A stretch of DNA of 64,000 nucleotides from Escherichia phage ECBP2, in sequence record NC_018859.1; one strand, written 5' to 3'. A program made the position numbers and the translations under genes. Within the stretch, counting starts at the first letter, position 1, and each line of letters starts with the position of its first letter. Positions 1 through 64,000 of the stretch are shown piece after piece. The notes beneath the pieces are model-generated. The model ran no database searches, had not been told where the DNA came from, and saw only the letters and a list, made by a program, of their open reading frames with translations.

Positions 1-1716
1 CTTCCCTTTGCAGCGATTGGTTCTTATGTCAAGGACTCTAAGGGTCGCACCATTGGTGTAAATCGTACTGGTATCAACTCTGATATCAAACAGCTCACTC
101 AGAAAGTAACCTTTACACAACCTGTAACTGTTCCTGATGCAGTTGGAGATTATGATGCAGTAACTTTGAGACAGCTTCGTAATAGTGGTGGTGGTTCTGG
201 TGGTCCTACCATGAGCGGTATCTCCAACTTTGGTATTGGTGATTTCCATCTTCGTGACAGTCGTGCTTTCATTCCTGCATTTGAAGTTGTGTCTGATGGG
301 CAGCTTTTAAACCGCGCTGACTATCCAGATCTGTGGGCTTATGCACAATTATTGTCACCAATCGAGGACTCTTTGTGGCTTTCTGACAAGTTCAAGCGTG
401 GGAGATATAGTAAAGGGGATGGTTCTACTACCTTCCGTGTTCCTGATAGGAATGGCGTTCAGGCTGGTTCTATTCGTGCTTTATATGCTCGCGGTGATGG
501 TGGTTCTTCTTCTGCTAACGGAGATATTTTTGAATCAGCAGCACCAAACATTACAGCTGATGTGACCTCGTATTCTTCAACCTCATACTCACAGGTATTT
601 GGGATAACTCATGGTGCTATGTATGTAGACAACAGCACTTTCCCAACTGGTGATGGTGATGCTATCCCTTCAACTGGAAACATTGCCATCAAAGGTCGAT
701 TCAATACCTTACACCTAGACGCATCGCGATCAAACTCAATTTATGGTGCATCATCTGATGAAATCATGGGTCGTAACTTTGTTGGTGTTTGGACTATTCG
801 TGCTCATGGTGGTTTTACTGCTGCTAATACTTCTTGGTCTGTTATTAACAGCGACTCGACAGAGCCTCCTAGCGGTACACCGATTACTGGTGGTTTAGTT
901 TCTTCTAAATACTTAGTTGGAGGTGTTGATAAGTATCGGTCTTCTTTCCAATTGCAAGGGTCTAATGAAGTTGATTTATCAACTAGAATTACCACCATAA
1001 ATGATAAATATTCCATCGGAGCTGCAACTTGGGATTTTAAATTAGATGGTAAACTTCTTTTCAACAAGAGTCTAACTCCTAATGGAACAGGAAACGCTCC
1101 TGGAAATACCTACTTAACTCTAGCTAATACTTGGATGAGTTCTTCATACTCTGGATATGTAGGGTTTGTTGGTGGTGGGGCTGGGGTTTCTAATGGGGGT
1201 TGGAGAAACTTTATTTCTTTAGGGGCTCTAATCTTCCCAGACTCTAACCATCCATCCGCTGTTATTTCTCAAGTTTATGACTATGACCTTCCTACAGGAA
1301 ATCAACCTAATGGAGACATTGTCAGAAATACCTATTTCAGTGCTGAGAGCTACGACATTACCTTCGGGAACAACAGTGGGACTACTAATTACATCTTCAG
1401 TAAATCTCCAGTCTCTGACGAACGACTCAAGCATAGCATTAAGGAAGAAGGGACAGCCACAGCTCTTTCTAACTTAAACAAGATGGAGTATAAAACCTTT
1501 ATCTATAATTATGATGAGAAAGCAACTGTAAGGCGTGGGTTTATTGCCCAGCAACTTGAAGCTATTGACCCTCAATATGTTAGGAAGTATAAAACTTTCA
1601 AAGGGACTGATACCCTAGCTTTAGATGAGAATGTGTTGCTTTTAGATGCAATTGCTGCAATCCAAGAACTTACCAAAAAGGTTGAAGTTCTAGAAGCGAA
1701 GTTAGCAGAGAAGTAA
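1..1716 (+). CDS. tail fibre protein, 5'-partial, with C-terminal intramolecular-chaperone (S74-like) domain
   Basis: Reading frame is open from nt 1 (no stop before the track start at 166, which is a TTG); tail-collar-like LNRADYPDLWAYAQ; DAVTLRQLRN fibre motif; C-terminal SDERLKHS...GFIAQQLEAIDPQYV...LDENVLLLDAIAAIQEL resembles the auto-cleaving chaperone domain of tail fibres/endosialidases. Confidence 0.7.
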   Translation, partial: LPFAAIGSYVKDSKGRTIGVNRTGINSDIKQLTQKVTFTQPVTVPDAVGDYDAVTLRQLRNSGGGSGGPTMSGISNFGIGDFHLRDSRAFIPAFEVVSDGQLLNRADYPDLWAYAQLLSPIEDSLWLSDKFKRGRYSKGDGSTTFRVPDRNGVQAGSIRALYARGDGGSSSANGDIFESAAPNITADVTSYSSTSYSQVFGITHGAMYVDNSTFPTGDGDAIPSTGNIAIKGRFNTLHLDASRSNSIYGASSDEIMGRNFVGVWTIRAHGGFTAANTSWSVINSDSTEPPSGTPITGGLVSSKYLVGGVDKYRSSFQLQGSNEVDLSTRITTINDKYSIGAATWDFKLDGKLLFNKSLTPNGTGNAPGNTYLTLANTWMSSSYSGYVGFVGGGAGVSNGGWRNFISLGALIFPDSNHPSAVISQVYDYDLPTGNQPNGDIVRNTYFSAESYDITFGNNSGTTNYIFSKSPVSDERLKHSIKEEGTATALSNLNKMEYKTFIYNYDEKATVRRGFIAQQLEAIDPQYVRKYKTFKGTDTLALDENVLLLDAIAAIQELTKKVEVLEAKLAEK

Positions 1717-1722
1717 TCTAAT

Positions 1723-1743
1723 AGCCCCTTCGGGGGCTTTAGT
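1723..1743 (+). terminator. rho-independent terminator (AGCCCC-TTCG-GGGGCT + T-run)
   Basis: Perfect GC hairpin with TTCG tetraloop followed by TTT directly after the tail fibre stop. Confidence 0.6.
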
Positions 1744-1810
1744 AGTAAGTCTGTTCAAGAAGTAATGAAACTACTATATCACAAAAGGAATACACATAGG
1801 AGATACGAAG

Positions 1811-2029
1811 ATGAAAATGATGAAACAAATCAGTTATGGGTTAGCTTGTGTTGCTACCGGTTTTGCTGTGTCAGTGGCTGTTCCTGTTAACGCAGTGCAT
1901 CCTCTGGTAACACAACCTGCACCAGTTGAGAAATTGAGTGCATCATGTAAGCAGCGTACAATTCAGAATAATCTTGTGGTTATTTGTCCGGACTCTGATT
2001 CTAGTGCTCTGAGAAATATGCTTCAGTAA
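1811..2029 (+). CDS. small membrane/secreted protein immediately upstream of endolysin (holin candidate)
   Basis: 72 aa; N-terminal hydrophobic segment ISYGLACVATGFAVSVAVPV; AGGAG RBS upstream; position in lysis cassette. Confidence 0.4.
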   Translation: MKMMKQISYGLACVATGFAVSVAVPVNAVHPLVTQPAPVEKLSASCKQRTIQNNLVVICPDSDSSALRNMLQ

Positions 2030-2059
2030 TTTAGGGCTGACTGGAAAAGGAGGTGAAAA

Positions 2060-2551
2060 ATGGATAATGTCGCATTGCCACCGATACAACTGAGCTTAAG
2101 CCCAGAAGGGATGGAATTCATCATGAAGCATGAAGGTATGAGAACTCGTGCTTACCAAGATTCCGCAGGTATCTGGACGATATGTGTTGGGGCTACGCGC
2201 GATATGAATGGGTATCCAGTTAGACAGGGATTAACGTATTCTATAGAGGATTGTCTAGCTCTGCTAGATAGAGACACACAAGACTCTGTTCGTGCCACTC
2301 AGAAAAATATTAGGGTTCCTTTGCTAACCCACGAGTTTGATGCTCTCACCTCTTTCAATTTTAATGTAGGAGGAACAGCTCTATCAACTTCTAAGCTAAG
2401 GAAAGTGATCAACGGAGATGCTAAGGGTGATGTTTACTCAGAGTTCTTACGTTGGGATAAGATAACAGTCAGAGGTGTAAAACAACAGAGTCCGGGACTT
2501 CACAACCGAAGAGTTGCAGAAGCAGACCTATACACCATAGGTAAATATTAA
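2060..2551 (+). CDS. endolysin, GH24 lysozyme (muramidase)
   Basis: GMEFIMKHEGMRTRAYQDSAGIWTICVGAT matches the catalytic E...D...T region of T4/P22-type phage lysozymes; GGAGG RBS; no signal peptide. Confidence 0.85.
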   Translation: MDNVALPPIQLSLSPEGMEFIMKHEGMRTRAYQDSAGIWTICVGATRDMNGYPVRQGLTYSIEDCLALLDRDTQDSVRATQKNIRVPLLTHEFDALTSFNFNVGGTALSTSKLRKVINGDAKGDVYSEFLRWDKITVRGVKQQSPGLHNRRVAEADLYTIGKY

Positions 2552-2563
2552 TGGAGGTGCCTT

Positions 2564-3367
2564 TTGGCTATTGAAACTACAGCGGTAGTAACTACCGATT
2601 TAAATCCCCTGTACCCTCGTGACAGGGACTACATCTACGAAGGGGCGGCTCAACTCCGCCTCATTAAACAAGTGTTGATTAATACATTCCCTAATATCAC
2701 TGAACCAGTGAACCTGTCCTCTGAATCCTTTAAGGCTTTGTCAGAGAAGATCACATTTACTGGCGATGCAATGGATGTTGGTAATCTGATGATTAAGAAC
2801 CTAACTCCGGGTACAGGTGATAAAGATGCTGTAACCAAAGGTCAGATGGAAGCTTTCATGTTGAATTGGATGCAGAATAAACTTTATCGTATTGGTGCTT
2901 ACTATATCACTGAAGAAGATATCAACCCCGGTGATTCTAGCTCTCTCGGCTTTGGCTCTTGGGCTAAAGTTACTGGTGTTGTTATGGGTACTGGTGTTGT
3001 CAACCCCGATGGATCTGTTCCTAACGCCCAGCGTGTTGAGTTCCAAGCAGGCGGTACAGGTGGTCGTGTGTTCAATACAGTTCGTGCTGATAACATGCCT
3101 CTGACGACAATCAACGGTTCTAGTTTCCAAGTAAGTTCTTACTCTCACGCACACGGTATTACGATGGGTCGTGGTGATGCTAGTGGTCACAATAGCAACC
3201 CTAACTGGTATAGTCCGGGTGGTGGTTATACTCAGACAACTGATACAAATACTCACTCACACTCAATCTCTGGTTCTGTTAGTTTTGGTTATGATGATAT
3301 CTCTCGTCAGCCTATTAACACTTTACCACCGTTCCGAGCAGCACACATTTGGAGACGTATTAGCTAA
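2564..3367 (+). CDS. tail fibre-like protein (fibre N-terminal adaptor motif)
   Basis: DKDAVTKGQMEAFMLNW resembles the conserved DAVxxGQL motif of podovirus tail fibres (T7 gp17 N-terminal region); Gly/Ser/Thr-rich C-terminus. Confidence 0.5.
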   Translation: MAIETTAVVTTDLNPLYPRDRDYIYEGAAQLRLIKQVLINTFPNITEPVNLSSESFKALSEKITFTGDAMDVGNLMIKNLTPGTGDKDAVTKGQMEAFMLNWMQNKLYRIGAYYITEEDINPGDSSSLGFGSWAKVTGVVMGTGVVNPDGSVPNAQRVEFQAGGTGGRVFNTVRADNMPLTTINGSSFQVSSYSHAHGITMGRGDASGHNSNPNWYSPGGGYTQTTDTNTHSHSISGSVSFGYDDISRQPINTLPPFRAAHIWRRIS

Positions 3368-3376
3368 GGAGGTAGC

Positions 3377-6300
3377 ATGGCTCTCTATCCGATTAAATCA
3401 TTAGGCGCAGTTGGGGTTATCGCTGACCAAGCACCTACTGACTTAGCACCAAATGCTTTCACTAACGCTATTAATGCTCGGTTTGTTGAGCAGAGAGTCT
3501 TTAAGACGGGGGGTAATGCCCCTCTTTCTTATGTAGACGAAGATAAAGATCTGACTCCTCTCTCGTTCCTTTCAATGCCTTTCGATTATTATAGCGCAGG
3601 TACTAGCTTCCTTGTGGTAGGTACAGATAAGAAACTGTATAAACTTACCGATGAAAGTTTAACTGATATCAGCCGTAAGGTTGCTACAGCTACGAAGAAA
3701 GCATCAGCGACAATTAAGATTTATCCAGTGGTCTCTAGTATTTCCCCTAAAGAGACTTCTGTATCCATGAACTTTAACCAGACCAAGATTCTTGAAGTTG
3801 AAGTTAAACCAGTAGATGCACAGAATGCTAACCTAGTTTGGGAAGTGAGTAACTCTTCTTATGGTAGTATCGAGGTTGACCCTACTGATTCTAAGAAAGC
3901 TACACTGACTTCTAAATCAGTTGAAGGTAATCTAGTTGTTACGGTCAGTACAGCTGACGATTCTATCTCAGCTCAGATTGCAGTTAACATCATCGATGGT
4001 GATTCTGGTATTTATCTGAGTCAAGATACACTGACTATGCGTAAAGGTGGTACTTCTACTCTTACAGCTATCACAGGTAAACCTTCTGTAACTTGGACTT
4101 CTTCTAACCCATCTTTGATTTCGGTTTCTCCTAATGCTAACACTAAGACGGTTGTTCTTACAGCTCTTGGAGAAGGACAGGCAACTATCACCGCTGACAA
4201 TGGGACAAAGACTGCATCTTGTGTAGTAACAGCGATTCCTCAGATTGATAGTATCTCATTAAGCCAGACAGATGTTCAAATGAGTCGTGGTACTCAGTAT
4301 ATCTTGACAGCAACTGTTAGCCCAGCTAATGCTCCTAACCAAGCAATCACTTGGACTTCTTCTAATACCAATATTGCTACAGTAAGTGGTACAGGTACAG
4401 AAGCTACCATCACTGGTTTGCTTGCAGGTTATACGGAGATTACAGCAGTGACAGCAGAGGGAAGTCGTTCAGCAGTTTGTACTGTTCGAGTTGACCTATC
4501 CTCTCGTTTGGCAAGTAGGGCTATGTCAGCAATGGCTATCACTACAGAAGCTCCTGTAGAAGAACCGGTTGTTGAGTCAGAAGAAGTTACTTATTTTGAC
4601 ACTGATACAATTGGTATTGATACGTCAGGGATGTCAGAAGGGAATAACTTCTACGACTACTCCAACGTTATGGACTTGGAAGGATTTGGTAGAGCAGCAA
4701 TGCTTGCTAATGATCCTCCTCTCACTGGAGTTACTCTTGATGTTATTGATGCTTCTCTTGATGTAGGTGAAGAAATTGTTATCACAGCTACAGCATCTCC
4801 TACTGGAAGTTACACTTACAAGTGGACGGTTGATAAGAGTGGTTATGTTTCTACTACCTCTACAACTAACCCTACTTTGAAACTTACTGCTATTCGTAAG
4901 GGTGAGATTAAGGTGACTTGTACTGTAAGCCAGATGGTCCAGAAAGACTATGATGCGTTTGAAGATTATCCTTGGTATCATGCGATCATCTCTAACTGTG
5001 CAGTAGCAACTACTCACTACGAAACTCCTCAGGTTAAGGAATTCGATTCTGAATACTTCACTGATCTTCCGGGATGGGGTGAACAGACAGTTGTTGATGC
5101 AGATGGCAACCCTTCTGTTAAGAAGTATAACTGGAAGTGTGAACGAGTAAGGGCTTTTAATAATAGGTTGTTTGCTCTGAATATGAGAGAGTCTAACGCT
5201 TCTGGTGTTACTACTCATTATCCTCTTCGTTTACGTTGGTCTAACTTTGCAGAGGAAAACAAGGCTCCTGAGCTTTGGGATGATTATGCATACGACCGAG
5301 CAGTAACTTCTGACCTAGCAGCTAACATCGTAGGACAGACAGAAGCTCTTGAGAATGGTTACGCAGGGTATATTGACTTGGCTGACTCTAACGGTAGTTT
5401 GTTAGATGTTCTTCCTCTGAAAGATTACCTGTTCGTGTATACTGAGTTTGAAACCTACATTGGTTCTCCTACTAACAACACCTATCAGCCTTTGATGTTT
5501 AAGAAGCTGTTTAACGATTCAGGTATCCTTGCTCCTGAATGTGTGGTGGAAGTTGAGGGTGGTCACTTTGTAGTAACTCAGAACGACGTCATTCTACATA
5601 ATGGTGCTTCTAAGAAATCTATTGCTTCTAACCGAGTGAAGAACATGCTCATTAATGAGATTTGTCTGGTGAACCCAATTGCTACACGAGTTCATCTTCA
5701 TCAGGATAAGAAAGAAGTGTGGGTTCTTTATGTAGGTCCGGGTGAACCTAAAGAAAGTTTTGCTTGTACTAAGGCAGCTGTATGGAACTACGAGTTTGAT
5801 ACTTGGTCTTTCCGTACGATTCCTTACTCTTACTGTATCGGTCTGGTTGATCCTCCTGTTCTGGAACGTGGTCCTATCTGGGCTGATTTCCAAGAGATCA
5901 CTTGGGATGACCCTTCGATTGACAAACTGGTGTGGAGAAAAGATGCAACTAACTTCCGTCAGCGAGTTACAATCATAGGTTCTTTCTTGAAAGGATTTTA
6001 CCAAGTTGATATAGGAGCTTTGGATTATATCTATGACAGAACAAATGATGTGGTTATAGAGAAGCCTCTGGAAATGAGACTAGAGAGAACGGGGATTGAT
6101 TTTGATAACGTCACTAATGAATGGAATCAGAAACACATTAACCGATTTAGACCTCAAGTAACAGGAACAGGGACTTATACTTTTGAAGCAGGTGGTAGTC
6201 AATTCTCTAATGAGTATGGACACAACCACTCTACTAAAGAGTTTAGGGTTGGTGTAGATCGTCACGTAGCAGTCAGACTGAACCATCCATACCTATTCTA

Positions 6301-6382
6301 TAATGTTATAGATAATGATGTTAACAGTAATGCGTCTATGAATGGTTTAACCATAGAGTTTGCTGTTGGCGGTCGAAGATAA
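3377..6382 (+). CDS. large tail/virion protein with bacterial Ig-like (BIG2-type) domains
   Basis: 1001 aa; repeated ~80-aa Ig-like segments (e.g. ITWTSSNTNIATVSGTGTEATITGLLAGYTEITAVTAEG); GGAGG RBS. Confidence 0.6.
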   Translation: MALYPIKSLGAVGVIADQAPTDLAPNAFTNAINARFVEQRVFKTGGNAPLSYVDEDKDLTPLSFLSMPFDYYSAGTSFLVVGTDKKLYKLTDESLTDISRKVATATKKASATIKIYPVVSSISPKETSVSMNFNQTKILEVEVKPVDAQNANLVWEVSNSSYGSIEVDPTDSKKATLTSKSVEGNLVVTVSTADDSISAQIAVNIIDGDSGIYLSQDTLTMRKGGTSTLTAITGKPSVTWTSSNPSLISVSPNANTKTVVLTALGEGQATITADNGTKTASCVVTAIPQIDSISLSQTDVQMSRGTQYILTATVSPANAPNQAITWTSSNTNIATVSGTGTEATITGLLAGYTEITAVTAEGSRSAVCTVRVDLSSRLASRAMSAMAITTEAPVEEPVVESEEVTYFDTDTIGIDTSGMSEGNNFYDYSNVMDLEGFGRAAMLANDPPLTGVTLDVIDASLDVGEEIVITATASPTGSYTYKWTVDKSGYVSTTSTTNPTLKLTAIRKGEIKVTCTVSQMVQKDYDAFEDYPWYHAIISNCAVATTHYETPQVKEFDSEYFTDLPGWGEQTVVDADGNPSVKKYNWKCERVRAFNNRLFALNMRESNASGVTTHYPLRLRWSNFAEENKAPELWDDYAYDRAVTSDLAANIVGQTEALENGYAGYIDLADSNGSLLDVLPLKDYLFVYTEFETYIGSPTNNTYQPLMFKKLFNDSGILAPECVVEVEGGHFVVTQNDVILHNGASKKSIASNRVKNMLINEICLVNPIATRVHLHQDKKEVWVLYVGPGEPKESFACTKAAVWNYEFDTWSFRTIPYSYCIGLVDPPVLERGPIWADFQEITWDDPSIDKLVWRKDATNFRQRVTIIGSFLKGFYQVDIGALDYIYDRTNDVVIEKPLEMRLERTGIDFDNVTNEWNQKHINRFRPQVTGTGTYTFEAGGSQFSNEYGHNHSTKEFRVGVDRHVAVRLNHPYLFYNVIDNDVNSNASMNGLTIEFAVGGRR

Positions 6383-6387
6383 CAACT

Positions 6388-6412
6388 AGGGAGCTTCGGC
6401 TCCCTTTTATTG
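6388..6412 (+). terminator. rho-independent terminator (GGGAGC-TTCG-GCTCCC + TTTTATT)
   Basis: Hairpin with TTCG loop and T-run right after the 1001-aa gene. Confidence 0.6.
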
Positions 6413-6431
6413 TTTATAATTGGAGGTATTT

Positions 6432-7442
6432 ATGGGTGCTGGAGGTTTTCGTAAGAATACTGGAAGAAACAACACCACACTTCCCTACAACGTTGGGTTT
6501 CTAAACAATGTAGAGGATACGGATAAATATAACGTTGCAGTTTATGATGAATTACAGAAAGTCAGTACAGCAACCAATCAAATGTTCCAAGCAATCGACG
6601 AGATTCATGATGAGATAGATGTTCGTATTAAAGCTCTTCATGCAATGAATCTACAGTTCGATGAACTTGAGAACCGAATTACTACAGAGATTGAAACAGC
6701 AATTGCTGATATCCAAACACAGATGGGTAATCTATCCACTGAAGATATTTGGGATAGAAGCACTAATCCTCCTACTAAATTGGATGGTACAGTTGCAGGT
6801 TTCAAAACTTCTATTGAAGGTAATGACTTAAAGATTCAGACAGTACAAGGGATTGTGAACGAACAGGGAGAGGAGATTGCTTTAGTTCAAACAGAACTTA
6901 CTGCTCAGGGTACTCAGATTGCTGAAGTGGATGGTAAGGTTACTACCGTACAGAACTCTCTTTCTCAATACATGAGATTAGACAGCTATGAAGCTACATG
7001 GGGTGTCAACTCTTCTGTTAACGGTCAGTATGCTGGAGTTAAACTTACTAACAACGGTACGAATAGTCAATTCCAAGTAACAGCTAACAAGTTTATTGTC
7101 GGTGATGGTAACTCAGGTAACACACCTTTCGTATTTGAAGGCGGTAGGGCTAGGATGGAGTTCGCTGATATTAAGAACGTCAACATTACCACAGCTCAGA
7201 TTGCTAATGCTCGTATTCAGTTTGCTCAGATTGATAACGTGTGGATTACTGACGGTCAGATTGCTAACCTTACTGCTAACAAGATTACTGCTGGTTCTAT
7301 GAGTGGTTCTAATTGGAGACTTACAGTTGGTGGAGATTTTGTTATGGGTGGTACAGGTGGGGCACAGCTGTGGATGAATGGTAACAGGATTGATTTCTAC
7401 GATGGTGGTGGTGCTTTGAGAATTAGAATAGGGAGTTGGTAA
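6432..7442 (+). CDS. virion structural protein (coiled-coil N-terminus, fibre-like repeats)
   Basis: Track ORF starts at TTG 6420; ATG at 6432 has a GGAGGT RBS; repeats ITTAQIANARIQFAQIDNVWITDGQIANLTANKITAG. Confidence 0.5.
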   Translation: MGAGGFRKNTGRNNTTLPYNVGFLNNVEDTDKYNVAVYDELQKVSTATNQMFQAIDEIHDEIDVRIKALHAMNLQFDELENRITTEIETAIADIQTQMGNLSTEDIWDRSTNPPTKLDGTVAGFKTSIEGNDLKIQTVQGIVNEQGEEIALVQTELTAQGTQIAEVDGKVTTVQNSLSQYMRLDSYEATWGVNSSVNGQYAGVKLTNNGTNSQFQVTANKFIVGDGNSGNTPFVFEGGRARMEFADIKNVNITTAQIANARIQFAQIDNVWITDGQIANLTANKITAGSMSGSNWRLTVGGDFVMGGTGGAQLWMNGNRIDFYDGGGALRIRIGSW

Positions 7443-7443
7443 T

Positions 7444-8463
7444 ATGGCGTATGGAATATGGTGTCAACCAGTGGGGCCGGGTCCAGCTACTCCGGCTGCT
7501 TTGTTTATAGATAGTAATTTAACATTTCCACAATATCTAGGGGCTTTTAGTATATCCCCTTCTTGGAGTGCAAGGAATGCCTCTTTTACTGTCGGTTCCT
7601 TTGACGGACAAGGTGAGTTGCTTATTGTTCCTACTAGTCGGTTGATTCAAGATTATTATGTTGGTACAGACCTGATGCCAAGCTTCAGCACTGTCACTGG
7701 CATAGGAACCTCTGGTCAGACTGTTAATATAAATATAGACCCAGCTGGTGCGAGTGGTAACAACAACCGTAACTTCCCCATGAGCTTTCAAGCCTATAAA
7801 CTCTGGCCTAGAGGTAATAGGAGTTATGGTATCACTTTCTCTAACTCAGCTGACTTCTTCTCTATCTCTGATAGTGGAGTTGTTGGTCAATGCACTTGGG
7901 CATACAGAGGTGGTGTTGGTGACGGCTTCACTGTTCCTAATGCTGGACCTAATGCTCTGGTTTTTGCCAATTGGAGTCAGGGAGGTGTGTGTGTTGGTTA
8001 TAATCCAAGTAATAGTCAAATGATTATTACTCACAATAGATCTAATCAATCTGGTAATAACAGAGGGGCTTCTGTTGGAGACATGCGAATAGCAGTATTT
8101 GCCAGTGGTGTAGGAGTTCCTGAGCACAATGGTGGCCTAAACATCTATTCACCGGGGACTACTTCTTGTGTCTTTTCTACCTACAGAACTCCTTTTGCCA
8201 TAAACAGATTCTTCCCTTCTAGTGGAGGAGGTACTGGATTAGGTATTCCTATGATGTGCCTTAATACTACTAATGGAGCTATAACTGGTCAAGGTGGGGG
8301 TTGGATGTGGGTTCATGAAAGAACACATACAATGGAGAATGGTACTGTTGGTACAGGTTTTGGACCTCTGGTTGCTAACTGGACAGATCAATATCCAATC
8401 AATGTAAATATAAATTTGAACTTCACATACCCAATGCTAGAAGGTTCTTTAATATACGCTTAA
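7444..8463 (+). CDS. virion structural protein
   Basis: 339 aa ORF tightly packed in the structural operon; Gly/Asn/Ser-rich. Confidence 0.45.
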   Translation: MAYGIWCQPVGPGPATPAALFIDSNLTFPQYLGAFSISPSWSARNASFTVGSFDGQGELLIVPTSRLIQDYYVGTDLMPSFSTVTGIGTSGQTVNINIDPAGASGNNNRNFPMSFQAYKLWPRGNRSYGITFSNSADFFSISDSGVVGQCTWAYRGGVGDGFTVPNAGPNALVFANWSQGGVCVGYNPSNSQMIITHNRSNQSGNNRGASVGDMRIAVFASGVGVPEHNGGLNIYSPGTTSCVFSTYRTPFAINRFFPSSGGGTGLGIPMMCLNTTNGAITGQGGGWMWVHERTHTMENGTVGTGFGPLVANWTDQYPINVNINLNFTYPMLEGSLIYA

Positions 8464-8472
8464 GGAGGATTT

Positions 8473-9267
8473 ATGACAATACGCATGGGAGTGTCCGAGC
8501 TAGACCCTATGGTCCAGCAAGCTTCTAAAAAGTACGGCATTCCTGCTGCTCTTATCCATGCAGTTATTCAGAGGGAGTCTAGTGGTAGACCTTCTGTTGC
8601 ATCAGGTACAGGGCCGGTAGGTTTAATGCAAATAAGTAAAGGGCTGGCTAAGGATTATGGCTACAAACTAGAAGATCGTCTAGACCCTGCTAAGAATATT
8701 GATATGGGTGCTAGGTATATCAGAGACAACTTAAAAGCTTTTGATGGTGATGTGAAGAAAGCTATGGTGGGATATTCTGAAGGGACTGGTGGAGCAAAAC
8801 AAATGTTCGCTGGTAAGAAAGGATTCACACCTCAGGCTTTGGATTCTATGAACAATAAGAACTTTCTTCCTTTCTATACAGCTAATGATGCTGCTGGTCA
8901 GGTTGCTAACCCGATGGGTGCTTTACAGTCAGTACAGCCAGTGAATCAGTTCTCTCCTGAATTGGTTACTAGAGAAGGTGCTGCTAATGCTCCTACTCAG
9001 GCTGAGATTGCTGCTGCTAAGACAGGTGCTCTTGGTGGCTCCCCTACTGAGTTCTATTCTGATGATGTAGAGGAAGCTGGAGAAGATCAGAAGCCACAAC
9101 AGAACTTTGGTAATGCTGCACTAGCTGCTGCTGCAATGTTAGCGGGTAAGGCTCCTAAGTCTCAAACAGTTCAGAGAGCACATGCACCAACTCAAGCAGG
9201 TTCTCAATACAGCCCACATACACAAGCCGTTCTTAGACGTTTGGCAAGTGTTGGTGTTATTAAATAA
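8473..9267 (+). CDS. lytic transglycosylase (SLT domain) virion/ejection protein
   Basis: ESSGRPSVASGTGPVGLMQISKGLAKDYGY matches the SLT catalytic E-S...GLMQ...Y motif. Confidence 0.7.
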   Translation: MTIRMGVSELDPMVQQASKKYGIPAALIHAVIQRESSGRPSVASGTGPVGLMQISKGLAKDYGYKLEDRLDPAKNIDMGARYIRDNLKAFDGDVKKAMVGYSEGTGGAKQMFAGKKGFTPQALDSMNNKNFLPFYTANDAAGQVANPMGALQSVQPVNQFSPELVTREGAANAPTQAEIAAAKTGALGGSPTEFYSDDVEEAGEDQKPQQNFGNAALAAAAMLAGKAPKSQTVQRAHAPTQAGSQYSPHTQAVLRRLASVGVIK

Positions 9268-9279
9268 TAAGGAGGACGT

Positions 9280-10329
9280 ATGTCTTTATTCGGGTCTGCT
9301 TCTAAGACTAAAACTACAGTGGCTCCATCTTCTCAGGTTGATGCTCTGTTAAAACAGATTGTAGCTAATGCTCAGAATATGAATAGCAATGATGCAGGTT
9401 TCATCTCTCAGCAATTGGCTGGTCTCAATCCTAATCAACAAGCTGCTCTTTCTAACCTAGCTAACTCCTCTACCCTGAACCAGTTGAGTGGTATGTATAC
9501 TCCTCGTACACAGCAGGGCTTAGATCAGATGAATACTCTGGCTCAGAAGTATTCTGCTCTAGGTAACAACTCTATTGGTGCTGGTGATGTTAATAACTTC
9601 AGTTCTGGACTTAATAACTCAGCTCTTGCTCAGTCAACTGGTAAAGCAGCTTCTAATGTATCTCTCGGTAATGGCTCTGACTCAGGTTCTCTCCGTCGTG
9701 CTTCTGCTCAAGGTGCTGCTTTGAACTCTGCTAATACTAATCTGTCTCGTAGCATCTCTGGCAAGAATTTGGGTGTTAATGCGCTCCAGTCTAATAACTC
9801 TTTCCAACAAGGATTGCTTAATGCTCAGACTGGATTAGCTGGACAGAATTTGAATCTTGGTGCTCAAGGTACACAAGCTGCTCAACAGGCTATTCAGAAC
9901 CAACTTACTGCTGGTAATCTACAGCAACAGCAAGATCAAGCACAAGCTGACCTTAATTGGCAGAACGCTATTGGTAGTCAACAATATGGGTGGAATCAAC
10001 TCAACAACCAACTGAATGTATTAAACTCAGTAAGTCCTATGGCTGGTTACACAATTACTAACAAAGGAGCCGCTCCTAATACAACTCAACAGCTTCTTGG
10101 AGCTGGTGTCACTGGTCTAGGTATTGCAGGTCGGTTAGGTGCATTCACTCCTAGTCAACAAACTACGAATGCTTGGAACTCCTACAATGCTTCTGGTGGT
10201 CAATCTGGTATGGCTGGTCCTATGATTGGTGGGTCTAACCTTTCCAACTCTTCTGGTCAGAGTAACTGGTTGTCTACAGCTGGGAGTAATATTTTAGGTG
10301 GTGTTCTCGGAGCCTTCGGGGCGAACTAA
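9280..10329 (+). CDS. Q/N/S-rich virion protein with glycine-zipper C-terminus
   Basis: 349 aa low-complexity; C-terminal LLGAGVTGLGIAGRLGAF...ILGGVLGAFGAN; paralogous to the next gene. Confidence 0.5.
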   Translation: MSLFGSASKTKTTVAPSSQVDALLKQIVANAQNMNSNDAGFISQQLAGLNPNQQAALSNLANSSTLNQLSGMYTPRTQQGLDQMNTLAQKYSALGNNSIGAGDVNNFSSGLNNSALAQSTGKAASNVSLGNGSDSGSLRRASAQGAALNSANTNLSRSISGKNLGVNALQSNNSFQQGLLNAQTGLAGQNLNLGAQGTQAAQQAIQNQLTAGNLQQQQDQAQADLNWQNAIGSQQYGWNQLNNQLNVLNSVSPMAGYTITNKGAAPNTTQQLLGAGVTGLGIAGRLGAFTPSQQTTNAWNSYNASGGQSGMAGPMIGGSNLSNSSGQSNWLSTAGSNILGGVLGAFGAN

Positions 10330-10338
10330 GGAGGAGTT

Positions 10339-11307
10339 ATGGGTTTATTTGGTGGAGGGGGTAGCACGTCTACTTCCAAAATGACAAGACCTGAATATAT
10401 TCAAAATTATATTGACCAACTAGTCAATCAGGTGAATAACACAAGTTCAGGCGATTATGTTTATAAAGACAATGTAGGTTTTAATCAGAACCAAACTGAG
10501 GCTCTGAATAACCTTTCTCAATCAGGGGCACTAGGTGCTCTCTCTTCTCAGTACATGGGTGCTGCTCAATCTGGTCTAGGTTATCTTGACCAAGCTAATA
10601 CTGGTTACAACAATCTGACTAATTCAGGTCAAATCACTGGAGAACAGATTGGTGCTTTGGCTGGTCAACTCTATGATGATGACGCTGTTCAGGCTGCTAT
10701 TACAGCTAATAACGAACAGACCCAGCAAGACTTGGCTCGTAATGCTCTTCCTCAATTGGCTCAACAGTATGCTGGTCAGCAAGGTTCAGGTGCACGTATG
10801 GCTAAATCTTTTGCTCAGGGTGATGCTCTGAATCAGATGCAGAATACAGCAACCAATATTACTAACAGTGCTTATGACTCTGCTGTCAATCAGGCTCAGA
10901 GTATCCTGTCTGGTAATAGACAATCTCAGGCTTCCGCTCTAAGTGGTCTCTCTGGTATCGGTAACACTATGTCTAACCTTGGTACTCAGGCAGGTCAACT
11001 TTCTCAACAGCAGATGCAGAATCAATGGGCAGCAGGTTTGCAACAGCAACAACAGCAACAGTCTGAATTGGACAATGCTTATACTAATGCTCAGAATGCA
11101 GCCAATTGGGGCTATCAAGACATTAATAACCAACTCGGTGCAGCAGGCGTACTCAATGGTGCTTTAGGGACAACGACTACTAATAAAGTTTCAGGTGGTG
11201 GAAGTGGTTTCTTAGGTGGTGCTATGAGTGGCGCAGCAGCAGGCTCTTCCTTTGGACCTTGGGGTGCGTTAGCAGGTGGGGTCATTGGTGGGTTGGCTAG
11301 TTCTTAA
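10339..11307 (+). CDS. Q/N/S-rich virion protein (paralog of 9280-10329)
   Basis: MGLFGGGGS vs MSLFGSAS N-termini; shared QN-rich composition; C-terminal GPWGALAGGVIGGLASS. Confidence 0.5.
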   Translation: MGLFGGGGSTSTSKMTRPEYIQNYIDQLVNQVNNTSSGDYVYKDNVGFNQNQTEALNNLSQSGALGALSSQYMGAAQSGLGYLDQANTGYNNLTNSGQITGEQIGALAGQLYDDDAVQAAITANNEQTQQDLARNALPQLAQQYAGQQGSGARMAKSFAQGDALNQMQNTATNITNSAYDSAVNQAQSILSGNRQSQASALSGLSGIGNTMSNLGTQAGQLSQQQMQNQWAAGLQQQQQQQSELDNAYTNAQNAANWGYQDINNQLGAAGVLNGALGTTTTNKVSGGGSGFLGGAMSGAAAGSSFGPWGALAGGVIGGLASS

Positions 11308-11321
11308 TTAGGAGATTAATT

Positions 11322-12953
11322 ATGCAACAAACATCTTACGCGTATCTTCGTAGTCAAGACCCGCGCAATCAGATTTATGGTGATCGTCAGAGAGGGGTTA
11401 CGGCCTCTCCTTACATGTCTAGACCTGCTGGTCCAGCTGCTGACCTTTCTATGTATCAGCGTCCTGCTGTACCTGCTGGTTTGGATGAACAAGTACAACA
11501 AGCTCAGGCTGATCAACAGGCAATGGTCAATCCGGGATTCAAGCAACGTTTGTATGAACAGCAAGGCATTTCTGTCCCTACCAGTTTGGCTGGTATTGAC
11601 GCTGGTATTAATCCGGGTGAAGAAGGCTCTATGATACCTCCTGATGTAGCTCCTGCTTCTAGTCCTCTTCCGGTTACTGCTCCTGCTAAACCAATTGAAG
11701 AGTCAGATAAAGAATTTGCCCCTGAACAAGTACAACAGGCACAAGGTGTGATGAATACTATCGCTTCTGGAGTTCCTCAGGGTGAAGGTATGAGCGGTGC
11801 TACTCGTGCTGCTGACCAAGAACGTGTTAACCAAGATATCCTTAAAGTTGCACAATCTAAGAACCCAGCAGAAGCTTGGAAGACTATGCAGAAACAACCT
11901 TTCTATCAGAACTCTAGTTTCTATACTGGTTTGATGGGTGTAGGTCTTTCTATTATGTCTGGTAAGTCTCCGATTGAAGCATTCCAGATTGGTTCTGGTA
12001 TGGCATCTCAGGATGAAGCTAAACAACAGTTGGAGTTGAACCGTGATAACCTGATTGAACAAGGTTACTCTCAAGATTCTGTAGCTGCTGCTATAGCTTC
12101 TGGTGATCCTTCGATGTTGAAGATGCGTCAGATTAGTCCTCAGGAGAAGATGGCTCTTGCTGCTCAGGATGAAGCTCGTGCTAATCAAGAGTGGGATAGA
12201 CGTCAACAGATTCAAGACCAGTCGGTTCGTGAACGTGCTGCTGAAACTCGTCGTGCTGCTGAAGAACGTGCCGATGCACAGTTTGCTAAACAGAAAGAGC
12301 TTATTGGCTATCGTGATCAGGTTAAAGCAGACCGTGCAGAACAAGCTGCTCAGAGCTTCAACTTCAGTACGAAAGAGCTTCGTAACGTTCAGAATACTGC
12401 TGAAGGCTCTGTTGCTAAACAGTGGGCAGAAAAAGCAGCTCTGTTTAAACAGTCTCACAAAGACTTGGATTTGGCAGACAAAGCCATTAAAGATGGTGAT
12501 TATCAATCTGCTCGTACCGCTTACATGCAGGCTATCATGAACTCCGCAAGGGCTGAAATTGGTGCTAACCGCTCTCTGCAAGCAGATGACTTATCCCACT
12601 TTGCAGAAGACCCGTCAATCTTTGTTAAGACTGGTAACACTTGGTCTCTCAAAGCTGGTTATCGTCCTTCTGATGCAGCTCTGTCTTATGCTCGTAAGCA
12701 GGCAACAGTTGGTGCTTCTTCCGCTGATAAGGGTGTTCTGGAATCTAAGAAAGCTACAATTGATGCTTATATTGGTTCTGGCATGGATAAGAAGCGTGCA
12801 ACTGCTGTGGTTAACCGTGGTATCCCTTCTGGTGGTTTCTATGACCCATACAAGACTTTTGATGCAGAAGCTGATGAAGCTGTTGGTGGTGCAGCAACTA
12901 ATCCCAAACTTAATGGTGCTCTGTCTTCTAATGTTGATTGGATGATTCAGTAA
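11322..12953 (+). CDS. virion/ejection protein
   Basis: 543 aa ORF in the structural operon; Ala/Gln-rich helical composition. Confidence 0.45.
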   Translation: MQQTSYAYLRSQDPRNQIYGDRQRGVTASPYMSRPAGPAADLSMYQRPAVPAGLDEQVQQAQADQQAMVNPGFKQRLYEQQGISVPTSLAGIDAGINPGEEGSMIPPDVAPASSPLPVTAPAKPIEESDKEFAPEQVQQAQGVMNTIASGVPQGEGMSGATRAADQERVNQDILKVAQSKNPAEAWKTMQKQPFYQNSSFYTGLMGVGLSIMSGKSPIEAFQIGSGMASQDEAKQQLELNRDNLIEQGYSQDSVAAAIASGDPSMLKMRQISPQEKMALAAQDEARANQEWDRRQQIQDQSVRERAAETRRAAEERADAQFAKQKELIGYRDQVKADRAEQAAQSFNFSTKELRNVQNTAEGSVAKQWAEKAALFKQSHKDLDLADKAIKDGDYQSARTAYMQAIMNSARAEIGANRSLQADDLSHFAEDPSIFVKTGNTWSLKAGYRPSDAALSYARKQATVGASSADKGVLESKKATIDAYIGSGMDKKRATAVVNRGIPSGGFYDPYKTFDAEADEAVGGAATNPKLNGALSSNVDWMIQ

Positions 12954-12973
12954 GACCTAAGTCCTATCTCTTA

Positions 12974-12984
12974 TAATGTATATA
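12974..12984 (+). promoter_or_regulatory. TAATGTATATA promoter-like motif inside a GTCCTA...TAGGAC inverted repeat
   Basis: Exact 11-mer, 35 nt upstream of the ATG at 13019; same motif recurs at four other intergenic sites. Confidence 0.5.
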
Positions 12985-13018
12985 GGAGGTAGGACATTTT
13001 TATTTATAAGGAGAAATT

Positions 13019-16000
13019 ATGGCTAACTTAAAACCGTGGGAAGAAGCTTCTAAAAGCCCTGCGTATTTGAACGCCTCCCCTGAGCAACAGTCTCAGATGC
13101 GAGAACAATATAAAGCAGCAGGTGGAACAATTCCTGAGGCGGCTCCAGCTCCGAAACAAGAAGAACAACCGGGATTAATTGGTGACTTTGCTCAAGGTGT
13201 GTCCAATGCTATTCAATCAGGTGGTGCTAATATTGCAGCTAGTGCTGCTAGAGGTATTGGTGGATTAGTTGAGATTGGAGAGAATCTAACTGGTTCACAG
13301 ACAAGCTATGGTAAGCGTATTCAAGAGAACTCTAAGAATTTATTAGAAGAACGTCTCTCTAAGATTGAAGATGGTATTGGGAAGTCAGCTGGTCAGTATG
13401 CTGGTGTCGCTGCTGATATCGGTTTGACAGTTGCTAACCCTGCTATAGCTGCTGCTGTTATTGCAGCTCGTGAGACAGGCCGTGCTTATGCAGACCAAAC
13501 TCCAGAAGAGGGTGAAGAGAAGTCTGTTCTTGATGCTGGTTTAGTTGGTGGTGCTAACTTTGCAGCTCAGAAGATTCTTCCGGGGATGACAGGCACTGCT
13601 TCTACTACTCTAGGTCGTGTTGGTCAGAGTGTAGCATCTAATGCAGTGGCTGGTGCTAAAGGTGGTGCTCTTGTAGGTGCTGCTGAAGCACAGAACAAAT
13701 ATGGTGATGACACTACTCTTGCTAATATTATTGAAGGTGCTGTAGAAGAAGGTGCGATGGGCGCTGCTTATGGTGGGGCTATTGGTGGGGTTCATGGATT
13801 GATCAGTCGTCCTAGTCCTCAAGTATTTGACCGTACTCCAGAGCATGTTAAAACTGATATTGCCGCTGAAGATGAAGCGATACGTAGTGCTACTAATGCT
13901 GATGAATTACGTGAAGCGTATTCTAAAGCTGACAATGCTAACACTGCTTCTGCCCTTAACCTTCTGGACGAGAATGGTTTCCGTGTTACTGATGCTGTGG
14001 CTATGGATTCTCCTGCTGCTCAGCGTATCCTGAACACTGACCAAAGTCGTGCTGAGAAGGCTGCTACCATTCTGGAAGATCGTTCTAACGTTCCGGGTTT
14101 GAACCCTCTTGCTGCTCCTAACAAGCGTCAAGGTAAAGCGAACGCTGATAACGAACACAACCAGAAACAAGCCGTAGCAATGAAAGATGCGATGGCTGAC
14201 TATACGAAAGACAACACTAAGTCTCTATCTGACGTACTGGACAATCTTGACCGTGAATTAACATCTGCTCGTGCTAGTGGTGACTTTACTGGTAGTGCTA
14301 TGGATATTAAGAATCGTACTCAAGCTGACCGTGACTTCATTGATGCTTACAAAACTTTCTATAACGAAGCTAACCGATTCAAAGCTCGTGATGGTGAAGA
14401 CTTCAACAACTTCATCGAGAAAGCAACTGAACTACAGAAGCTAGCTGATAATGTTTCTCCAGAGATGAAGACTGCTATTGGTGGTTTGAAGAAACTCAAA
14501 GGTATGCCTGAAGGTTTCAACCCAATCCAAGATGCTTTCACTCTGAATAACACAGCTAAGTTAATGAGTAACCAAGACCGTGGTTGGACCTCTCTAACTG
14601 CTGACGGTTTCAAAGAAGCTGCTCCTCCGGTTCTGATTAAGAATCCACTTGGTGCTGCTAAACATGTTCTCAACCGTTTCCGTTCTGACCGTGCTCGCTC
14701 TCAACGTGAAGGCCAACAGGCGGCTAACAGCGAAGCTATTCGTTCTCTTGCTCGTAGTGATATGGAAGTAACTCGTGCTCGTGCTCAGGCTGATGAAGCT
14801 CGTGCTGCGATGGAGAAAGAACCTGAAGTTGATGACATTAAATTTAGAACTCAAAATGACCCGGAAATCGAACCGGTTCGGGAGCCTTCTGCTACTACTG
14901 TGACGGAAGAAATTTCCTCTCCTCAAACCTCTCCTTTAACTGCTCGTGATTTGGTCGCACAAAGACGTGCTTTGAAGGAAGCTCAAGCTAGACGTCAGGA
15001 AGCCGAAGCTAGTAAGATTCAGGAAGAGCCAACTCCCGAGCCAGAGCCACAAGAACCAGTTACTACAGCGAGAGATTTAGTTGCTCAACGTCGTGCTGTT
15101 TCAGAAGCTCGTAAACGTCAAGAAGCAGAAGAGGCCAGCAAGGCTGCTGAGAGCGCCCCCGAGGAACCAACTGTTCAAGCAGAGCCATTGCCTACCCGTG
15201 CTCCTAAAGCTCCTGAGGTTGAGGCTGAGCCTGTTAAACCGGCTACTGGAATCGAACGTCTGGCTGCTATGTCAAGTGCTGCTCGTCAAGCTACTAAAGA
15301 CCGTGCAGATCGCTTTGCTCGTTCTCTGTATACGGCAGGTGCGAAGGCTAAAGCTACAGCTGAAAACTTCCTTTCTTATAAAGGTGACCCGAAAGAGTTG
15401 ATGCGTCGTATTCGTCAGGAAGACCAAGCGAACAACTCCGAACGTCATGCTGAGATGGCTCGTAACCAACTTGCTTCTCAACAGGGTATTGCTGCTGCTA
15501 AGTCACAACGTGTTCGTTCTTCGTTTGCTGATTGGGTTAAGGAACGTGGTCTGCCTTCTGATATTGCTACCAAGGCATTACGTGCTGAGGAGAAAGGTAT
15601 TGGTGGGAACGTGACTAGTTTGGATTCACTGAAGCGTAGGTCTGAACGTCTGTATCAGAAACAACGTGATGATGAATTTAACAAACTATATGAGGAAGCT
15701 CTTGCAGAGAATAAGAAGATTGACAAAGCTGATGCCCCTAAACTGGTTGACCAGAAGAAAGAGTTACACAGTGAAATCAATACACTTCTTGATGCAGAGC
15801 CATTACGTCCAGCTCAGAAAGATGCTATGCGTAAGATGATGGAAGATTTTGTAGATGGGAAGTTTAAAGCTTCAGAGAGGGCTGGAAGGGAAGATGCTTT
15901 GGAAGTGGGACAGATGAAGGATATATGGGATGGCTTTATCAACACCTATAACCGTGAAGTTAACATGTTCAACAAAGCTAATAAGAACTCTCAGTACGAA

Positions 16001-17437
16001 GCAGCAGCTAAACACCTGCAAGCACGTCAGGAACGTCTTGATACGCTCCGTAACAGGGCTAAGGCTCGTAGTGATGCCAAGGCAGCGGTAGAGACAGAAA
16101 GGCAGTCTCTCGAAGCTATAGCGGCTCAGAAATCGGAGATGGAGAAACTGATGAAAGATCTGCCAGAGTCAGTACGTGAAGCTCAGGAAGGTCGTACGCT
16201 GAAACAGTTAGCAGCTCACCATGAGAAGAACTCTCCTGTACCACCAGAGCGTTTCCGTAGTATCATTGAACGTATCCACAACGCAGAGAGTGATTACATC
16301 GACCGTAAACGTCGACTCACTGAAGCGGAAGAAGATGCTCGTGAAGCTAAGTGGAATAAGATGTATGAGCAAGCGGAAGAGATGAACCGTAAGTTCGATA
16401 TTGACTCTCGTGTACAGCGTGATAAGAAGCTCAAAGAAGCTCAGGAAGCAGAGAATGACCGTATGGCAGTACAACGTCAACGTGATGACATTCACAAGCG
16501 CCTGATGCGTTCTATGGAGGATAAGGGTATTCCTAAGGAAGATGCAGAAATCTTTGCAGGTTCTTATATGGATAACCGTTACTCTCTTCTGGAGAAACCT
16601 ATGACTCCTACTGAGCACCAGAATGCTCGCTCTCGTATTGAATCTGATATCTCTAAGTTTGCTAAGGATTTTGAGAAGATGACACCAATCGAGAAAGATA
16701 TTGCTAAGGCAACTGGTGATATGGATGGGAAGGTAGAGGTGGATGCAGACACTTCGAAAGCTATCGAAGATGCGAAGAAGGTAGATTCTGAGTTGAAGAA
16801 ACTTCAGGATGAAGAGTTGGAAATGGAGAAAGTTCGTTCGGCGTTGCCGGAAGATGAAAGATCTCAAGCCTCCTCTGATATACTGGAAAGTATTAAGAAG
16901 CAGGAAGATGACTTTGCTAACAAAGCAGAGAAAGCTTTTATCGAAGGGAAAGACTTGCAGGAGCTGGCTAGTGTAGCGGAGGTTCTAGATAGGGTTCATG
17001 GTGCTGACAAAGCTGGTAATAACCGTCGCTTTGTGCGTGCTTTACAAACGGCTGCGGAGAACAAGAAACAATATGGAGATAATCCAGTGGCTTGGTTTAG
17101 TGCTGATGATTACTCTGCTATTGCGAAACTTGGTGCTGCTTCAGCGGGTGGTAACAAATCTAGAGCACTGGAGAAAATCTTTGGTTCTACTGCTGAACAA
17201 GCTAAAGGGAAACTTTTAGGGCGGGATGATGTAGCGAAGATTAGACATGTGATTGAAGAGAATCCTGATGTTAAGATTCCTTCTTACAAGACAACTACTC
17301 GACAAGAGTATTTACAGTTCTTGGAGAAGTATAATGACGAGGGAGAGTTGAAAGTCAAACGTGGTTCTCTGTCTGACAAGTTGGAGAGAGGTAAGCGTCA
17401 AGCTAAACTCCGTGTTAGAGTTCGAGCTAAGGAGTAA
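13019..17437 (+). CDS. giant virion (internal/ejection) protein, coiled-coil rich
   Basis: 1472 aa, highly charged; internal tandem repeat ARDLVAQRRALKEAQARRQEAEASK / ARDLVAQRRAVSEARKRQEAEEASK; last gene of the + arm. Confidence 0.55.
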   Translation: MANLKPWEEASKSPAYLNASPEQQSQMREQYKAAGGTIPEAAPAPKQEEQPGLIGDFAQGVSNAIQSGGANIAASAARGIGGLVEIGENLTGSQTSYGKRIQENSKNLLEERLSKIEDGIGKSAGQYAGVAADIGLTVANPAIAAAVIAARETGRAYADQTPEEGEEKSVLDAGLVGGANFAAQKILPGMTGTASTTLGRVGQSVASNAVAGAKGGALVGAAEAQNKYGDDTTLANIIEGAVEEGAMGAAYGGAIGGVHGLISRPSPQVFDRTPEHVKTDIAAEDEAIRSATNADELREAYSKADNANTASALNLLDENGFRVTDAVAMDSPAAQRILNTDQSRAEKAATILEDRSNVPGLNPLAAPNKRQGKANADNEHNQKQAVAMKDAMADYTKDNTKSLSDVLDNLDRELTSARASGDFTGSAMDIKNRTQADRDFIDAYKTFYNEANRFKARDGEDFNNFIEKATELQKLADNVSPEMKTAIGGLKKLKGMPEGFNPIQDAFTLNNTAKLMSNQDRGWTSLTADGFKEAAPPVLIKNPLGAAKHVLNRFRSDRARSQREGQQAANSEAIRSLARSDMEVTRARAQADEARAAMEKEPEVDDIKFRTQNDPEIEPVREPSATTVTEEISSPQTSPLTARDLVAQRRALKEAQARRQEAEASKIQEEPTPEPEPQEPVTTARDLVAQRRAVSEARKRQEAEEASKAAESAPEEPTVQAEPLPTRAPKAPEVEAEPVKPATGIERLAAMSSAARQATKDRADRFARSLYTAGAKAKATAENFLSYKGDPKELMRRIRQEDQANNSERHAEMARNQLASQQGIAAAKSQRVRSSFADWVKERGLPSDIATKALRAEEKGIGGNVTSLDSLKRRSERLYQKQRDDEFNKLYEEALAENKKIDKADAPKLVDQKKELHSEINTLLDAEPLRPAQKDAMRKMMEDFVDGKFKASERAGREDALEVGQMKDIWDGFINTYNREVNMFNKANKNSQYEAAAKHLQARQERLDTLRNRAKARSDAKAAVETERQSLEAIAAQKSEMEKLMKDLPESVREAQEGRTLKQLAAHHEKNSPVPPERFRSIIERIHNAESDYIDRKRRLTEAEEDAREAKWNKMYEQAEEMNRKFDIDSRVQRDKKLKEAQEAENDRMAVQRQRDDIHKRLMRSMEDKGIPKEDAEIFAGSYMDNRYSLLEKPMTPTEHQNARSRIESDISKFAKDFEKMTPIEKDIAKATGDMDGKVEVDADTSKAIEDAKKVDSELKKLQDEELEMEKVRSALPEDERSQASSDILESIKKQEDDFANKAEKAFIEGKDLQELASVAEVLDRVHGADKAGNNRRFVRALQTAAENKKQYGDNPVAWFSADDYSAIAKLGAASAGGNKSRALEKIFGSTAEQAKGKLLGRDDVAKIRHVIEENPDVKIPSYKTTTRQEYLQFLEKYNDEGELKVKRGSLSDKLERGKRQAKLRVRVRAKE

Positions 17438-17442
17438 ACAAG

Positions 17443-17487
17443 AAAAGCCCCCAACCTGTAAAAAGGAAGGGGGCTTCTTTATTTCTA
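17443..17487. terminator. bidirectional rho-independent terminator at the convergence point
   Basis: GCCCCC...GGGGGC hairpin flanked by T-runs on both strands, between the last + gene (stop 17437) and the last - gene (stop 17673). Confidence 0.55.
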
Positions 17488-17672
17488 GATATAGATTCGA
17501 CATTTTGATATCAAACCTTTATCACTTCTCTTGCCATATCTACTATACAGTAGGGGTGTGTCCTTGCTCTTAATAGAAACCATTAGAACAAAGAGAAAAC
17601 CCAAGGCTATTAGAATCCATCGAATTCATCATACATCCCAATTTTCTTCTTCGAAGTCAATCATAAGACCTC

Positions 17673-17975
17673 CTAGATTAGATCATAATACTTAATAATA
17701 TCAGAGAGCTTAAACTCTCGAATGTCATTCTTGTCATTGTCCCAAGCGGTCATTATCCAACAAGGTTTGCCCCCATTATGATAACGGGAAGAAGCAACTG
17801 AGGTTCGTATAGGAACAACGGAGCGGTCTGCAATTTCACCTCTCCAATTACGATAGCTAAAGCGAAGAGTTTGTGTCGTAGATACTTGATCATTTGTATT
17901 TTCCTTGTTCATAGATTCAAAGACTTCCTTCTCTTCAGGAGTCTCTAGATTTTTTAAATTCGCGTCTTGCATCAT
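17673..17975 (-). CDS. hypothetical protein
   Basis: Track ORF 17673-18032; internal ATG at 17975 has an AAGGAAG RBS and reduces overlap with the upstream HNH gene. Confidence 0.4.
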   Translation of the reverse strand: MMQDANLKNLETPEEKEVFESMNKENTNDQVSTTQTLRFSYRNWRGEIADRSVVPIRTSVASSRYHNGGKPCWIMTAWDNDKNDIREFKLSDIIKYYDLI

Positions 17976-18339
17976 TCTCTTCCTTAGTTTTAATCTTATG
18001 GCAAGGTTCTTTACACAAGACTTGAAAGCCATCTACCTCAACCAAAGCTCTCTCAATGATTTCATCCCAAGATGCTTCATGGTCCACTGGAACAATAGGA
18101 TTAATGTGGTCAACAGCTACTTCCTTAAGAGGAGAGTCATTACCACACATGGCACACTTGTAGTGCATTGCCAGCTTGCCAGTCTTAGGGTTGATCTTAC
18201 GTTCTGTCTGAGCTTCTTTGAGAGCATCAAACATAGGCTTCCACTTTCTAGTCAGAGAACGAATCCCTGACTTGATGAAGGAATTATAACGTGCTTCAGT
18301 CCACTGGTTTGAACATCTTGTTTTCTCAGCCTTCGCCAT
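17935..18339 (-). CDS. HNH endonuclease
   Basis: HYKCAMCGNDSPLKEVAVDHINPIV...LCKEPCHKIK: Cys/His HNH-type motif. Confidence 0.6.
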   Translation of the reverse strand: MAKAEKTRCSNQWTEARYNSFIKSGIRSLTRKWKPMFDALKEAQTERKINPKTGKLAMHYKCAMCGNDSPLKEVAVDHINPIVPVDHEASWDEIIERALVEVDGFQVLCKEPCHKIKTKEENDARREFKKSRDS

Positions 18340-18517
18340 AACCTACATCCATATCAGCGTCTTCCCAAATACGTTTGTTAATACGATGTGATTCTTTTTC
18401 AGCACGAGGGATACGTCCAGTACGACGATCAAATGCTTGATGTTTAATCTTCTGGTCTTTACGAGACTCACGATTAGAGGAATTTTCATCATACGAACGA
18501 TAGTCAAATTTACCCAT
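18326..18517 (-). CDS. small basic hypothetical protein
   Basis: 63-aa ORF, Arg/Lys-rich, fills the gap between flanking genes. Confidence 0.3.
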   Translation of the reverse strand: MGKFDYRSYDENSSNRESRKDQKIKHQAFDRRTGRIPRAEKESHRINKRIWEDADMDVGYGEG

Positions 18518-18530
18518 TATAATATCCTTA

Positions 18531-19349
18531 TTACCAAGTTTTATCTAACCATGACCATTCAAAGAGGTCACCTTCAGCTTGTCCGACGAAGAGCAATCGA
18601 GCATTTTCTAGCATCTTAGCTTCTGCTTCTTCCTCGAACCTCTTATAGTATTCCATTCGTATAATGTGATAAAGAGTACACTTATCGAATACCTTCTCAA
18701 TAAGTTTGATTGCAGCCTTGCTACCAATACCTTTACGACGCATAACTAGGTTGCCACCCCACATCATTTCAACTTTCTCACCACATCCGGGGATGTTGTC
18801 TGTACTGTCCCCAATCAACATCTGATAGAAGAAGTTCTGCCATGCTACTTCCTCTGATACATAATGAGGAGGTACTTCTTTCTGTCGTTCACCACAAGCC
18901 CAGCGATAATGCCATCCGGGAGTGATTAACAAATCCTTATCACGAGTACAGATGATAGTGTTCTTCTCAATACGTTGTCGTTCAGCGAGTGCATCATCTG
19001 CTTCTCTACCAAACACCTCAACGTACTGATAATGTTCTTTGATGTAATCACTAACGTTCTGCCAATGATGTGGCCTTTCTCCCGGAGGTCGGTTAGCTTT
19101 GTAACCTTGTTGCTGAGCAATATCAAATCGGAAGTTACCACCTTCACTAAAATAGAAGACAGTTCTTTCACAACCAGCTCTTGAGATGATTACATCAATC
19201 TTATGTTGGAGACGTTCAATCAAGAATCCATAATCAACTGGAACACGACCTGTGTCTAGAAAAGGATGCTCTTGTGTAAGAGCACCAACCTCATACCGTA
19301 GAACATCTCCGTCCACAATCGCTACTTCTGGATAAGATATATCACTCAT
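18531..19349 (-). CDS. 5'-3' exonuclease / flap endonuclease (T7 gene 6 / RNase H-like)
   Basis: GYKANRPPGERP (YKAxR motif) and GDSTDNIPGCGEK...IGSKAAIKLI (H3TH-like); likely start MSDISYPEVAIVDGD (GGAGGA RBS) overlapping the upstream stop as ATGAGTGA. Confidence 0.7.
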   Translation of the reverse strand: MSDISYPEVAIVDGDVLRYEVGALTQEHPFLDTGRVPVDYGFLIERLQHKIDVIISRAGCERTVFYFSEGGNFRFDIAQQQGYKANRPPGERPHHWQNVSDYIKEHYQYVEVFGREADDALAERQRIEKNTIICTRDKDLLITPGWHYRWACGERQKEVPPHYVSEEVAWQNFFYQMLIGDSTDNIPGCGEKVEMMWGGNLVMRRKGIGSKAAIKLIEKVFDKCTLYHIIRMEYYKRFEEEAEAKMLENARLLFVGQAEGDLFEWSWLDKTW

Positions 19350-19785
19350 GATTTCCTCCATGGTGTCGGATAAGGTGACAATTAGCACAGAGCATGACAT
19401 ATTTATCTAACTCTGCCTTAAGTTTAGGCCAGTACCGATAGTATGAAGGGTTTTCGTCTTTTGTTTGTTCATCCAGATGATGGAACTGCATAACACAAGG
19501 TGGGTATTCTTTTTTACAATCTAAGCAAACACCTCCCATGTATTCTATTGCTTTTATCTTAAGATCTCTATTTGCCTTATTAGCAACCTCTTGCCGTCTT
19601 TTTCTATTGGCAGCATACCAAGCTCTTTTCTTTTCTGCGGTACAAATCTTACAAGTTCCAGTCACACCCTTAGTGCACACCTTATTGGGGTGATATTCTG
19701 TTAGGGCTTTTTCAACCCCACAAACGTTACACACCTTAGTATCTGCATCCACAATTGCTACTTCAGGATAGATTACATCAGGCAT
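19342..19785 (-). CDS. HNH homing endonuclease (Zn-binding)
   Basis: CNVCG...CKIC...CLDC...QFHHLDE...CANCHLIRH; N-terminus MPDVIYPEVAIVDAD duplicates the N-terminus of the downstream exonuclease. Confidence 0.65.
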   Translation of the reverse strand: MPDVIYPEVAIVDADTKVCNVCGVEKALTEYHPNKVCTKGVTGTCKICTAEKKRAWYAANRKRRQEVANKANRDLKIKAIEYMGGVCLDCKKEYPPCVMQFHHLDEQTKDENPSYYRYWPKLKAELDKYVMLCANCHLIRHHGGNHE

Positions 19786-20377
19786 AGAGATCTCTCCGTG
19801 TCTGTGCAATACTGTACTCTAAATACTCCACTGCCTCTTCTACAGAACCATCATTAAAGAGAAGATAGGTTGAAAGGTTCGTGCCTTCAATATAGGAACG
19901 AGAGTCTCCTTCAAAAGTACATCCATCCCGATAAATCTGAATTACTCGAACATCGAAATGCTTTTCCAGTTCTTCAACTTCTGCTTTGAATCCACCATCA
20001 GAGAAAACGATAACATCGTTCTGTCCTAGCAGTTGTTGTTGTTGAATGCTGCTAACAGCAAGTTTACCCATGCAGGTATCCCCAAACATTGGCTTCAGAT
20101 AGTTCTCACTAGTTGAAATCATCAAATCTCGAACTGACTTACCGCCCCATTCAGGACGGTTATGTTCTTTCCACTCACGGTCGTTGTACAGCTCCATGAA
20201 CTCATGAAGAGGGAGACCTAATGCAGCAGCAGCCACTCGATACATAGGCTCCTTAAAAGCCTTTACATGAGGTCTAAACTCATCGTTACCGAGTGTCTTC
20301 TCTAACCAAGAATTAGCGATTGTATCTTTACCACAACCCGGTGGTCCATTCAGAATTACTACTAATGGTTTACTCAT
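19778..20377 (-). CDS. P-loop nucleotide kinase (dNMP kinase-like)
   Basis: Walker A VVILNGPPGCGKDT resembles the N-terminus of phage dNMP kinases. Confidence 0.5.
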   Translation of the reverse strand: MSKPLVVILNGPPGCGKDTIANSWLEKTLGNDEFRPHVKAFKEPMYRVAAAALGLPLHEFMELYNDREWKEHNRPEWGGKSVRDLMISTSENYLKPMFGDTCMGKLAVSSIQQQQLLGQNDVIVFSDGGFKAEVEELEKHFDVRVIQIYRDGCTFEGDSRSYIEGTNLSTYLLFNDGSVEEAVEYLEYSIAQTRRDLYA

Positions 20378-21027
20378 TATTGAATCATCCCTTGAAGATC
20401 TTCTTTATCAAAGTGCTTCTCTACTACCGCTTCATACAGATCACGATTCTCTGCATAACGGCGATAGAAAGTTCCGTGTGAAATTCCCAGCTCCTGCTGG
20501 ATGTGATCATGAGGTATTCCAAGGAAGAGCATAGAGAACATGCTTGCCATTTTCTTGGTATCCATAATATCACTTAAGTCTTGGAAGAAGAAAAAGATTC
20601 TAGATTCCAAGAATGGGTCTCCAGTAGAGTCATGCTTATCCATCGCAATCTCTAAAGGACTTTCCCACGAGTTCATCTCAGGAGGTCTAAACATATCAGC
20701 CTCTGGAATAGAGTAGATACGTCGGTCTCCAACTGTCTGACGGTTAGAACGAATTGACCAGATGATATTCTTAACACGATAAGTCATGTGCTCAATATCT
20801 TTTTCATCAGTGAGCAGAAGTTCTTCTTGCTTTGCAAACACAAAACGCCAAGCGTTCAGTAACACTTCCTGAGCAACATCCTCTGCTTCGTGATAATCTT
20901 TAATGTCATACATAAAATACTTATGCACAACTTTCCAGTTCTCCCGATAGAATTCATCGAAGGTTGGATAATACTTAATAGGAATGCCATGAATACGATA
21001 GCGTGTAGGTGTTGTCTTTTTCTTCAT
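20377..21027 (-). CDS. phage-encoded sigma factor-like protein
   Basis: [15 protein letters not shown] resembles sigma region 2; C-terminal [17 protein letters not shown] resembles a region-4 helix-turn-helix. Confidence 0.5.
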
Positions 21028-21051
21028 AAGTCGTCCTTAACTTACTTTACA

Positions 21052-21276
21052 TTAAACTACGCAGAATAAATACATAGCCGTTTCAGGGCAAGGGATGGCT
21101 GTCTGAATGCCACTCACTTTAATCCACATATCCTCTTCAGAGTCATAATAGGCCCAATAGGATTGATCTCCATCTACAAAGAACTTAAAGGTTCGTCCCC
21201 AAATCTGGTTGTTATACTCCCATACTGCATGAAATTGAGTAACACCTTCTGGTATTGTAAGTTCCGCTCTGATCAT
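21052..21276 (-). CDS. hypothetical protein
   Basis: 74-aa ORF between the sigma-like gene and the spanins. Confidence 0.4.
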   Translation of the reverse strand: MIRAELTIPEGVTQFHAVWEYNNQIWGRTFKFFVDGDQSYWAYYDSEEDMWIKVSGIQTAIPCPETAMYLFCVV

Positions 21277-21533
21277 TGTATCCCTCTCTTCTTGAGAGCT
21301 TTCAGTAAACCATTATGGTTAGCAGCACAGGTTGTGTAGTTGTCCTGATACCACTCTAATGTTGTTGCAAATGCCACTCCCTGTGCACTCTGAAGCAAAG
21401 GGAGATCAACATCACATTCAGCTTTTAGGTTTGTTGGTAAGGGCACTAGCTGCCTGCTGTTGTCGCTCGTTGAACAAGCTGACAAATTCATCGCTAGCAC
21501 ACACATTGTAAAAAACTGGCTTAGTCTTTTCAT
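21273..21533 (-). CDS. o-spanin (Rz1-like outer-membrane lipoprotein)
   Basis: Signal peptide with lipobox LSAC; Pro-containing short mature part; starts inside the i-spanin gene in another frame. Confidence 0.5.
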   Translation of the reverse strand: MKRLSQFFTMCVLAMNLSACSTSDNSRQLVPLPTNLKAECDVDLPLLQSAQGVAFATTLEWYQDNYTTCAANHNGLLKALKKRGIQ

Positions 21534-21765
21534 AATGCATCTCTTTGTAAATAGTTTCTGTGTTCTTCTTCCAGTTTGATAAACCAGTTAGAACTTTCTG
21601 AGCTACTTCATCAGCAGCCTTAGCTCTCTCTATCTCTATCTCTTGCTGTTTCTTCTCTTGGTCAAGAGCATTACTATCATTTCGATATTGCTCAAACTTC
21701 ATACCACCAAAGAAAACCAGAGCTGTAAAGATTAAGAAGCCGATATTATTTTGAAGCTTTTCCAT
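21418..21765 (-). CDS. i-spanin (Rz-like)
   Basis: N-terminal TMD IGFLIFTALVFFGG followed by a charged coiled-coil; track start 21789 is a GTG inside the upstream terminator hairpin, ATG at 21765 has a GGAG RBS. Confidence 0.5.
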   Translation of the reverse strand: MEKLQNNIGFLIFTALVFFGGMKFEQYRNDSNALDQEKKQQEIEIERAKAADEVAQKVLTGLSNWKKNTETIYKEMHYEKTKPVFYNVCASDEFVSLFNERQQQAASALTNKPKS

Positions 21766-21777
21766 TTTAACTCCAAC

Positions 21778-21802
21778 GAAAAAAGCCACCCGAAGGTGGC
21801 TA
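21778..21802 (-). terminator. rho-independent terminator (AGCCACC-TTCG-GGTGGCT + U6 on - strand)
   Basis: Hairpin plus T-run after the gene ending at 21825. Confidence 0.6.
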
Positions 21803-21824
21803 AGCTATTACAAGGAGAGATTCA

Positions 21825-22565
21825 TTAGAAAGGGCTGTCATCTTCTTCAAAGGTAGATTGCGGCTCTTCATTAATAGTAGGGATACTTGGAGTCGCGTCT
21901 TTCTGTTCAGTGTCAGAAGCGCGAGTAACTTCACGACCGGCCAGAGGAATGTTTTTAGCATCGTTAGCTTGAGTCAGAAGGTTACGTTGGAATGGAAACA
22001 TAGCTTGATAAGCAGCCAAGTTGGCGTCAGTTTCAGCGTACGGTTCGAAGAAGATAAGGTCGCTACGAGGAGCACCTACTGCATCACGATACTTGGTCGG
22101 GATTGGAGTGATGCTCTTGATGGAGTTTTTCTTCTCACCAGCTTTGTTGGTGTAAGAGTTAACTAGAATGTTGACAGGCTGACCAAGCAGCATATCTTTG
22201 AACCAACCCAAATCACCTTTCAGTGCTTGAACACTTGGGTCGATCATTTTAATTAGGTTCAGAATACCAGAGTTCTTAGCTCGTGGGTTTACATCGAAGG
22301 ATTTAAACTGACAAGCAGGACGTGGGTCCAATGCCTTACCATCACTATCTGTACCAGTTGCGTCAACACCAATCAGTTCAAATGCCAAGTCCATACGGAA
22401 AGCTGGGTTCTTAGGAGTAACTGCTTTGGTCTTAGGGTCAATCCAAGGGTCACGATTGTGAACACCTAAACCTACTACACGAACAATTCGTGCTTCGTAC
22501 TCGCCATCAGGGATTACATCGTAGTTGGATTTACGGGATACAGACAGTTCAGGGATCATAGACAT
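21825..22565 (-). CDS. putative ssDNA-binding protein (acidic C-terminal tail ending in Phe)
   Basis: 246 aa ending EEPQSTFEEDDSPF, like the acidic C-tails of SSB / T7 gp2.5; first gene after a TAATGTATATA motif. Confidence 0.4.
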   Translation of the reverse strand: MSMIPELSVSRKSNYDVIPDGEYEARIVRVVGLGVHNRDPWIDPKTKAVTPKNPAFRMDLAFELIGVDATGTDSDGKALDPRPACQFKSFDVNPRAKNSGILNLIKMIDPSVQALKGDLGWFKDMLLGQPVNILVNSYTNKAGEKKNSIKSITPIPTKYRDAVGAPRSDLIFFEPYAETDANLAAYQAMFPFQRNLLTQANDAKNIPLAGREVTRASDTEQKDATPSIPTINEEPQSTFEEDDSPF

Positions 22566-22622
22566 ATTAATATTTCCTTATATAAATTTAAGATTGTTGC
22601 TCTCTTTGAGCGGTTGGTATAC

Positions 22623-22633
22623 TATATACATTA
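22623..22633 (-). promoter_or_regulatory. TAATGTATATA promoter-like motif (- strand)
   Basis: Exact 11-mer about 55 nt upstream of the ATG at 22565. Confidence 0.5.
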
Positions 22634-22695
22634 CACCTATACAGATAAGGTTCTATTATACTATAACCTTTTTGGTAGTAGATAACAGTAAGTAG

Positions 22696-22706
22696 TAATG
22701 TATATA
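22696..22706 (+). promoter_or_regulatory. TAATGTATATA promoter-like motif (+ strand, no downstream ORF)
   Basis: Exact 11-mer pointing rightward into about 200 nt of non-coding sequence and then antisense to the next gene. Confidence 0.35.
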
Positions 22707-22913
22707 TGGTATAGTTAGTAAAACTATTGCACGGGACCGACGACTATAAGGCGCGGACAACCACCTCTCATAAGTTTGTTAGAAATTGAGAGACTACCGG
22801 AAGGGCAGGAGACACCTGCGAGATAAAAATAGAGAATTAAGGAAATCCTTGATTTAGGTTGAGGACTCCTAGGACTTTGATTCTCTATTAAAATCAAAAG
22901 AAAACTAATTAAC

Positions 22914-23492
22914 TTACCATTCAATAAACTGATTTAGATTAGTATACTTAACTTCTCTCTGAAACTGAAGATTAGATTCTCTCTGTTTAGTAAGAAGATT
23001 AAGTTCATCTTCCTTTCTTTTATCAAACTCTTTTCTAATCTCTTGCAGAGACACAGCTCTGTAATCAATTTGTTCCATAGAAGTACAAAAGTATCTCCAA
23101 TCTTTGATAGTAGAGTTATGAGTATGAGCATAGATATTATACTTTCCTCTCATTTCATCAGAGTGAATAGGAATATGAGTTACCCAAAACTCTTTGTACT
23201 TATAATCACCACTGATGTGTCTAAAGACTTTCATCATATCAGGGAGAAGTTCTAATCTGTCATGATTTCCTAAGACAAGATGTTTCTCTCCTTTTACTTC
23301 AGCGATGATATCAAGGGCATACTTTTCAAACACCCAATCACCGGTAAAGAAAGTTTTATCACGTTTAGTAACATGGTCAAACGCTGCTAAGATAGCTTTG
23401 TCGTGTTCTTCAATACTACTAAACCTCTTCCTAAAGCTACAGATGTTACGATGGCCTAGGTGACCATCACCTGCAAAATAAACTTCAGCCAT
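22914..23492 (-). CDS. calcineurin-like metallophosphoesterase
   Basis: YFAGDGHLGH ... FTGDW ... LGNHD match metallophosphatase motifs I-III. Confidence 0.65.
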   Translation of the reverse strand: MAEVYFAGDGHLGHRNICSFRKRFSSIEEHDKAILAAFDHVTKRDKTFFTGDWVFEKYALDIIAEVKGEKHLVLGNHDRLELLPDMMKVFRHISGDYKYKEFWVTHIPIHSDEMRGKYNIYAHTHNSTIKDWRYFCTSMEQIDYRAVSLQEIRKEFDKRKEDELNLLTKQRESNLQFQREVKYTNLNQFIEW

Positions 23493-23652
23493 TCTCGTAT
23501 GTGTCCTCATAATATGAGTAGTTGAAGGATTCAGCTTTCGTTTCAGCCTCCTCCATATCGTCTGTTTCCAGAATCACTCTCCAGCCAGAACCGTTAGGAT
23601 ATTCAGCTCCCTCATCTAGCCAGACTTTGTATCGTTTAGATTGTGCAACCAT
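23485..23652 (-). CDS. small acidic protein (paralog of 24220-24399)
   Basis: RYKVWLDEGAEYPNGSGWRVILETDDMEEAE vs KYSVWFNEEEEGFDEVGGWVNILNTDDIEEAE. Confidence 0.4.
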   Translation of the reverse strand: MVAQSKRYKVWLDEGAEYPNGSGWRVILETDDMEEAETKAESFNYSYYEDTYENG

Positions 23653-23839
23653 CGCAGATGTAATCTCCACTAAGAGACTCTTGTAGGAGTCGAGATTGCT
23701 CATCGGCATACAGAGCATCAATTTCTTCCTTGAGCTTTGCAAGTTCTACGAAGTTTATCAATTGACCATAATCCGTCGCATCAGTGACGAATTGAAACAA
23801 ACCTTTACCTTCAGCTTTAACAATATACTCTTTAGACAT
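23636..23839 (-). CDS. hypothetical protein
   Basis: 67-aa ORF, tightly packed. Confidence 0.4.
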   Translation of the reverse strand: MSKEYIVKAEGKGLFQFVTDATDYGQLINFVELAKLKEEIDALYADEQSRLLQESLSGDYICDGCTI

Positions 23840-24063
23840 TATAAGATCTCCCTTTGTTTGCTGTTAATGACCGTCATCGCTGTGACTGGATTGTTTGTTC
23901 CAAGATATTCCAGAACAGGGACACCCTTAGTCGGTTTATCAGCCTCTGTGTAATTCTTAACCTTGCCACCAAGAACCGCTAGAGAAGCCTGAGCTTCCGC
24001 TTCATCATAGTGAATTCGGTCAACTGTTTTCTTTCCAATCCTATAAGTGTGAACGTAAATCAT
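23839..24063 (-). CDS. hypothetical protein
   Basis: 74-aa ORF, tightly packed. Confidence 0.4.
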   Translation of the reverse strand: MIYVHTYRIGKKTVDRIHYDEAEAQASLAVLGGKVKNYTEADKPTKGVPVLEYLGTNNPVTAMTVINSKQREIL

Positions 24064-24266
24064 TTAACTTCCTCAATATCAACTAATTCAAAACTTCCTA
24101 TTTCTTCAAGCTTAATAATCTCTTTAACCTTCTCAACAGCTTTAATAGGGTTTTCTTCTTCTACAACTTTACACCCTGATACTTCAAGACTGCCTGTTCC
24201 ACGAAGGTATAAATTCAACTTATAAACTACTTTGTAGTATTTCATCGTGCTCCCAATTTCTTTCAT
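24060..24266 (-). CDS. hypothetical protein
   Basis: 68-aa ORF, tightly packed. Confidence 0.4.
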   Translation of the reverse strand: MKEIGSTMKYYKVVYKLNLYLRGTGSLEVSGCKVVEEENPIKAVEKVKEIIKLEEIGSFELVDIEEVK

Positions 24267-24399
24267 AATATCCAGAGTTGTAGTTTAGGGCGCATTTCTC
24301 GGCCTCTTCTATGTCATCTGTGTTTAGGATATTAACCCAACCACCAACTTCATCAAAACCCTCTTCTTCTTCATTAAACCATACGCTGTATTTCTTCAT
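24220..24399 (-). CDS. small acidic protein (paralog of 23485-23652)
   Basis: Start taken at MKKYSVW, overlapping the upstream stop as ATGA. Confidence 0.4.
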   Translation of the reverse strand: MKKYSVWFNEEEEGFDEVGGWVNILNTDDIEEAEKCALNYNSGYYERNWEHDEILQSSL

Positions 24400-24575
24400 C
24401 TTGATAAGACTCTCCCCCAATCCTTGATGTAACAGCGACCGTCAACCCACTTTGTATCTGACTTAAATTCTTGAGACAGTCTCACTTCACAATCTTCTCT
24501 ACTGGCATCCCCTCCGATATCAATCAGATACAGGAATAGGGCTATACCTAAAGCCCAAAGAATTAACTTCTTCAT
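24396..24575 (-). CDS. small secreted/membrane protein (59 aa, below track cut-off)
   Basis: MKKLILWALGIALFLYLIDIGG...; start and stop both overlap neighbours as ATGA. Confidence 0.35.
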   Translation of the reverse strand: MKKLILWALGIALFLYLIDIGGDASREDCEVRLSQEFKSDTKWVDGRCYIKDWGRVLSR

Positions 24576-24964
24576 CGTATCACCAGAGGCTCTTCAGAGT
24601 ATACAGGAGAGGCTATTTCTACCGGAGGTGCTGCTCTAAGGTCATTAAGCCTTACGCCCTTCAGCATACCATCTAGGTGGTCCATTTTAGGGATACCTAC
24701 AGGGAAGTCATCAATCCAAACATCCACAAAGAAACCCAAGCTCTGGGTGACGGAATCCTTCTGAACACCGTTGCAAAAGATAACAGGAATATCTAGACTT
24801 GCTGCATCTGCTAGAAGCTCCTCATTTGAATACCCATTGGGTTGAGCAAAACGATAGGTGACAATACGTACATCATGTCCACGAGATTTCATAAGACCTA
24901 CAATGTGGGTCCACATCTCTTTGTCCACTGTAAAAGTATCATCATAATCTAAACCAATATTCAT
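24572..24964 (-). CDS. HAD-superfamily phosphatase-like protein
   Basis: N-terminal IGLDYDDTFT (DxDxT motif). Confidence 0.45.
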   Translation of the reverse strand: MNIGLDYDDTFTVDKEMWTHIVGLMKSRGHDVRIVTYRFAQPNGYSNEELLADAASLDIPVIFCNGVQKDSVTQSLGFFVDVWIDDFPVGIPKMDHLDGMLKGVRLNDLRAAPPVEIASPVYSEEPLVIR

Positions 24965-24980
24965 ATTAGCCTCTTAGACA

Positions 24981-25004
24981 AGAAAAGCCACCCGAAGGTA
25001 GCTT
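24981..25004 (-). terminator. rho-independent terminator
   Basis: AGCTACC-TTCG-GGTGGCT hairpin + U-run on the - strand after the gene ending at 25003. Confidence 0.5.
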
Positions 25005-25245
25005 ATTTATTTTGTGTTTCCAGCTCGATAATACGAACCTTCAATCCATTGATTTCTGCATCAGCAGCTTCTAACTTAATCAAACTTTCTTCAGCGTTAG
25101 CTTCAATCTGGATAACAGCAGTAGTCAGTTCATACAAAGCTTGACGTAAGGTATCCTTACCCATAGAGTGAATCTGTGCAAGGAGGTGTTGTTTACCTTC
25201 AGATGTTTCCAGAGTTTCTTTTAATTCTTTAGAGGTTAGAGTCAC
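25003..25245 (-). CDS. hypothetical coiled-coil protein
   Basis: 80-aa ORF. Confidence 0.4.
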   Translation of the reverse strand: MTLTSKELKETLETSEGKQHLLAQIHSMGKDTLRQALYELTTAVIQIEANAEESLIKLEAADAEINGLKVRIIELETQNK

Positions 25246-25247
25246 TA

Positions 25248-25442
25248 TTAATTCCTTTCGTAGATTTTGAGAACTGTACCACCATCTTCTTCAATCTGAG
25301 CAACGACTTCATCGCGTTCTTCATCAGAATAAACTAGTTGGTTATGAAATTTACCAGTGGAGTCTTGATAATAGATATTCCACTTTGGAGCAGGTTTACG
25401 AATCAGGTCCATCATTTGGCTTTCTCCTCTCGTTCTACCCAT
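25248..25442 (-). CDS. hypothetical protein
   Basis: 64-aa ORF. Confidence 0.35.
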   Translation of the reverse strand: MGRTRGESQMMDLIRKPAPKWNIYYQDSTGKFHNQLVYSDEERDEVVAQIEEDGGTVLKIYERN

Positions 25443-25627
25443 GTTTGAAATAATTCACCGTAATCTTTGGCGTCTTCAAAACGCCCTTCATCCTGTGCGA
25501 GCTTCTGTTGATTCAAGCACCATTCAGAACTTTTTACTTCTTCCACTTCCTTGTCTCCTTAAAAAGAACTAATCAATAAGACTAGTTCATTTCGTAATAC
25601 CATTCAACTCTTCCACTGAACTAATCA

Positions 25628-25939
25628 CTACTTCTCCACCACAAAGAGGTTAACTTCAATGAAAGTTTCGTATTGTGTTGACTCCTGCTTACGGGTGTAG
25701 TAGAAATGACGACCTTCTAATGCACCTCCGTACTGAGTGGCACATCTTTTAACCATCTCTTTTATCACATCTATAACTGATACGCCTTTCCACGGACGTA
25801 ACCCATGAGTAGGAATTTCTGCTGTGCAGGTTACTTGTGTATAACCTACATCTTGTAGAGGTGTCTCAAGAATCAGCTTTGCCCAAGCATCAAAATTAAG
25901 CTTGGGGTTATATTTAACTTCAGTTTTGATATCAATCAT
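25628..25939 (-). CDS. hypothetical protein
   Basis: 103-aa ORF; its ATG overlaps the stop of polymerase exon 2. Confidence 0.45.
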   Translation of the reverse strand: MIDIKTEVKYNPKLNFDAWAKLILETPLQDVGYTQVTCTAEIPTHGLRPWKGVSVIDVIKEMVKRCATQYGGALEGRHFYYTRKQESTQYETFIEVNLFVVEK

Positions 25940-26094
25940 TAGTGAGTATGATTCCAGTTTAATCCAATCTTACAATCAGATGCAAGAGGACATTCCATCT
26001 TGAGATATTCCCCTGCTTTACGGACACACTCTTCAGTGAGAGTGCGCAGAATATTAACATCATCACGATGTACAGTGAACTGGCCTTCATCCAT
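25939..26094 (-). CDS. DNA polymerase (family A, T7-like), exon 2
   Basis: Translates to DEGQFTVHRDDVNILRTLTEECVRKAGEYLKMECPLASDCKIGLNWNHTH*, matching the C-terminus of T7 DNA polymerase; joining to exon 1 restores motif C as ...VIDMH|DEGQF. Confidence 0.6.
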   Translation of the reverse strand: MDEGQFTVHRDDVNILRTLTEECVRKAGEYLKMECPLASDCKIGLNWNHTH

Positions 26095-26698
26095 TCAGTT
26101 ATTCCCAAATTACTTCGGGTGTCGGACTATATCATAACAGCATAGCTAATTTGCTGTTGTTGGCGCTTCGAGGGTTTCCCTGTTAACCCCCTACTCCCTT
26201 AGGATAGTCTCTACACTTTCCACTTCCGAATCCATCTACAACCGATTCCGAAGCTCACACCAAACTTCTCTGCAAGATGTACACCAGAGCATTCTGTTTC
26301 TAGCCAATAGAGCCTTGCAGCCTCTTGCCTATCTCCATTTCTTCCAGTGTTTGATTCTATTGCATGTTCTGAACCTTCAAGCATTTCTAAGTGCTCAAGA
26401 TTGGAACAAGCTCTATTCTTGCATTTGTGATTTATTTCATAACCGTCAGGAATAGAACCAAAAGATTCTTCCCAAACATGCCTGTGATACATGACCCATT
26501 TGCCATCTATTACTTTTCTGAAATAACCATTTTTATTAAGTTTGTGTGAGATAGGGATGATACACCCTGTTTCGGTTGTTTCCAAAACAAGAGTTTTCTT
26601 AGCCATATCATCTCCTAATAGCTTAGCTCGGTATTGCCCTCAACTTAATGGTAGGGTTTCACCGAGTTCACCAACTTTTACATGCACAATGAAAGTTT
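26095..26698 (-). mobile_element. putative group I intron (604 nt) carrying an HNH endonuclease ORF
   Basis: Interrupts the polymerase at motif C; 5' exon ends in U (CAU) and intervening sequence ends in G; contains a free-standing ORF with its own start; stops in the polymerase frame. Confidence 0.5.
26211..26606 (-). CDS. HNH homing endonuclease (intron-encoded)
   Basis: YEINHKCKNRACSNLEHLE: HNH motif; lies entirely within the polymerase intervening sequence. Confidence 0.65.
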   Translation of the reverse strand: MAKKTLVLETTETGCIIPISHKLNKNGYFRKVIDGKWVMYHRHVWEESFGSIPDGYEINHKCKNRACSNLEHLEMLEGSEHAIESNTGRNGDRQEAARLYWLETECSGVHLAEKFGVSFGIGCRWIRKWKV

Positions 26699-28393
26699 AT
26701 GCATGTCGATAACCTTCGCACAACGAACACCATCACGCTCAATCCATTTATTGAGGAATAGCATTGCATACTTCATAACAATCGCCCCAGCGCTCTGTAA
26801 GAGCGTATTTAAGGCTTTATGGACCATAACCTTTCCAGTTGCATCTCTTCTCATTGTAATACGACGTCCATCCACACCGTAGATGTATCCACTTTGTGCT
26901 TTCTCGGTCATACGTTCAATAAGGATTGCAATACAAGGATTCTCTGCTAAGAATCTTGCTCTCATAATAGCCCCTTCGTCAGAGCCACCACCTACGATAC
27001 TTCCTAGTTTAGCGTCACCTGCCCCATAGTTAAAGGCATATATAAACGTCTTAGCGTTATCGCGAGTAGGAAGACCAGCAAGTTTTTGGTTATGTGAGTG
27101 AATATCTCCTTCTAAAAGAATATCTCTGTACATAACAGCAGAAGCTAGACCACGTTCAGCTTCTCGTTTCTTAGCTGGGTTGTTTTCTCGCTCTGCTTCA
27201 GCGAGCATCTCACGACATTCTTTAATAAGGTAGTGAGCTAGCATCCTCAGCTCAAGACCAGAGCCATCGTAACCTAAGAAGATTTCACGACCAGCAGGTA
27301 CATAGAACTTATAGGCACCTACAGGTTTGTCTTTCTTGCCCGGTTTTCCCACTTCGTAGATAATGTTAGTACCTTTTCGTACGTAACACCCATCAGGGAT
27401 ATGGTTGGTAATGATGAAAGGATAGTTATGACTATCGTCTGAGGAATAGTCAGATTGAAAAAGACTGCGGCACTCGTGACCAAACAAACCGCGAGAAGGA
27501 ATATTAACAACAATACGGTGTTTAAAACGAAATGTCGGAGTAGCGCAGCTATTAGCTTCGGCGGACAACTTACCATCTTCTCGTTCCTTGTCTATAAGAC
27601 CATTAATCAAGCCAAGCCTGTGAGCCGCTACAACACGTCTCTTAAGCAAACCTCCCACACCCCCTAGCTCACCCCCAAGACCTTCTTCAAGCGTCTCCTC
27701 GAGGTTTGTAGGAGCTGTAGGCCACTTGTTTGACATGGCTAAAGCTTTCTTAATTTCATCAAAGGTTACAGGCTTCTTCCTGTTCGGATTCAAGCCTAAA
27801 CCACTGACGTAGGCTTTCATGTAGTTGACAGTGTGATAACGGAAGTGTTTATCCAAGAACCGACGAATGTCAGCATCAATCATCTCAGCTGTCTGTTTTT
27901 CTTTAGCGTTTCCTCGCATCCAAGCAGAATACCAAGCAGCATATGTGCCATACTTCTTCATCGCTTTACGGATTTCGTAAGTATTCCAAGGTTTCTTGGA
28001 TGTGTTCCACTCTGGAGGAATGAAGCCTTCATCCATCAAGGCTTCTTTGATACGTGCATCTTTCGATGGGTCGAAGTCTACATACTCAACGCAAGTAAAC
28101 GCCCCACCGATATCTTCTCTTTTAAGACCAACTCTGTCACAATAAAGCTGAGGCCACTTCTGTAAAGCACCTGACTTCTTAAAAGGTTTCGAATAAGTTG
28201 AACCATCCACCCGCATTTTGGGGAGGAGAGGAATCAGTTCTTTATCAATATTGACAATAATCTCTTTGAGAAGGTGAACAAACCACCGAGCGTTTCTTCT
28301 GTGGAAGTTGACGCCATGCTTCGCCTGCTTTGAGATTATATCAGCGACTGTCATCTCCGTTATGAAAGGTAACTTATCAGGGTTATCCATCAC
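26699..28393 (-). CDS. DNA polymerase (family A, T7-like) polymerase domain, exon 1
   Basis: DGSGLELRMLAHY (motif A), RDNAKTFIYAFNYGAG (motif B), LNTLLQSAGAIVMKYAM; no exonuclease domain; the track ORF runs into a 6-codon tail and stop inside the intron. Confidence 0.85.
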
Positions 28394-28406
28394 CCACTCC
28401 TTATAG

Positions 28407-28760
28407 TTATTGATATATTAAATCAGTGAACGCTTGGTTATCCTCAACGATATCTAACTGTTCGTAGGATTCCGTTAGTTCATCCACATAAAAGACTGCT
28501 GGAATATCTTCTGCTCGCTGTCTACGAGCTTCTCTTCGTTCGTTACTGTTCCTCTGAACCTGTGCAAGTTTCATACCCCACACCTGCTCATACAACTCAG
28601 GATACTTATCACTAACCACTACAAAGTTTCGAGCTGGTTGGTTTCGGTTAATCTTCGCTGTTAATTCAATAAACTGACGAAACTCTTGAATGGAGAGGTT
28701 GTCATGAATATTGTCCCATTTGAGAACGCAGTGACGTTCTAGGCGTTGAGGTACTGGCAT
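28407..28760 (-). CDS. hypothetical protein
   Basis: 117-aa ORF immediately downstream of the polymerase. Confidence 0.45.
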   Translation of the reverse strand: MPVPQRLERHCVLKWDNIHDNLSIQEFRQFIELTAKINRNQPARNFVVVSDKYPELYEQVWGMKLAQVQRNSNERREARRQRAEDIPAVFYVDELTESYEQLDIVEDNQAFTDLIYQ

Positions 28761-28763
28761 AAC

Positions 28764-29033
28764 TTACTCCACTGTCGGGAAAGGTTTCAGATTGTTCATA
28801 GCTGTACGAACATCATCACAGATTTCAGGGTCACGATAAGAGAGGAATTTACCATCCTTACCACGAATCATTACATTCGTCCGTGCTGTTTTATTAGGCA
28901 ATAAAGAAATCCCTCCAATAAGATGGTTGGTAGGGTGTTGTCCTTGATTAACCTTGTAGTCATGAGTCTGAGCGTCACCATTAAAGAGATGATCACGAAT
29001 TTGGATTAAGCTAATCTTCATATTATGCACCAA
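28764..29033 (-). CDS. small protein, tandem paralog A
   Basis: KTARTNVMIRGKDGKFLSYRD...NLKPFP shared with the adjacent gene. Confidence 0.45.
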   Translation of the reverse strand: MVHNMKISLIQIRDHLFNGDAQTHDYKVNQGQHPTNHLIGGISLLPNKTARTNVMIRGKDGKFLSYRDPEICDDVRTAMNNLKPFPTVE

Positions 29034-29274
29034 AGTTAGGGAAAGGTTTCAGATTTTCAATAGACTCAGCAATACGCTTAGGAACAGCCTTATCACGGAA
29101 GGAGATGAACTTGCCATCAGGACCACGAAGGGCTACATTAGTACGAGCTGTTGTTTTGTTAAACTGAATCATCTCAACAGAGCTTGTAACATTTTCTACA
29201 GGAAAAGTATAGCTCTCAGTTGTGTTCAGAGAAGGGAGGAAATCAGTTACAGTGATGTAAGTTACTTTAGACAT
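29023..29274 (-). CDS. small protein, tandem paralog B
   Basis: KTTARTNVALRGPDGKFISFRD...NLKPFP. Confidence 0.45.
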   Translation of the reverse strand: MSKVTYITVTDFLPSLNTTESYTFPVENVTSSVEMIQFNKTTARTNVALRGPDGKFISFRDKAVPKRIAESIENLKPFPNFGA

Positions 29275-29295
29275 ATTTATTACCTTAGGTTACAT

Positions 29296-29326
29296 AAAAG
29301 AAAAGGCCACCCGAAATGGGTAGCCT
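29296..29326 (-). terminator. rho-independent terminator
   Basis: GGCTACCC-ATTTCG-GGTGGCC hairpin + U-run on the - strand. Confidence 0.5.
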
Positions 29327-29330
29327 TATA

Positions 29331-29657
29331 TTAACTTGAGCTTAAAGCTCCTTTTCTAGACTTGACTCCGCCTGCTGATTTTCCAGCACGATCTCCACTT
29401 TTGCCGCCGTTCGAGCGATTTCCAGAGATTGATTCAACACGTAAGTTACTTGACGCATTAGAACCTCCCGACTTGATTGATCGTTTATGTCCAACGTCTT
29501 TACCTCGGACAGCAGCTTTTCCATCGCGCTTTTCAACGATGCGACGTGCACGGTGGCGCTGAGCATCTCCGCTCTTGCTACCAACACCTGTCTCCCCACG
29601 TTTGATTGCAGTTCTTCGTTCTTGTGCATAATCACGTTTCGCCTTATCGGTCATCAT
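29331..29657 (-). CDS. highly basic Lys/Arg/Gly/Ser-rich protein
   Basis: 108-aa ORF behind AAGGAG RBS and a TAATGTATAC motif; an alternative 97-aa ORF in another frame covers the same DNA (29342-29635). Confidence 0.4.
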   Translation of the reverse strand: MMTDKAKRDYAQERRTAIKRGETGVGSKSGDAQRHRARRIVEKRDGKAAVRGKDVGHKRSIKSGGSNASSNLRVESISGNRSNGGKSGDRAGKSAGGVKSRKGALSSS

Positions 29658-29688
29658 AACTCCTTAATATATCAGTGTACACTAAGGA

Positions 29689-29698
29689 GTATACATTA
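29689..29698 (-). promoter_or_regulatory. TAATGTATAC promoter-like motif (- strand)
   Basis: About 32 nt upstream of the ATG at 29657, just after the PhoH stop. Confidence 0.45.
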
Positions 29699-29701
29699 TG
29701 T

Positions 29702-30439
29702 TTATGATTTTTCAGATTCCATTGCTTTAACAATAGCTTTACAGAAACCTGAACGAACAATATCATCCGATTCGCCATCTACTAGAGCGGCAAATTCAAA
29801 TAACTGGTGACGGTAGATGAAATCAGTAGCCCAATCAAGACCACTCTCACCACGCATGTCGTGCTGGTTAGTGTCCCCCATGCAGAACATCTGAGAGGTT
29901 TCACCAAGACGTGTCATGATTGAATATGCTTCATCAGGAGTAGTGTTCTGGAACTCATCAACAATCACGATAGCATCGTTGAACGAGCGACCACGTAGAT
30001 ATTCCAGAGGTACGAACTCAATATTACCATTACCTACTTGACATTCGTAGAAACCTTTACCGTAGCGCTGAGTAATAACATCAACGATTGGCATTAGGTA
30101 TGGTTCAAACTTCTCACGAAGCCCACCGGGAAGTAATCCAAGACTATTACCCATACCAACAGCAGGTCGGCTTAGGATAATCTTCTCAATCTTCCCACTC
30201 TTCAGAGCATCAATCACTGTAGAAGTGATTACGAAGGTCTTACCACAACCAGCAGGAGCATCTGTGAATACAACCTGTTTGGTTTTAATTGCATCAAGCA
30301 GCTCACTCTGGAATTGGTTCTGAGGTACTACCGGCTTAGCAAGAACTACTTCTTCAAATTCCCGCTTTCCTTTCTTGGTGACGAGAGCTTCACGACGTAA
30401 TTCTCTCCGTGACGCTTTCCGAGATTCTCTACGACTCAT
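29702..30439 (-). CDS. phoH: PhoH-like ATPase
   Basis: Walker A PAGCGKTFVITSTVIDAL and PhoH-typical overall layout. Confidence 0.8.
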   Translation of the reverse strand: MSRRESRKASRRELRREALVTKKGKREFEEVVLAKPVVPQNQFQSELLDAIKTKQVVFTDAPAGCGKTFVITSTVIDALKSGKIEKIILSRPAVGMGNSLGLLPGGLREKFEPYLMPIVDVITQRYGKGFYECQVGNGNIEFVPLEYLRGRSFNDAIVIVDEFQNTTPDEAYSIMTRLGETSQMFCMGDTNQHDMRGESGLDWATDFIYRHQLFEFAALVDGESDDIVRSGFCKAIVKAMESEKS

Positions 30440-30617
30440 TTCCTACCTCCGTGTTCTTCATATAAGAAGCTACAGGATTTACACTCTGAGCAATGGATAC
30501 CTATAACCTTAATTTCGACAAACTTCTTATTCTTCCCTTTAGTCGGGGAGCCTTTGGCAAGCTCCCGTATTACTTTCGAGTTCAAATGGAGAAGAGTTGA
30601 TTCACATTTAAAACATT

Positions 30618-30938
30618 TCAGATTGATTTGTCCTTATGTAAACGGTATACTTCAGTAGCCATACAAGCAATACGCTCGTCATGTGGGAGATGCATACCAG
30701 TAGAGCCGTTCCATCCTTCGAACTCTGAATCAAAGAATCCAACAGGCTCGGGATACATCTCTTGCAAAGTGGTTAAGTCATCAGCCACTTGTTGCCATTT
30801 GTCATCAGACCAGATTGGGTCATCCAACCAATAATACAGATAGGAATGGATAAGCATCTGCGTTCTGTGTCGTTTAATCACTTCAGCAGGACTAATCTCG
30901 TTTCCGTTAACAGTCCTAAATGTATTATCATTAATCAT
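30618..30938 (-). CDS. hypothetical protein
   Basis: 106-aa ORF. Confidence 0.45.
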   Translation of the reverse strand: MINDNTFRTVNGNEISPAEVIKRHRTQMLIHSYLYYWLDDPIWSDDKWQQVADDLTTLQEMYPEPVGFFDSEFEGWNGSTGMHLPHDERIACMATEVYRLHKDKSI

Positions 30939-31414
30939 TCCAAAACCCTTTCTTCTAAATCGTAAAAGATTTGATTTGTCCCATTATTCTCAACAAGCAC
31001 TGTTCCATTATCTAACAGGGTAGCAACTTGGGAATAAGGAATGTTCTTTAACATCAGAGCATTAATGGTCGGCTTATTTTTGAAGTAAGCGACAGGCTCA
31101 ACATAGAAGGAAATCCCACGACTTCCTTTAATTGGAGTGCTAGAAGATAGAACCCAAATTGTTTCTGGCTTGTCTATTTCCTTTTCAACACCAACCTCAA
31201 CAAGTGAGTCAGCAGCGAAACCTACAGGACGACTAGAAGAGCCAAGTGCCCGAATAAATCCTGGCAATTTTGACATGTTAGACCAACTACCAGTGTTTTC
31301 ATTAAACACAGGTCTTACGTCTCCATATGCCCAAACCAGATTATCATAGTCACGGGCTATGTATTTAACCCAATCAGGAACATCATACTCCCTTCCTTCA
31401 AAAATAACTTTCAT
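30935..31414 (-). CDS. hypothetical protein
   Basis: 159-aa ORF, ATGA overlap with neighbour. Confidence 0.45.
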   Translation of the reverse strand: MKVIFEGREYDVPDWVKYIARDYDNLVWAYGDVRPVFNENTGSWSNMSKLPGFIRALGSSSRPVGFAADSLVEVGVEKEIDKPETIWVLSSSTPIKGSRGISFYVEPVAYFKNKPTINALMLKNIPYSQVATLLDNGTVLVENNGTNQIFYDLEERVLE

Positions 31415-31645
31415 TTAGATAACCTTGTGCTTATAGATGTTAGGGTTGAAGTAGTGCAACCAGTTTATATATTGTTTCTGTTCGAGGTAGTGCCTGCAAT
31501 CATGACAAAAAGCATGACCCAAACCTGTTTCCTCATTCAGTTTGAAATTGATAAGAAGCTTCTGCTTTCGACAGAAGCTACATGCTTTAGTGGGCTTCAC
31601 GTAATGCATCCCAAGAGATTGGATATATTTTACGAAGCTCTTCAT
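31415..31645 (-). CDS. Cys/His-rich (zinc-finger-like) small protein
   Basis: CSFCRK...CHDCRH; start chosen at an internal Met to limit overlap with ThyX. Confidence 0.35.
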   Translation of the reverse strand: MKSFVKYIQSLGMHYVKPTKACSFCRKQKLLINFKLNEETGLGHAFCHDCRHYLEQKQYINWLHYFNPNIYKHKVI

Positions 31646-32237
31646 CAATTGTTGATGCGAACACTCGTACTTCGTACTGAGCATGGTCTGACAGTCGCTG
31701 ACGACACAACTCTGACCAACCGTATAGAGAACCAGTCCATACCCACTCAGTGATCATACCCTGAGGTAATACGAATCGAGCTTGTTCTGGAGCAATGAAC
31801 TTAATCAATTCATCGTACGACTCAAGAGCTGTTTCATATGCTCGGTTAATCAGAACTAGTGCAGAGTTTTGTGCTCCTGTGGTGAGGAGATTCCCTGCAC
31901 CTGCATGGAGGTCCGAAGGTCTTTCAAAAATCTCTTTAGGGATGAAGAGTTCAACTGCTCCATCTTTATACCGCCGGGACATTTCGTTCCACGAGAATCC
32001 AACTTGGTGTTTATTGAGTTGTCTAGCAATTGCAATGGGAGCCTTACACCGAAAGGTGATTTGAGGGTGTCGAAAAGGAGTCACATGACGTTCCCGAGCT
32101 AAGAATTTAATCAACCGCTCGTCACGTTCGTTCAGATCACCATCTCGTGTCACACCAAAGGAAACCCTTGCTGCATTGACCACAGATTTGTCGGAACCCA
32201 TGTGCTCTACCAGTGTTGCTTTTAAAAAATCAGACAT
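31587..32237 (-). CDS. thyX: flavin-dependent thymidylate synthase
   Basis: RHVTPFRHPQITFRCKAPIAIARQLNKHQVGFSWNEMSRRY matches the ThyX RHR...S...SxRY signature. Confidence 0.8.
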   Translation of the reverse strand: MSDFLKATLVEHMGSDKSVVNAARVSFGVTRDGDLNERDERLIKFLARERHVTPFRHPQITFRCKAPIAIARQLNKHQVGFSWNEMSRRYKDGAVELFIPKEIFERPSDLHAGAGNLLTTGAQNSALVLINRAYETALESYDELIKFIAPEQARFVLPQGMITEWVWTGSLYGWSELCRQRLSDHAQYEVRVFASTIDEELRKIYPISWDALREAH

Positions 32238-32697
32238 ACTTCAACTTCTCCTTGTTGTAAATTTCTTCTGCCTCTTCGCAAGAAGCAAAAGTTCCTAAAT
32301 GTATATTCTTACCTTTGACGCCGATAATGGCTCGATATTTATCACCAGAAGCTGTCTTACGAAGATACACACCTCTAGGAAGATTTCCTATCTTGTTATC
32401 AACATCGTACTGCCTTCTGTTATGACAGTTAGTAGATGGATTCACATCTCTTAGGTTATCAATTGAGTCATTAAGTTTGTTCTGGTCAATGTGGTCAATT
32501 TCAAACTCAGGGAATTTTCCATGAACAAAGAACCAAGCAAGACGGCAAGCTCTGTAGCTTTTCCCTTCATGCTCAATGTAACGATAACCTAGAGAAGATA
32601 CATACCCAGCTTGATTTCCTTTAACCCTTCGACCTTTTGTGTTCTTCCAGAAGAAGTCTCCAGTCTTAGGGTTGTATTCCAAGTCGTCTTGTATCAT
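32230..32697 (-). CDS. HNH homing endonuclease with AP2-type DNA-binding domain
   Basis: EIDHIDQNKLNDSIDNLRDVNPSTNCHNRR (HNH) plus RGVYLRKTASGDKYRAIIGVKGKNIHLGTFASCEEAEEIY (AP2-like). Confidence 0.7.
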   Translation of the reverse strand: MIQDDLEYNPKTGDFFWKNTKGRRVKGNQAGYVSSLGYRYIEHEGKSYRACRLAWFFVHGKFPEFEIDHIDQNKLNDSIDNLRDVNPSTNCHNRRQYDVDNKIGNLPRGVYLRKTASGDKYRAIIGVKGKNIHLGTFASCEEAEEIYNKEKLKYV

Positions 32698-32704
32698 TTC
32701 TTAC

Positions 32705-32920
32705 TTAATAGTGAATCTTTTTATAAATCAGGTTGCTTCCACTTTCTGTTTCAATCCCTTTCTGGATTGTAACTTTAGAAGCACCGGTATTAGCAATTTT
32801 TAAAGCTCGCTTAAACCGGCGAGCCTCTTTCCGTGTGGAGTATGTTGAGAAGCTAGGGATTGTGCTATCAAAATTAAACCACTTAACTACCCAAAAAGTA
32901 ATCCAAGGTTTCTTTTCCAT
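32705..32920 (-). CDS. small basic protein, family with 34785-35000 and 35000-35212
   Basis: Shared W..V..W......TRxEARxxKK core (STRKEARRFKR). Confidence 0.4.
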   Translation of the reverse strand: MEKKPWITFWVVKWFNFDSTIPSFSTYSTRKEARRFKRALKIANTGASKVTIQKGIETESGSNLIYKKIHY

Positions 32921-32921
32921 A

Positions 32922-33197
32922 TTAAATACCTTTCAGAGCCGTGTCTAAAAATGCACGGAGATTAGATTCAGTTTGCATACCTGATAAACTATAATGAGCA
33001 CCACTATTCTTATCAGGGACGACAAAGGCTGGGATACTGCGAACACCGTATTCAATGGCTCGCTCTCGACCATTACCTTCAGAGATATTTACTTCTTCAA
33101 CTTCTACACTGTAGTCAGCCACAACCTTCTTAAACACAGGAGCCATAGCTGCACATGGAGCACATGAATTACTATAAAACTTAATTACTTTACTCAT
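32922..33197 (-). CDS. thioredoxin/glutaredoxin-like protein
   Basis: MSKVIKFYSNSCAPCAAM with CxxC motif and thioredoxin-like length; start at internal Met 33197. Confidence 0.65.
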   Translation of the reverse strand: MSKVIKFYSNSCAPCAAMAPVFKKVVADYSVEVEEVNISEGNGRERAIEYGVRSIPAFVVPDKNSGAHYSLSGMQTESNLRAFLDTALKGI

Positions 33198-33387
33198 TCT
33201 ATTCCTTGTTAATAAACAGGTTGATATGACGCTGGGTAGCAGGAACAACAATAAAAGATTTATACTGACCTTTTGCTAAGTCATGAGCAATCTTCTTTGT
33301 CTGACCAAGACCCATCACACAGCCACTAACGATAATGGCATGTGCTTGTAATTCTTCAGGTAGGTTTAGTTTCACTCTTTAGATTCC

Positions 33388-33573
33388 TTATAGCATACAA
33401 AGAATAATAACAAGAGGTAGTGTTATAGCAAAATGTACCAGAACAACACTACCTAGCTTGATAGCTTTAACATCCTCTTCTGCTGGGTTTTCTTTAATTG
33501 CTAAATTTCGAGCTTTATATATAACAGTACCAACTATTAACGACCACACGGCCCACACAATCAGTGAAATCAT
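33388..33573 (-). CDS. small two-TM membrane protein (paralog pair)
   Basis: Two hydrophobic segments around an ENP motif (AIKENPAEEDVKAIKLGSVVLV). Confidence 0.45.
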   Translation of the reverse strand: MISLIVWAVWSLIVGTVIYKARNLAIKENPAEEDVKAIKLGSVVLVHFAITLPLVIILCML

Positions 33574-33582
33574 ATCAAACCC

Positions 33583-33804
33583 TTATGCAGTCAACAGGTG
33601 GAGAAGGAAAGGAATGACAACAGAGAAAATTACCAGAGCAATGCTGCCATGTTTAATGGGTTTAGCATCATTCGGATTTTCTTTAAGCATCTGTTTCTGA
33701 GCCAGATAAACGATACCACCAACAAGAATTGCCCACACAGACCATACGATTGCTGAAAACATATTCACATCCTTATAAAGAAGTTCGCCCCACCTCTTAA
33801 ACAA
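33583..33804 (-). CDS. small two-TM membrane protein (paralog pair)
   Basis: MLKENPNDAKPIKHGSIALVIF aligns with the adjacent gene. Confidence 0.45.
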   Translation of the reverse strand: MFKRWGELLYKDVNMFSAIVWSVWAILVGGIVYLAQKQMLKENPNDAKPIKHGSIALVIFSVVIPFLLHLLTA

Positions 33805-33825
33805 AGAGACAGGGCGGAGGTTTGA

Positions 33826-34392
33826 TTAGTAAGACACGTCACCACTAGAGTGGGACATGTTGCTCTTGACGAAGTAACAGAACTTGCCAAGACCTTCATT
33901 AATTTCTTGAAGCATACTCTGGTCTACTGGATAGGTGCACAAGTCTGAATCAAACTCGTCCATCTTTTCAATGATACACATCAGAGTCATGCACATGTCG
34001 GAAAGCATACCGTCCATGTCGAGATCAGCACTACCTTCTCTGAACCAAGCACAACTAAGATAGCTACTAGCTGTTGCATCCACTTTGATACAGTGATAAC
34101 GCATTCGCTCAGCTACTCGGTCTCCTGTTTCACGAGCATAGTCTTCTAATTCATCGAACATACCATGAACACCTTGGAAACCAGCTCCAGAGACGTTCCA
34201 GTGGTAATTCTTTGCTTTGATGTGTAGAAGCTCAAGGTTAGCCTGCACACCGCATAGGATGTGCTCTAGACTGTTACCGCTGATCAGTTTATTCATTCCC
34301 TCAAGACGAGAGATAGAGGAGTCAGTTGTAGAGAATGGGTTACTAGAACCCACTCGTGTTAGTTCAGGTAAGTCGAAGACATTATTATGCAT
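33826..34392 (-). CDS. Dps/ferritin-like protein
   Basis: KNYHWNVSGAGFQGVHGMFDELEDYARETGDRVAERM matches the Dps ferroxidase-site signature. Confidence 0.7.
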   Translation of the reverse strand: MHNNVFDLPELTRVGSSNPFSTTDSSISRLEGMNKLISGNSLEHILCGVQANLELLHIKAKNYHWNVSGAGFQGVHGMFDELEDYARETGDRVAERMRYHCIKVDATASSYLSCAWFREGSADLDMDGMLSDMCMTLMCIIEKMDEFDSDLCTYPVDQSMLQEINEGLGKFCYFVKSNMSHSSGDVSY

Positions 34393-34714
34393 TAGGAGTC
34401 TCTCCTTCTAAGTTGGTTGAATTGGCTACGTTACGAGCAATGTTGTCCATGACCTGCTGGGTAATAACAATGCAATTCTGTGGGTCTACAGACTTAGAAC
34501 GCCCCATTTCAGGGTCATAAACCTTAACACGTTTGGCTGTTGAGCCAGTAACTTGCAACACTTTGAGAAGATAACCTTGATTTCCAATAGACCATGCAAC
34601 AACATCACGATTCTTGATATAACGACCAAGCATATCACGATGATAGAACTGCTGCATAACTTTAGCTTTGCTAATCTCTTCAGATGGCGGGGCCACTTTA
34701 CTCAAATCTAACAT
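34385..34714 (-). CDS. hypothetical protein
   Basis: Track ORF 34385-34732; second ATG (34714) has an AGGAGAGAG RBS; an AATGTATATA motif lies just upstream. Confidence 0.45.
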   Translation of the reverse strand: MLDLSKVAPPSEEISKAKVMQQFYHRDMLGRYIKNRDVVAWSIGNQGYLLKVLQVTGSTAKRVKVYDPEMGRSKSVDPQNCIVITQQVMDNIARNVANSTNLEGETPNA

Positions 34715-34748
34715 AACTCTCTCCTGTTTCATACAATATTCTTATACT

Positions 34749-34759
34749 GTATATACATT
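34749..34759 (-). promoter_or_regulatory. AAATGTATATA promoter-like motif (- strand)
   Basis: Ten of eleven positions match the TAATGTATATA motif; sits in the 50-nt gap between genes. Confidence 0.4.
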
Positions 34760-34784
34760 TGAGAGTTATCATATCTACTACCAA

Positions 34785-35000
34785 CTAGTAATAAACCTTG
34801 CTGGATATGAATCCAGCACTGTTCTGGATATTTTCAATCCAACGATGAATCTCCACCTTTTCAGCGATTCCTAAAGCTTTTGTAGCTTTTATAGTTTTCT
34901 TAGCAAGACGAGCCTCTTGTCTTGTGTTGAATAATTGAATACAATCACCACCAAGAGCTTTGTTAGCCCATTTAGTACGAACTGCCCATAATTTATCCAT
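34785..35000 (-). CDS. small basic protein, family member
   Basis: NTRQEARLAKK; 71 aa. Confidence 0.4.
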   Translation of the reverse strand: MDKLWAVRTKWANKALGGDCIQLFNTRQEARLAKKTIKATKALGIAEKVEIHRWIENIQNSAGFISSKVYY

Positions 35001-35212
35001 TAGTAATGTACCTTTCCGCTGATATAGAAACGACCTGATTTAAAGTCTTGAGCTTTGTGGATAGTGATCTTATTAATTGTGCTTTCACAACTTAACAAGA
35101 ACTTCTTATGAGCGCGAGCTTCTTGACGGGTATTCCTAATACCCATTGACTCTGTACCACTGCTCCAGTGAATACGAACTACCCAACGTCTTTTCATTGT
35201 TCCAAACTCCAT
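35000..35212 (-). CDS. small basic protein, family member
   Basis: NTRQEARAHKK; 70 aa, adjacent to its paralog. Confidence 0.4.
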   Translation of the reverse strand: MEFGTMKRRWVVRIHWSSGTESMGIRNTRQEARAHKKFLLSCESTINKITIHKAQDFKSGRFYISGKVHY

Positions 35213-35403
35213 TATCTGTCAACCGATTTAGGGACAAACTGCATTACACAGACCTGATTACGAGGGAGATTTATTTCACAAGCGGCTCTTCTCGTCTCAA
35301 TCTTAACGCTAGAATCTGGACCAACGTTAGATATAAATACTCCCATAGCAAATGCCCCAACTACAAAACCAATAGCTAAGTAAGTAGCTTTTTCTTCTTT
35401 CAT
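35212..35403 (-). CDS. small membrane protein
   Basis: One TMD YLAIGFVVGAFAMGVFI. Confidence 0.4.
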   Translation of the reverse strand: MKEEKATYLAIGFVVGAFAMGVFISNVGPDSSVKIETRRAACEINLPRNQVCVMQFVPKSVDR

Positions 35404-35408
35404 CTTGG

Positions 35409-35942
35409 TTATACACCTTTAGATGCAACTACACCTTCAGAGTTATTATAACGACCCTTCACTGCATAGGAGTGTTCCCCTGCATGAGAGTGCTCAAACA
35501 TCACCATCTGACCAACACGCATACCAGCACGAACTCGTAAGCTGTGGTTGTGAGTAACGTTATGGAATTCAAAGGTTAGCTTACTGCTATTAAACCCTGC
35601 ATCAGCCCAACCAGCATGAAGGTGGTTCAAACCACAACGAGCCATTGAGGAGCGGAGTACAAACAGGCTTGAGATATTATCTGGAAGGTTAAACTCTTCC
35701 ATCGAGTGAGCTAAGAAGAACTGTCCCGGAGTGATAACGATACCATCTTCAGGGATTTTTACTTCTTTCCACTTGAGGTTTTCTTTAGCATCAATGTCAA
35801 CAATGCCGTCAGCCTGTTCTTCAACAAGGATAGTATCACCAATACGGATATCCACGCTAGCAGCGTTAACATATTTATGCTCCGCATCTAAAAAGCCATT
35901 ATCAATAACGCTGTGTAATTCTTGAGAACCTAAAAGACTCAT
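35409..35942 (-). CDS. dcd: dCTP deaminase
   Basis: ASVDIRIGDT...ITPGQFFLAHSMEEFNLP...GWADAGFNSSKLTFEF resembles the dCTP deaminase/dUTPase fold. Confidence 0.75.
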   Translation of the reverse strand: MSLLGSQELHSVIDNGFLDAEHKYVNAASVDIRIGDTILVEEQADGIVDIDAKENLKWKEVKIPEDGIVITPGQFFLAHSMEEFNLPDNISSLFVLRSSMARCGLNHLHAGWADAGFNSSKLTFEFHNVTHNHSLRVRAGMRVGQMVMFEHSHAGEHSYAVKGRYNNSEGVVASKGV

Positions 35943-37387
35943 GAGTTTCTATTTCCTTGTACAGATGATGCCAAATTGTTAATCATGTTGCGAGCTGTTT
36001 CACGAGATAGTGTAACACCTGCTAAGTTGTTATGAAGCTCACCAGATAGTTCACGAGCAGCAGCTCGAAGTTCTGCACCAAGTGCAGTGTCAGAGTGAGC
36101 CAGACCGTTACGACGACCGACAGGTCGAGGAGTATTGTTAGCATCATTAGCTAAAGATGGAAAATCAATACGAGCAGCTTCACGAGCCGCTATCGCTGCT
36201 ACTCGATCTTCCGTAGGGGTTGGCAAATCACCAACTTCTACACGTTCTATATCACCAGCACATAGACCCTGAACAACTGAGCTTACTGTTTCCCATGAAC
36301 GATGAGAACGCTGTAAATCACCCATTGACGGAGAAGGAATAGGACGAGCAGTTCCCCCTTGAACATGCCATGTACGGTTGTGGGTGTCCGTCCCAGAAGA
36401 ACGTGCACTACCAAAACTACCATTAAAAGTATTACGAGGGTCCATTGTAGAAGGGGCTGCGAATCTTGGGACTTCCTGTTGCCAAGAGTCACGTCTGTTG
36501 GTTCCCGGAGTCCAAGGTTGTGTGATTGCTTCAGCACCGATAGTGGTTAATCCACTAGACCATTCTGTCTGTAGGTTAACTTCCTCGTCCAGATAACTAC
36601 GACCCCTTTCCTGAGGAATGTTTAATATAGTTTCCATCATCTTCAGGGTATAATGACGACGCTGATTCTGATATAAATTTACACCAGCCATAGGTCCAAC
36701 TAAATCACTAATCAGGTGAACTTCTGGCTCACCGAAAGCTCCCATTGCAAGGTGCATATATTCGGTAGAACTGCTATAAACTGCAACAGTTGCTTCAGGC
36801 CACTTCTTGTGAACGTACTTCATTTCACGACTAGATACCACAGGAATGTCACGAGTGTATGACATTGCAAACAAACCTTCGTTTGACACATACAGATTAC
36901 CAAGAGTCATAAACCCTTGACAGATCATAGGGAAGCGACGGCTTAAAGTATCCATATCCAAAGGTAGATTAATCATCATCTGGATTTTAACTTGATCAAT
37001 CTCAATTTCCAGAATCTCTTGGAAAGTGAAAAGCGCTTCAGCATAGGTTGTCCCGTTAACAGGCTGAATTAGTCGAGATGTAACTTGAAGCCCCTTACTC
37101 TCTGTCCAAGACAAGAAGTTGTCAAGGAACAGTGCAGCATTACTTACGTTAGCAGGGCTGTTTTCCTGACGAGTGTTCCAACGGAATCCCCCTTGAACTA
37201 GGAAGATATCAACATCATTCGGAGTTCGATTTTGGAAGAACGTATCACGGATAGCACCACCTGCAATGACAGGATAGATACCATCAGGGACTACGTTATC
37301 TCTGATCAAATTACGAATTAGGTCAAGCCCTACACTGAGGGCTTCTCCTTCTTGAAGGTTCAATTCAGACAATGGAATCTTAATCAT
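35939..37387 (-). CDS. Pol-beta-superfamily nucleotidyltransferase (CCA-adding/poly(A)-polymerase-like head) with long C-terminal extension
   Basis: YPVIAGGAIRDTFFQNRTPNDVDIFLVQ matches the GG[AV]xRD...DxD head motif of class II tRNA nucleotidyltransferases; 482 aa. Confidence 0.5.
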   Translation of the reverse strand: MIKIPLSELNLQEGEALSVGLDLIRNLIRDNVVPDGIYPVIAGGAIRDTFFQNRTPNDVDIFLVQGGFRWNTRQENSPANVSNAALFLDNFLSWTESKGLQVTSRLIQPVNGTTYAEALFTFQEILEIEIDQVKIQMMINLPLDMDTLSRRFPMICQGFMTLGNLYVSNEGLFAMSYTRDIPVVSSREMKYVHKKWPEATVAVYSSSTEYMHLAMGAFGEPEVHLISDLVGPMAGVNLYQNQRRHYTLKMMETILNIPQERGRSYLDEEVNLQTEWSSGLTTIGAEAITQPWTPGTNRRDSWQQEVPRFAAPSTMDPRNTFNGSFGSARSSGTDTHNRTWHVQGGTARPIPSPSMGDLQRSHRSWETVSSVVQGLCAGDIERVEVGDLPTPTEDRVAAIAAREAARIDFPSLANDANNTPRPVGRRNGLAHSDTALGAELRAAARELSGELHNNLAGVTLSRETARNMINNLASSVQGNRNS

Positions 37388-37389
37388 TT

Positions 37390-37938
37390 CTACATTTTCC
37401 AGTTGAGAGATGGGGGATTCTTATAATCAAATCCTGCCATTTGGCAAAGACACATATAAACCTTAACTGTTAAGTTAACGTCTTGCTCACAATATGTGAA
37501 CATGTCTTCAGTGAATGCATCCCATGCTTCTTCCTGCTCACCATAATCACCCTTCAGCTCACCCAGAAATTCGCCCCATTGCTTGAGGCCGTGACCACGA
37601 GGGCCATGTCTTGGGTCGCCTTTGGGATATTCTGGATTGTCTCCAATACGGTCAGGCTTGAGATAACGACTCAGGCAAAGTGTATCGAAAACATTGAAGT
37701 GGAAAGGTATTACATGAGAGTAGAATTTAAAGAGAGCTGGAAGGTCGAAGTCGATAATGTTATGACCTACAACTACATCAGCTTCTTTCAGTTTGTGAAG
37801 AGCTTCTTCAATTTGGTGAGGGCGATACCCCCACCGTTCACCTGTAAGAGCATCAAATATCCAGATACACCAGACATTTTGGATGCCCTCATAGAGATTA
37901 TCACCCTCGATATCGAAGGCGAATATTTTCTTTACCAA
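37390..37938 (-). CDS. DNA polymerase 3'-5' proofreading exonuclease domain (separate gene)
   Basis: AFDIEGDNL (Exo I), [13 protein letters not shown] (Exo II), YCEQDVNLT (Exo III); aligns with the N-terminal ~190 aa of T7 DNA polymerase. Confidence 0.8.
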
Positions 37939-39722
37939 GGTCGTGCCTCCCCGTCTTGTGTGAGCAGAGAAGCTGCATCCTCACCATTGGTCAAGACAAA
38001 CGGATTAGCTTCATCAACTTCATGATCTTCTCGTTCTACAAGTCGACCTGTTTCATTGATGTACTTGGTGTAGCAAACACCTGTCTGACCATAGTTACGC
38101 TCTTTGAGGAGTCGTATGATTGACAAGTTCTTGCCTAACCCATCAGCTTGCTTATCTCGTTCAAAACCAATGATGCACTGACACCAACGCATTAGTGAAC
38201 GTGAACCAGTGAACTGAACCTCTTTCACCTGTCCACCTTCTTCGTGAGGAGCACCACCTGCCGGAGCATTCAAGTGAGATAATACAAAAGCAGTGAAGTC
38301 TAATTCCTTACACATACCAGCAAGCTCTGAGGCAATCTTACTGATTTCTGTATTCACTTCAGATGGGGTTAGGTGAGAGACTAGCGCAGTGATGTTATCA
38401 AGAATGATAAACTTACACTGATTCTCGACTACCCAGAAGCGAATACACTGCTTAATATCATCCCACTCATTCTGACCGAAGTTATCATACAAGAAGAATT
38501 TATCAGCATAACGAAGTGCTTCATCACGTAGCTGAGATTCCTCATATTCAACATCAGGTCGGTGGAAAGGTACAGATGCTGACTTACCTGCAATGTTTTT
38601 AACAGACATGCCTACCTTCTCTTCCAAGAAGAAGCCACCACCATTAAACCCATGTTCAAGGCAAAGCCATGCTACCAGTTCGTGTGCGATCAGGGTTTTA
38701 CCTGAACCAACACCACCACCGATTGCAACCATCTCTCCCCAACGAATACCGAAGGTCATTTCATTCAGAGTTTTCCACGGATAAGGAATACCCCACTCCG
38801 CTTTCTTCAGAGCATCTTCTAAACAATCAAAGACAGTAACAGCACCAGCAGGTGATTCCCGCTTCGCTGAATATTTCAGATTGTTGAATAACTCTTGACC
38901 TCGACCAGCGAGTAACATGTCATTTGCATCTTTGATTTCCTTCTCTTGACCATTGTAAGTGAAGGTTCCTTTCGGAATACGAGCAAATTTAACATGGGGG
39001 TATAATGCACGACCTTTAGTTAATGCAATCTCACCTGCATCATCATTGTCCATGCAGAGCACAATCTCCTCAAAACCATTCAAGAAGTCACGGTTACGTG
39101 AGAGAACGGAAGAGATTGAACCTGCACCAAACGGTAGAGATACACACGCAGGTTTGATGTTTGTAGCGTTCGTAAACGCAGTGAGCACATGGAAGCCAGA
39201 CATACAAGAGAGTGGGTCTTCAAAGATGAAGAGCTTCTTGTTGTACACGTCACCACGTTGTGCTTGAGCCATACCGAATAGGTCAGCTTCTTTAACACTG
39301 CCGATGTAATAGAATTTCTTGCTGTCCAGAAGCTTAACTTCATAACCAACAATGTTTCCATCACGTTCACGAGGGAAGAAATAACTATCAGGAGTTTGCC
39401 CATCCGTCTGACTTAAACCGATACGACATTCATATCGTTCAGAGACAGCTTTAGGAATCAAACGACGAGTAAGCTCGCCCTGAGGTAGCTCTAAGCAATC
39501 GTCTAAGATCTCTCGGAGTTCTTCAGGGGATAGTTCTTTCTTCTCATTCGGTGTAGGAGTTGTTCCCTTTTCGAAAACTTCATAACTGCCACAACGATTA
39601 CAACTGCCCCACTCTTCACCGGACTCTTCGTTTCGGAAGAGAATCATGTGATTGTGGGTCTTATCACGACCATGAGAGATACATTCCTTACAACCTGTAT
39701 CTCCTAGGATGATCTTTGACAT
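37932..39722 (-). CDS. primase-helicase (T7 gp4-like)
   Basis: N-terminal Cys4 zinc ribbon (CKEC...CNRC), primase region, Walker [10 protein letters not shown] of a DnaB-type helicase. Confidence 0.85.
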
Positions 39723-39758
39723 GCTCTATCCTCCTTGGAATTCCTTGAGCAGACTTCT

Positions 39759-39965
39759 TCAATAAAACGAACGTATTTCTTCCCACACATCATCTTGAAG
39801 ACTTTTAAAACCCTGTAAAGCTGATTGGGTTCTCATGATAAAATCTTCAGAATGTTTATTGCGGTCAAGCATACTGACAAACTTATCATAACGGTTAATC
39901 TTCCACCGTAACTTTAAGTAATCAGACTCAAGCTTTCTCAGCTTCTGTCGCTCAATTACTGTCAT
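39759..39965 (-). CDS. hypothetical protein
   Basis: Track ORF 39759-40064; internal Met chosen to limit overlap with the upstream gene. Confidence 0.35.
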   Translation of the reverse strand: MTVIERQKLRKLESDYLKLRWKINRYDKFVSMLDRNKHSEDFIMRTQSALQGFKSLQDDVWEEIRSFY

Positions 39966-40383
39966 CCTGTTCACCTGCCAGATACGCTGTCCAATCACCA
40001 GATTCAACCAGAACATCTTGTTCTTCGTCGATATGATAAATCCACGCTTCCACAGTTTCACCACTATCCAGCACTACTGGAATTAGTGTACGATTATAGA
40101 AGGTATATGGGTTGTCTTTACCACGATAACCTTCCAGACCGTCATATGGACCTTCCAGACCAGCTTGAGTTGTTTCAAACACTTCCACACGAACAGGCTT
40201 ACCATTACTGTCATGTTCCAGAGATACACTTGGGAAGTATGCTGTGCAATACTGATACAGGTTACAGTTGTTTACTGTCCACCCTTCACCAATAGACACA
40301 CCACCTGCACGAGCGTTGATAGCGTGGTTGTGTTGACCTTTACGAAGAGAACCATACGTTGCAACTAATACTTTATCAGACAT
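39952..40383 (-). CDS. gamma-glutamyl cyclotransferase-like (AIG2/GGCT fold) protein
   Basis: VATYGSLRKGQHNH (YGSL motif) and LEGPYDGLEGYRGKDNPY resemble the GGCT core. Confidence 0.55.
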   Translation of the reverse strand: MSDKVLVATYGSLRKGQHNHAINARAGGVSIGEGWTVNNCNLYQYCTAYFPSVSLEHDSNGKPVRVEVFETTQAGLEGPYDGLEGYRGKDNPYTFYNRTLIPVVLDSGETVEAWIYHIDEEQDVLVESGDWTAYLAGEQDDSN

Positions 40384-40387
40384 TACA

Positions 40388-40585
40388 TTACCTTTTGTTT
40401 AGAATTTCTTTTGTACAAGAAGTCCCGTTACACACGAGAATTGTTTGAGTTACAGAATCGACAACCGTTACATGGCTGCCACATTGAGTTATAATTTGAC
40501 CTCTCCCTGAATCTTTAGAGATGCATTCATCAGCGGCGATTGCTGATACGCTGAATAAGGAGAGGAGGAGTAAAATCTTTTTCAT
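40388..40585 (-). CDS. secreted Cys-rich small protein
   Basis: Signal peptide MKKILLLLSLFSVSAIA; four Cys in a 48-aa mature part. Confidence 0.45.
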   Translation of the reverse strand: MKKILLLLSLFSVSAIAADECISKDSGRGQIITQCGSHVTVVDSVTQTILVCNGTSCTKEILNKR

Positions 40586-40591
40586 GACTGT

Positions 40592-41008
40592 TTACCAATC
40601 GTATAGGAAACCAGAATATCCGGAGAAAATGATTGATCGAACATCTTTTTCAGAGATTAGTTCAAAACTCTTCTTAACAGCTTCCACAAGATCACTGTTC
40701 GACAATTCTTTTTCCTTGAACCAATACTCTTCAAAAATATCAGAGAAGGTGTAGGTTCGATATCTCTCCAAGTCATAATAATGGTCTACTGCATAGTTAA
40801 TAACTCTGCTGATAGAGCTAGAAGCCACAGGGAAAAGGGAGCTGTGCTCCATAAACAGGCACCAGCGATTAAAGAGTGGTATGTCTTCATCTTTCAGAAG
40901 ACTCTCTAGCTCTTCCTTTGCCTCTTTCTTATGCTTCTCAAAGAGGTTTTTGGAATACTCTACGTCTAAGATACGACTTTTAAACATATCCAGTTTATTA
41001 TCAACCAT
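40592..41008 (-). CDS. hypothetical protein
   Basis: 138-aa ORF with GGAGG RBS. Confidence 0.45.
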   Translation of the reverse strand: MVDNKLDMFKSRILDVEYSKNLFEKHKKEAKEELESLLKDEDIPLFNRWCLFMEHSSLFPVASSSISRVINYAVDHYYDLERYRTYTFSDIFEEYWFKEKELSNSDLVEAVKKSFELISEKDVRSIIFSGYSGFLYDW

Positions 41009-41064
41009 TTACAACCTCCAGTTAAATTCGAACTAGCCTCCTCTTTCGAAGAGGCTAAAGCAAA

Positions 41065-41250
41065 TTATTCTACTTCGAAGTGTTTGATCACACCAGTCAA
41101 CACATCAGATTGGAATGTACCTACCAACTCCACTCCTCGGAAGAAGTTAACACTTGTTCCAAGCGATTCAAAACGCTCTGCTTGAATATCTAGAGATTGA
41201 ATATTACCTTCTGAGTTTACTGTACGAAACATGATTGTGTATTTATTCAC
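41065..41250 (-). CDS. hypothetical protein
   Basis: 61-aa ORF. Confidence 0.35.
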   Translation of the reverse strand: MNKYTIMFRTVNSEGNIQSLDIQAERFESLGTSVNFFRGVELVGTFQSDVLTGVIKHFEVE

Positions 41251-41489
41251 AGAGTTGTTACTCCCTTATCTTCTTGTGCAATTGCGATGATACGCTCAAC
41301 ACATTCCATTGAATATTTATCACCTCGTTTAAGGAAGGTGACAATTGCAGAGAACTGATTACCAATCATTCTCTTGTTTGTGATTCCAAACTCTTCACAG
41401 AGTTGGTTAATAGCTTTACGAGAACCAACAATCAGAGGTTCTTTTTGTTCGGTCATTCCACGACTGATCAAATCTTCGATAGACAACAT
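41247..41489 (-). CDS. hypothetical protein
   Basis: 80-aa ORF, ATGA overlap. Confidence 0.4.
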   Translation of the reverse strand: MLSIEDLISRGMTEQKEPLIVGSRKAINQLCEEFGITNKRMIGNQFSAIVTFLKRGDKYSMECVERIIAIAQEDKGVTTL

Positions 41490-41514
41490 TACAAATTCCT
41501 TTTGTTTTTTTTAA

Positions 41515-42762
41515 TTACAGAGTTACTGCTACTTCACTACCTTCAACAGTTACAGACTCTAACTTACGAGGGTTATTAATCTGTGCTGGATGGACTGGAA
41601 CGTTCCAACCACTGCGGTAGAAGTTACGACCATCGCAGAACAGAATGACATTGGCAGACATTGCATTAGGTTGCAGGTTGTTGTAAACATGACGAATATT
41701 TGCAATCCAGTAACCACGAGACAAAGTATAACCAGTAGGTGCATTACGAATAGTTTGAGTATTCATCTGACCTTCCAGTTGCATTTCTTCAGGAACCACA
41801 TCAACTGAATCAACCGGTTGTGCTACTTGGCCTTCCAGTGCAAAGTTTTCATCGTCAGCACTTTCACTGTCAGCAACCAACTCACCGTCTCCGTCTTCGA
41901 TTGGAGCTTCAACAGGAGTCTGGTAAACTACTTTATACTGAGGAGTATAGAGAGGGTTTTGAGCTTTAACAAACTCAAGGATGTTGTGACGGTAGATATC
42001 CAGAGTTGTGCCAGTTAGGCCCGGTGCTGTATTAACTTCCAGTACCCATGCTTCTTGACCTTTGGTGATGATATCAACTGCACCGAAATCTAGACCCATT
42101 GATTCAACAGCTTTCACTGCGTTGATCAGAGAGGCATCGTTCGGAACGTCTGTGAAGGAACTTGAGTAAACCCAACCAGTGTGATGGTTACGAACATCTT
42201 CACGATAGTTAGGGTCTTCACGATAACCGTTACGACGAATCTTTTTCTGAACATAGGTGATAGCACCTTTGAACACATGGACACGCCATTCACGACGTGG
42301 GCCTTGAATGCCTTTAGTGTACAGTTCAGCTCGACCAAGACCATCACCCGGTTCTACAACAACAATGCCCGAACCAGAGTGACCAGTCAGCTCATGGCGC
42401 TCATACACAATATTACCAGTGTTTGACCACTCTTGAGCAGTCTCTTGAACATCTGTGTATTCCACAGTTTTAACACCTGCTTGGCCCATCACGCTGAAAG
42501 CACGACGTTTGTTCGCTGCCATATGTAAGGCTGCGGTACGGTTAAGGACGGTTGCAGAACCAAAGAATGATTCAGGATAGCGACGGTTCCCGTAGTTAAC
42601 AACCACATCACCTTCACGAGAACGCCAGCGGCTATTCTCTGAAAGAAGACCCATCACGTTAGCATTGATGCGTTCATCACGGATAGTATCACTGATAGCA
42701 GATACCAGAGCGTTAACAGAATCAGACGGGCCATACGGAAGAACACGGATACGAGTAGTCAT
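41515..42762 (-). CDS. ATP-grasp ligase (RimK/GshB-like) with C-terminal extension
   Basis: VYERHELTGHSGSGIVVVE, REWRVHVFKG, GLDFGAVDIITKGQEAWVLEVNTAPGL match ATP-grasp motifs. Confidence 0.7.
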   Translation of the reverse strand: MTTRIRVLPYGPSDSVNALVSAISDTIRDERINANVMGLLSENSRWRSREGDVVVNYGNRRYPESFFGSATVLNRTAALHMAANKRRAFSVMGQAGVKTVEYTDVQETAQEWSNTGNIVYERHELTGHSGSGIVVVEPGDGLGRAELYTKGIQGPRREWRVHVFKGAITYVQKKIRRNGYREDPNYREDVRNHHTGWVYSSSFTDVPNDASLINAVKAVESMGLDFGAVDIITKGQEAWVLEVNTAPGLTGTTLDIYRHNILEFVKAQNPLYTPQYKVVYQTPVEAPIEDGDGELVADSESADDENFALEGQVAQPVDSVDVVPEEMQLEGQMNTQTIRNAPTGYTLSRGYWIANIRHVYNNLQPNAMSANVILFCDGRNFYRSGWNVPVHPAQINNPRKLESVTVEGSEVAVTL

Positions 42763-42763
42763 T

Positions 42764-42994
42764 TTAGATACCTTTTAGTTTAAGAATTTCGTTACGACAG
42801 GATTGAATTTTAACTTCGATTGCCCAATACTCGGCGAACATTTCGTCTTCTTGGTCATCGTTTGGTGAATCAATTAGGTTGAAAGCAAACGGATACAGCT
42901 TTCGCTGCTCCGTCACCATTTGTTGAAGTCGGAGCTGTTGATACTCCAGCATTGTCAGGTGAGGCTTAGCTCCCTTGCTTGACATGAGGCTCAA
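42764..42994 (-). CDS. hypothetical protein
   Basis: 76-aa ORF inside the ligase cluster. Confidence 0.4.
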   Translation of the reverse strand: MSLMSSKGAKPHLTMLEYQQLRLQQMVTEQRKLYPFAFNLIDSPNDDQEDEMFAEYWAIEVKIQSCRNEILKLKGI

Positions 42995-43199
42995 CTTTAA
43001 TCCCCTTCATTTTCACGTAGTCAGCCAACACGTTGTTAATAACGGTTGGAAAAGGGATTTCAACTGGAGAGTCAACCAGCTTCCCAATACCTTCTTGCAT
43101 CCACTTCTGAATGGCTCGAAGGTTATCACATCCTGTGCTTGTCATTGGGATACGTCGAGTAGTTACAACGTTATCCAACATCAATTTACGAACTTCCAT
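42966..43199 (-). CDS. hypothetical protein
   Basis: 77-aa ORF inside the ligase cluster. Confidence 0.4.
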   Translation of the reverse strand: MEVRKLMLDNVVTTRRIPMTSTGCDNLRAIQKWMQEGIGKLVDSPVEIPFPTVINNVLADYVKMKGIKVEPHVKQGS

Positions 43200-43210
43200 A
43201 ACTTCACCTC

Positions 43211-45244
43211 TTAATGTTTACCTTTACAGTAATCTGAATTACAGATCACCCTGTTTTCTTTGTTTAGTGAGCAAATTTCTGCATCACGCCACGGAATTTG
43301 TTTATAACAGACTGCACAAAACCCAATTGAAGTCCAGAGGGCTTTTGTGAACTCAGCTGTTCGTTGTCCGTCGTAACTGACAACTGTTTTTCGGAGAGTT
43401 GTTTGCTTTTCTGGAAATGTCTCCGCTTTCTCAGCGGGCACCTCCTTTGGGGCATTCTTTGGACCATAAACAGAGATGGCATAGGTATCGCCACCACGTT
43501 TTTCCAAATAAGAGTTTGGAACATCAGACAATTCAATGTCACCAGAACGTTTAGCTGAGCTGACCATTACAATCATCCGGCTAAGCATACGCTGATCAAC
43601 ACGAACTGCTACTTCAGGGCGGCGTGGGTTAGTTGTGTCAACTGCTTTAGTCCAAATGTAACCTTCAGACAATGTAGTGTTAGTCACTTTGTCTTTGATT
43701 TCTTTGGCACAGACATAACAAATGTCTTCACCACGCAGTTTACTCATTTCATTATCAAACTCGAAATCAGTTTTAACATTACCACACACAGCACAGACAC
43801 CCAAAGGAATGTCTTCATCTTCTTCAGATGGTTTGGAGAGTGCTTCGAAACAGGCCGGATGCCAATATGCTTGGTAAGCGAACACAGCTTTCTTAGCATC
43901 TTTCCAATCAATGTGCTTATCACAACCACCACAATCACCGTGAGAATGTGATTCCCAGAACTTACGAGTGACTTCTACACCATTCTTAGTGATGAAGGAG
44001 TCTTCTAAGTCAAAAGGGATATCATCATCAAAATCAGCGGTGGTGCTTTGAGGCTCCTTATCGGTAGCGTCAACAAACAGCCCTGAAGTTAGTACGAGGC
44101 GAATCATACTGTCCACTTCGGAGATACAAGCAACTGTCCCGCGATACACTACCTTTGGGTTTTCGAGAGCCTTCAAGTACTCACTCTTGGCTACATTATG
44201 AACATCACCCTCAACATATTCTTGAGCAGCATCATCATAAATATAACCAACCATCTTACCACGGTCAGTGTTGTTGTAAGCATGGAACTCGTGAGGGATG
44301 ATATCCACACGACCATCACGACGATATGGAAGACCACGATCGGCAGCCAGTTTATTCTGATCTTCAATCGCTTTACGACGGCGAATGTCTCCGCTTGTCA
44401 CGCCGGGCTTGTCGTCTTTGTTTCCGTAAATGTCGCTTGTGCTGCTGCTTGATTTGTTTGTCTGTTGGCTCTGATATAGTGAGGAGTTCGAGTAATAGCC
44501 GCCCCAGCGACTCGTTACCGTAAAAACCGGAAGCTTGTGCTCCACCTCTTGAGTCAGAGTCATACGGTTGCCAGACAAATCAAAGATGTATTCAGTTCCC
44601 ACTTTACACTCAAAGTGATCATTGATACGGTTCTTGTGTGACTTGGAACGATTAAGAATCCACATCAACATATCTTCTTCAGAAGCACCAAACCAATCCA
44701 GACCACAACGGGCCAGATGGAAAGGACGTTCATCGTTACGAATGATATGCAGAGTATTGTCTTTGGCGTCATGCCAGATTAAAGTGAACGCACCATCCAA
44801 CTTCTGGATAGTCTCTGCTGCACCAATGGTGTTGATTGAATGACAGATGTTTTCGCTATCAACTTCGAAGTTCTTATGGTCAGGTAACAGCTCTTGGTCC
44901 ATCAATGTACCATTGTGAACCAGAGTAATGTCACCATGAGAGAACGGGTGAGCATTTCGAGCATTGACAGCGCCACGAGTGGCATGTCGGCTATGACCAA
45001 CAATCCACGCTGGAGGAACTACATAGTTCGTAAGCCCCTTAGTAATATTCGTGTACTCTGTCTGAAGCATGAAAGCATAAGAAGGAAGTGCTTCTTTATA
45101 AGAAAACACTCTTGCATCACTTTTACGCTGACCGAACACACCAGTTGAGTGCTGACCACGGAAGACTCCGGCATACAGAAGCTGGTTGAATACGTCTAAG
45201 TCTGTGGAGGTCATGTTGCCCCCAGCTAATACGATACCACAAAT
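43211..45244 (-). CDS. class-II glutamine amidotransferase (Ntn hydrolase) with Cys-rich C-terminal region; probable AUU start
   Basis: In-frame upstream extension reads stop-K-I-CGIVLAGGNMTS...; CGIVLAGG...VFRGQHSTG...GHSRHATRGAVNARNAHPF...LVHNGTL is the GATase-II signature with the nucleophile Cys directly after an ATT codon; AGGTGGA RBS 7 nt upstream. Confidence 0.7.
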   Translation of the reverse strand: MCGIVLAGGNMTSTDLDVFNQLLYAGVFRGQHSTGVFGQRKSDARVFSYKEALPSYAFMLQTEYTNITKGLTNYVVPPAWIVGHSRHATRGAVNARNAHPFSHGDITLVHNGTLMDQELLPDHKNFEVDSENICHSINTIGAAETIQKLDGAFTLIWHDAKDNTLHIIRNDERPFHLARCGLDWFGASEEDMLMWILNRSKSHKNRINDHFECKVGTEYIFDLSGNRMTLTQEVEHKLPVFTVTSRWGGYYSNSSLYQSQQTNKSSSSTSDIYGNKDDKPGVTSGDIRRRKAIEDQNKLAADRGLPYRRDGRVDIIPHEFHAYNNTDRGKMVGYIYDDAAQEYVEGDVHNVAKSEYLKALENPKVVYRGTVACISEVDSMIRLVLTSGLFVDATDKEPQSTTADFDDDIPFDLEDSFITKNGVEVTRKFWESHSHGDCGGCDKHIDWKDAKKAVFAYQAYWHPACFEALSKPSEEDEDIPLGVCAVCGNVKTDFEFDNEMSKLRGEDICYVCAKEIKDKVTNTTLSEGYIWTKAVDTTNPRRPEVAVRVDQRMLSRMIVMVSSAKRSGDIELSDVPNSYLEKRGGDTYAISVYGPKNAPKEVPAEKAETFPEKQTTLRKTVVSYDGQRTAEFTKALWTSIGFCAVCYKQIPWRDAEICSLNKENRVICNSDYCKGKH

Positions 45245-45321
45245 TTTCTAATCCACCTGAAGGGTAAACCCTTTCATCTAATTAACCTTTAAATGCGCCC
45301 TTTATCAGAGCGCCCATTGTA

Positions 45322-46422
45322 TTACAGCAGTCGTTCTAATTGCATTTCCAGATGGTCTGGAATATAACCAGTGACGTTATCATCACTGCTACCCGATTCA
45401 CGCATCAATGCAAACATGTGACGAATTTCACGAACCGTTGCGATTCGAGTGCTTTCAATCTGAGGGGTGTAATAGGTCATGATCTCTTCATAGACAGCGT
45501 TGGCATTACCACGAACATATCCCAAGAAACCATAGAAGTCACCCATATCACGCAAGTTGATAAGGACTTCACCATCAGGGCCAGTCTGTTGTACACGAAC
45601 ACGACCAACCAGAGTAACAGAATGTTCACGACAGAACAGAATATCACGAGCCAAACGATAACCACCAGTCAGGTCATCATCATTAGGTGTGTAGTCCAGA
45701 GGCAGATACTGAATCATAGGAGCGAAGCGTAGCTCATTCAGTTTCTCAACATATGCTTCATTGTCCAAATCTGCATACTCAACAGCCAGTTTCTTAAGAA
45801 CCAAGAAGCGGTTGACCAGATTAAGGAGTTGGCTTTTCTTCCACTTTGGCTCTGAGATACGAAATTCAACAGAACCAAACTGAGCCAGAGGTAATAGGTT
45901 AAGGGAGGTGTACTTGTCCCAGCTATTAACAAGAGTATTGAAGAAGGCTTCACCATCTCGGTTGAACGCTGAGGAAGCATTCATTACCTGTGCTTGAACA
46001 ACAGCAAAGGCAGGACAGAAGTTGCTACGATAACGATGATATCCAGAACATTTGAACATCATCTTTTCATAGAACGTCCATCCAAGAATTACTTTCTTCA
46101 GGATATTACTATCAGCGTCACGCATATCCATATGAACGTGAGTAGAGCAGCGCCAAGTCCCTTCAGCTTCAGAGTCTTGTACTGCTTCACTCAGATTGTT
46201 AATAGCACTAAGCAATTCTACACCGTTGTAAGGCCGTGCACAAACCATCTCACAGCCATCACGAAGTGAACCATCTTCAGTACAGACCCAAAGATCTGCA
46301 TCAATTTCAGAGGTTCCTTCAACTTCCAGCTCGATGCCAATACCACACTGAAAAGCGATGCTTGGGTGCGGCTCAGCCAGACGAGCATTACGGTATCCAA
46401 AAACTTGTGCTACGGTTGTCAT
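45322..46422 (-). CDS. amidoligase (glutamine-synthetase-fold carboxylate-amine ligase)
   Basis: QCGIGIELEVEG and WRCSTHVHMDMRD resemble the GIELE / HVHxG motifs of GCS2-type amidoligases. Confidence 0.55.
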   Translation of the reverse strand: MTTVAQVFGYRNARLAEPHPSIAFQCGIGIELEVEGTSEIDADLWVCTEDGSLRDGCEMVCARPYNGVELLSAINNLSEAVQDSEAEGTWRCSTHVHMDMRDADSNILKKVILGWTFYEKMMFKCSGYHRYRSNFCPAFAVVQAQVMNASSAFNRDGEAFFNTLVNSWDKYTSLNLLPLAQFGSVEFRISEPKWKKSQLLNLVNRFLVLKKLAVEYADLDNEAYVEKLNELRFAPMIQYLPLDYTPNDDDLTGGYRLARDILFCREHSVTLVGRVRVQQTGPDGEVLINLRDMGDFYGFLGYVRGNANAVYEEIMTYYTPQIESTRIATVREIRHMFALMRESGSSDDNVTGYIPDHLEMQLERLL

Positions 46423-47045
46423 AACGTTTCCACCAACTCTACATTATATGATGACAGATCTGAAGAAATATGCTTGAACTTCTCCAGAAGGTTTAAAGAT
46501 TGACGACCATTGTCGCCGTTACCAGCAGAAAGATCAACTTGACCTACAAAAGCCCCTTTGTAGTAAACTTTACCATCAACAGGGTTAATATAGATGAAGC
46601 GAGTAACCAGACCTTCAAAGTCAGGGTTGAACAGGTTATACACCAGCTCTCCTGGAATCGAACGTCCCATTGAAGGAGGTGCACCACGCAGCTTGTTCCC
46701 CATCAGACCCTTAGCTCGCTGACGAACAGGGTTGATATGAGTCCAGCTTACCATGTTGTTACCATGTTGCAGATAGCCCACATCTGGAGATTCCAGAATC
46801 AGGCTCTGATCAAACACAGGAATACCCTGAACAACCTGTCGCTCAAACTGCCCTTCGGAGTTCTTAGACCAGCGTTCAACTTCAAAGGTTAAGGCCATTT
46901 CGGCTTCGTGAGAGAAGTCGTCTTCCCCAAAGCGGTTTGGTTGGGTTACGTTAAGCACATACAGAGGGAGATTAATCCCTCGTTCTGCGCGTTGGGCAAT
47001 CCATGTTCCGCAATAATAATGCTGAAAATCTCTTAACAGGCTCAC
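46419..47045 (-). CDS. hypothetical protein (ligase cluster)
   Basis: 208-aa ORF, ATGA overlap with the amidoligase. Confidence 0.45.
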   Translation of the reverse strand: MSLLRDFQHYYCGTWIAQRAERGINLPLYVLNVTQPNRFGEDDFSHEAEMALTFEVERWSKNSEGQFERQVVQGIPVFDQSLILESPDVGYLQHGNNMVSWTHINPVRQRAKGLMGNKLRGAPPSMGRSIPGELVYNLFNPDFEGLVTRFIYINPVDGKVYYKGAFVGQVDLSAGNGDNGRQSLNLLEKFKHISSDLSSYNVELVETL

Positions 47046-47054
47046 GATAACACC

Positions 47055-47861
47055 TTAGATAATCTGAAGTTGAGAGGAGAACTTATCCGCTTCTTTAACA
47101 TCATTGCTGTTAATGATGTTGTGAAGCTTTTCGATAGGCAAACGGGAGTGCAGAGACATGAGGATTTCCATGTCACAGCCCTGAATAACCTTATCAACTT
47201 GATCGTAAACAAACTTACGAGTGGACTGTTCACCAATCCAGAAGTTCGACAGAGAACGATATTCAATACCGTAATCTTTATAACGAATCGCCGATGCCTT
47301 ACCGTAAAGTTCTTTACGACGAGTGTCCTTGTCCATCACAACCGCTGGAAGTGACAGGAAGTAATCGCACAGCACACCCAGCATCATCTGAGTCTGACGA
47401 CTAATTTCCAGTGTACCAGTAACACCGAGGTGAACGTGACCTCCAGCGGTACGCAGACCTTTGTCTGTCGCTACCGGAGATGGGTTTTTCTGACCAGTGA
47501 AGGCGTTGAAATCAGGAGTACAGCCAAATACGAAGGCTGACGGGTGGAATGATTCCAGCTCTTCAGCAGTATACACATGAGAGCTAATCCCAAGCGCAGC
47601 TTCCATACCACGTTCATGGAGAACTTTGTTGGTCAGATCAATACCACGCTGGATGTTATCATCAAACGCTTCAAACCCTTTCTGTGGGTTAATATCAAAT
47701 TCAGCCAGAACGTTGTCTTCTTGAAGACGAACATCAGGGGCCAGATCGATTTTGTTATCTTTAGAACAGCCCAGCTTACCAGCCACAGAGGTGATAACAC
47801 CAGAAGCAGTACGAACAAACATTTCAGGGTCAGAACCAATAAGGAAAGCACGCTTAGTCAT
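47055..47861 (-). CDS. second amidoligase-like protein
   Basis: FLIGSDPEMFV and AGGHVHLGV loosely mirror the amidoligase motifs; start at internal Met MTKRAF. Confidence 0.4.
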   Translation of the reverse strand: MTKRAFLIGSDPEMFVRTASGVITSVAGKLGCSKDNKIDLAPDVRLQEDNVLAEFDINPQKGFEAFDDNIQRGIDLTNKVLHERGMEAALGISSHVYTAEELESFHPSAFVFGCTPDFNAFTGQKNPSPVATDKGLRTAGGHVHLGVTGTLEISRQTQMMLGVLCDYFLSLPAVVMDKDTRRKELYGKASAIRYKDYGIEYRSLSNFWIGEQSTRKFVYDQVDKVIQGCDMEILMSLHSRLPIEKLHNIINSNDVKEADKFSSQLQII

Positions 47862-48804
47862 TGTAATACTCCACAAGTTCATCAAAAAGGGAAACAACAC
47901 GGGCACCAGCTTCTTCTGGTGTCATTGAGGAAGGTACTGCTTGCATCAAGCGTTCAATAAAACTGCGAACAGTAATTCTGTCCATACGCTGATCTAATAC
48001 TTCACGTTTATGGCCTGCACACATTGACCAGAGACGTAACCACTCACTCATACTTTCATAATAGTCAGGGTCTTGGTCACGACGACGGGCCATACTACGA
48101 AGAACTCCGTCATTATGGTTTCGTACATAACCATCTCTGTTAGCGTCAATACCAAATATATTCTGAACCCATACGTTTTCAGAAAATTCATCAGTTGAAC
48201 AGACCAGTGGCAAAAATGCGATTGCACTCATTTCACCGGTAAAATAGGTCGCTGCTGATTCATCATCAGTATCCACATCATGTGAATAATCCCAACGACC
48301 AAAGAAGTTACGACTTAAACCAGCTAAGCGTAAAGCTAAGCCGATTCGTTGTCGCTTGAGTAACTCTTCCTTGTCTTGAACGCCTTCCTGAAGGAACTCC
48401 ATTCCCATAAAATCCCCATCCAGATAACTCCGGAGGGTCATTAATCCAGTAAACACCTTGTCTGCTGGATGGTCTCGAAGGTTCACGGCAACTGAGTTCA
48501 CCGAAGTGACAGAGAACATGTTTTTATAACAAGACATTGAGTTAAAAATGTCTGTTGCTTCAACTAAAGCTCTTTCGATATCTTTAGCTGGTGTGCTATA
48601 AAAGTTGTGAGGCCAGAAGTTAATAACTCCAATTTCTGAAGTTCTATCACGAAGGCTTGAGAGATTGATACTGTCGCCATTAATGTCTGTAACAGAATAC
48701 ATATGCTGACAGTTGAAAGTACCAAAACAAGCTCGCCCTCTGAACACTGACTCACCAAAGTCCTCTGATGGTGTTACCGGAGCAGTCGATGCGGAGATTG
48801 ACAT
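47854..48804 (-). CDS. hypothetical protein (ligase cluster)
   Basis: 316-aa ORF. Confidence 0.45.
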   Translation of the reverse strand: MSISASTAPVTPSEDFGESVFRGRACFGTFNCQHMYSVTDINGDSINLSSLRDRTSEIGVINFWPHNFYSTPAKDIERALVEATDIFNSMSCYKNMFSVTSVNSVAVNLRDHPADKVFTGLMTLRSYLDGDFMGMEFLQEGVQDKEELLKRQRIGLALRLAGLSRNFFGRWDYSHDVDTDDESAATYFTGEMSAIAFLPLVCSTDEFSENVWVQNIFGIDANRDGYVRNHNDGVLRSMARRRDQDPDYYESMSEWLRLWSMCAGHKREVLDQRMDRITVRSFIERLMQAVPSSMTPEEAGARVVSLFDELVEYYND

Positions 48805-48812
48805 ATTCGCCT

Positions 48813-50033
48813 CTATTTATTGAAGAATAATTTTTCCAAAATGTTTTCCCACTCTTCTGAGGGACGTACTGTATAATTACTACCTGTCAGTCCATTGGAC
48901 ATACTACTGATAATGTTATACATGTTGTAGCTTCGAGCTGAAGCTGTTTCATTGTTCCAGTTATAACCGAACACAATTTTAGCAAAAGATGTTTCAGATT
49001 CAGCCACCTCTCGGATAAATTCAACCAAGAGTGACTTTTCTGTGATGATTGGGCGGGTATCTTCCGACAGATGGCAATATTGAGGCAAAAGGATTGGCAA
49101 GAACATCGAGTTGTTCACTCGACAATCACGAACACCTTCACTGCGATAGATCAGACTGGAGAAGTCTTCATCACGCAGGTGGCCTTCACCTTCAGTGTAT
49201 TCACACTGTCGCCATTTGGTCTGGCGAGGCTCAATCATCGTACTACCAACACCCACTGTATACAGAGATGCTTGGAAGATACAGGAATCGTAATCATTCC
49301 CTGTTAAAGCAACACGTTCGTTACCGAATACATTCACTGAAGAGTTGATCAGTCGGCTGAATGCAAGAGAGGCTAAAGGAGACCAGCCCTTCTTATACAT
49401 CTTGTTCAACATTTCATACACAGCAGATTTTTCATCATCTGTATAGAATGTGCGATTCAACATCAGATAGAACAGAGCACGATCAGCGGGACAGCCATCA
49501 GTGCAAACACCCATGAACCCCACTTCATGCCACACCAGACATGAGTCAGAGTCTTTGTCCATAAATGCTGCAAAGGTTTCCATAACAACACGATCAGTGA
49601 TGTCAGGACGGTTGTTTTCTTCTGCCCATGTTTCCACATGAGAAGGAGGACGAGGGTCTTCATTTTCTAACCCTTCACGGAAATACTGAGTAGCGATATA
49701 TTCAGTATCACCATAACGTCTTACACCGTGAGCTGGAAGATGTGTTCCGGAGTTCCAGATATACTTGATTTCAGACATAGGCAACATATTCTCAAGAACG
49801 TTCTCTTCAGCAGTGCCTTGACGAACCATCATATTTTTACTCCACACCTTGATGCGGATATTCCAGCCGTAGTTGCTGTCATACGTGTTGTAGTAGTCAG
49901 GATCATCGTCTTCATCATCTTCATCATAATCACCACCCTGATAGTAACCTGCTTTAAGGAAACCATAACAAGGAGGCCAGACGGTTACAACATCTTCTGA
50001 TTCTTTCCAGCTTTGAAGTGTTACAGGGAACAT
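48813..50033 (-). CDS. hypothetical protein (ligase cluster) with acidic N-terminal tract
   Basis: 406-aa ORF; DYDEDDEDDDPDYY. Confidence 0.45.
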   Translation of the reverse strand: MFPVTLQSWKESEDVVTVWPPCYGFLKAGYYQGGDYDEDDEDDDPDYYNTYDSNYGWNIRIKVWSKNMMVRQGTAEENVLENMLPMSEIKYIWNSGTHLPAHGVRRYGDTEYIATQYFREGLENEDPRPPSHVETWAEENNRPDITDRVVMETFAAFMDKDSDSCLVWHEVGFMGVCTDGCPADRALFYLMLNRTFYTDDEKSAVYEMLNKMYKKGWSPLASLAFSRLINSSVNVFGNERVALTGNDYDSCIFQASLYTVGVGSTMIEPRQTKWRQCEYTEGEGHLRDEDFSSLIYRSEGVRDCRVNNSMFLPILLPQYCHLSEDTRPIITEKSLLVEFIREVAESETSFAKIVFGYNWNNETASARSYNMYNIISSMSNGLTGSNYTVRPSEEWENILEKLFFNK

Positions 50034-50044
50034 CTTTTACCTCT

Positions 50045-50407
50045 TTACTCTGCTACCAGAAGGCCCAGAGATTTGCGAATGTAGGCAATGCTACGGAAGT
50101 TTCGGTAGTTTTCTTGGAAGCGCATTTTTTCGAATTCTGCTTCCTGAAGTTCTACCTCTGCTGCATTGTATCCTGCCACAGCCAAACTCACCACATCCTG
50201 AGGTAAGGTATTACGACGACGAATAAGATATTTATTCGCCTTTAACTTGCTTTGTGCACGAGCCATTTTGGCCTTTGCCGCCTTGATGCCATGAGCAATC
50301 CAGAGCAATTGCTGCTCCAAATCATTCTCGTCCATGCCACCCAAATCATTTGCTACTTTATGCAGCGTAGACAGGTTCACATGGCCTTTGATGGGGCGTA
50401 GGTTCAT
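50045..50407 (-). CDS. hypothetical protein
   Basis: 120-aa ORF. Confidence 0.4.
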   Translation of the reverse strand: MNLRPIKGHVNLSTLHKVANDLGGMDENDLEQQLLWIAHGIKAAKAKMARAQSKLKANKYLIRRRNTLPQDVVSLAVAGYNAAEVELQEAEFEKMRFQENYRNFRSIAYIRKSLGLLVAE

Positions 50408-50571
50408 AACTTCTCCTGTTTATCACATTGATTGGTAAGCCAGTTATAAGACCCTCTGTTGTTCTTGCTTAATTCACAAGATACAAAGGAAGTCACACGG
50501 GCAAACCCCACGGTGGCTAAGCAAATAAAGATTGCTGCCAATAAGAACTTAACTTTCAACTTATTATCCAT
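50404..50571 (-). CDS. small secreted/membrane protein (55 aa, below track cut-off)
   Basis: MDNKLKVKFLLAAIFICLATVGFA...; stop overlaps the next ATG. Confidence 0.3.
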   Translation of the reverse strand: MDNKLKVKFLLAAIFICLATVGFARVTSFVSCELSKNNRGSYNWLTNQCDKQEKL

Positions 50572-50590
50572 ACAACCTCTTCTTTGAACT

Positions 50591-50616
50591 TAAAAAAGGA
50601 CTCTCCTAAGAGAGCC
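50591..50616 (-). terminator. rho-independent terminator
   Basis: GGCTCTC-TTAG-GAGAGTCC hairpin + U6 on the - strand. Confidence 0.5.
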
Positions 50617-50684
50617 AAGCTTTAAGGCCAATTAAATAGATATCACCCAATATCTGTGGATAACCTGCTCTTAAAATATTCTAT

Positions 50685-50815
50685 CCGACGGATGTTCGAG
50701 GACTGTTCCTCTCCCTAGCATCGGCCCCATACGGGTAAGATTAAATTAAGTTTAGGTTAGTTGAGCCAGAATAGCTCACATAGCCCTCTGATACTCACAA
50801 GGGCTATAGATGTTA
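50685..50815 (-). other. conserved 3' non-coding element, copy 1
   Basis: About 130 nt starting at the stop of gene 50813-51064; core CTCACATAGCCCTCTGATAnnCACAAGGGCTATA...GATGTTAC is shared with 56348-56465. Confidence 0.5.
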
Positions 50816-51064
50816 CTCTGTGGCTCCGTCGAAGCGTAGGATTGCTGTTGGAACAGGAATCACAACCATGTCAATCTCTAAACGGAAGAGATGGCCTGTG
50901 CTTAGCTGAACTGCTGTTACCGGTTTAGCGATACCACCAACAGATGCTGAGGGGATTCGAATAAAGAAATCCCCCGGATATTCCGTTGCACGAAATACAT
51001 CTCCCGGTGACATATCCTTTACTTGGGTAATTGATTCAGGAGGGGTTTTATTAGCAATTTGCAT
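50813..51064 (-). CDS. small GDVF-motif family protein
   Basis: VKDMSPGDVFRA... Confidence 0.5.
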   Translation of the reverse strand: MQIANKTPPESITQVKDMSPGDVFRATEYPGDFFIRIPSASVGGIAKPVTAVQLSTGHLFRLEIDMVVIPVPTAILRFDGATE

Positions 51065-51297
51065 TACAGACCTTTCTTAGCACGATCTTTGGCAGTTTTG
51101 CCAGTGCGGATACGGTGGGAAACATTAACCAGCTCGCCGCCTTCGACGATGGTCACGCTTTTGTTTTTCGCAATATCAAACACAGACTTCTCTGTACCAC
51201 CCAGACGAATCTGACGCGGTTCACTTTGGGTCTGAGTTGACTTGGATTCAAACTGGAACGGCTGACGGATGGCATCAATTGCGCTAACTTTAGACAT
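51064..51297 (-). CDS. hypothetical protein
   Basis: 77-aa ORF. Confidence 0.4.
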   Translation of the reverse strand: MSKVSAIDAIRQPFQFESKSTQTQSEPRQIRLGGTEKSVFDIAKNKSVTIVEGGELVNVSHRIRTGKTAKDRAKKGL

Positions 51298-51325
51298 GTT
51301 TTTATTACCTTAAATTAAAGAGAGA

Positions 51326-51739
51326 TTAAACAACGAATTGGAACGCTTCGTATCCAAACTTGTACGAGAAACCGTGCTTGAACTTCACTACACGACCACG
51401 ATCACGGAAAGCTTTCAGACGACTGCTGAACCCAGCCATCGGCTCAGGGTCAATAGGGCTGCGAATCTTCATAGCTACAGAGTGCAGCTTGAAGCGCTTA
51501 CCAGTGCTACAGGCCATCATCACGTACTCCATACGAGTAGTCCAGATGTTAAGCACCATGCTTGTTTTCTCCGCTGACCAACCAGTCTTGCGGGCGATTT
51601 CCTTATGGATGTTAAGTTCCAAAGGAAGTGGGAATTGCTTGTTGAATGAAGCCGGATAAAGCTTGACCAGAAGATCAATGTTTTCTTTATACGTTAAGTA
51701 AGCCAATTTCTTGCTTACGTTGGGGAATTTCCCAGCCAT
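51326..51739 (-). CDS. ProQ/FinO-domain-like RNA-binding protein
   Basis: LYPASFNKQFPLPLELNIHKEIARKTGWSAEKTSMVLNIWTTRMEYVMMACSTGKRFKLHS follows the FP..F...PL.I...S...L..Y....Y...G..R.L pattern of ProQ/FinO N-domains. Confidence 0.5.
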   Translation of the reverse strand: MAGKFPNVSKKLAYLTYKENIDLLVKLYPASFNKQFPLPLELNIHKEIARKTGWSAEKTSMVLNIWTTRMEYVMMACSTGKRFKLHSVAMKIRSPIDPEPMAGFSSRLKAFRDRGRVVKFKHGFSYKFGYEAFQFVV

Positions 51740-51937
51740 TTTTGAAGCTCCAAAACAGCGCCGAAAAGAGAGGCGTCATAGTAGCTAAAGGGAGGAGAGA
51801 AGAGGGCTTATTTACTTGCCTTTTTCTGTCCGTTAATGTACCAGATAACTGAACCATCAGGCTGTCGTTGACCGAAGCCTTTCAAGTTAACCATTTCTTC
51901 TTCAGAGTAGGCACGTTTTCTCACTGATTTTCTCCTG

Positions 51938-52195
51938 TCAGTAGAAGGTGTGTGTAGAGTCGTCGTTCATAGATAACCAAACGAAGAAGACAATCACACA
52001 GAAAGCAATAATACCGAGAGTTGCAAGGATTATAGTGTTAGCTAATGTGATATCTAACACTCTTTGCAGGTACATAAAGAATTGTATGATACCACATAAC
52101 CCTAGCACGACCCCAATAACAATAAGGAGCCAGTACGTGCAGAGAAGGACTGCATCCAATAGTGATACATACTTTGGATCATCTTTATGTTTCAC
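51938..52195 (-). CDS. small multi-TM membrane protein
   Basis: Three hydrophobic segments. Confidence 0.4.
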   Translation of the reverse strand: MKHKDDPKYVSLLDAVLLCTYWLLIVIGVVLGLCGIIQFFMYLQRVLDITLANTIILATLGIIAFCVIVFFVWLSMNDDSTHTFY

Positions 52196-52448
52196 TAATC
52201 TTCTCCACTAAATCCAGAGTTGCCGATTCAAATACAACACCAACTGGCATATTGGATGCCATATTACGAACATATCCACTCTGCATCGACACAGCTCGGT
52301 GGTATTCACAACCATTAGAGCTTTTGTTTACTTTCATGTAAATGGTTTGTTCTTTATCTTCTTTCAAAGTAAAGAAAGAGCCGATAGAAACACCTGCCAC
52401 CATTAGAGGAATATCCGCAATACGAGTTTTGTTAATGGTCAGAGCCAT
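52185..52448 (-). CDS. small protein, divergent GDVF-family member
   Basis: IADIPLMVAGVSIGSFFTL. Confidence 0.4.
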   Translation of the reverse strand: MALTINKTRIADIPLMVAGVSIGSFFTLKEDKEQTIYMKVNKSSNGCEYHRAVSMQSGYVRNMASNMPVGVVFESATLDLVEKISET

Positions 52449-52451
52449 TGC

Positions 52452-52706
52452 TTACTCCTTAATAGTTGCTTCAGCTTTGATAGGAATAACAGCAACATCT
52501 TTACGAGGCGCTGTCGCTCGGCCTGTGTTAAGACAGGCTACGAGTCTGTGCTCATCCGCACCTTTAATGCAGAGTCGAGTTGAGAACTCGGTAGACAGCA
52601 AGATGTATAAATCACCATCTTCACTGTTAGGATACATAAAGCAATCCCCAAGTCGCAAAGCACTGAGGGGTATTGAATTTTTACCTGCTGGCATGTTAAC
52701 TTTCAT
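52452..52706 (-). CDS. small GDVF-motif family protein
   Basis: LSALRLGDCFMY. Confidence 0.45.
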   Translation of the reverse strand: MKVNMPAGKNSIPLSALRLGDCFMYPNSEDGDLYILLSTEFSTRLCIKGADEHRLVACLNTGRATAPRKDVAVIPIKAEATIKE

Positions 52707-52716
52707 TTCATCACCT

Positions 52717-53013
52717 TTATTTGTGAGAGTTTACGAACTCTTCAAGAACATTAACTGCATCTCGATATGCATTGGTAACTTTATACCAGTGATCAGTACC
52801 GAATGCACTCGGTTTGACGATTCTAACCAGACGACGGTGATAACGCACTGAGTAGACTAGATTCTCATAAGTCACCCTCAGTTCGTTTTTGCGTTCCATC
52901 TGAATAGATTTAAGGTGTCGCTTTGTTTTCCAGACTGTTACCGGCATAACCCTCTTACCTTGTTGTAAAGTATGGACCAATTTATGAAAGAACTCTCGGA
53001 AGAATGCTTTCAT
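52717..53013 (-). CDS. hypothetical basic protein
   Basis: 98-aa ORF. Confidence 0.4.
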   Translation of the reverse strand: MKAFFREFFHKLVHTLQQGKRVMPVTVWKTKRHLKSIQMERKNELRVTYENLVYSVRYHRRLVRIVKPSAFGTDHWYKVTNAYRDAVNVLEEFVNSHK

Positions 53014-53231
53014 AAATAGGGGGAGGGGACGAATCCTCCCATATCCTATTAATTAATGTTGCATGTAAGACCTAACAATCCGATGCTGTAGTGGATAGCG
53101 TAAAACGCTTACCGGCATTAAACCCAGCCCATGAGGGGCTTATGTGATTAAAATGCTCAACATTGAGCGGTTAGTTGATAGGAGATCTGAAGTCCTATCT
53201 CAAAGGACTCTCGTAAGAATCCTTCACGATA

Positions 53232-53486
53232 TTACTTAGTAATAAAGACTGTCACCTTATCCATTACCCAGCCTATCAACATAAGGAAAGGTAAGAAGAG
53301 GATAAAGATCAGCATAAAAGGCCAGAAGAATATTACCGTCCAAATAGAATATTCATCAGGCTTACCACTCCATGAGGAATGGAAGAAGTTGTAGAGTGTA
53401 TTGGTTTTGAAGCACCATTTAACTACAATGGCTGCTAACCACCAACCAATAACATAAATCAGGAGGACATACGCTGCTGTAATCAT
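53232..53486 (-). CDS. small multi-TM membrane protein
   Basis: Three hydrophobic segments, Trp-rich. Confidence 0.4.
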   Translation of the reverse strand: MITAAYVLLIYVIGWWLAAIVVKWCFKTNTLYNFFHSSWSGKPDEYSIWTVIFFWPFMLIFILFLPFLMLIGWVMDKVTVFITK

Positions 53487-53713
53487 TCACCGTTCCATTG
53501 ATAGTTGCGAGTTACCACGTTTCCGTGGATAAGGAAGTGCTGGCGGCGAAGGATATCTTTAACGTTGTAGTAGGCAGCGTTACCGAGATGGCCTTCTTTA
53601 ATAAGCCAACGAAGATTACGGATATCAACCAACAGCATTTTTACTTGCTGTTGGCATGAAGTTTGAGCTGCTGTTTCAAGTAGAGCTTTCGTATCAGAAT
53701 AATGACCGGACAT
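53483..53713 (-). CDS. hypothetical protein
   Basis: 76-aa ORF. Confidence 0.4.
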   Translation of the reverse strand: MSGHYSDTKALLETAAQTSCQQQVKMLLVDIRNLRWLIKEGHLGNAAYYNVKDILRRQHFLIHGNVVTRNYQWNGE

Positions 53714-53714
53714 A

Positions 53715-54041
53715 TCACCACTCCTTACCTGTTGTTGTCACAGAGCCACCACACAGCTCACCACGGGAGATGAAGTCATAACGTGACCAATCACCTTGGG
53801 TAGCCATATCACGCTTTGCATAAGCCTTCTCGTCAACAGCACCGCCATTGGAACAAGAAGCACCAGCATAACGCATATCAATTTCACCACTAGGAATCTT
53901 CTCCCCGCTGTGCCAACGGGAAACACAGACACCTTCTACCGATAATGCACACCATCCATCAGGACGATGCTGTACGCAGCCTGTAAGAGCTACACAGGCG
54001 ATAAAGATACAGGTTAAGGTAATTACACCACCCCAGCTCAT
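53715..54041 (-). CDS. Cys-rich lipoprotein
   Basis: Signal peptide ending in lipobox LTGC; eight further Cys. Confidence 0.45.
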   Translation of the reverse strand: MSWGGVITLTCIFIACVALTGCVQHRPDGWCALSVEGVCVSRWHSGEKIPSGEIDMRYAGASCSNGGAVDEKAYAKRDMATQGDWSRYDFISRGELCGGSVTTTGKEW

Positions 54042-54178
54042 GATCCCTCCTGAAGCGCCTTACGGCGGCTATCTCGCCAAGCCATCCAAGTGTAGATTTT
54101 GAGTTCTTCTCTTTCTTCTTCACTGAACAAACGAGGAGTGAAGATATCATCAAACCATTTATTAAACTCAGGGGTCAT
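54038..54178 (-). CDS. small protein (46 aa, below track cut-off)
   Basis: AGGAGG RBS; stop overlaps the lipoprotein ATG. Confidence 0.3.
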   Translation of the reverse strand: MTPEFNKWFDDIFTPRLFSEEEREELKIYTWMAWRDSRRKALQEGS

Positions 54179-54294
54179 ATACCCTCCTACGTTGATTGGT
54201 AGCCCCAAGATGCCGTATCTTATCCAACGACCCCATACAGACCTATAGGCTATTGTATGGCGCCGAAGGAGTACGCAAGCATCTTAGGGACATA

Positions 54295-54370
54295 TGGTGC
54301 ACCCTACAGGATTCGAACCTGTAACCAACGACTTAGAAGGTCGCTGCTCTATCCATTGAGCTAAGGGTGC
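54295..54370 (-). tRNA. tRNA-Arg (anticodon UCU), CCA encoded
   Basis: GCACCCTTAGCTCAATGGATAGAGCAGCGACCTTCTAAGTCGTTGGTTACAGGTTCGAATCCTGTAGGGTGCACCA folds as a cloverleaf: 7-bp acceptor, GCTC/GAGC D-stem, anticodon loop CUUCUAA, T-arm ACAGG-TTCGAAT-CCTGT. Confidence 0.85.
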
Positions 54371-54379
54371 TTGAATTGT

Positions 54380-54688
54380 TTATAAGGAGAAAGACTTCTT
54401 ACAATCCTTATCTTCAAAAGTGTAGTAGCCTGTTGTATCAGGGAAGTAGGCATACTTTGTTTCTTTGCCATCAGTAGCCATGACACGATTACCAGAAGTT
54501 GTTTCTACAAACAGAAGCCCATCTCTTACCATACCATTAGATTCTTTGATACCAGTTAAGCTATGCTCTTTAAGAGTGCATTGCTGAACACTCTGATACT
54601 TAACTCCAATCTCTGCACTATTAACAGAGATGATACCAATGGTTGTCATTAGTAGTAAGGTTGAGATGATAAAATGCTTTTGTTTCAC
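54380..54688 (-). CDS. secreted protein
   Basis: Signal peptide MKQKHFIISTLLLMTTIGIISVNSA. Confidence 0.45.
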   Translation of the reverse strand: MKQKHFIISTLLLMTTIGIISVNSAEIGVKYQSVQQCTLKEHSLTGIKESNGMVRDGLLFVETTSGNRVMATDGKETKYAYFPDTTGYYTFEDKDCKKSFSL

Positions 54689-54706
54689 ATTAACCTCTGG
54701 ATTTAT

Positions 54707-54916
54707 TTAACTGAAGATACGCAAGGCCACATCGTGATAGATATGACCGGGGACTTTGTGCTGTTCTATTTTCAAACAGCGTTTACAGACACGAGATACA
54801 CGAGACTCTTTCGCTTCAACTGGAGTGTCTTTAGCGTGAGTGATATGTAAGTTTTCAGTGATCACCCACTCGTGTTTACATCCAGAATCTTCGGGCTTTT
54901 TCTTACGAAAGAACAT
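54707..54916 (-). CDS. small zinc-ribbon-like protein (family with the next two)
   Basis: CKHEW...CKRC. Confidence 0.4.
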   Translation of the reverse strand: MFFRKKKPEDSGCKHEWVITENLHITHAKDTPVEAKESRVSRVCKRCLKIEQHKVPGHIYHDVALRIFS

Positions 54917-54924
54917 AACACCTC

Positions 54925-55089
54925 TTAGATCAAATCTGTTTTCTTGTGCTTACCACACACTTTACAGCGGGAGTAGATACGCAACCCTTGCTGCTCTCCT
55001 CCAGCAATACGATGTGTAACCTTTAGTTCATAAGTAGAAAGATCTTCCCACTCATGGAAATGAAAGAAACGTTTGAACCATTTAATCAT
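54925..55089 (-). CDS. small zinc-ribbon-like protein (54 aa, below track cut-off)
   Basis: MIKWFKRFFHFHEWEDL...CKVCGKHKK. Confidence 0.35.
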   Translation of the reverse strand: MIKWFKRFFHFHEWEDLSTYELKVTHRIAGGEQQGLRIYSRCKVCGKHKKTDLI

Positions 55090-55098
55090 AACGATTCC

Positions 55099-55245
55099 TT
55101 AGATTATGTCACGATGACTAACTTCACCACACACTTTACACTGGATATCGTAACGTACGCCCCTTGAATCTCCACAGATCAGCGGACGGGTGGCAATAAT
55201 CTTCCAATCATGACAATGAAAGACACGCTTTATCCACGTAATCAT
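55099..55245 (-). CDS. small zinc-ribbon-like protein (48 aa, below track cut-off)
   Basis: MITWIKRVFHCHDWKII...CKVCGEVSHRD; paralog of the previous. Confidence 0.35.
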   Translation of the reverse strand: MITWIKRVFHCHDWKIIATRPLICGDSRGVRYDIQCKVCGEVSHRDII

Positions 55246-55246
55246 A

Positions 55247-55504
55247 TTAAACACACGCCGGTAGTTCAATTAACTGAGGAGCACGACAAGGACCATCTTC
55301 ATACACACCAACCAACGTTGGCATGTAAGGCCCAGCGCACTGGTATTCGTCGAACAGTTCGTTATAGTTAGGCTTCCACTTCCAAGCCCACACATAACCC
55401 ATTCGATCAATGGCAATGTAACGAGTGTTCAGAGGAACCTGCATCATCACATCACCAACTGCTATTACTTTCGTAATAACTGCTGCTCGGAAATTTGTCT
55501 TCAT
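55247..55504 (-). CDS. hypothetical protein
   Basis: 85-aa ORF. Confidence 0.4.
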   Translation of the reverse strand: MKTNFRAAVITKVIAVGDVMMQVPLNTRYIAIDRMGYVWAWKWKPNYNELFDEYQCAGPYMPTLVGVYEDGPCRAPQLIELPACV

Positions 55505-55752
55505 GGCGCTTTAATCTCAATCTGAACATTGACAACAAATACAGTATGGTTTGCACTGTACACCGAAGTGCCTATGATTGGCTTGTCATCACTGAGGATT
55601 TCAACAGCGTGTTCAAGGTTGATCTTCAGATGAAGACGCCCTGATTCCATGAAGAAATCACCAGCACGTATCTCACCGAACTTGGCTGGCACACCGATAG
55701 AGGGTATCAGTATGTCAGTGCGACCTTTACGGTCAAATAAACGATTAAACAT
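55501..55752 (-). CDS. small GDVF-motif family protein
   Basis: FGEIRAGDFFME. Confidence 0.45.
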   Translation of the reverse strand: MFNRLFDRKGRTDILIPSIGVPAKFGEIRAGDFFMESGRLHLKINLEHAVEILSDDKPIIGTSVYSANHTVFVVNVQIEIKAP

Positions 55753-55796
55753 ATCAACCTCTCTTGTTAGTTTAAGTAAGAGTTATCCCTTAATTA

Positions 55797-55827
55797 AAAC
55801 AACAAAGGCCACCCCGAAGGGCAGCCT
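55797..55827 (-). terminator. rho-independent terminator
   Basis: GGCTGCCC-TTCG-GGGTGGCC hairpin + U-run on the - strand. Confidence 0.5.
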
Positions 55828-55831
55828 CTTA

Positions 55832-56029
55832 TTAAGCACTACGCAGTTTGTTATTCAAGAAGCGATCTTCTGCATTATATAGGAATGCATAGAATAATTC
55901 TTTTGCTACATCCCGATCGCAATTGAGACATTTAGAAACCTGTAACAACAGGCCATCGCGACTGTTAGGATGGTCAATTATCGCAAGACGAATAATCTCA
56001 CGGATACCAACATCATGCTCAGCCGCCAT
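55832..56029 (-). CDS. hypothetical protein
   Basis: Track start 56041 is GTG; ATG (MAAEHDVG) at 56029. Confidence 0.35.
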   Translation of the reverse strand: MAAEHDVGIREIIRLAIIDHPNSRDGLLLQVSKCLNCDRDVAKELFYAFLYNAEDRFLNNKLRSA

Positions 56030-56159
56030 AGAACCAATCACCTTGACGCTTACGGATGTTAGTGGTCAGACGAAGCATGGCAGACTCAATCTTCAGAGCA
56101 CCATTTGCTACTGCATCCATACGTTCAGGACGGTTCATACGTTTGGTTGTCTTTTTCAT
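56019..56159 (-). CDS. small basic protein (46 aa, below track cut-off)
   Basis: MKKTTKRMNRPERMDAVANG... Confidence 0.3.
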   Translation of the reverse strand: MKKTTKRMNRPERMDAVANGALKIESAMLRLTTNIRKRQGDWFYGG

Positions 56160-56190
56160 AACGTTCTCTCTTTGTTAATGGAGGCAGGAT

Positions 56191-56223
56191 TGCCAGTTAA
56201 TATAAAGGGAAGCCCTACACGTT
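56191..56223 (-). terminator. putative terminator hairpin
   Basis: GGAAGCC...GGCTTCC 7-bp stem with 11-nt loop followed by a U-rich run on the - strand. Confidence 0.35.
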
Positions 56224-56347
56224 AAGGCTTCCGCTTGTACAAACTGTCGAGAACTCTCTACCCCTAGATTGTTCTCTATCCCAAACCGATACATACCCCT
56301 ACATATCGGAATGCCATTCGAAAATTAAACAGGTTTTAGTCTATCAC

Positions 56348-56465
56348 CGGATGTTTGAGACAAGTCTCGCCCTAGCGGTGAGCCATATGGCATTGAGATT
56401 ATAGTTAATTGAGGAACATCCTCACATAGCCCTCTGATAAACACAAGGGCTATAAGTCGATGTTA
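56348..56465 (-). other. conserved 3' non-coding element, copy 2
   Basis: Core shared with 50685-50815; begins at the stop of gene 56463-56687. Confidence 0.5.
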
Positions 56466-56687
56466 CTTATTAGTTAGTCGAACGTTAGGCACAAGTTTAA
56501 CTGCTGCTGTTTTCATCTCTCCAATGACCTTACCGGTAGAGAGATTAACAAAATAAGCAGTGACTTCACCACCACAAGCTGTACGCATATAATAACTGCT
56601 TCCAGTTCTGTCAAACTGAAAAACGTCTCCCGGCTTTACATCACCAAGAGTTGTGACGCTTTGCTTTTTATCAATATCAATCTTCAT
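56463..56687 (-). CDS. small GDVF-motif family protein
   Basis: LGDVKPGDVFQF. Confidence 0.5.
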   Translation of the reverse strand: MKIDIDKKQSVTTLGDVKPGDVFQFDRTGSSYYMRTACGGEVTAYFVNLSTGKVIGEMKTAAVKLVPNVRLTNK

Positions 56688-56918
56688 TTAACCACCAATA
56701 TTCGTTACTTGTACATTAGGTACAGAGATAACTTCATGATCTTCAGGTATCTGGAACAAAGTCCCCTGACCAAGACCAACGACACGGCGCATACCCTGCA
56801 CATAGGTGTCTGTCTTTAGGTAGAGGTGTTCAGTGTTATTTTGTAATCGGAATACGTCACCCGGACGTAGATCGCTGAGCTTTTTAGTAACAACTAAAGA
56901 TGGGAGATTAATTTTCAT
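56688..56918 (-). CDS. small GDVF-motif family protein
   Basis: LSDLRPGDVFRL. Confidence 0.5.
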   Translation of the reverse strand: MKINLPSLVVTKKLSDLRPGDVFRLQNNTEHLYLKTDTYVQGMRRVVGLGQGTLFQIPEDHEVISVPNVQVTNIGG

Positions 56919-57157
56919 TACTTACTCTCGATAGCAATTTTGTATTCATACTTAGAGACTTCAGCGTCCGCAGAAACCTTAAGTATATCAGAGGTGTTGT
57001 TTAATTGCATTGCCGATGAATATTGAGATGATACCTTCATCCAGAAAAAGGTGTCACCATCGGGGTTTTGAAACTTGAAGATGTCCCCATTAGAGAGGTC
57101 ACCGAAAGTTAACTTATTTTGTTTAGGCTTGGGGATGATTTCGAAATTCATTTTCAT
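56918..57157 (-). CDS. small GDVF-motif family protein
   Basis: FGDLSNGDIFKF. Confidence 0.5.
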   Translation of the reverse strand: MKMNFEIIPKPKQNKLTFGDLSNGDIFKFQNPDGDTFFWMKVSSQYSSAMQLNNTSDILKVSADAEVSKYEYKIAIESK

Positions 57158-57345
57158 TTGATTAACACCAAATCAGTACGACGTTCGAAGGAAGGGGAAG
57201 ACTCACCATTCCACTGAACAAGATAACAGAGAACACCATCAATTATTGTTCTCTGACGAATAACACCTGTAATAGTTCCACCAACAAGGCGAACGGTGTC
57301 GCCAATGGTAATTTTAACCTTTGAGCGCATCTCCTGTTTCCTCAT
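57154..57345 (-). CDS. small protein related to the GDVF family
   Basis: KITIGDTVRLVGGTITGVI...LCYLVQWNG; start taken at an internal Met of track ORF 57154-57483. Confidence 0.35.
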   Translation of the reverse strand: MRKQEMRSKVKITIGDTVRLVGGTITGVIRQRTIIDGVLCYLVQWNGESSPSFERRTDLVLIK

Positions 57346-57619
57346 TCTGGCGTTTAATTTCTTCAGTGAGTTGCTTATTGAGATCTTGAATACGCTTAAT
57401 CTCCCAACCCAAAGAAGCCAAACGATCATTACGTGCTTCGATTTGCTCCTGCATCTTTGCCAGCTTAAGTCGAGTAGCATCATTAAAGTCTTCCTCTAGC
57501 TTAAGAAGGAACTCGTAACAACGCTTCCAGCTTGCTGATTTATTTCTTAAAATAATAAATCCTAGAGTAGAAATCGTTACAGTGAGTACGAAAAGAAATT
57601 TATAAACCTCTAAAGTCAT
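57314..57619 (-). CDS. membrane-anchored coiled-coil protein
   Basis: N-terminal TMD FLFVLTVTISTLGFIIL then coiled-coil. Confidence 0.4.
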   Translation of the reverse strand: MTLEVYKFLFVLTVTISTLGFIILRNKSASWKRCYEFLLKLEEDFNDATRLKLAKMQEQIEARNDRLASLGWEIKRIQDLNKQLTEEIKRQNEETGDALKG

Positions 57620-57820
57620 ATCTTTATCCTCTTAAAGTAAGATATTATAAGAAATATTATTTAGAATTTATTATTTCTAAACTTAATTTCTATCAATAAT
57701 TTTCAGAGGTCTATATACAGTCATTACCTCTGGTTCCGAATCACTACCACTTTTTGCAGAGAAAATCATAAGTAGGTGATTTATAAAGGAATTTAGTTTG
57801 CCAATCTTGGCACCTATGAA

Positions 57821-58207
57821 TCAGTCACGGGCACTATTATTGAACACTAAATCACCACAATACATAGGATTGGTATACCACTTTGGCACCCCTTCACTCT
57901 TACTTTGAAAGTGTGTACCGCTGTACAAAGGCACATAATCTTTCTTCAGTGCACGTCTTGCAAGCCGCTCGCTCTCTCTGATTGACTTCTTAGTCAGAGG
58001 GTTATCATCACGAATCAGCTTTACATAACGCTTAAAAGGTTTCTCCTTCTTTAATAAGACGGGTATCCACTCGAACTGGTTTCGTTGGTTTATAACCTGC
58101 TCGGCAGTCAGTTTTCGTTGTGACATTCTGTTTATTACGGTATCCGCTACTAATGCTTTGCAAGCGGTTGGCTGATTCCCTGCCTCATAATAAATAGTCA
58201 ATGTCAA
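57821..58207 (-). CDS. cell-wall hydrolase-like protein (SleB/CwlJ-type)
   Basis: YYEAGNQPTACKALVADTVINRM resembles the N-terminal motif of SleB-family hydrolases. Confidence 0.4.
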   Translation of the reverse strand: MTLTIYYEAGNQPTACKALVADTVINRMSQRKLTAEQVINQRNQFEWIPVLLKKEKPFKRYVKLIRDDNPLTKKSIRESERLARRALKKDYVPLYSGTHFQSKSEGVPKWYTNPMYCGDLVFNNSARD

Positions 58208-58260
58208 AAGTAGCTGGGCTGTCGTTATCAGAACTTACTACCCCCTTGTTTTACGGGCAT

Positions 58261-58285
58261 AAAAAAGCCCCATCCGAAGACGGGG
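58261..58285 (-). terminator. rho-independent terminator
   Basis: GCCCCGTC-TTCG-GATGGGGC hairpin + U5 on the - strand. Confidence 0.45.
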
Positions 58286-58445
58286 CGACCTGAAAGAGTG
58301 AACATGACCTCACTCATTTAAGAATCCTCGCAAAGACTCTTAAAAAAGCGGCCTCGTTAAAGGCCCGGTCAAATGACCATCCAATAGGGATTGAACCATG
58401 CCAATGATTCACAAAGGGAGTTCCCTTTAGGCATCACTAGCTACG

Positions 58446-58466
58446 CAAAAAGCCGCACAAAGGCGG
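58446..58466 (-). terminator. rho-independent terminator
   Basis: GCCGCC-TTTGT-GCGGC hairpin + U5 on the - strand. Confidence 0.45.
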
Positions 58467-58527
58467 CAGACACAAAGACGCTCAAGAAGAGCGTCATAGT
58501 AGTTGACTACTGGTACAGAGAAGAGGC

Positions 58528-58971
58528 TTACTTCACTCTCGCTTCCTTGATGGGGTCAATGTATTTTTCAACTCCCCATTTATGCTGACTATCAGCGTAG
58601 AAAACATCCGGTGCACACTGGCTTGTCTTAGGGAAAGCCTGCGGGTCTTTCGTGCTACCCTTAAACTTCTGTTTACCACGGGTGCGACCATTACAGAAGA
58701 TTTCTAACTTCTTCTCTTCTTCGGTTTTAGCTCCCCCGCTCTGTAACAAAGAACGTTTATGATCAGCTAACAACAACGCATCAGCACGATGGACACGATG
58801 GCCTACACGTTTTGCCACACTGGAAGGAACATGGGATTCAGCCTCAGCCTTTGCAGCACGACGTTTTAAACTGCGCTTACTGACGTGATTGGTTGCCTTC
58901 GACTTCTCTTTCTCCAGTTCAGAGATAGAAAAACAACGCCCGCCCTTCATGCTGATTTTAGATTTAGCCAC
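58528..58971 (-). CDS. hypothetical basic protein
   Basis: 147-aa Lys/Arg-rich ORF. Confidence 0.4.
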   Translation of the reverse strand: MAKSKISMKGGRCFSISELEKEKSKATNHVSKRSLKRRAAKAEAESHVPSSVAKRVGHRVHRADALLLADHKRSLLQSGGAKTEEEKKLEIFCNGRTRGKQKFKGSTKDPQAFPKTSQCAPDVFYADSQHKWGVEKYIDPIKEARVK

Positions 58972-59040
58972 AATCTTATTCCTTTTAGTGATAAGTTATA
59001 TCGGGCAAGCCCATCAAGGCGATAGGCTTGAACAAATAAC

Positions 59041-59250
59041 TTAATCAAGTAAACCGAATGACTTCCAACTGCGTAGCAGGATTGTACCGTCATCCATAGT
59101 TACACATAATTTTAGTAGTTTCTTATTGGCACTACTCACCGTTGTAATTCTTCCGGTTGTGCATTTACCTTTATTGCTGTAAAGATATACAACACGACGG
59201 CCTAACAGTCGGGAAGGAGCTTTCTTAAATTCTGAGATGTTAGTGATCAT
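59041..59250 (-). CDS. hypothetical protein
   Basis: 69-aa ORF. Confidence 0.4.
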   Translation of the reverse strand: MITNISEFKKAPSRLLGRRVVYLYSNKGKCTTGRITTVSSANKKLLKLCVTMDDGTILLRSWKSFGLLD

Positions 59251-59471
59251 AATGCTTGATACCTTTGAATGTGTTCAATACGGGTAGATTGAGCAAAGGA
59301 CGCTTTAACAGCCATTTTCCTAACTTCTTCTTTACGCTGATTGGTGTGTACAGTATCCCAATGGTTGTTATCACGTTGGCGCTGTAATATCTTACTGCAT
59401 TTGCGATGGTTTCCCGTGCTGCGATGTTTCTCACAAATAGGACACTTGCCAAAATTGCTACTGAATATCAT
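59247..59471 (-). CDS. small zinc-finger-like protein
   Basis: CPICEKHRSTGNHRKC. Confidence 0.4.
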   Translation of the reverse strand: MIFSSNFGKCPICEKHRSTGNHRKCSKILQRQRDNNHWDTVHTNQRKEEVRKMAVKASFAQSTRIEHIQRYQAL

Positions 59472-59695
59472 TTTCTCAATCCCAACTTTCTTAAGATACG
59501 GCCTAACGTTGTTTCTTGCGTGATAATATAGCTGATCGCTTCACGTTCCAACGTTTCGATCTTCATTGGCGACGGATACCATTCACCGGTAATCACACAT
59601 TTACACTCAACGCCATACTTTTTAGATAGGCGGTAATGTTGACCGTTGACAAGGTTTCTATAAATCGTGGTATGCGTAATTAACATGATCATCAC
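59468..59695 (-). CDS. hypothetical protein
   Basis: 75-aa ORF, ATGA overlap. Confidence 0.4.
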   Translation of the reverse strand: MMIMLITHTTIYRNLVNGQHYRLSKKYGVECKCVITGEWYPSPMKIETLEREAISYIITQETTLGRILRKLGLRK

Positions 59696-59797
59696 CTTTG
59701 ATTAAATTCTTTGATTAATGCACTGAATCAATGCACTGATAAAAGAAAAGGCGCTACCCGTTAAGATAGCGCCTTATGTTTATTCAAATTGTCTTAC

Positions 59798-60706
59798 TTA
59801 TGCTGCCTGACGTGCTGCCATAATCTCAGCCGCTTTACGCAATACTTCTTCCTCTTCTTCTTTCGCAGCTTGTTCGGTACGGGTAGCAACCGTTGAAGAG
59901 ATACGACCGCGCAGGCTTTCTAACTTCTCCTGCATTTTGGCAATGGTGGATTCCATTTCATCGGCATACGAATCCAGTGATTCCAGTTCCTTGCTTGATG
60001 CGTTCATCAGATAATCATCAGAGATCGCTACCGTTGAAGCCGTGACTTTCTTGATGAGTGAGTCAAAAGACTTCTTAACCTTGCCTACTTCTTCACTCAG
60101 GGCAATAGTATTATCACTGGTAGCGCCGTTACGTTCATCAGCCAATAATTTTGCTTCAATACGGATTGCATTTAAGCGTTCAACCAAAGCGTAAATATCT
60201 TGGTTAAAATCTTCCTTGTTTTTCGCCGGGATTTGCAGGTGTGCCGCCACGTTGTCATTGCAACCCTTGTAAAAGTTAGGGTTATCTACTTCAATTTCAC
60301 GACCTAACGCAAAGTTTTCGAAAGCGTTCGACCAGCGAGCGCGATTCTGTTCCATTTTGGCCTTAATTTGCGCTTCTTTCGCATCTTCTTTCGCTTTCGC
60401 TTCACCTTCCAGATTAATCCACTTTTTACGACCGTTTGCCGCATCGGTGTTAAACTTGACAGGAGTCAGGAAAGTGATTGCAGTGGCGATCACATCCATA
60501 TCACGAAAACGCTCGGTTAACAGAAAATCGACCGCCGCCTGCAATACGTCTAACTTTTTACCGTTGCTGCGGAAGTGCTGCAAATGACCTAACAGAAAAT
60601 TAGAAACATCTTGCTTAATCGCCGCGTTATTGCTACGAATGTTGTTAGCCAGTGCGTTAAAACCAGACTCTTTTACCAGATTAAAAATTTTAGCCATGAT
60701 ATTCAC
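59798..60706 (-). CDS. coiled-coil hypothetical protein (first gene of the - arm)
   Basis: 302-aa ORF; Ala/Glu/Lys-rich; visibly more GC-rich than downstream genes. Confidence 0.5.
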   Translation of the reverse strand: MNIMAKIFNLVKESGFNALANNIRSNNAAIKQDVSNFLLGHLQHFRSNGKKLDVLQAAVDFLLTERFRDMDVIATAITFLTPVKFNTDAANGRKKWINLEGEAKAKEDAKEAQIKAKMEQNRARWSNAFENFALGREIEVDNPNFYKGCNDNVAAHLQIPAKNKEDFNQDIYALVERLNAIRIEAKLLADERNGATSDNTIALSEEVGKVKKSFDSLIKKVTASTVAISDDYLMNASSKELESLDSYADEMESTIAKMQEKLESLRGRISSTVATRTEQAAKEEEEEVLRKAAEIMAARQAA

Positions 60707-61499
60707 CTTTCAATTGTAAGGGCACTATGCCCCGCTCTCTATGAGCTTTTTAAGTCGCCATTGACTTATCAATATCCACTCATTGTTAAGTAATTATTGA
60801 TAAGTGGGGCGGTCTTATCAGAAGTTAACCTTGCCGCCCCTTTATCTGTGATGTTTCATCTGGTATCTTTAATTAGTCGCTATAAACGAAGCCGACCTGA
60901 TAGCGATGATCAATCATCACAATAAGGCAGTGCGTCCGACTCTAATTAGTTACTTTATTGTAACCGTCGGCAATATCGTCTACTTTGCTTTCGCTCTCGC
61001 CTATCCTTTTATACTAACTCTCAATCGCTAACCATCGCCCACTACGGGAGGTTATTGCGAAAGAGTCATTAGCCGTCTAATATTCCGACGTTTTATATCT
61101 TTCGGCAAGTTTACTACATAACCCGACTATGTACTTTCATCTTATGATGAATCTCAAGCCGTTCACATCGTAAACGTTCACACTAAACCTTATTGTTAAA
61201 TAGCAATTTGCCACTTTTTAACCACTCCCCGCCGCTCTCAATTGAGCGTTAATTCGTCGGACTTGCCTACCCTGATTAACTTCTTTCACTGTAGCACCAT
61301 GTTAGCGATGGCCGCCGCTACCCTTAACCGTGGGCGATTAGCTTAAGCCTTTGCGTGTACTCAATGAATCCGTTTATCAGTGGTGACTTTTCCAGTAAGG
61401 GAATGTAAAACTGTTTACCCTGATATTTTAGGGAGTTTTACGCCGTTTTATCTGGTATGCTGTCCGATGGTTATTATCTTCCAGCATATTTAACCGATA

Positions 61500-62470
61500 T
61501 AGGAGAATGTTTAAATTGTTAAAGAGCGGTAAATCTATCAACGTGCTTTCTCACGTTATGCAACTGTTAGCCGTTGTTACGCTTTTCACTGAAGCGGTGA
61601 TTTGCTCAAGTGATGCTCATTATGGACCATGTTGTTTTTGCCGTCAATCACTTTTTTAATCTTTTTCGTCGTTCCCGCTATTGGGAGGATATATCAACCC
61701 GCTTTATTGGGTTGAAGATTAAGCGATGAGGCTTAACCCATGATTCATATTGTTAAAGAGCGTTTAGCCTTTTATAGTGTCTGCTAATCACTACATCATT
61801 AAAGGCTTACTTGTTCATTAACGGGGCGCCTAAGCCCGAACTACCCGCTGCACTATGTGCCACCTTTCCCGCGATACGTTGATTTGGGAACTAGTTAACG
61901 TTGTTTTGTTAACTTGTGGTTAGTATGGACTACCTTAACCACGTTTGCAACCTCTTTTTTATCATCTTCTTTTATTCTTTTCCCTTATCTCGCGTGAATC
62001 TATGCGAAAGGGCAAGATGATAAGTCTGATTTGTCTTTTAGGAATCTAGTGCGCTTTCAAGCATTGACCATTTGAAAGTATCGAACAAATGAGGCTTATT
62101 TTGTTGCTCATCGTCCGCATGTTCACGTATGAATCAGGAATCAATTCTAGTGGTCAACTAAGCGCCTTATAGTAATGACGTTCCCGCCACCTGTAAGACA
62201 AATCATATTTTTAAAGAGCGGGATTTTTCAAGTCATCGCTGACTATGCTCACTATATATCAGGCTTTTTCCGGTGTCAATACTCTTTTTCAAGTATTTTC
62301 ACTTTCTAGCCTGATTTTTAAAGAGCGGGGCAATTTCTTGCCTTGTATGTTTTACATCGTACCCGATGAAATGAAGTATACATTAATCAGATGAGGTTGC
62401 AATAGGGTAAAGCAAATTATTTTAAACTTTTTCACTATAGGGAGGTAAAAGAGCGGGCGCACGTGATACA
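61500..62470. repeat. dispersed copies of an AAAGAGCG(G) motif in a non-coding region
   Basis: TTAAAGAGCGG-like sites at about 61515, 61753, 62214, 62325 and 62449, plus 63701; no ORF of 60 aa or more between 60793 and 62352. Confidence 0.45.
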
Positions 62471-62558
62471 TCATAGGAAACGGCTTGTAAAGCGATAAAA
62501 AGCGGCCTGAAACGCACTGTAGCGAGCTAAAAGGGAGTAAGGTATACAATCACCTTAG

Positions 62559-62586
62559 AAAAGAAAAAAGCCTCATAGCGAGGCTT
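62559..62586 (-). terminator. rho-independent terminator
   Basis: AAGCCTC-GCTAT-GAGGCTT hairpin + U-run on the - strand. Confidence 0.5.
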
Positions 62587-62664
62587 ATAAGAAGGGTTTA
62601 AAACATCAGATAGATTATGACCATAGGCATGACCACGGCACAATAAAGAAGGAAGATCAGTCCT

Positions 62665-62772
62665 ATGGATTTAAGCATTACCCATAGCCGATAGTAAAAC
62701 ACCCAGCAGGAGAACGACCAGAAAAAACCCTACAACCGTTTTAATGATGAATTTAATAAACCACATAGCCAT
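62665..62772 (-). CDS. small hydrophobic peptide (35 aa, below track cut-off)
   Basis: MAMWFIKFIIKTVVGFFLVVLLLGVLLSAMGNA behind an AAGAGG RBS. Confidence 0.3.
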
Positions 62773-62860
62773 AAACCTCTTTAATTAAAGGATGTAAGAA
62801 TAAAGCATATCAGCGACGAATAACGCCACTGTAACGACGAATAAGCACCGCCAAAAATAA

Positions 62861-63127
62861 TCATTCCCCATTTATATCACCCTCAATCAGCCCATGATTT
62901 AGCAGGTTAGCAAGTGATAATCCACCGTCAAAATATATAGAACGAAAATCATCGCGGGTAATTTCAAAATCAGCAAAGGCTAGCCAATCTTTAAGAGGCT
63001 GATATTCCATCCTGCAAAAAGTGATAACAGGTAACGTTATCTGACCATCAAGTGTGTTAAACATGATAGATTGCTCGCCAACAAAACAAGAAAAGCCGTT
63101 TGATAATTTAACTTCTTTAATAGCCAT
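62861..63127 (-). CDS. hypothetical protein
   Basis: 88-aa ORF downstream of 63154-63645. Confidence 0.4.
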   Translation of the reverse strand: MAIKEVKLSNGFSCFVGEQSIMFNTLDGQITLPVITFCRMEYQPLKDWLAFADFEITRDDFRSIYFDGGLSLANLLNHGLIEGDINGE

Positions 63128-63153
63128 TATTTATACTCCAAAAAATAGATTAT

Positions 63154-63645
63154 TTACTTACTAGCCTTAATGCAGTTGGCTAAATTAACGTGAACGGTAT
63201 AAACAGCGTTATCAGCGTTATTATAAACGGTAGTCGCAAGCATTGATTCGTTCATCGGGCCATAACTGACCAGATTCGTGACAGCTTTCGCATGGCTGTA
63301 ACGTTGTACAGTGCCAAATGTAACTAGTTCAGGATCGTTATCAGTACGCTTGAGAACTAGATCACTGTTAGGCTGATTGTCTAGTGTTTTGGTACTAACG
63401 ACCAGACCATCACGGGAAACGTTACTGAATTTAACTTTTAACACGATTTGATTGGTGTCACTATCCGCACCGTTACAAATCAGCCAACCTTTATTGATGG
63501 AACTAGCGAAAACGTCAGCGGCATTAGTTGCAGGAGCAGGACTAGCGATAGCCTTATCAGAAAGAGAAGTTACCAGTGTACTAACACCGATCGCGGCGAC
63601 TAGCGCATAACTTGCCAGATTAATAGCCTGCATTACTTTCGCCAT
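63154..63645 (-). CDS. secreted protein
   Basis: Signal peptide MAKVMQAINLASYALVAAIGVSTLVTSLSDKAIA; AAGGAG RBS; TTGTCG-N16-TATAGT sigma70-like promoter upstream. Confidence 0.5.
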   Translation of the reverse strand: MAKVMQAINLASYALVAAIGVSTLVTSLSDKAIASPAPATNAADVFASSINKGWLICNGADSDTNQIVLKVKFSNVSRDGLVVSTKTLDNQPNSDLVLKRTDNDPELVTFGTVQRYSHAKAVTNLVSYGPMNESMLATTVYNNADNAVYTVHVNLANCIKASK

Positions 63646-64000
63646 TTTTGTTACTCCTTAGGTAGAATCAATTAACTATTGCCAACTATATAATAAAAGG
63701 AAAGAGCGACAACTATTTATTTTTAGCTTTCTTATAACTCACTGAATCTTAAAGAAATTTAATTTACTAACTTCTCTCATTCAGGGCATAGCTTACTACT
63801 TCTATTGTTACTTTATAACATAACGCCAGACCGACGGGGAGAACGTGCCGCATAAACAGACCTACGGGGCAACGGTACAACGTAACCAGCACGGGGGAAG
63901 GATAAACGGGTAACCTATAATGTATGTTGTTACATGATGCTATTGTTAGCGGCTTGCGGGGATAATATACCAATCAAATAATTAACCCATCAAACTATCA

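What the first reader, a model, noticed from the sequence alone, without database searches (positions are those of the whole stretch)
53715..54688. Exported early proteins: a Cys-rich lipoprotein and a periplasmic protein flanking the tRNA
A lipobox lipoprotein with eight additional Cys (53715-54041) and a signal-peptide protein (54380-54688) are encoded in the early region. Phage-encoded envelope proteins expressed early are often superinfection-exclusion or receptor-masking factors.
Basis: inference. Interest (0 to 1): 0.45.

Follow-up and report, generated by a model that had tools for sequence, protein, structure and literature searches.

The report
Phage lipoprotein that likely blocks LptD
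The small lipoprotein is a clear relative of Rtp45, a phage protein shown structurally to clamp the bacterial LptD outer-membrane channel so that further phages cannot dock. The same genome also carries an overlooked relative of the LptD-docking tail protein, so LptD may be the unknown final receptor of this group of E. coli phages. The neighbouring exported protein remains an orphan of unknown role.

Summary
The window is a Gordonclarkvirinae (Kuravirus-like, phiEco32/SU10 group) E. coli podovirus.

**Lipoprotein, 53715-54041(-).** It is a real lipobox lipoprotein (LTG|C22). It has 7 Cys in total, not "eight additional". It is a member of Pfam PF24052 (123 bits, cut-off 27). It matches PDB 9RPS chain D, Rtp45, at E 1.4e-15. 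Rtp45 is the superinfection-exclusion lipoprotein of siphophage Rtp, solved bound to the periplasmic face of LptDE. Its disulfide pair, hairpin and C-terminal KEW are all conserved here. The podovirus versions add a second Cys pair that brackets a variable insert.

**Second gene, 7444-8463(+), 46 kb away.** It sits next to the tail-needle gene and encodes a DUF6453 protein. This protein is homologous to the LptD-binding receptor-binding proteins Rtp44 and Oekolampad RBP (PHROG 1e-88; Foldseek 9RPT_C E 1.6e-12). It corresponds to SU10 gp19, which the SU10 structural papers do not mention.

**Distribution.** Both genes are near-universal in the group (97 and 95 of about 97 genomes).

**Reading.** The superinfection-exclusion interpretation is well supported for the lipoprotein, and its target can be named as LptD.

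**Signal-peptide protein, 54380-54688(-).** It is a plausible exported protein, but an accessory orphan found in only 10 phage genomes, with no informative relatives or fold.

The parts
53715..54041 (-). Rtp45-family outer-membrane lipoprotein, 108 aa. Signal peptide residues 1-21, lipidated Cys22, conserved Cys31/Cys39 pair, conserved hairpin about residues 40-59, group-specific Cys63...Cys97 insert, C-terminal KEW. Predicted LptD-directed superinfection-exclusion factor.
   Evidence: Pfam PF24052 E 3.5e-36, 123.4 bits against a cut-off of 27. PDB 9RPS_D (Rtp45) E 1.4e-15. 29 of 54 aligned mature positions are identical to Rtp45. Invariant columns are listed in alignment A1. Present in 95 phage records at E<=1e-20.
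54038..54208 (-). Small ORF (phrog_9481, unknown function). Its stop overlaps the lipoprotein start codon. The true start is probably the ATG at 54178, behind AGGAGGG.
   Evidence: Bas86 annotates the 141-nt version.
54295..54370 (-). tRNA-Arg (anticodon TCT).
   Evidence: ARAGORN. Annotated at the same place in Bas86, SGF2 and pEC-N1203-2Af.1.
54380..54688 (-). Accessory orphan ORF, 102 aa. Sec-type signal peptide (predicted cleavage VNS24|A25), about 78-aa beta-rich mature protein with Cys37 and Cys96. Function unknown.
   Evidence: phrog_23590 only. Found in 10 phage records, all >=93% identical. Absent from Bas86 and SGF2 at the same locus. No real relative among 1.84 billion representatives. 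AF2 pLDDT 58, all-beta.
7444..8463 (+). DUF6453 protein, 339 aa, equivalent to SU10 gp19. Homologue of the LptD-binding receptor-binding proteins of small siphophages (Rtp44, Oekolampad RBP). Predicted cognate partner of the exclusion lipoprotein.
   Evidence: phrog_1265 E 1e-88, the same family as Rtp44, Bas85_0027, Bas14_0025 and Sfin5_0037. Pfam PF20051, 92.9 bits against a cut-off of 25. PDB 9RPT_C E 2.3e-10 over residues 24-316. AF2 model pLDDT 78; Foldseek's only significant PDB hit is 9rpt_C, E 1.6e-12, TM 0.67. Full length in 97 of 97 records.
6420..7442 (+). Tail needle (SU10 gp18 equivalent), immediately upstream of the DUF6453 gene. Homologous to the distal end of the J-like central tail fibre of Rtp, which is where the siphophage receptor-binding protein is thought to dock.
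   Evidence: PDB 7Z4B E 1e-178. Pfam Phage_Tail_Tip E 5e-26. BLASTP against Rtp43 residues 905-1136, running to its C-terminus, E 4e-6.

Best explanation
**Lipoprotein (53715-54041).** It encodes an outer-membrane lipoprotein of the Rtp45 family.

Inferred sequence of events:
1. It is transcribed with the early genes.
2. It is exported by Sec, lipidated at Cys22, and sorted to the inner leaflet of the outer membrane (Val at position +2).
3. It is oxidised to a Cys31-Cys39 disulfide. A second disulfide, Cys63-Cys97, probably staples a group-specific insert.

By homology with the Rtp45-LptDE(M) structure, it then binds the periplasmic rim of the LptD barrel. It pushes its conserved beta-hairpin up the lumen, forces extracellular loop 4 outward and holds LptD in a state that DUF6453-type receptor-binding proteins cannot enter.

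This would exclude two sets of phages from an already infected cell: further particles of the phage itself, if its DUF6453 protein at 7444-8463 is its terminal receptor binder, and LptD-dependent siphophages. It would also spare progeny from being wasted on envelope debris.

**What is shown:** family membership, the conserved motifs, the paired DUF6453 gene, and the near-universal presence of both genes in the group.

**What is inferred:** export, timing, LptD binding and the exclusion phenotype.

**Orphan (54380-54688).** It is most likely a Sec-exported, disulfide-bonded periplasmic accessory protein, gained as a small cassette next to the tRNA. Its role is undetermined. My low-confidence guess is another envelope-directed competition factor.
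For: - Pfam PF24052 at 123 bits, against 128 bits for Rtp45 itself.
- phmmer against PDB 9RPS_D gives E 1.4e-15.
- The 9RPS paper describes Rtp45 as the exclusion lipoprotein of Rtp. It describes binding at the periplasmic side of LptD, the Cys30-Cys38 disulfide, the lumen hairpin and the 20 A displacement of extracellular loop 4 that blocks the receptor-binding protein.
- The equivalents of those Cys residues, hairpin residues G46, P50, G52, D55, R57, G60 and the C-terminal E107-W108 are invariant or nearly so across podovirus and siphovirus members.
- The genome also encodes a DUF6453 relative of the receptor-binding protein, next to a needle homologous to the J-like fibre tip.
- Both genes are core to the group: 95 and 97 of 97 records.
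- Negative control: phage T1 (FhuA receptor, Cor exclusion protein) has no DUF6453 protein, and Cor scores below the PF24052 cut-off.
- In siphophages Bas14, Bas85, Sfin-5 and Rtp the two genes are adjacent beside the J-like gene.
Against: - No experiment was done here.
- The signal peptide n-region lacks a positive charge.
- Identity to Rtp45 is 44-54% in the core, and the C-terminal half carries a 33-residue insert of unknown effect.
- The DUF6453 protein is only 23-26% identical to proven LptD binders, so its receptor could differ.
- SU10 gp19 was not among 34 proteins found by mass spectrometry of SU10 particles, although gp16-18 and gp20-24 were. It is also absent from the SU10 virion gel and structure description. 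It yields few tryptic peptides of usable size, but this remains a real caveat.
- Published models place the LPS core, not LptD, as the likely terminal receptor.
- Allele types of the lipoprotein and the receptor-binding protein do not co-vary.
Confidence: 0.72

Rival explanations
1. Cross-exclusion only. The lipoprotein does bind LptD, but it serves only to shut out competing LptD-dependent siphophages. On this view the podovirus itself finishes adsorption on the LPS core through its short fibres. Its DUF6453 protein is then not a virion receptor binder, or it binds something else.
For: gp19 was not detected in SU10 particles. The literature model has the short fibres binding the LPS core. The lipoprotein and DUF6453 genes are unlinked, and their alleles assort independently. 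Klebsiella Webervirus phages also carry the lipoprotein away from any tail gene.
Against: The DUF6453 gene is full length in 97 of 97 genomes. It sits between the needle and ejection-protein genes. It has a strongly conserved N-terminal 20 residues and variable surface segments, as expected of a virion-anchored receptor binder. The needle is homologous to the fibre tip that carries this receptor-binding protein in siphophages.
Confidence: 0.2
2. The lipoprotein is a lysis component, either an o-spanin or a u-spanin, that disrupts the outer membrane at the end of infection.
For: It is the only credible lipobox protein in the 64-kb window. No spanin is reported for this phage group. One distant homologue is labelled 'u-spanin' in a GenBank record (H85).
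Against: There is no C-terminal transmembrane segment and no i-spanin-like neighbour. The gene lies in the early region, about 50 kb from the holin and endolysin genes. Rtp has both Rtp45 and a separate spanin. The homologue was solved as an LptD ligand.
Confidence: 0.03
3. Host takeover. Binding LptD mainly throttles LPS and O-antigen export, remodelling the surface so that the primary O-antigen receptor is lost, rather than blocking a protein receptor.
For: These phages depend on O-antigen. Rtp45 holds LptD in a closed-type state.
Against: Rtp45 could be co-overexpressed with LptDE with good yield, and no toxicity is reported. Existing LPS would persist through the short infection cycle.
Confidence: 0.05

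Closest known systems
Rtp45 of phage Rtp (PDB 9RPS chain D; Pfam PF24052) and SE-Oeko of Oekolampad/Bas18
   Same: Same family above the Pfam threshold. Shared features are the lipobox, the Cys pair equivalent to Cys30-Cys38, the hairpin sequence and the C-terminal KEW. A DUF6453 receptor-binding-type gene is present in the same genome.
   Different: It is found in a podovirus, not a siphovirus. It is encoded in the early region 46 kb from the receptor-binding-type gene, not directly beside it. It is 108 aa rather than 73-76 aa, because of a variable insert bracketed by an extra Cys pair (C63, C97). That Cys pair is seen only in the Gordonclarkvirinae versions.
T5 Llp and T1/phi80/N15 Cor (FhuA-directed exclusion lipoproteins)
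   Same: Same logic: a small phage lipoprotein on the periplasmic face of the outer membrane disables the phage's own outer-membrane protein receptor.
   Different: No sequence relationship. T1 Cor scores 17.7 bits against PF24052 (cut-off 27), and only through its signal peptide. The target is FhuA, and Llp acts by long-range allostery rather than by loop displacement.
Rtp44 / Oekolampad RBP (PDB 9RPT chain C; DUF6453), compared with window 7444-8463
   Same: Same Pfam and PHROG family and the same fold. Encoded directly after a tail-tip fibre homologue.
   Different: 23-26% identity. Podovirus needle context. Virion presence and receptor are unproven.

Membership tests
Rtp45-like phage exclusion lipoproteins (Pfam PF24052) | Sequence match above the curated family threshold | tested here: met
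   123.4 bits against a cut-off of 27, covering profile positions 1-80 of 80. PDB 9RPS_D E 1.4e-15.
Rtp45-like phage exclusion lipoproteins (Pfam PF24052) | Lipoprotein signal peptide with a lipobox Cys | tested here: met
   L-T-G-C22 after a hydrophobic stretch. G21 and C22 are invariant in A1. Caveat: no Lys or Arg in the n-region. No LipoP run.
Rtp45-like phage exclusion lipoproteins (Pfam PF24052) | Conserved disulfide pair (Rtp45 Cys30-Cys38), lumen hairpin and C-terminal KEW | tested here: met
   C31, C39, G46, G52, D55, R57, G60, E107 and W108 are invariant across 12 podovirus and siphovirus members.
Rtp45-like phage exclusion lipoproteins (Pfam PF24052) | Gene adjacent to the cognate DUF6453 receptor-binding gene, beside the J-like tail tip gene | tested here: not met
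   Adjacent in Rtp, Bas14, Bas85 and Sfin-5. Here the two genes are 46 kb apart, on opposite strands, and in the early and late modules respectively. They are also unlinked in Klebsiella phage VAC11.
Rtp45-like phage exclusion lipoproteins (Pfam PF24052) | Binds the periplasmic face of LptDE and blocks infection by LptD-dependent phages | not testable with these tools
   Needs co-purification or cryo-EM, plus plating assays. The paper reports that AF3 complex predictions were wrong even for Rtp45.
DUF6453 LptD-binding receptor-binding proteins (for 7444-8463) | Family-level sequence match and matching fold | tested here: met
   PF20051 at 92.9 bits against a cut-off of 25. phrog_1265 E 1e-88. 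Foldseek 9rpt_C E 1.6e-12, probability 1.0, TM 0.67/0.52.
DUF6453 LptD-binding receptor-binding proteins (for 7444-8463) | Virion component at the tail tip, with infection dependent on LptD | not testable with these tools
   The literature is negative or silent. SU10 gp19 is absent from the mass-spectrometry list and from the structure. No lptD-mutant test of these phages was found.
Spanins (o- or u-spanin) | Lysis-cassette location with an i-spanin partner, or a C-terminal transmembrane segment | tested here: not met
   The neighbours have no i-spanin features. There is no C-terminal hydrophobic segment. The holin and endolysin genes lie in the late module.
Llp / Cor FhuA-directed exclusion lipoproteins | Sequence homology to Llp or Cor | tested here: not met
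   No Llp chain appears among PDB matches at E<=10. Cor is below the PF24052 cut-off, and its similarity is confined to the signal peptide.
Sec-exported periplasmic protein (for 54380-54688) | Positive n-region, hydrophobic core, small residues at -3 and -1 of a cleavage site | tested here: met
   K2, K4 and H5; residues 6-22 hydrophobic; V22-N-S24|A25. The start codon and ribosome-binding site are conserved. Rule-based only, with no SignalP run.

The most novel reading that the evidence does not exclude
LptD, the essential LPS translocon, is the terminal receptor of E. coli/Shigella Gordonclarkvirinae podoviruses.

On this reading, the overlooked gp19-type DUF6453 protein sits on the tip of the tail needle, and the needle is itself a homologue of the siphophage J-like fibre tip. 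The protein docks into LptD after O-antigen binding and triggers needle release and nozzle formation. The early Rtp45-like lipoprotein then shuts LptD behind the first genome.

That would mean a complete receptor-binder-plus-exclusion module is shared between siphoviruses and podoviruses, with its two halves moved to different temporal classes.
Probability: 0.45. Interest if true: 0.75.

Novelty: new member of a known kind. Interest (0 to 1): 0.6.

Why it matters
- **Open receptor question.** Gordonclarkvirinae are common, restriction-resistant E. coli phages used in therapy work. Their terminal receptor is not established, and the current model assumes the LPS core. The gene pair found here gives a specific, cheap test: lptD loop mutants and plasmid-borne lipoprotein.
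- **Value of LptD as a receptor.** LptD is essential and conserved. A podovirus group that uses it would therefore matter for phage steering and for how resistance evolves.
- **Cocktail design.** An LptD-directed exclusion protein predicts antagonism when Kuravirus-like phages and LptD-dependent siphophages are combined.
- **Annotation.** About 95 'hypothetical protein' genes and about 97 'membrane protein' genes in GenBank can be re-annotated.

Tried and rejected
**Orphan ORF (54380-54688).**
- Pfam, NCBIfam, PADLOC and PDB sequence searches gave nothing.
- The word-indexed search found only copies that are at least 89% identical.
- Full HMMER over 1.84 billion representatives found its own cluster plus one hit. 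That hit is a eukaryotic FN3-repeat tyrosine phosphatase, judged spurious.
- There was no match in 5,426 E. coli genomes.
- The copies are too similar for a dN/dS test; they differ by 2-7 substitutions.

**Other negative or uninformative results.**
- Promoter and terminator scans around the locus were not above shuffle expectation.
- Direct tblastn of Rtp44 against the window missed the DUF6453 gene. It was found only through PHROG, Pfam and PDB profile searches.
- I considered and rejected the spanin, Llp/Cor and defence-system readings (see the membership tests).
- No structure prediction was run for the lipoprotein. Both prediction jobs went to the orphan and to the DUF6453 protein, and the 9RPS paper reports that prediction fails for Rtp45.

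Full report
**Identity of the window.**
The region 53000-55500 matches about 107 E. coli/Shigella phage genomes of 68-79 kb. The best matches are Bas86, Bas88, Bas87 and SU7 at 92-94% identity, all Gordonclarkvirinae (Kuravirus, Suseptimavirus and relatives; the phiEco32/SU10 group of prolate podoviruses). The window carries late tail and ejection genes on the + strand at 0.1-17 kb. A long run of small minus-strand genes covers the right-hand third.

**The observation.**
- Both ORFs and the tRNA are real.
- The lipoprotein ORF (53715-54041, minus strand, 108 aa) has a good Shine-Dalgarno sequence. Its start overlaps the stop of the upstream ORF. Its hydrophobic N-terminus ends in L-T-G-C22.
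- A pattern scan of all 1,587 start/ORF combinations in the window found ten lipobox-type matches. Only this one is a genuine gene start with a strongly hydrophobic core.
There are seven Cys in all: two in the signal peptide, the lipidated Cys22, and four in the mature protein.
- The n-region lacks a basic residue, which is unusual.
- The second ORF (54380-54688, minus strand, 102 aa) starts at GTG, 5 nt after GAGG. It has a KQKH n-region, a 17-residue hydrophobic core and a VNS|A site. The start and ribosome-binding site are conserved in three other phages, including one with a different upstream neighbour. Several GenBank records begin it at Met14, which hides the signal peptide.
- tRNA-Arg(TCT) lies between the two genes at 54295-54370. 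A further small ORF (54038-54208) separates the lipoprotein gene from the tRNA.
- 'Early' status rests on homology with phiEco32 and SU10. A cluster of sigma-70-like promoters lies upstream on the same strand at 62.2-62.4 kb.

**What the lipoprotein is.**
It matches Pfam PF24052 ('Phage lipoprotein family') at 123.4 bits, against a cut-off of 27. For comparison, Rtp45 scores 128 bits.

Against all PDB sequences, its only real hit is 9RPS chain D, at E 1.4e-15. That chain is Rtp45 of siphophage Rtp. Dunbar and van den Berg (PMC12685063) solved it bound to Shigella LptDE(M). They describe:
- a roughly 6 kDa exclusion lipoprotein bound at the periplasmic side of LptD near strands 5-8;
- a beta-sheet between Rtp45 residues 30-35 and LptD residues 318-323;
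- a Cys30-Cys38 disulfide;
- a long hairpin rising through the LptD lumen;
- displacement of extracellular loop 4 by up to 20 A, which makes binding of the phage receptor-binding protein impossible.

In an alignment of twelve members from podoviruses and siphoviruses, the invariant positions are the lipobox G-C, the two Cys (C31 and C39 here), hairpin residues G46, G52, D55, R57 and G60, and the C-terminal E-W. Within the mature protein, 29 of 54 positions alignable with Rtp45 are identical.

The Gordonclarkvirinae versions differ in one respect. Between the hairpin and the C-terminal tail they carry an insert of 8-33 residues, 33 here. The insert is bracketed by two extra Cys (C63 and C97) that are absent from all siphovirus members. 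The simplest reading is a second disulfide that staples a variable loop while preserving the core geometry. This is inference.

**The unexpected partner.**
While annotating the tail module I found that window 7444-8463 (339 aa) belongs to phrog_1265 (E 1e-88). The same family holds Rtp44 and the equivalent proteins of Bas85, Bas14 and Sfin-5. These are the LptD-type receptor-binding proteins of small siphophages.

Further evidence for this assignment:
- Pfam DUF6453 at 92.9 bits, against a cut-off of 25.
- PDB 9RPT chain C, the Oekolampad receptor-binding protein bound to open LptDE, at E 2.3e-10 over almost the full length.
- An AF2 model from 31 homologues has pLDDT 78 and pTM 0.79. Foldseek finds 9rpt_C as the only significant PDB match: E 1.6e-12, probability 1.0, TM 0.67 by target and 0.52 by query.

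The gene lies directly after the tail-needle gene. The needle (6420-7442) matches SU10 gp18 (PDB 7Z4B) at E 1e-178. The needle in turn aligns with the last 230 residues of the Rtp J-like tail-tip protein, running right to its C-terminus (E 4e-6), and has a Phage_Tail_Tip domain. In siphophages, the J-like fibre tip is where the separate receptor-binding protein is thought to attach.

The protein has no transmembrane segment, so its usual 'membrane protein' label is inherited annotation. Among podovirus alleles, the first 20 residues and two internal blocks are strongly conserved while the rest is variable. That pattern fits an anchored receptor binder.

**Distribution.**
- A full-length DUF6453 homologue is present in 97 phage records.
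- The lipoprotein is present in 95 records.
- A core ejection protein, used as a marker for the group, is present in 97 records.
- Both genes are therefore essentially universal in E. coli/Shigella Gordonclarkvirinae.
- In siphophages the two genes are adjacent beside the J-like gene. Here they are 46 kb apart, in different temporal modules. Klebsiella Webervirus phages also have both genes, unlinked.
- Allele types assort independently. Bas87 has a 94% identical lipoprotein but a 47% identical DUF6453 protein. EcoN5 has the reverse, 60% and 91%.
- Negative control: T1 (FhuA receptor, Cor exclusion protein) has no DUF6453 protein. Cor resembles PF24052 only through its signal peptide and scores below the cut-off.

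**Mechanism proposed.**
The lipoprotein is made early, exported and lipidated, and sits on the inner face of the outer membrane. There it plugs LptD from below as Rtp45 does, blocking DUF6453-type receptor binders. These steps are inferred from homology; none was tested.

Whether the phage's own entry depends on LptD is the main open point.
- In favour: the universal gp19-type gene, its position in the tail module, and the homology of the needle to the siphophage fibre tip.
- Against: SU10 gp19 is absent from the 34 proteins detected by mass spectrometry, although gp16-18 and gp20-24 were seen. It is not mentioned in the SU10 virion structure, its gel or its supplement. The YF01 description also skips the equivalent gene. 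SU10 gp19 yields only six tryptic peptides of 7-30 residues, against fourteen for gp18. This softens the negative result but does not remove it.
- The BASEL study proposes O-antigen and then, by analogy with T-even phages, the LPS core as receptors.

I found no paper connecting this phage group with LptD, DUF6453 or Rtp45.

**The orphan exported protein.**
- It occurs in only ten phage records, all at least 93% identical, always beside the tRNA.
- It is absent at the same locus in Bas86 and SGF2, so it is an accessory cassette.
- It has no family, PDB, defence-system or E. coli genome match.
- The exhaustive HMMER search found only its own cluster plus a spurious eukaryotic FN3-repeat hit.
- I can say it is probably a periplasmic, disulfide-bonded small beta protein. 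Its function is unknown.

**Verdict.**
Its interpretation is right in kind for the lipoprotein, which is a new member of the Rtp45 family in a new viral setting. The larger implication is that LptD is the terminal receptor of this podovirus group. That rests on inference, but it is directly testable.

Noticed in passing
window 7444-8463 (+): A DUF6453 / phrog_1265 protein, homologous to the LptD-binding receptor-binding proteins of small siphophages. It is annotated 'membrane protein' or 'hypothetical' in relatives. It equals SU10 gp19, which the SU10 structure and proteomics papers do not mention.
   Followed up: yes
window 6420-7442 (+): The tail needle (SU10 gp18 equivalent) aligns with the C-terminal 230 residues of the Rtp J-like tail-tip protein and has a Phage_Tail_Tip domain. 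This suggests that the needle plus the DUF6453 protein is the podovirus counterpart of the siphophage fibre tip plus receptor-binding protein.
   Followed up: partly
window 54707-54916, 54925-55089, 55099-55269 (-): Three tandem small ORFs (69, 54 and 56 aa) look like paralogues. They share a [C/H]xH[E/D]W motif and a CK[V/R]C motif, which looks like a zinc ribbon. Function unknown.
   Followed up: no
window 53232-53486 (-): An 84-aa protein with two hydrophobic, transmembrane-like segments and no significant PHROG or Pfam match. It lies two genes downstream of the lipoprotein gene and is also present in Bas86. It is a possible further early envelope protein.
   Followed up: no
window 54038-54208 (-): A small ORF (phrog_9481) whose stop overlaps the lipoprotein start codon (ATGA). 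Its real start is probably Met11 at 54178, behind AGGAGGG, as annotated in Bas86.
   Followed up: partly
window 62202-62402 (-): Three sigma-70-like promoter matches (11/12, 10/12 and 9/12) cluster in an ORF-poor spacer. This fits the published early promoter cluster of phiEco32 and SU10.
   Followed up: partly
L004 (Klebsiella phage vB_KpnS-VAC11) 2495-2722, and record position 65-862: Klebsiella Webervirus siphophages also carry a PF24052 lipoprotein and a DUF6453 protein at unlinked positions. The lipoprotein sits among DNA-metabolism genes.
   Followed up: partly
L010 and L011 at 1540-1809 (PE006, pEC-N1203-2Af.1): These GenBank records start the orphan exported ORF at Met14 (89 aa). This omits the conserved GTG start and the signal peptide.
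   Followed up: yes

What the first reader, a model, noticed from the sequence alone, without database searches (positions are those of the whole stretch)
56348..56465. Second copy of the conserved 3' element
Same core and hairpin as copy 1, again starting exactly at the stop codon (TAA-CATC...) of a GDVF-family gene and followed by a separate terminator-like hairpin at 56191-56223. Two copies in the same position relative to paralogous genes suggest the element was retained through a gene duplication.
Basis: seen in the sequence. Interest (0 to 1): 0.55.

Follow-up and report, generated by a model that had tools for sequence, protein, structure and literature searches.

The report
New structured RNA in phiEco32-like phages
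The flagged stretch is one of two copies of a previously undescribed, tightly folded non-coding RNA domain that phiEco32-like phages carry between their early genes; its shape is proven by compensating mutations, but what it does is still open.

Summary
The window is a Kuravirus (phiEco32-like coliphage). On the minus strand, 56465→56344 (copy 2) and 50815→50685 (copy 1) are the only two matches to one five-helix RNA domain. It has hairpins H1 and H2, a 3-bp hairpin with an RUAU loop, and a stem P4 enclosing an invariant 7×7 internal loop (CUAGGGM / RAACAUC) capped by P5.

Across 16 distinct variants, 98% of helix positions pair and 19 of 29 pairs show double compensatory changes. The two window copies differ by 7–8 such changes with no disruption.

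Both copies occur in about 97 Kuravirus records. One copy occurs in Salmonella Moazamiviruses, and one in an unrelated phage-like contig with entirely different stems but identical loops. There is no Rfam match and I found no literature on it.

The link to GDVF genes is incidental. Other Kuraviruses have different genes upstream, all ending at the same conserved RAG-UAA-C.

Function is unresolved. My best guess (about 0.35) is the folded protein-recognition or stability scaffold of a regulatory RNA carved from the early transcript. Copy 1 carries, directly 3′ of the core, a 34-nt segment antisense to the E. coli nrdD leader. Rivals are put/EAR-like antitermination, a processing site, a riboswitch and a ribozyme.

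The parts
56463..56465 (-). Stop codon UAA of the upstream 74-aa gene. It lies inside the conserved 5' boundary motif AAG-UAA-C of copy 2.
   Evidence: In some searches every copy-2 variant has AAGTAAC whichever gene lies upstream.
56425..56454 (-). H1 hairpin of copy 2. 5' arm UAUAGCCCUU is 56454-56445, the 10-nt loop is 56444-56435, and the 3' arm GAGGGCUAUG is 56434-56425.
   Evidence: MFE fold. Helix 1: 98% paired. The inner pair switches U-A to A-U between Moazamivirus variants, and the loop varies freely (UUCG, UACG, 10-12 nt).
56410..56424 (-). H2 hairpin of copy 2: UGAGGA 56424-56419, loop UGU, UCCUCA 56415-56410. It is mutually exclusive with an extension of H1 in which AACAUC 56464-56459 pairs with GAUGUU 56420-56415.
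   Evidence: Helix 2: 5 of 6 pairs change on both sides. The alternative extension is the MFE form, and it co-varies (AACACC:GGUGUU in phiEco32).
56392..56409 (-). A/U-rich single-stranded linker (AUUAACUAUAAUCUCAAU).
56382..56391 (-). H3: a 3-bp hairpin GCC-AUAU-GGC abutting P4. The RUAU loop is invariant.
   Evidence: Helix 3: 100% paired, with CCC/GGG, GCC/GGC and GGC/GCC variants.
56344..56381 (-). Core of copy 2. P4 5' strand UCACCG is 56381-56376. The internal loop 5' side CUAGGGC is 56375-56369. P5 is GAGA (56368-56365), loop CUUG, UCUC (56360-56357). The internal loop 3' side AAACAUC is 56356-56350. P4 3' strand CGGUGA is 56349-56344.
   Evidence: P4: 4 of 6 pairs change on both sides. 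The loops are identical in all 16 variants except the co-varying position A..G / C..A.
56340..56343 (-). Conserved purine-rich tail UAGA 3' of P4.
56286..56309 (-). Hairpin A of the copy-2 3' extension, with an invariant GGGG tetraloop (CCGAUAUGUA-GGGG-UAUGUAUCGG).
   Evidence: pairs are kept through U.G/C-G/U-A and G-C/A-U changes.
56249..56276 (-). Hairpin B of the copy-2 3' extension, with an invariant GGGG tetraloop (GAGAACAAUCUA-GGGG-UAGAGAGUUCUC).
   Evidence: five pairs show compensatory change among 8 Kuravirus variants.
56199..56232 (-). Terminal hairpin GGAAGCC...GGCUUCC (56232-56208) plus the interrupted U-tract CUUUAUAUU. It is a weak terminator-like site, and this position is variable in other Kuraviruses.
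50685..50815 (-). Copy 1 of the same domain. Stop UAA 50815-50813. H1 50808-50779. H2 50778-50762. H3 CCC-GUAU-GGG 50735-50726. P4 50724-50719 / 50690-50685. Loops CUAGGGA 50718-50712 and GAACAUC 50697-50691. P5 50711-50698.
50591..50684 (-). 3' extension of copy 1. It contains a 34-nt block (50679-50646, including the perfect DnaA box TTATCCACA at 50663-50655) that is antisense to the E. coli nrdD leader. This is followed by a small hairpin and a strong intrinsic terminator (50616-50599 plus U6).

Best explanation
Copy 2 is the 5' folded domain of a roughly 300-nt untranslated RNA segment in the sigma70-driven early polycistronic transcript of a Kuravirus.

Shown:
- The RNA, read on the minus strand, folds into five helices immediately after the upstream ribosome stops at a UAA that is itself part of the element.
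- Helix sequences are free to change as long as pairing is kept.
- Fourteen nucleotides of a symmetric 7x7 internal loop, an adjacent RUAU tetraloop hairpin and a purine tail are fixed, even in an unrelated phage.
- The loop position next to P5 co-varies A..G with C..A (A..A also occurs), as expected for a sheared trans-Hoogsteen/sugar-edge pair stacked on a second G.A.

Inferred: such a rigid non-Watson-Crick surface is a recognition site for a macromolecule, either a host or phage protein or RNA polymerase.

My preferred reading is that the domain is a portable scaffold. It gives stability and a recognition handle to a regulatory RNA that is released from, or acts within, the early transcript, while the variable 3' extension supplies the specific activity. 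In copy 1 that extension is a 34-nt stretch antisense to the host nrdD leader, placed directly 3' of the scaffold and ending in a strong terminator. In copy 2 it is two GGGG-tetraloop hairpins followed by the leader of a 46-aa basic protein gene. The partner and the output for copy 2 are not known.
For: Structure:
- 98.1% of cells pair and 19/29 pairs change on both sides. 0/500 shuffles reach this, and slid controls give at most 44% pairing.
- MFE z-scores are -2.7 to -4.1.
- G.U intermediates fit only the minus-strand RNA.

Autonomy and portability:
- There are exactly two copies per window.
- Both copies occur in about 97-99 Kuravirus records.
- There is a single copy in Moazamivirus/pSal-SNUABM-01.
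- The full architecture recurs in contig L161, with all stems different and the loops identical.
- It is absent from the examined parts of GAP52 and of L161's relative L169.
- Upstream genes vary, but the boundary RAG-UAA-C is fixed.

Unit character:
- The only nucleotide similarity between Kuravirus and Moazamivirus in this region is the whole roughly 220-nt stretch from H1 to the terminator.

Scaffold plus effector:
- The nrdD-leader antisense block starts 6 nt after P4 of copy 1.
- It matches 32/34 and is present in 5423/5426 E. coli genomes.
- It lies at -13 to -46, adjacent to the nrdD Shine-Dalgarno sequence.

Not a known family:
- There is no Rfam match at E<=10 beyond chance.
Against: - No expression, end-mapping or binding data exist, and no promoter or processing site was identified.
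- Copy 2's extension has no detectable match in E. coli genomes and no unusual complementarity within the window. The scaffold-plus-effector idea therefore rests on copy 1 alone.
- The nrdD-like block is centred on a perfect DnaA box and may act at the DNA level. The Salmonella-phage versions do not track the Salmonella nrdD leader better than the E. coli one.
- The covariation comes from about five independent lineages, and alignment A4 was assembled from helices defined by the proposed structure.
Confidence: 0.35

Rival explanations
1. Processive antitermination site, working like HK022 put, Bacillus EAR or lambda nut. The nascent folded RNA, alone or with a small phage protein, binds the elongating host RNA polymerase and lets it read through the many intrinsic terminators of the roughly 17-kb early operon.
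For: - Early sigma70 promoters cluster far upstream, around 62.2-62.4 kb (SU10 paper PMC4281155).
- The early strand carries an excess of terminator-like hairpins: 29 found against 11.9 expected.
- Copy 1 sits about 70 nt before a strong conserved terminator, with no room for a promoter before the next gene.
- There are two diverged copies per genome, as with putL/putR (PMC9378689).
- A stop codon is fixed at the 5' edge. This would keep ribosomes off the site, as is known for nutR downstream of cro (from my own knowledge).
- The neighbouring GDVF proteins are predicted SH3/KOW-like barrels.
Against: - Strong terminators at 59775 and 58286 lie upstream of both copies.
- The hairpin after copy 2 is not a terminator in most Kuraviruses.
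- There is no sequence or architecture match to put, EAR or boxA/boxB.
- The element is present in L161 with only a weak downstream hairpin.
Confidence: 0.2
2. mRNA punctuation element: a processing and/or 3'-protection site that segments the early polycistronic RNA and sets the stability of the upstream message. It would work like the RNase III sites between T7 early genes.
For: - It always lies between genes, immediately after a stop codon.
- H1 is a very stable hairpin, with UUCG/UACG tetraloops in many variants.
- P4, the internal loop and P5 form an irregular helix of about 18 pairs with a central bubble, reminiscent of T7 R-sites (from my own knowledge).
- In 7-11, primer-extension ends at intergenic hairpins were attributed to processing (PMC8948821, section 3.5).
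Against: - Simple protection or RNase III recognition does not require 14 invariant loop nucleotides to be preserved across unrelated phages.
- The helices are shorter than the roughly 20 bp RNase III prefers.
- Only two sites exist among dozens of early intergenic junctions.
Confidence: 0.18
3. Riboswitch-type attenuator: the internal loop binds a small ligand and controls formation of the downstream terminator.
For: Invariant internal-loop nucleotides flanked by co-varying helices are typical of aptamers. A terminator follows copy 1 and the Moazamivirus copy.
Against: - 70-130 nt and extra hairpins separate the core from the terminator.
- No conserved alternative pairing was found. The A/C loop variants do not correlate with terminator changes.
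- Downstream genes are unrelated: a membrane peptide, an endolysin and a basic 46-aa protein.
- There is no Rfam aptamer match.
Confidence: 0.07
4. New self-cleaving ribozyme that cuts the early transcript at or near the element's sharp 5' boundary.
For: There is a sharp, sequence-conserved 5' edge (RAG-UAA-C) whatever lies upstream. A small set of invariant unpaired nucleotides sits within variable helices. The distribution in phages is sporadic, as seen for twister, hatchet and HDV-like ribozymes.
Against: No pseudoknot or second conserved loop was found to build an active site. There is no match to any ribozyme model in Rfam. The boundary is equally explained by modular recombination.
Confidence: 0.07
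5. DNA-level signal, such as a protein-binding palindrome or an origin.
For: H3 is a near-palindrome (GCCATATGGC). Copy 1 has a perfect DnaA box.
Against: - G.U (not A.C) intermediates and strand-specific wobble pairs appear in all helices.
- Pairing is conserved while sequence changes.
- There is no GC-skew inflection.
- Copy 2 has no DnaA box.
Confidence: 0.03

Closest known systems
HK022 putL/putR antiterminator RNAs
   Same: Both are phage early-operon RNAs present as two diverged copies per genome. Both are multi-helix with bulges and non-canonical pairs, and both lie upstream of terminators (PMC9378689).
   Different: put is about 70 nt with two stems and a short triplex, and lies just downstream of promoters. 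There is no sequence or architectural similarity here. This element lies about 6 and 11.5 kb from the early promoters, and terminators precede it.
Bacillus EAR (eps-associated RNA)
   Same: Both are structured RNAs in an intergenic gap inside a long operon. EAR confers processive antitermination (from my own knowledge).
   Different: EAR is in Rfam and did not match. It has a different fold, with a pseudoknot, and a different host range.
T7 early-region RNase III processing sites
   Same: Both are repeated, related stem / internal-loop / stem elements placed right after stop codons between early genes of a host-RNAP-transcribed operon.
   Different: T7 sites are single extended hairpins with asymmetric loops. 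Here there are five helices and a symmetric 7x7 loop that is conserved across unrelated phages.
3'UTR-derived / terminator-ended enterobacterial sRNAs and cis-captured antisense RNAs
   Same: The copy-1 unit ends in a strong terminator with a U6 tail. It carries a long segment complementary to a host mRNA leader next to the Shine-Dalgarno sequence.
   Different: The complementarity is 34 nt rather than a short seed. It lies 3' of a large structured domain, and no Hfq-type module has been shown. Copy 2 shows no such complementarity.
Tandem sheared G.A / loop-E-like internal loops
   Same: Next to P5 the loop reads 5'-GA/5'-GA, with the A..G to C..A (and A..A) substitutions that are isosteric for a trans-Hoogsteen/sugar-edge pair. 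It is a symmetric 7x7 loop, like bacterial 5S loop E.
   Different: The sequence does not match the loop E, sarcin-ricin (AGUA/GAA) or K-turn consensus. No 3D evidence is available.

Membership tests
Any Rfam 15 family | Covariance-model score at or above the family's gathering threshold | tested here: not met
   The whole-window gathering scan finds only tRNA-Arg. E-value scans of both copies give only chance-level hits: mir-30 at 13.5 bits, Plastid-ccsA at 15 bits, and STnc100 at 21 bits against a threshold of 47, over the copy-1 terminator only.
HK022 put RNA | About 70 nt, with two stem-loops directly downstream of an early promoter | tested here: not met
   The element has five helices and is about 125 nt. 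The nearest sigma70-like promoters are around 62.2 kb.
HK022 put RNA | Factor-independent suppression of downstream terminators through the RNAP beta' zinc-binding domain | not testable with these tools
   This needs transcription assays.
Lambda-type nut site | boxA (CGCUCUUA-like) followed by a boxB hairpin with a GNRA-like pentaloop, and a cognate N protein with an arginine-rich motif | tested here: not met
   There is no boxA-like sequence. H1 loops vary freely (UUCG, UACG, 10-12 nt). The basic 46-aa protein downstream of copy 2 has a homologue in 7-11 that is not next to the element.
   56232-56208 has 10 pairs, 5 of them G-C, but the tail is CUUUAUAUU. Homologous positions in other Kuraviruses carry different hairpins followed by CCGCUGUAUC. 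The copy-1 terminator (50616-50599 plus U6) meets the definition and is conserved.
Riboswitch | Aptamer whose 3' part competes with an expression platform, with functionally coherent downstream genes | tested here: not met
   No conserved alternative pairing was found. The downstream genes are unrelated.
T7-type RNase III site | About 20 bp of coaxial helix with a central internal loop, cleaved by RNase III | tested here: inconclusive
   P4 (6-7 bp), the 7x7 loop and P5 (4-5 bp) give roughly 18 stacked positions. Cleavage cannot be tested here.
Trans-acting antisense sRNA (copy 1 only) | Extended complementarity to a target mRNA's translation-initiation region, in antisense orientation | tested here: met
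   32/34 identity to the antisense strand of the E. coli nrdD leader, at -13 to -46. The match is centred on a DnaA box, and the Salmonella phages do not track the Salmonella leader, so a functional meaning is unproven. No equivalent was found for copy 2.
GDVF small-protein family (neighbouring genes) | Mutual homology of the genes upstream of the two copies | tested here: met

The most novel reading that the evidence does not exclude
The conserved domain is a portable protein-binding scaffold onto which phages graft exchangeable antisense or guide-like segments, so as to reprogram host gene expression.

Copy 1 would be a phage-encoded regulator of the host anaerobic ribonucleotide reductase mRNA. 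Its 34-nt 'guide' sits directly 3' of the scaffold and is complementary to the nrdD leader next to the Shine-Dalgarno sequence. Copy 2 would be a second effector on the same scaffold, with a different and still unknown target.

This would be a new class of modular phage regulatory RNA with an unidentified partner protein.
Probability: 0.13. Interest if true: 0.85.

Novelty: new member of a known kind. Interest (0 to 1): 0.63.

Why it matters
phiEco32-like phages are a model for host-RNA-polymerase takeover and are used in therapy cocktails. Yet nothing is known about RNA-level control of their 17-kb early operon.

This element is a conserved, covariation-proven RNA domain with an invariant non-Watson-Crick loop. 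It is duplicated in every Kuravirus and shared with unrelated phages, which makes it a concrete handle. It must bind something, and identifying the partner could reveal a new antitermination, processing or host-targeting mechanism.

The adjacent antisense match to the host nrdD leader gives an immediately testable hypothesis of phage control over host deoxynucleotide supply under anaerobiosis.

The element is also missing from Rfam, and several GenBank records cover it with a spurious ORF call.

Tried and rejected
- **Rfam:** gathering-threshold and E-value scans of both copies gave nothing.
- **tRNA/tmRNA scan:** only tRNA-Arg at 54295-54370.
- **Loose pattern scan of IMG/VR** (GCTAGGG-N-AACATCCG): 120 hits, almost all chance, with P4 not pairing. 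A second pattern that included the H3 loop added no true members.
- **Tighter pattern on IMG/VR, metagenomes and GTDB genomes:** true members only in Kuravirus/Moazamivirus-like contigs plus L161. Soil, archaeal and cyanobacterial hits fail P4 pairing.
- **Relatives of the L161 phage:** one found (L169). It has no copy even with the filters off.
- **GAP52, right 36.6 kb:** no copy.
- **Origin of replication:** GC skew only follows gene orientation.
- **Attenuation by core/terminator alternative pairing:** not supported by co-variation.
- **Co-occurring protein partner:**
  - The 46-aa basic protein has a homologue in 7-11 that is not linked to the element.
  - The 406- and 316-aa proteins are not related to the L161 446-aa protein.
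- **Complementarity of copy 2 to E. coli genomes or to the rest of the window:** none beyond chance.
- **Host-tracking test for the nrdD antisense block in Salmonella phages:** negative or inconclusive.
- **Literature:**
  - No description of the element was found.
  - An 11-mer hit to the SARS-CoV-2 3'UTR is coincidental.
  - The Pavlova 2012 and Savalia 2008 phiEco32 papers are not held.
- **GNRA-receptor idea** (CCUAAG/UAUGG): rejected because H3 co-varies to GGC/GCC.
- **CsrA sponge idea:** rejected because copy 2 lacks GGA in the loop.

Full report
**What the window is.** The region matches phiEco32-like E. coli podophages (genus Kuravirus) at 88-96% identity; the closest are Bas88, TH43 and NC-B. 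Genes between about 47 and 62 kb are small and lie on the minus strand. Strong sigma70-type promoters lie on the minus strand at 62279, 62231 and 62402. This agrees with the published description of three host-RNAP promoters that drive the early genes of SU10 and phiEco32 (PMC4281155). The finding therefore lies inside the long early operon and must be read on the minus strand.

**Checking the observation.**
- The repeat finder reports a 34-nt direct repeat at 94% identity between 50775-50808 and 56421-56454.
- The conserved core pattern occurs exactly twice in the window, against 0.00 expected.
- A covariance model built from the core finds only these two places: 77.2 and 65.8 bits.
- The lower bound given (56348) truncates the last four bases of the closing stem. 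The core ends at 56344.
- The downstream hairpin is at 56232-56208, not 56191-56223, and its U-tract is interrupted.
- No ORF of 45 aa or more overlaps 56340-56465 on either strand.

**Anatomy of copy 2 (minus strand).**
- H1: 56454-56445 pairs with 56434-56425.
- H2: 56424-56419 pairs with 56415-56410.
- An A/U-rich linker follows.
- H3: GCC-AUAU-GGC, 56391-56382.
- P4: 56381-56376 pairs with 56349-56344.
- P4 encloses a symmetric internal loop, CUAGGGC (56375-56369) opposite AAACAUC (56356-56350).
- P5 caps the loop: GAGA-CUUG-UCUC (56368-56357).
- A UAGA tail follows P4.

Copy 1 has the same order at 50815-50685. Both copies fold better than shuffled controls, with z-scores of -3.1 and -2.7. 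The whole 274-nt untranslated stretch after the copy-2 stop codon gives z = -4.1.

**Is the structure real?**
- I collected homologues from the phage collection, IMG/VR, metagenomes and GTDB genomes.
- I extracted the helix segments of the 16 distinct variants into a gapless alignment.
- 98.1% of cells form standard pairs, and 19 of 29 pairs show changes on both sides.
- None of 500 shuffles reaches any of the five measures.
- Sliding the 3' partners by 1-3 columns drops pairing to 31-44%, with at most 4 co-varying pairs.
- Every helix contributes. P4 occurs as CCGAUG/CGUCGG, (U)CACCG/CGGUG(A), UCGGUG/CGCCGA and AUAGCG/CGCUAU.
- H3 occurs as CCC/GGG, GCC/GGC and GGC/GCC.
- Between the two copies of this window alone there are 7-8 double compensatory changes and no disruption.
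- Wobble intermediates (U.G to C-G or U-A) fit the minus-strand RNA. They would be A.C mismatches on the other strand.

Caveats: the variants represent roughly five independent lineages. The alignment was assembled from the helices being tested. The H1/H2 correspondence for L161 is by position.

**What is invariant.** The fourteen loop nucleotides, the RUAU loop of H3, the G-C pair closing P4, GAG/CUC at the base of P5 and a purine-rich tail are conserved in all variants. The one variable loop position co-varies: A opposite G, or C opposite A, with A opposite A in two variants. From established isostericity rules (my own knowledge), this is the pattern of a sheared trans-Hoogsteen/sugar-edge pair. 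Together with the neighbouring G and A it gives a tandem sheared G.A step stacked on P5. The loop is therefore probably a structured non-Watson-Crick surface rather than an open bubble. It does not match the loop E, sarcin-ricin or K-turn consensus.

**Distribution.**
- Copy 2 is found at 80% coverage or more in 97 phage records. Copy 1 is found in 99, with 195 places for the copy-1 query, meaning both copies are detected in most genomes.
- phiEco32 itself has both.
- Salmonella phages 7-11, SE131, SeKF_80 (Moazamivirus) and pSal-SNUABM-01 have one copy. It is orthologous to copy 1 and lies upstream of the endolysin and of the same amidoligase gene cluster.
- The right 36.6 kb of GAP52 has none.
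- One contig binned with a Flavobacterium MAG (L161) is phage-like, with many small genes. It carries the full architecture with completely different H1, H2 and P4 sequences but identical loops.
- A relative of that phage lacks it.
- The element is therefore an autonomous, occasionally transferred module.
- There is no Rfam match, and I found no description in the literature.

**Relation to the GDVF genes.**
- The genes upstream of the two copies in this window are distant paralogues, shown by cross-hits among related PHROGs. At least seven such genes lie in the window.
- The association is not conserved. In Bas92 and several metagenomic Kuraviruses, both copies follow other genes directly.
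- What is conserved is the junction: every upstream gene ends in RAG-UAA-C (AAG-UAA-C for copy 2).
- In most Kuraviruses the H1 of copy 1 differs from that of copy 2, with a UUCG loop. Only the window's clade has the copy-2-type H1 in copy 1.

**Beyond the core.**
- Downstream of copy 2, all Kuraviruses keep two further hairpins with invariant GGGG tetraloops closed by U-A/A-U. Six pairs are maintained by compensatory change.
- After these come a variable hairpin and the conserved leader of a 46-aa basic protein gene.
- In copy 2 an extension of H1 (AACAUC, including two bases of the stop codon, pairing with GAUGUU) is mutually exclusive with H2. It also co-varies (AACACC:GGUGUU in phiEco32). 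This hints at a translation-sensitive switch.

**A lead from copy 1.**
- The roughly 220-nt unit from H1 to a strong terminator is the only stretch with nucleotide similarity between Kuravirus and Moazamivirus.
- Six bases after P4 it contains AUAUUUUAAGAGCAGGUUAUCCACAGAUAUUGGG (50679-50646).
- This block matches 32/34 a sequence present in 5423 of 5426 complete E. coli genomes.
- The match lies in the nrdD leader immediately upstream of its Shine-Dalgarno sequence, and the phage RNA strand is antisense to the nrdD mRNA.
- The block contains the only perfect DnaA box in the window.
- The corresponding host block is conserved in Salmonella and Citrobacter.
- The Kuravirus version carries the E. 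coli-specific flank. The Salmonella-phage versions, however, are not closer to the Salmonella leader.
- Antisense regulation of host nrdD and a DNA-level DnaA-box function therefore both remain possible.
- Copy 2 has no comparable match.

**Mechanism.**

Shown:
- This is a transcribed-strand RNA structure of five helices with an invariant internal loop.
- It is duplicated and modular.
- It starts at a stop codon.

Inferred:
- The invariant surface binds a macromolecule.

I favour (0.35) a scaffold role: a folded, nuclease-resistant recognition domain at the 5' end of a regulatory RNA segment whose 3' extension differs between copies.

Rivals:
- **Antitermination in the manner of put, EAR or nut (0.20).**
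  - For: promoters are far upstream, terminator-like hairpins are in excess (29 against 11.9), and copy 1 sits just before a strong terminator with no downstream promoter.
  - Against: strong terminators also precede both copies, and copy 2 usually lacks a true terminator.
- **A processing/stability site like the T7 RNase III sites (0.18).**
- **A riboswitch (0.07).**
- **A self-cleaving ribozyme (0.07).**
- **A DNA signal (0.03).**

**Verdict.** It is a new structured RNA family specific to certain phages, with two paralogous copies per Kuravirus genome. The function is unresolved but there are concrete, testable hypotheses.

Noticed in passing
window 50646-50679 (minus strand); L171 1501-1534: The tail of copy 1 matches 32/34 a block in the 5' leader of E. 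coli nrdD, present in 5423/5426 genomes. The orientation is antisense to the nrdD mRNA, directly upstream of its Shine-Dalgarno sequence. The block includes the only perfect DnaA box (TTATCCACA, 50663-50655) in the 64-kb window.
   Followed up: partly
window 50564-50572 (+ strand): A second, one-mismatch DnaA box (TTATCCATA) lies in inverted orientation about 90 bp from the perfect box, overlapping the start codon of the 55-aa membrane-protein gene. The two boxes bracket the copy-1 terminator.
   Followed up: no
window 56309-56286 and 56276-56249 (minus strand): Two conserved hairpins with invariant GGGG tetraloops (UA-GGGG-UA) follow the copy-2 core. With the core loop and the terminal hairpin, the motif UAGGG occurs four times in about 170 nt.
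   Followed up: partly
window 56464-56459 with 56420-56415 (minus strand): There is an alternative pairing, AACAUC:GAUGUU, which includes two bases of the stop codon. It excludes H2 and co-varies in phiEco32-type phages (AACACC:GGUGUU). This may be a translation-sensitive switch specific to copy 2.
   Followed up: partly
window 50779-50808 versus L001 1530-1560: H1 of copy 1 in the window's clade carries the copy-2-type loop. Other Kuraviruses have a UUCG tetraloop there. This looks like exchange (gene conversion) between the two copies.
   Followed up: partly
window 47000-64000: Terminator-like hairpins are more than twice as frequent as in shuffles (29 against 11.9), mostly on the early (minus) strand. 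Strong ones lie at 59775, 58286, 55829 and 50616.
   Followed up: no
window about 60707-62200 (minus strand): About 1.5 kb downstream of the early promoter cluster has no minus-strand ORF of 50 aa or more in the ORF list. It may be a long leader or further non-coding RNA.
   Followed up: no
window 50813-57157 (seven genes): A family of at least seven paralogous 74-87-aa 'GD(V/I/C/F)F' proteins is scattered through the early region. The predicted fold is an SH3-like barrel, nearest to the ribosomal L2 C-terminal domain and to KOW/Tudor domains.
   Followed up: yes
L170 16135-16845 (Salmonella phage 7-11, 82134-82844): A roughly 710-nt unannotated non-coding gap lies downstream of gp135, the homologue of the Kuravirus 46-aa basic protein. 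It contains tRNA-like T-arm/acceptor-like sequences (GGTTCGAATCC, GGTTCGACTCC...CCGCTCCA). It gives only a sub-threshold permuted-tmRNA hit (29.6 bits against a threshold of 47), and ARAGORN finds nothing.
   Followed up: partly
L174 2156-7160 (Cronobacter phage GAP52): GAP52 encodes its own NrdD and NrdG and lacks the RNA element. The Kuravirus window has no nrdD/nrdG homologue but carries the nrdD-leader-like block.
   Followed up: partly
L002 7996-8136 and several Kuravirus GenBank records: Small 'hypothetical protein' CDSs are annotated across the element, some on the opposite strand. Given the covariation these are probably spurious gene calls.
   Followed up: no

What the first reader, a model, noticed from the sequence alone, without database searches (positions are those of the whole stretch)
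60793..62560. 1.7-kb non-coding region with repeated AAAGAGCG(G) motifs upstream of the early genes
No ORF of 60 aa or more spans this stretch. It contains at least five copies of a TTAAAGAGCGG-like motif, two GGGAGGT...AAAGAG variants (61030 and 62440) and several TTTATCTGGTAT-like repeats. It lies immediately upstream, in the sense of - strand transcription, of the first early gene, so it may hold early promoters, regulator binding sites, a replication origin or a genome terminus.
Basis: seen in the sequence. Interest (0 to 1): 0.55.

Follow-up and report, generated by a model that had tools for sequence, protein, structure and literature searches.

The report
Phage early leader: BoxA signals, folded RNA
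The repeated motif is the mirror image of BoxA, the RNA signal E. coli uses to keep RNA polymerase from stopping on ribosomal RNA genes, and this phage places four copies in a 1.9-kb untranslated early transcript that folds into large, conserved RNA structures nobody has annotated.

Summary
The window is a phiEco32-like coliphage (Gordonclarkvirinae, 96% to KBNP1711). Positions 60698-62567 carry no gene. That sequence is a consensus BoxA, the NusB/S10 site of E. coli rrn leaders, lambda nut sites and the T7 early leader. Four perfect matches to GYTCTTTAANA lie here, and 19 relatives hold 80 copies, all on the - strand. Near-consensus sigma-70 promoters sit upstream of them. Each BoxA is followed at once by the 5' strand of a long-range RNA helix. 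The 915 nt from promoter P3 to the first downstream gene form one conserved structured RNA: 251 pairs, 98.8% paired, 77 pairs with compensatory changes against 34 in shuffles. Variable sites show no codon periodicity. A 185-nt BoxA-led RNA module is shared with the unrelated phages PJNS034 and TH42. Nothing matches Rfam or E. coli genomes. Best reading: an rrn-like antitermination and RNA-folding leader. It is not a DNA-binding array, an origin or a genome end. What the RNAs themselves do is unknown.

The parts
62568..62586 (-). Intrinsic terminator ending the upstream early operon. It marks the upstream border of the untranslated region.
   Evidence: One search finds an 8-bp stem followed by TTTTTCTTTTC. 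SU10 annotates the same element as a terminator.
62444..62455 (-). Degenerate BoxA-like copy CGCTCTTTTACC. It fails the consensus at two positions.
   Evidence: It is present only in a subset of relatives (window, Bas90, O18-011, NJ01).
62377..62385 (-). Exact match to the phage sigma (gp36) promoter element TAATGTATA. It is specific to one lineage.
   Evidence: Among the 19 relatives only the window, KBNP1711 and Bas90 have it here.
62314..62327 (-). BoxA-A, CGCTCTTTAAAAAT, a consensus BoxA.
   Evidence: It matches GYTCTTTAANA. It is conserved in relatives while the bases upstream of it vary.
62258..62315 (-). Unit A, a small closed RNA domain. AUCAGGCU (62308-62315) pairs with AGCCUGAU (62258-62265) around the hairpin AAUACUUGAAAAAGAGUAUU. 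The 3' strand overlaps the spacer of promoter P2.
   Evidence: Read directly from the sequence. Covariation was not tested.
62251..62279 (-). Early sigma-70 promoter P2, TTGACA-17-TATAGT (11 of 12 consensus positions). The predicted start lies about 25-30 nt before BoxA-B.
   Evidence: The SU10 S2 table lists the homologous sequence as an early promoter. Relatives have TTGACACC...CATAAT at this place.
62207..62220 (-). BoxA-B, CGCTCTTTAAAAAT, a consensus BoxA.
62027..62206 (-). Module B, a structured RNA of about 185 nt. It is closed by AUUUGUCUUACAGG (62190-62203) pairing with CCUAAAAGACAAAU (62029-62042), directly after BoxA-B. Its core is shared with the unrelated phages PJNS034 and TH42.
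   Evidence: Alignment A2 gives 52 pairs with 97.3% of cells paired. Twelve pairs show double changes against 5.0 +/- 1.5 in shuffles and 1-3 when partners are slid. BLAST to PJNS034 gives 73% identity over 193 bp.
61955..62026 (-). Unit E, a conserved hairpin domain closed by UUAUCAUCUU (62014-62023) pairing with AAGAUGAUAA (61959-61968). In SU7, PAS59, TH42 and LAMP a BoxA directly precedes this unit.
Evidence: Identity is 93-97% with no gaps in 19 phages.
61770..61950 (-). Variable insert, present in only a minority of relatives.
   Evidence: Gap fraction is 0.6-0.84 in the 19-genome alignment.
61746..61762 (-). BoxA-C, CGCTCTTTAACAATATG. The 22 nt CGCTCTTTAACAATATGAATCA are identical in PJNS034 and TacPo2.
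61621..61749 (-). Unit C. UAUGAAUCAU (61740-61749), directly after BoxA-C, is complementary to the spacer/-10 region of P3 (61621-61630). Most relatives have a perfect 10-bp match, AUGAUUCAUA. The window has one mismatch and one G-U pair.
   Evidence: The complementarity is kept, in a shifted register, in PJNS034 and TacPo2. Covariation support is weak.
61619..61647 (-). Early sigma-70 promoter P3, TTGACG-17-CATAAT. The predicted start is near 61612.
   Evidence: It is conserved in all 19 relatives at about -945 to -959 from the ATG. It is listed as an early promoter for SU10.
61539..61596 (-). Three leader hairpins (H1-H3) between P3 and BoxA-D. H3 (61539-61558, with the conserved apical sequence GAGAAAG) is a boxB-like hairpin that covaries.
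   Evidence: helix 3: three of its seven pairs show double changes.
61512..61528 (-). BoxA-D, CGCTCTTTAACAATTTA. It matches the E. coli rrn BoxA plus spacer (TGCTCTTTAACAATTTA) at 16 of 17 positions.
   Evidence: The E. coli rrsH leader was read directly. The segment is invariant in 19 phages apart from one C/T position.
60698..61612 (-). Structured leader RNA of about 915 nt running from the P3 start to the gp124 start codon. Domain I (61217-61515) is closed by helix H5, which starts directly after BoxA-D. Domain II (60919-61196) is closed by helix H21. A series of 3' hairpins follows (60719-60918).
   Evidence: Alignment A1 of 19 phages gives 251 pairs with 98.8% of cells paired. Seventy-seven pairs show double changes against 34.2 +/- 3.3 in shuffles (0 of 500) and 7-13 when partners are slid. 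G-U pairs make up 11% of cells, and the sense fold scores -252 against -175 kcal/mol for the antisense. Variable sites show no codon periodicity. The MFE z-score is -8.5.
61188..61205 (-). Invariant degenerate BoxA-like element TGCTATTTAACAATAAGG inside the large RNA. Its 3' part is the 5' strand of helix H21.
   Evidence: (repeat families D1 and D3).
60701..60711 (-). Shine-Dalgarno region of gp124 (GAAAGGUGAAU). It is predicted to pair with AUUUACCGCUC (61524-61534), a strand that runs into the first bases of BoxA-D. This helix (H4) would close the whole RNA.
   Evidence: helix 4: nine pairs, of which seven never vary, one varies on one side (U-G to U-A) and one is unpaired in two sequences. 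No compensatory change occurs, so the helix is predicted, not shown.

Best explanation
The motif is BoxA read on the wrong strand. On the - strand, the strand of early transcription, the region reads CGCUCUUUAA(A/C)AAU. This is the consensus binding site for the host NusB-S10 (NusE) dimer.

Proposed mechanism, step 1: host sigma-70 RNA polymerase starts at near-consensus promoters inside the region. P2 starts near 62244 and P3 near 61612.

Step 2: within about 25-95 nt the nascent RNA exposes a BoxA.

Step 3: NusB-S10, together with NusA, NusG and SuhB, converts the polymerase into the Rho-resistant, RNA-chaperoning form known from rrn operons and from the T7 early leader.

Step 4: the modified polymerase crosses 0.9-1.5 kb of untranslated RNA and continues into gp124 and the long run of small early genes.

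Step 5: the 5' strand of a long-range helix lies directly next to each BoxA. BoxA tethering would therefore hold that strand at the RNA exit until its partner emerges, as proposed for the rrn leader-trailer helix. This would order the folding of the 185-nt module B and the 300-nt and 280-nt domains of the 915-nt leader.

Shown here: the consensus match, the strand bias, conservation across 19 phages, conserved promoters upstream, and the RNA secondary structure with covariation.

Inferred: Nus-factor binding, antitermination, chaperoned folding, and any control of gp124 translation by the helix that covers its ribosome-binding site. What the structured RNAs do beyond acting as a leader is unknown.
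For: 1. BoxA identity. GYTCTTTAANA is the gamma-proteobacterial BoxA consensus (PMC5725501). It occurs 7 times in the window against 0.6 expected. Four copies lie on the - strand within 810 bp of this region. The same pattern finds the true BoxA of the E. coli rrsH leader as a control. BoxA-D equals the rrn BoxA plus spacer at 16 of 17 positions. BoxA-A and BoxA-B resemble the lambda nutL BoxA-spacer cgcucuuaaaaauuaa.

2. Selection on the motif. Nineteen Gordonclarkvirinae phages carry 80 copies of GCTCTTTAA on the - strand and none on the + strand of this region. Information content is 2 bits at the A two bases after the 9-mer used to pick the copies and 1.9 bits at the next A, and falls to about 0.3 bits in most of the flanks.

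3. Context. Conserved sigma-70 promoters lie upstream. The translated upstream operon shows no BoxA in its leader of about 30 nt, read from the sequence.

4. RNA structure on the same strand, with strong covariation.

5. No coding signal. Variable sites fall 135/139/147 by phase, against 82/55/244 in the neighbouring gene. The non-coding stretch is at least as conserved as that gene, 86.5% against 82.9% mean pairwise identity.

6. Precedents. T7 carries CGCTCTTTAACAA 63 nt after the A3 start. Mutations in that BoxA have a genetic phenotype (PMC3709561 citing Savalia 2010). BoxA protects long untranslated CRISPR transcripts from Rho (PMC7665894).

7. A second phage lineage, PJNS034 and TacPo2, has the same layout in its own 1.6-1.8-kb gene-free gap upstream of early genes.
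Against: No transcript, 5'-end or protein-binding data exist for this region in anything I could read. Promoter use and Nus-factor binding are therefore inferred.

The RNA shows no obvious C-rich, G-poor Rho-loading tract, so the need for protection against Rho is an assumption.

The helix that pairs the BoxA-D flank with the gp124 ribosome-binding site shows no compensatory change, so it is unproven.

Four copies are more than antitermination alone seems to need.

The two phiEco32 papers most likely to have discussed the region (Savalia 2008, Pavlova 2012) could not be read.
Confidence: 0.75

Rival explanations
1. The repeats are DNA sites: iterons of a replication origin, or operators for a phage or host DNA-binding regulator. 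This was one of the first reader's suggestions.
For: The motif is repeated 5-6 times in a gene-free stretch. Phage origins and control regions often look like this.
Against: All 80 copies in 19 phages lie on one strand. Spacing is irregular at 107, 458 and 234 bp. The motif equals an RNA-level consensus and sits downstream of promoters. The surrounding sequence evolves by compensatory base-pair changes with 11% G-U pairs, which selects on RNA and not on duplex DNA. There is no AT-rich unwinding tract or skew switch.
Confidence: 0.04
2. The motif is part of the early promoters themselves, as a spacer or -35-proximal element.
For: The consensus scan places two copies inside promoter-like sites: 62231-62202 (TTGAAA-18-TATGAT) and 63712-63685.
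Against: The TTGAAA at 62231 is not conserved. Relatives read GTGAAA, TCAAAA or ACGAAG there, while the BoxA is kept. The well-conserved promoters P2 and P3 do not contain the motif. The copy at 63701 is absent from the homologous SU10 promoter. Promoter-like sites are no more frequent here than in shuffles, 13 against 11.8.
Confidence: 0.04
3. These are lambda-type nut sites. BoxA would act only together with a phage-encoded N-like protein bound to an adjacent hairpin, and would suppress intrinsic terminators in the early cluster as well.
For: The first base is C, as in lambda BoxA. The spacer of BoxA-A and BoxA-B resembles nutL. A conserved, covarying hairpin (H3) lies 10 nt before BoxA-D. 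Intrinsic terminators exist downstream, for example at 59775-59748.
Against: [quoted passage not shown] The hairpin lies before BoxA as in rrn, not after it as in lambda. What follows each BoxA is a long-range helix strand, not a short boxB hairpin. No early ORF with an arginine-rich N-terminus was found.
Confidence: 0.1
4. The BoxA copies act mainly as decoys. Abundant early RNA carrying four BoxA sites would titrate NusB-S10, and perhaps S4 and SuhB, away from host rrn operons or from resident lambdoid prophages. That would contribute to host shut-off.
For: There are four consensus copies per transcript, behind strong promoters, which is more than cis antitermination needs. That BoxA transcripts compete for a host factor was shown for lambda (Friedman et al. 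1990); I cite that from memory and did not read it here.
Against: Each copy is tied to a helix strand and a folded domain, which a pure decoy does not need. T7 manages with one copy. This reading does not exclude the cis mechanism.
Confidence: 0.1

Closest known systems
E. coli rrn operon leader antiterminator (boxB-boxA-boxC, the rrnTAC complex)
   Same: The BoxA plus spacer sequence is the same at 16 of 17 positions in BoxA-D. A strong sigma-70 promoter lies about 30-95 nt upstream. A hairpin precedes BoxA. A strand of a long-range helix follows BoxA. The downstream RNA is long, untranslated and highly structured.
   Different: The product is not rRNA and has no detectable similarity to host sequence. 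There are four BoxA copies in series rather than one per promoter pair. The enclosed domains are 60-300 nt, not 1.5 kb. The transcript continues into protein-coding genes.
Phage T7 early leader (promoters A1-A3, then BoxA, then the RNase III site R0.3, then gene 0.3)
   Same: Both are virulent podophages whose leading early region carries several strong host promoters followed by a consensus BoxA (CGCTCTTTAACAA at T7 812-824) and structured RNA before the first gene. A genetic role for the T7 BoxA is reported.
   Different: T7 has one BoxA and about 100 nt of leader after it. Here there are four BoxA copies and 0.9-1.5 kb of conserved structured RNA. There is no sequence homology beyond BoxA.
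Lambda nutL and nutR sites
   Same: The BoxA core CGCUCUU(U)A is shared, and the A-rich spacer resembles nutL. Both lie on early phage transcripts made by host polymerase.
   Different: Lambda BoxA lacks one U and needs the N protein bound to a boxB hairpin downstream. No boxB lies downstream here, and no N-like ORF was found.
BoxA upstream of CRISPR arrays and in the suhB leader (Nus-factor targets outside rRNA)
   Same: A consensus BoxA is placed at the start of a long untranslated RNA to counter Rho (PMC7665894). BoxA close to a ribosome-binding site can also affect translation (PMC5725501).
   Different: Those are single cellular copies without adjoining large conserved RNA domains.
Large 'ornate' structured RNAs associated with phages (GOLLD, ROOL)
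   Same: The size class of several hundred nt is similar. Both have many covarying helices, a phage context and an unknown function.
   Different: There is no Rfam match at E up to 10. This RNA is the 5' leader of an mRNA in an E. coli phage and is coupled to BoxA. Whether it accumulates as a separate stable RNA is unknown.

Membership tests
BoxA (NusB/NusE-binding antitermination element) | Sequence matches the gamma-proteobacterial consensus GYTCTTTAANA. | tested here: met
   Four perfect matches lie at 61517-27, 61751-61, 62209-19 and 62316-26 on the - strand. The window holds 7 in total against 0.6 expected. The rrsH BoxA is recovered as a control.
BoxA (NusB/NusE-binding antitermination element) | Lies on the transcribed strand, downstream of a promoter, so that it appears in nascent RNA. 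| tested here: inconclusive
   Orientation is met: all copies are in the sense of the flanking - strand genes. Predicted near-consensus sigma-70 promoters lie upstream and are conserved. The SU10 paper lists them as early promoters by prediction. No transcript mapping was available.
BoxA (NusB/NusE-binding antitermination element) | The motif is conserved across relatives while its flanks diverge. | tested here: met
   There are 80 copies in 19 phages. Information content is 2 bits at the A two bases after the selected 9-mer and 1.9 bits at the next A, against about 0.3 bits in most of the flanks (examples).
BoxA (NusB/NusE-binding antitermination element) | Binds NusB-S10 and recruits NusA, NusG and SuhB to RNA polymerase. 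| not testable with these tools
   This needs ChIP or in vitro binding.
BoxA (NusB/NusE-binding antitermination element) | Suppresses Rho-dependent termination of the downstream RNA. | not testable with these tools
   This needs BoxA mutants with and without bicyclomycin. A composition scan for Rho-loading tracts was uninformative.
rrn-type antiterminator (boxB-boxA-boxC with a leader-trailer helix) | A hairpin lies upstream of BoxA, and a strand of a long-range helix lies downstream of it. | tested here: met
   H3 lies before BoxA-D and covaries. H5 starts directly after BoxA-D and closes a 300-nt domain, with three pairs showing double changes. The closing stem of module B starts 4 nt after the 13-nt BoxA-B and covaries. 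Units A, C and E show the same layout by inspection.
Lambda-type nut site | A boxB hairpin lies 3' of BoxA, and the phage encodes an N protein with an arginine-rich motif. | tested here: not met
   No short hairpin follows any BoxA. No early ORF with an arginine-rich N-terminus was found. A divergent N analogue cannot be excluded.
Any described RNA family (Rfam 15: GOLLD, ROOL, 6S, tmRNA, riboswitches and others) | A covariance-model match at or near the family's gathering score. | tested here: not met
   The best hits score 13-21 bits at E of 1.4-3.5, far below the gathering scores. ARAGORN finds no tRNA or tmRNA here.
Protein-coding sequence (a missed gene) | Substitutions concentrate at the third codon position, and an ORF is conserved. 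| tested here: not met
   Variable sites fall 135/139/147 by phase, against 82/55/244 in gp124. The small ORFs annotated in a few records are mutually inconsistent.

The most novel reading that the evidence does not exclude
The region may be a phage 'pseudo-rRNA operon'. It would use the host rrn antitermination and RNA-chaperone machinery to make one or more new large structured RNAs: the 915-nt leader, with domains of about 300 and 280 nt, and the mobile 185-nt module B that is shared between unrelated phage lineages. These RNAs would accumulate and act in trans during host takeover, for example as decoys for ribosomal or Nus proteins, RNases or RNA-sensing defences. They would then be more than an mRNA leader.
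Probability: 0.3. Interest if true: 0.85.

Novelty: new variant of a known kind. Interest (0 to 1): 0.68.

Why it matters
BoxA-dependent antitermination is textbook for rrn operons and lambda, and has genetic support in T7. Here a whole subfamily of common, therapeutically used coliphages carries it in multiple copies (97 records in the phage collection match the region).

Each copy is joined to a folded RNA domain. That makes these phages a natural test bed for the idea that the Nus complex works as a co-transcriptional RNA chaperone by holding the 5' strand of long-range helices.

The work also uncovers a conserved, strongly covarying RNA of about 0.9 kb and a 185-nt RNA module that no database annotates. 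Structured RNAs of this size are rare in bacteria and phages.

Members of the group (Bas86-Bas94 of the BASEL collection) grow on E. coli K-12 with restored O-antigen, so every prediction can be tested with standard genetics.

It also warns annotators that this 'empty' 1.9 kb should not be filled with small hypothetical ORFs, as several records do.

Tried and rejected
- Rfam search at lenient thresholds on both strands found nothing meaningful.
- Homology to 5,426 E. coli genomes: none, so the region is not host- or prophage-derived.
- tRNA and tmRNA search: none in the region.
- Origin or terminus reading: GC content and skew show nothing special, and the linear phiEco32 record ends about 2.9 kb further on.
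- The distant relative Salmonella phage 7-11 has no BoxA at its right end.
- A profile HMM of the large RNA finds nothing in PJNS034, TacPo2, 7-11, the first 2 kb of T7 or the rest of the window.
- Pattern scans for more members of module B returned only close Gordonclarkvirinae from IMG/VR and metagenomes, and nothing from 185,579 bacterial genomes.
- The scan for Rho-loading tracts (C over G) was uninformative.
- The search for a lambda N-like arginine-rich early protein found none.
- CACTATAGGGAGG at 62434-62446 on the + strand matches the T7 RNA polymerase promoter core as I recall it. I take this to be chance: as far as I know these phages encode no single-subunit polymerase, and the stretch is the complement of the sequence after the degenerate BoxA copy.
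- gp124 and the upstream ORFs have no informative Pfam or PHROG function.
- The phiEco32 papers of 2008 and 2012 are not held. I cannot exclude that they mention BoxA. No held paper contains both 'boxA' and phiEco32, Kuravirus, Gordonclarkvirinae or SU10 among those listed.
Full report
**What the window is.** The region 60700-62600 matches 96-97 phage records. The best match is Escherichia phage KBNP1711 at 96.4% identity (Gordonclarkvirinae, Nieuwekanaalvirus). phiEco32, SU10 and several BASEL phages match at 85-92%. In KBNP1711, Bas90, SU10 and phiEco32 no CDS is annotated across it.

In phiEco32 the gap lies between genes 124 and 125 and is 1,944 bp long. The linear genome ends about 2.9 kb further on. 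Genes on both sides of the gap are on the - strand. Downstream is a 299-aa protein of unknown function, the gp124 homologue, with its ATG at 60697. Upstream is a short operon that ends at an intrinsic terminator at 62568-62586.

**Checking the observation.** AAAGAGCG occurs 7 times in 64 kb against 1.77 expected, and no shuffle reaches 7. Five copies lie in the region and a sixth at 63701, all on the + strand. The repeat finder recovers the same family. The stretch is the largest part of the window free of ORFs of 70 aa or more. The only caveat is a non-conserved 65-aa TTG-start ORF inside it.

**What the motif is.** Read on the - strand, the strand of the flanking genes, the copies are:

- CGCTCTTTAAAAAT at 62327 and at 62220
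- CGCTCTTTAACAATATG at 61762
- CGCTCTTTAACAATTTA at 61528
- a degenerate CGCTCTTTTACC at 62455

I read the E. coli rrsH leader directly. It contains TGCTCTTTAACAATTTATCAG. PMC2724277 gives the rrn BoxA as UGCUCUUUA, the lambda BoxA as CGCUCUUA and the nutL BoxA-spacer as cgcucuuaaaaauuaa. Baniulyte et al. derive the gamma-proteobacterial consensus GYTCTTTAANA.

That consensus occurs 7 times in the window against 0.6 expected. Four copies lie on the - strand in this region. The same search recovers the true rrn BoxA as a control.

In 19 relatives there are 80 copies of GCTCTTTAA on the - strand of the region and none on the + strand. Beyond the 9-mer used to pick the copies, information content is 2 bits at the A two bases on and 1.9 bits at the next A. 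It collapses to about 0.3 bits in most of the flanks.

The copy at 63701 is different. It sits in the -35/spacer of the upstream promoter, and SU10 does not have it there.

**Promoters.** The scan finds TTGACA-17-TATAGT at 62279-62251 (P2) and TTGACG-17-CATAAT at 61647-61619 (P3) on the - strand. P3 is present in all 19 relatives at about -950 from the ATG. The SU10 authors list the homologous sequences as sigma-70 early promoters in this spacer. They state that phiEco32 has the same arrangement.

BoxA-B begins about 25-30 nt after the predicted P2 start. That is close to the roughly 33 nt between rrn P2 and its BoxA. BoxA-D begins about 85-95 nt after the P3 start, behind three hairpins.

A TTGAAA-18-TATGAT site overlaps BoxA-B, but its -35 is not conserved while the BoxA is. 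The motif is therefore an RNA element downstream of promoters, not a promoter part.

**The region is a structured RNA, not a spacer.** The 925 nt upstream of the ATG are at least as conserved as the neighbouring gene, at 86.5% against 82.9% mean pairwise identity. They show no codon periodicity: variable sites fall 135/139/147 by phase, against 82/55/244 in gp124.

RNAalifold on 19 sequences predicts 251 pairs. Seventy-seven of them have compensatory double changes. The independent count gives these figures:

| Measure | Observed | Control |
|---|---|---|
| Cells forming a standard pair | 98.8% | 93.4% in shuffles |
| Pairs with a double change | 77 | 34.2 +/- 3.3 in shuffles (0 of 500 reach 77) |
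| Pairs with a double change, 3' partners slid 1-3 columns | 77 unslid | 7-13 |

Eleven percent of paired cells are G-U. The sense consensus fold scores -252 kcal/mol against -175 for the antisense. Selection is therefore on the - strand RNA. The single-sequence MFE z-score is -8.5.

The RNA has two large closed domains. Domain I spans 61217-61515 and is closed by helix H5. Domain II spans 60919-61196 and is closed by helix H21. A string of 3' hairpins follows.

A nine-pair helix with no compensatory change, and therefore unproven, would pair the bases just 5' of BoxA-D and its first bases with the gp124 ribosome-binding site.

**A recurring design.** In every unit the BoxA is followed at once by the 5' strand of a helix that closes a domain:

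- Unit A: AUCAGGCU pairs with AGCCUGAU. Read from the sequence only.
- Module B: AUUUGUCUUACAGG pairs with CCUAAAAGACAAAU and encloses about 150 nt. This has covariation support.
- Unit C: UAUGAAUCAU pairs with the P3 spacer. Covariation is weak, 1 double change in 20 pairs.
- Unit D: helix H5. This has covariation support.
- Unit E: in SU7-like phages BoxA abuts it directly.

Two degenerate BoxA-like copies inside the large RNA are also followed by helix strands. They lie at 61188-61205, which is invariant, and at 61051-61067. The whole region therefore looks like an array of BoxA-plus-closed-domain modules. The modules have been duplicated, lost and swapped: relatives carry 3-6 BoxA copies and differ by whole modules.

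**Module B travels between phage lineages.** A 193-bp piece (62034-62220) matches PJNS034, an unclassified 65.7-kb phage, at 73% identity. There it lies in a 1.8-kb gene-free gap upstream of early genes.

An alignment of eight versions, including PJNS034 and TH42, gives 52 pairs with 97.3% of cells paired. Twelve pairs have double changes, against 5.0 +/- 1.5 in shuffles and 1-3 in slid controls.

PJNS034 and its Pantoea relative TacPo2 also carry the identical 22-nt start of unit C (BoxA-C and the bases after it). They have a P3-like promoter and a leader whose predicted pairs change on both sides in 20 of 100 cases. That last count is weak evidence, because it rests on only two sequences.

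**How it most likely works.** Host sigma-70 polymerase starts at P2 and P3. BoxA in the nascent RNA recruits NusB-S10 and the other Nus factors. The modified polymerase resists Rho on the long untranslated RNA and carries on into gp124 and the early cluster.

Tethered BoxA would keep the adjacent helix strand at the RNA exit until its partner emerges. That would order the folding of each domain, as proposed for the rrn leader-trailer helix.

The consensus match, strand bias, conservation, upstream promoters and RNA structure are shown here. Factor binding, antitermination and chaperoning are inferred from the rrn, lambda, CRISPR-array and T7 precedents. The function of the RNAs themselves is open.

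**Comparison with the known.** The closest precedent in a virulent phage is T7. I found CGCTCTTTAACAA at 812-824, 63 nt after the A3 start and before gene 0.3. PMC3709561, citing Savalia et al. 2010, reports that mutations in this BoxA make Gp2 dispensable.

The phiEco32-type region differs from T7 in three ways. It has four consensus copies. Each copy is coupled to a folded domain. It contains 0.9-1.5 kb of conserved structured RNA.

It is not a lambda-type nut site: no boxB follows any BoxA, and no N-like ORF was found. It matches no Rfam family and no E. coli sequence.

No held paper that names these phages mentions BoxA. The two key phiEco32 papers could not be read, so prior mention cannot be excluded.

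**Verdict.** The finding is real. It misses the point in that the motif is BoxA on the transcribed strand, and most of the 'spacer' is a conserved structured RNA. I rate it a new variant of a known kind and of fairly high interest, because it is directly testable in culturable E. coli phages.

Noticed in passing
L030 (phage T7, NC_001604) 810-829: T7 carries a consensus BoxA, GACGCTCTTTAACAATCTGG, 63 nt after the A3 promoter start and before gene 0.3. The record does not annotate it. A paper citing Savalia 2010 reports that mutations in it make Gp2 dispensable.
   Followed up: partly
window 62561-62866: Compared with phiEco32, the window lacks about 260 bp that hold most of gene 125. Window 62561-62679 aligns to L005 4841-4959, and 62679-62866 aligns to L005 5221-5406.
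   Followed up: no
window 62377-62385 (- strand): There is an exact TAATGTATA, the promoter element of the phage sigma factor gp36, inside the early untranslated region and upstream of BoxA-A. Only the window, KBNP1711 and Bas90 have it. It may add middle or late transcription of the region in that lineage.
   Followed up: partly
window 62434-62446 (+ strand): CACTATAGGGAGG matches the T7 class III promoter core at 12 of 12 positions, as I recall that core. As far as I know these phages encode no single-subunit RNA polymerase. The stretch is the complement of CCTCCCTATAGTG after the degenerate BoxA copy, so this is probably chance.
   Followed up: no
window 60853-60866 and 61445-61458 (- strand): ATACCAGATRAAAC occurs twice against 0.03 expected. 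Both copies are almost invariant in all 19 phages and lie in different domains of the large RNA. They could be a protein-binding or tertiary-contact motif.
   Followed up: partly
window 61188-61205 (- strand): TGCTATTTAACAATAAGG is invariant in 19 phages. It is a BoxA with the C-to-A change seen in the lambda boxA16 mutant sequence listed. Its 3' half forms the closing helix of domain II.
   Followed up: partly
L011 (PJNS034) about 2850-2890 and L012 (TacPo2), - strand: The P3-like promoters of these phages read TATAATGAGCGCCATCG or TATAATGAGCGCCAAC. They resemble the -10 and discriminator of E. coli rrn P1, TATAATGCGCCTCCATCG.
   Followed up: no
L025 (IMG/VR contig UViG_3300036802_000026, 48 kb) 4259-4279 (- strand): A third kind of viral contig carries the same 21-nt sequence GCTCTTTAACAATATGAATCA about 290 nt upstream of leftward ORFs, at a divergent gene junction.
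   Followed up: no
window about 29700-30439 (- strand): A 245-aa ORF starts with an arginine-rich stretch, MSRRESRKASRRELRRE. It lies in the middle region of the genome, not the early one. It was not examined further.
   Followed up: no
L019 (101114UKE3), L018 (Paul), L021 (NJ01), homologous region: Several public records fill this region with small 'hypothetical protein' ORFs, and one carries a 'cathepsin L-like' label. The ORFs are inconsistent between records, and the absence of codon periodicity argues against them in the conserved 925 nt that were tested.
   Followed up: partly
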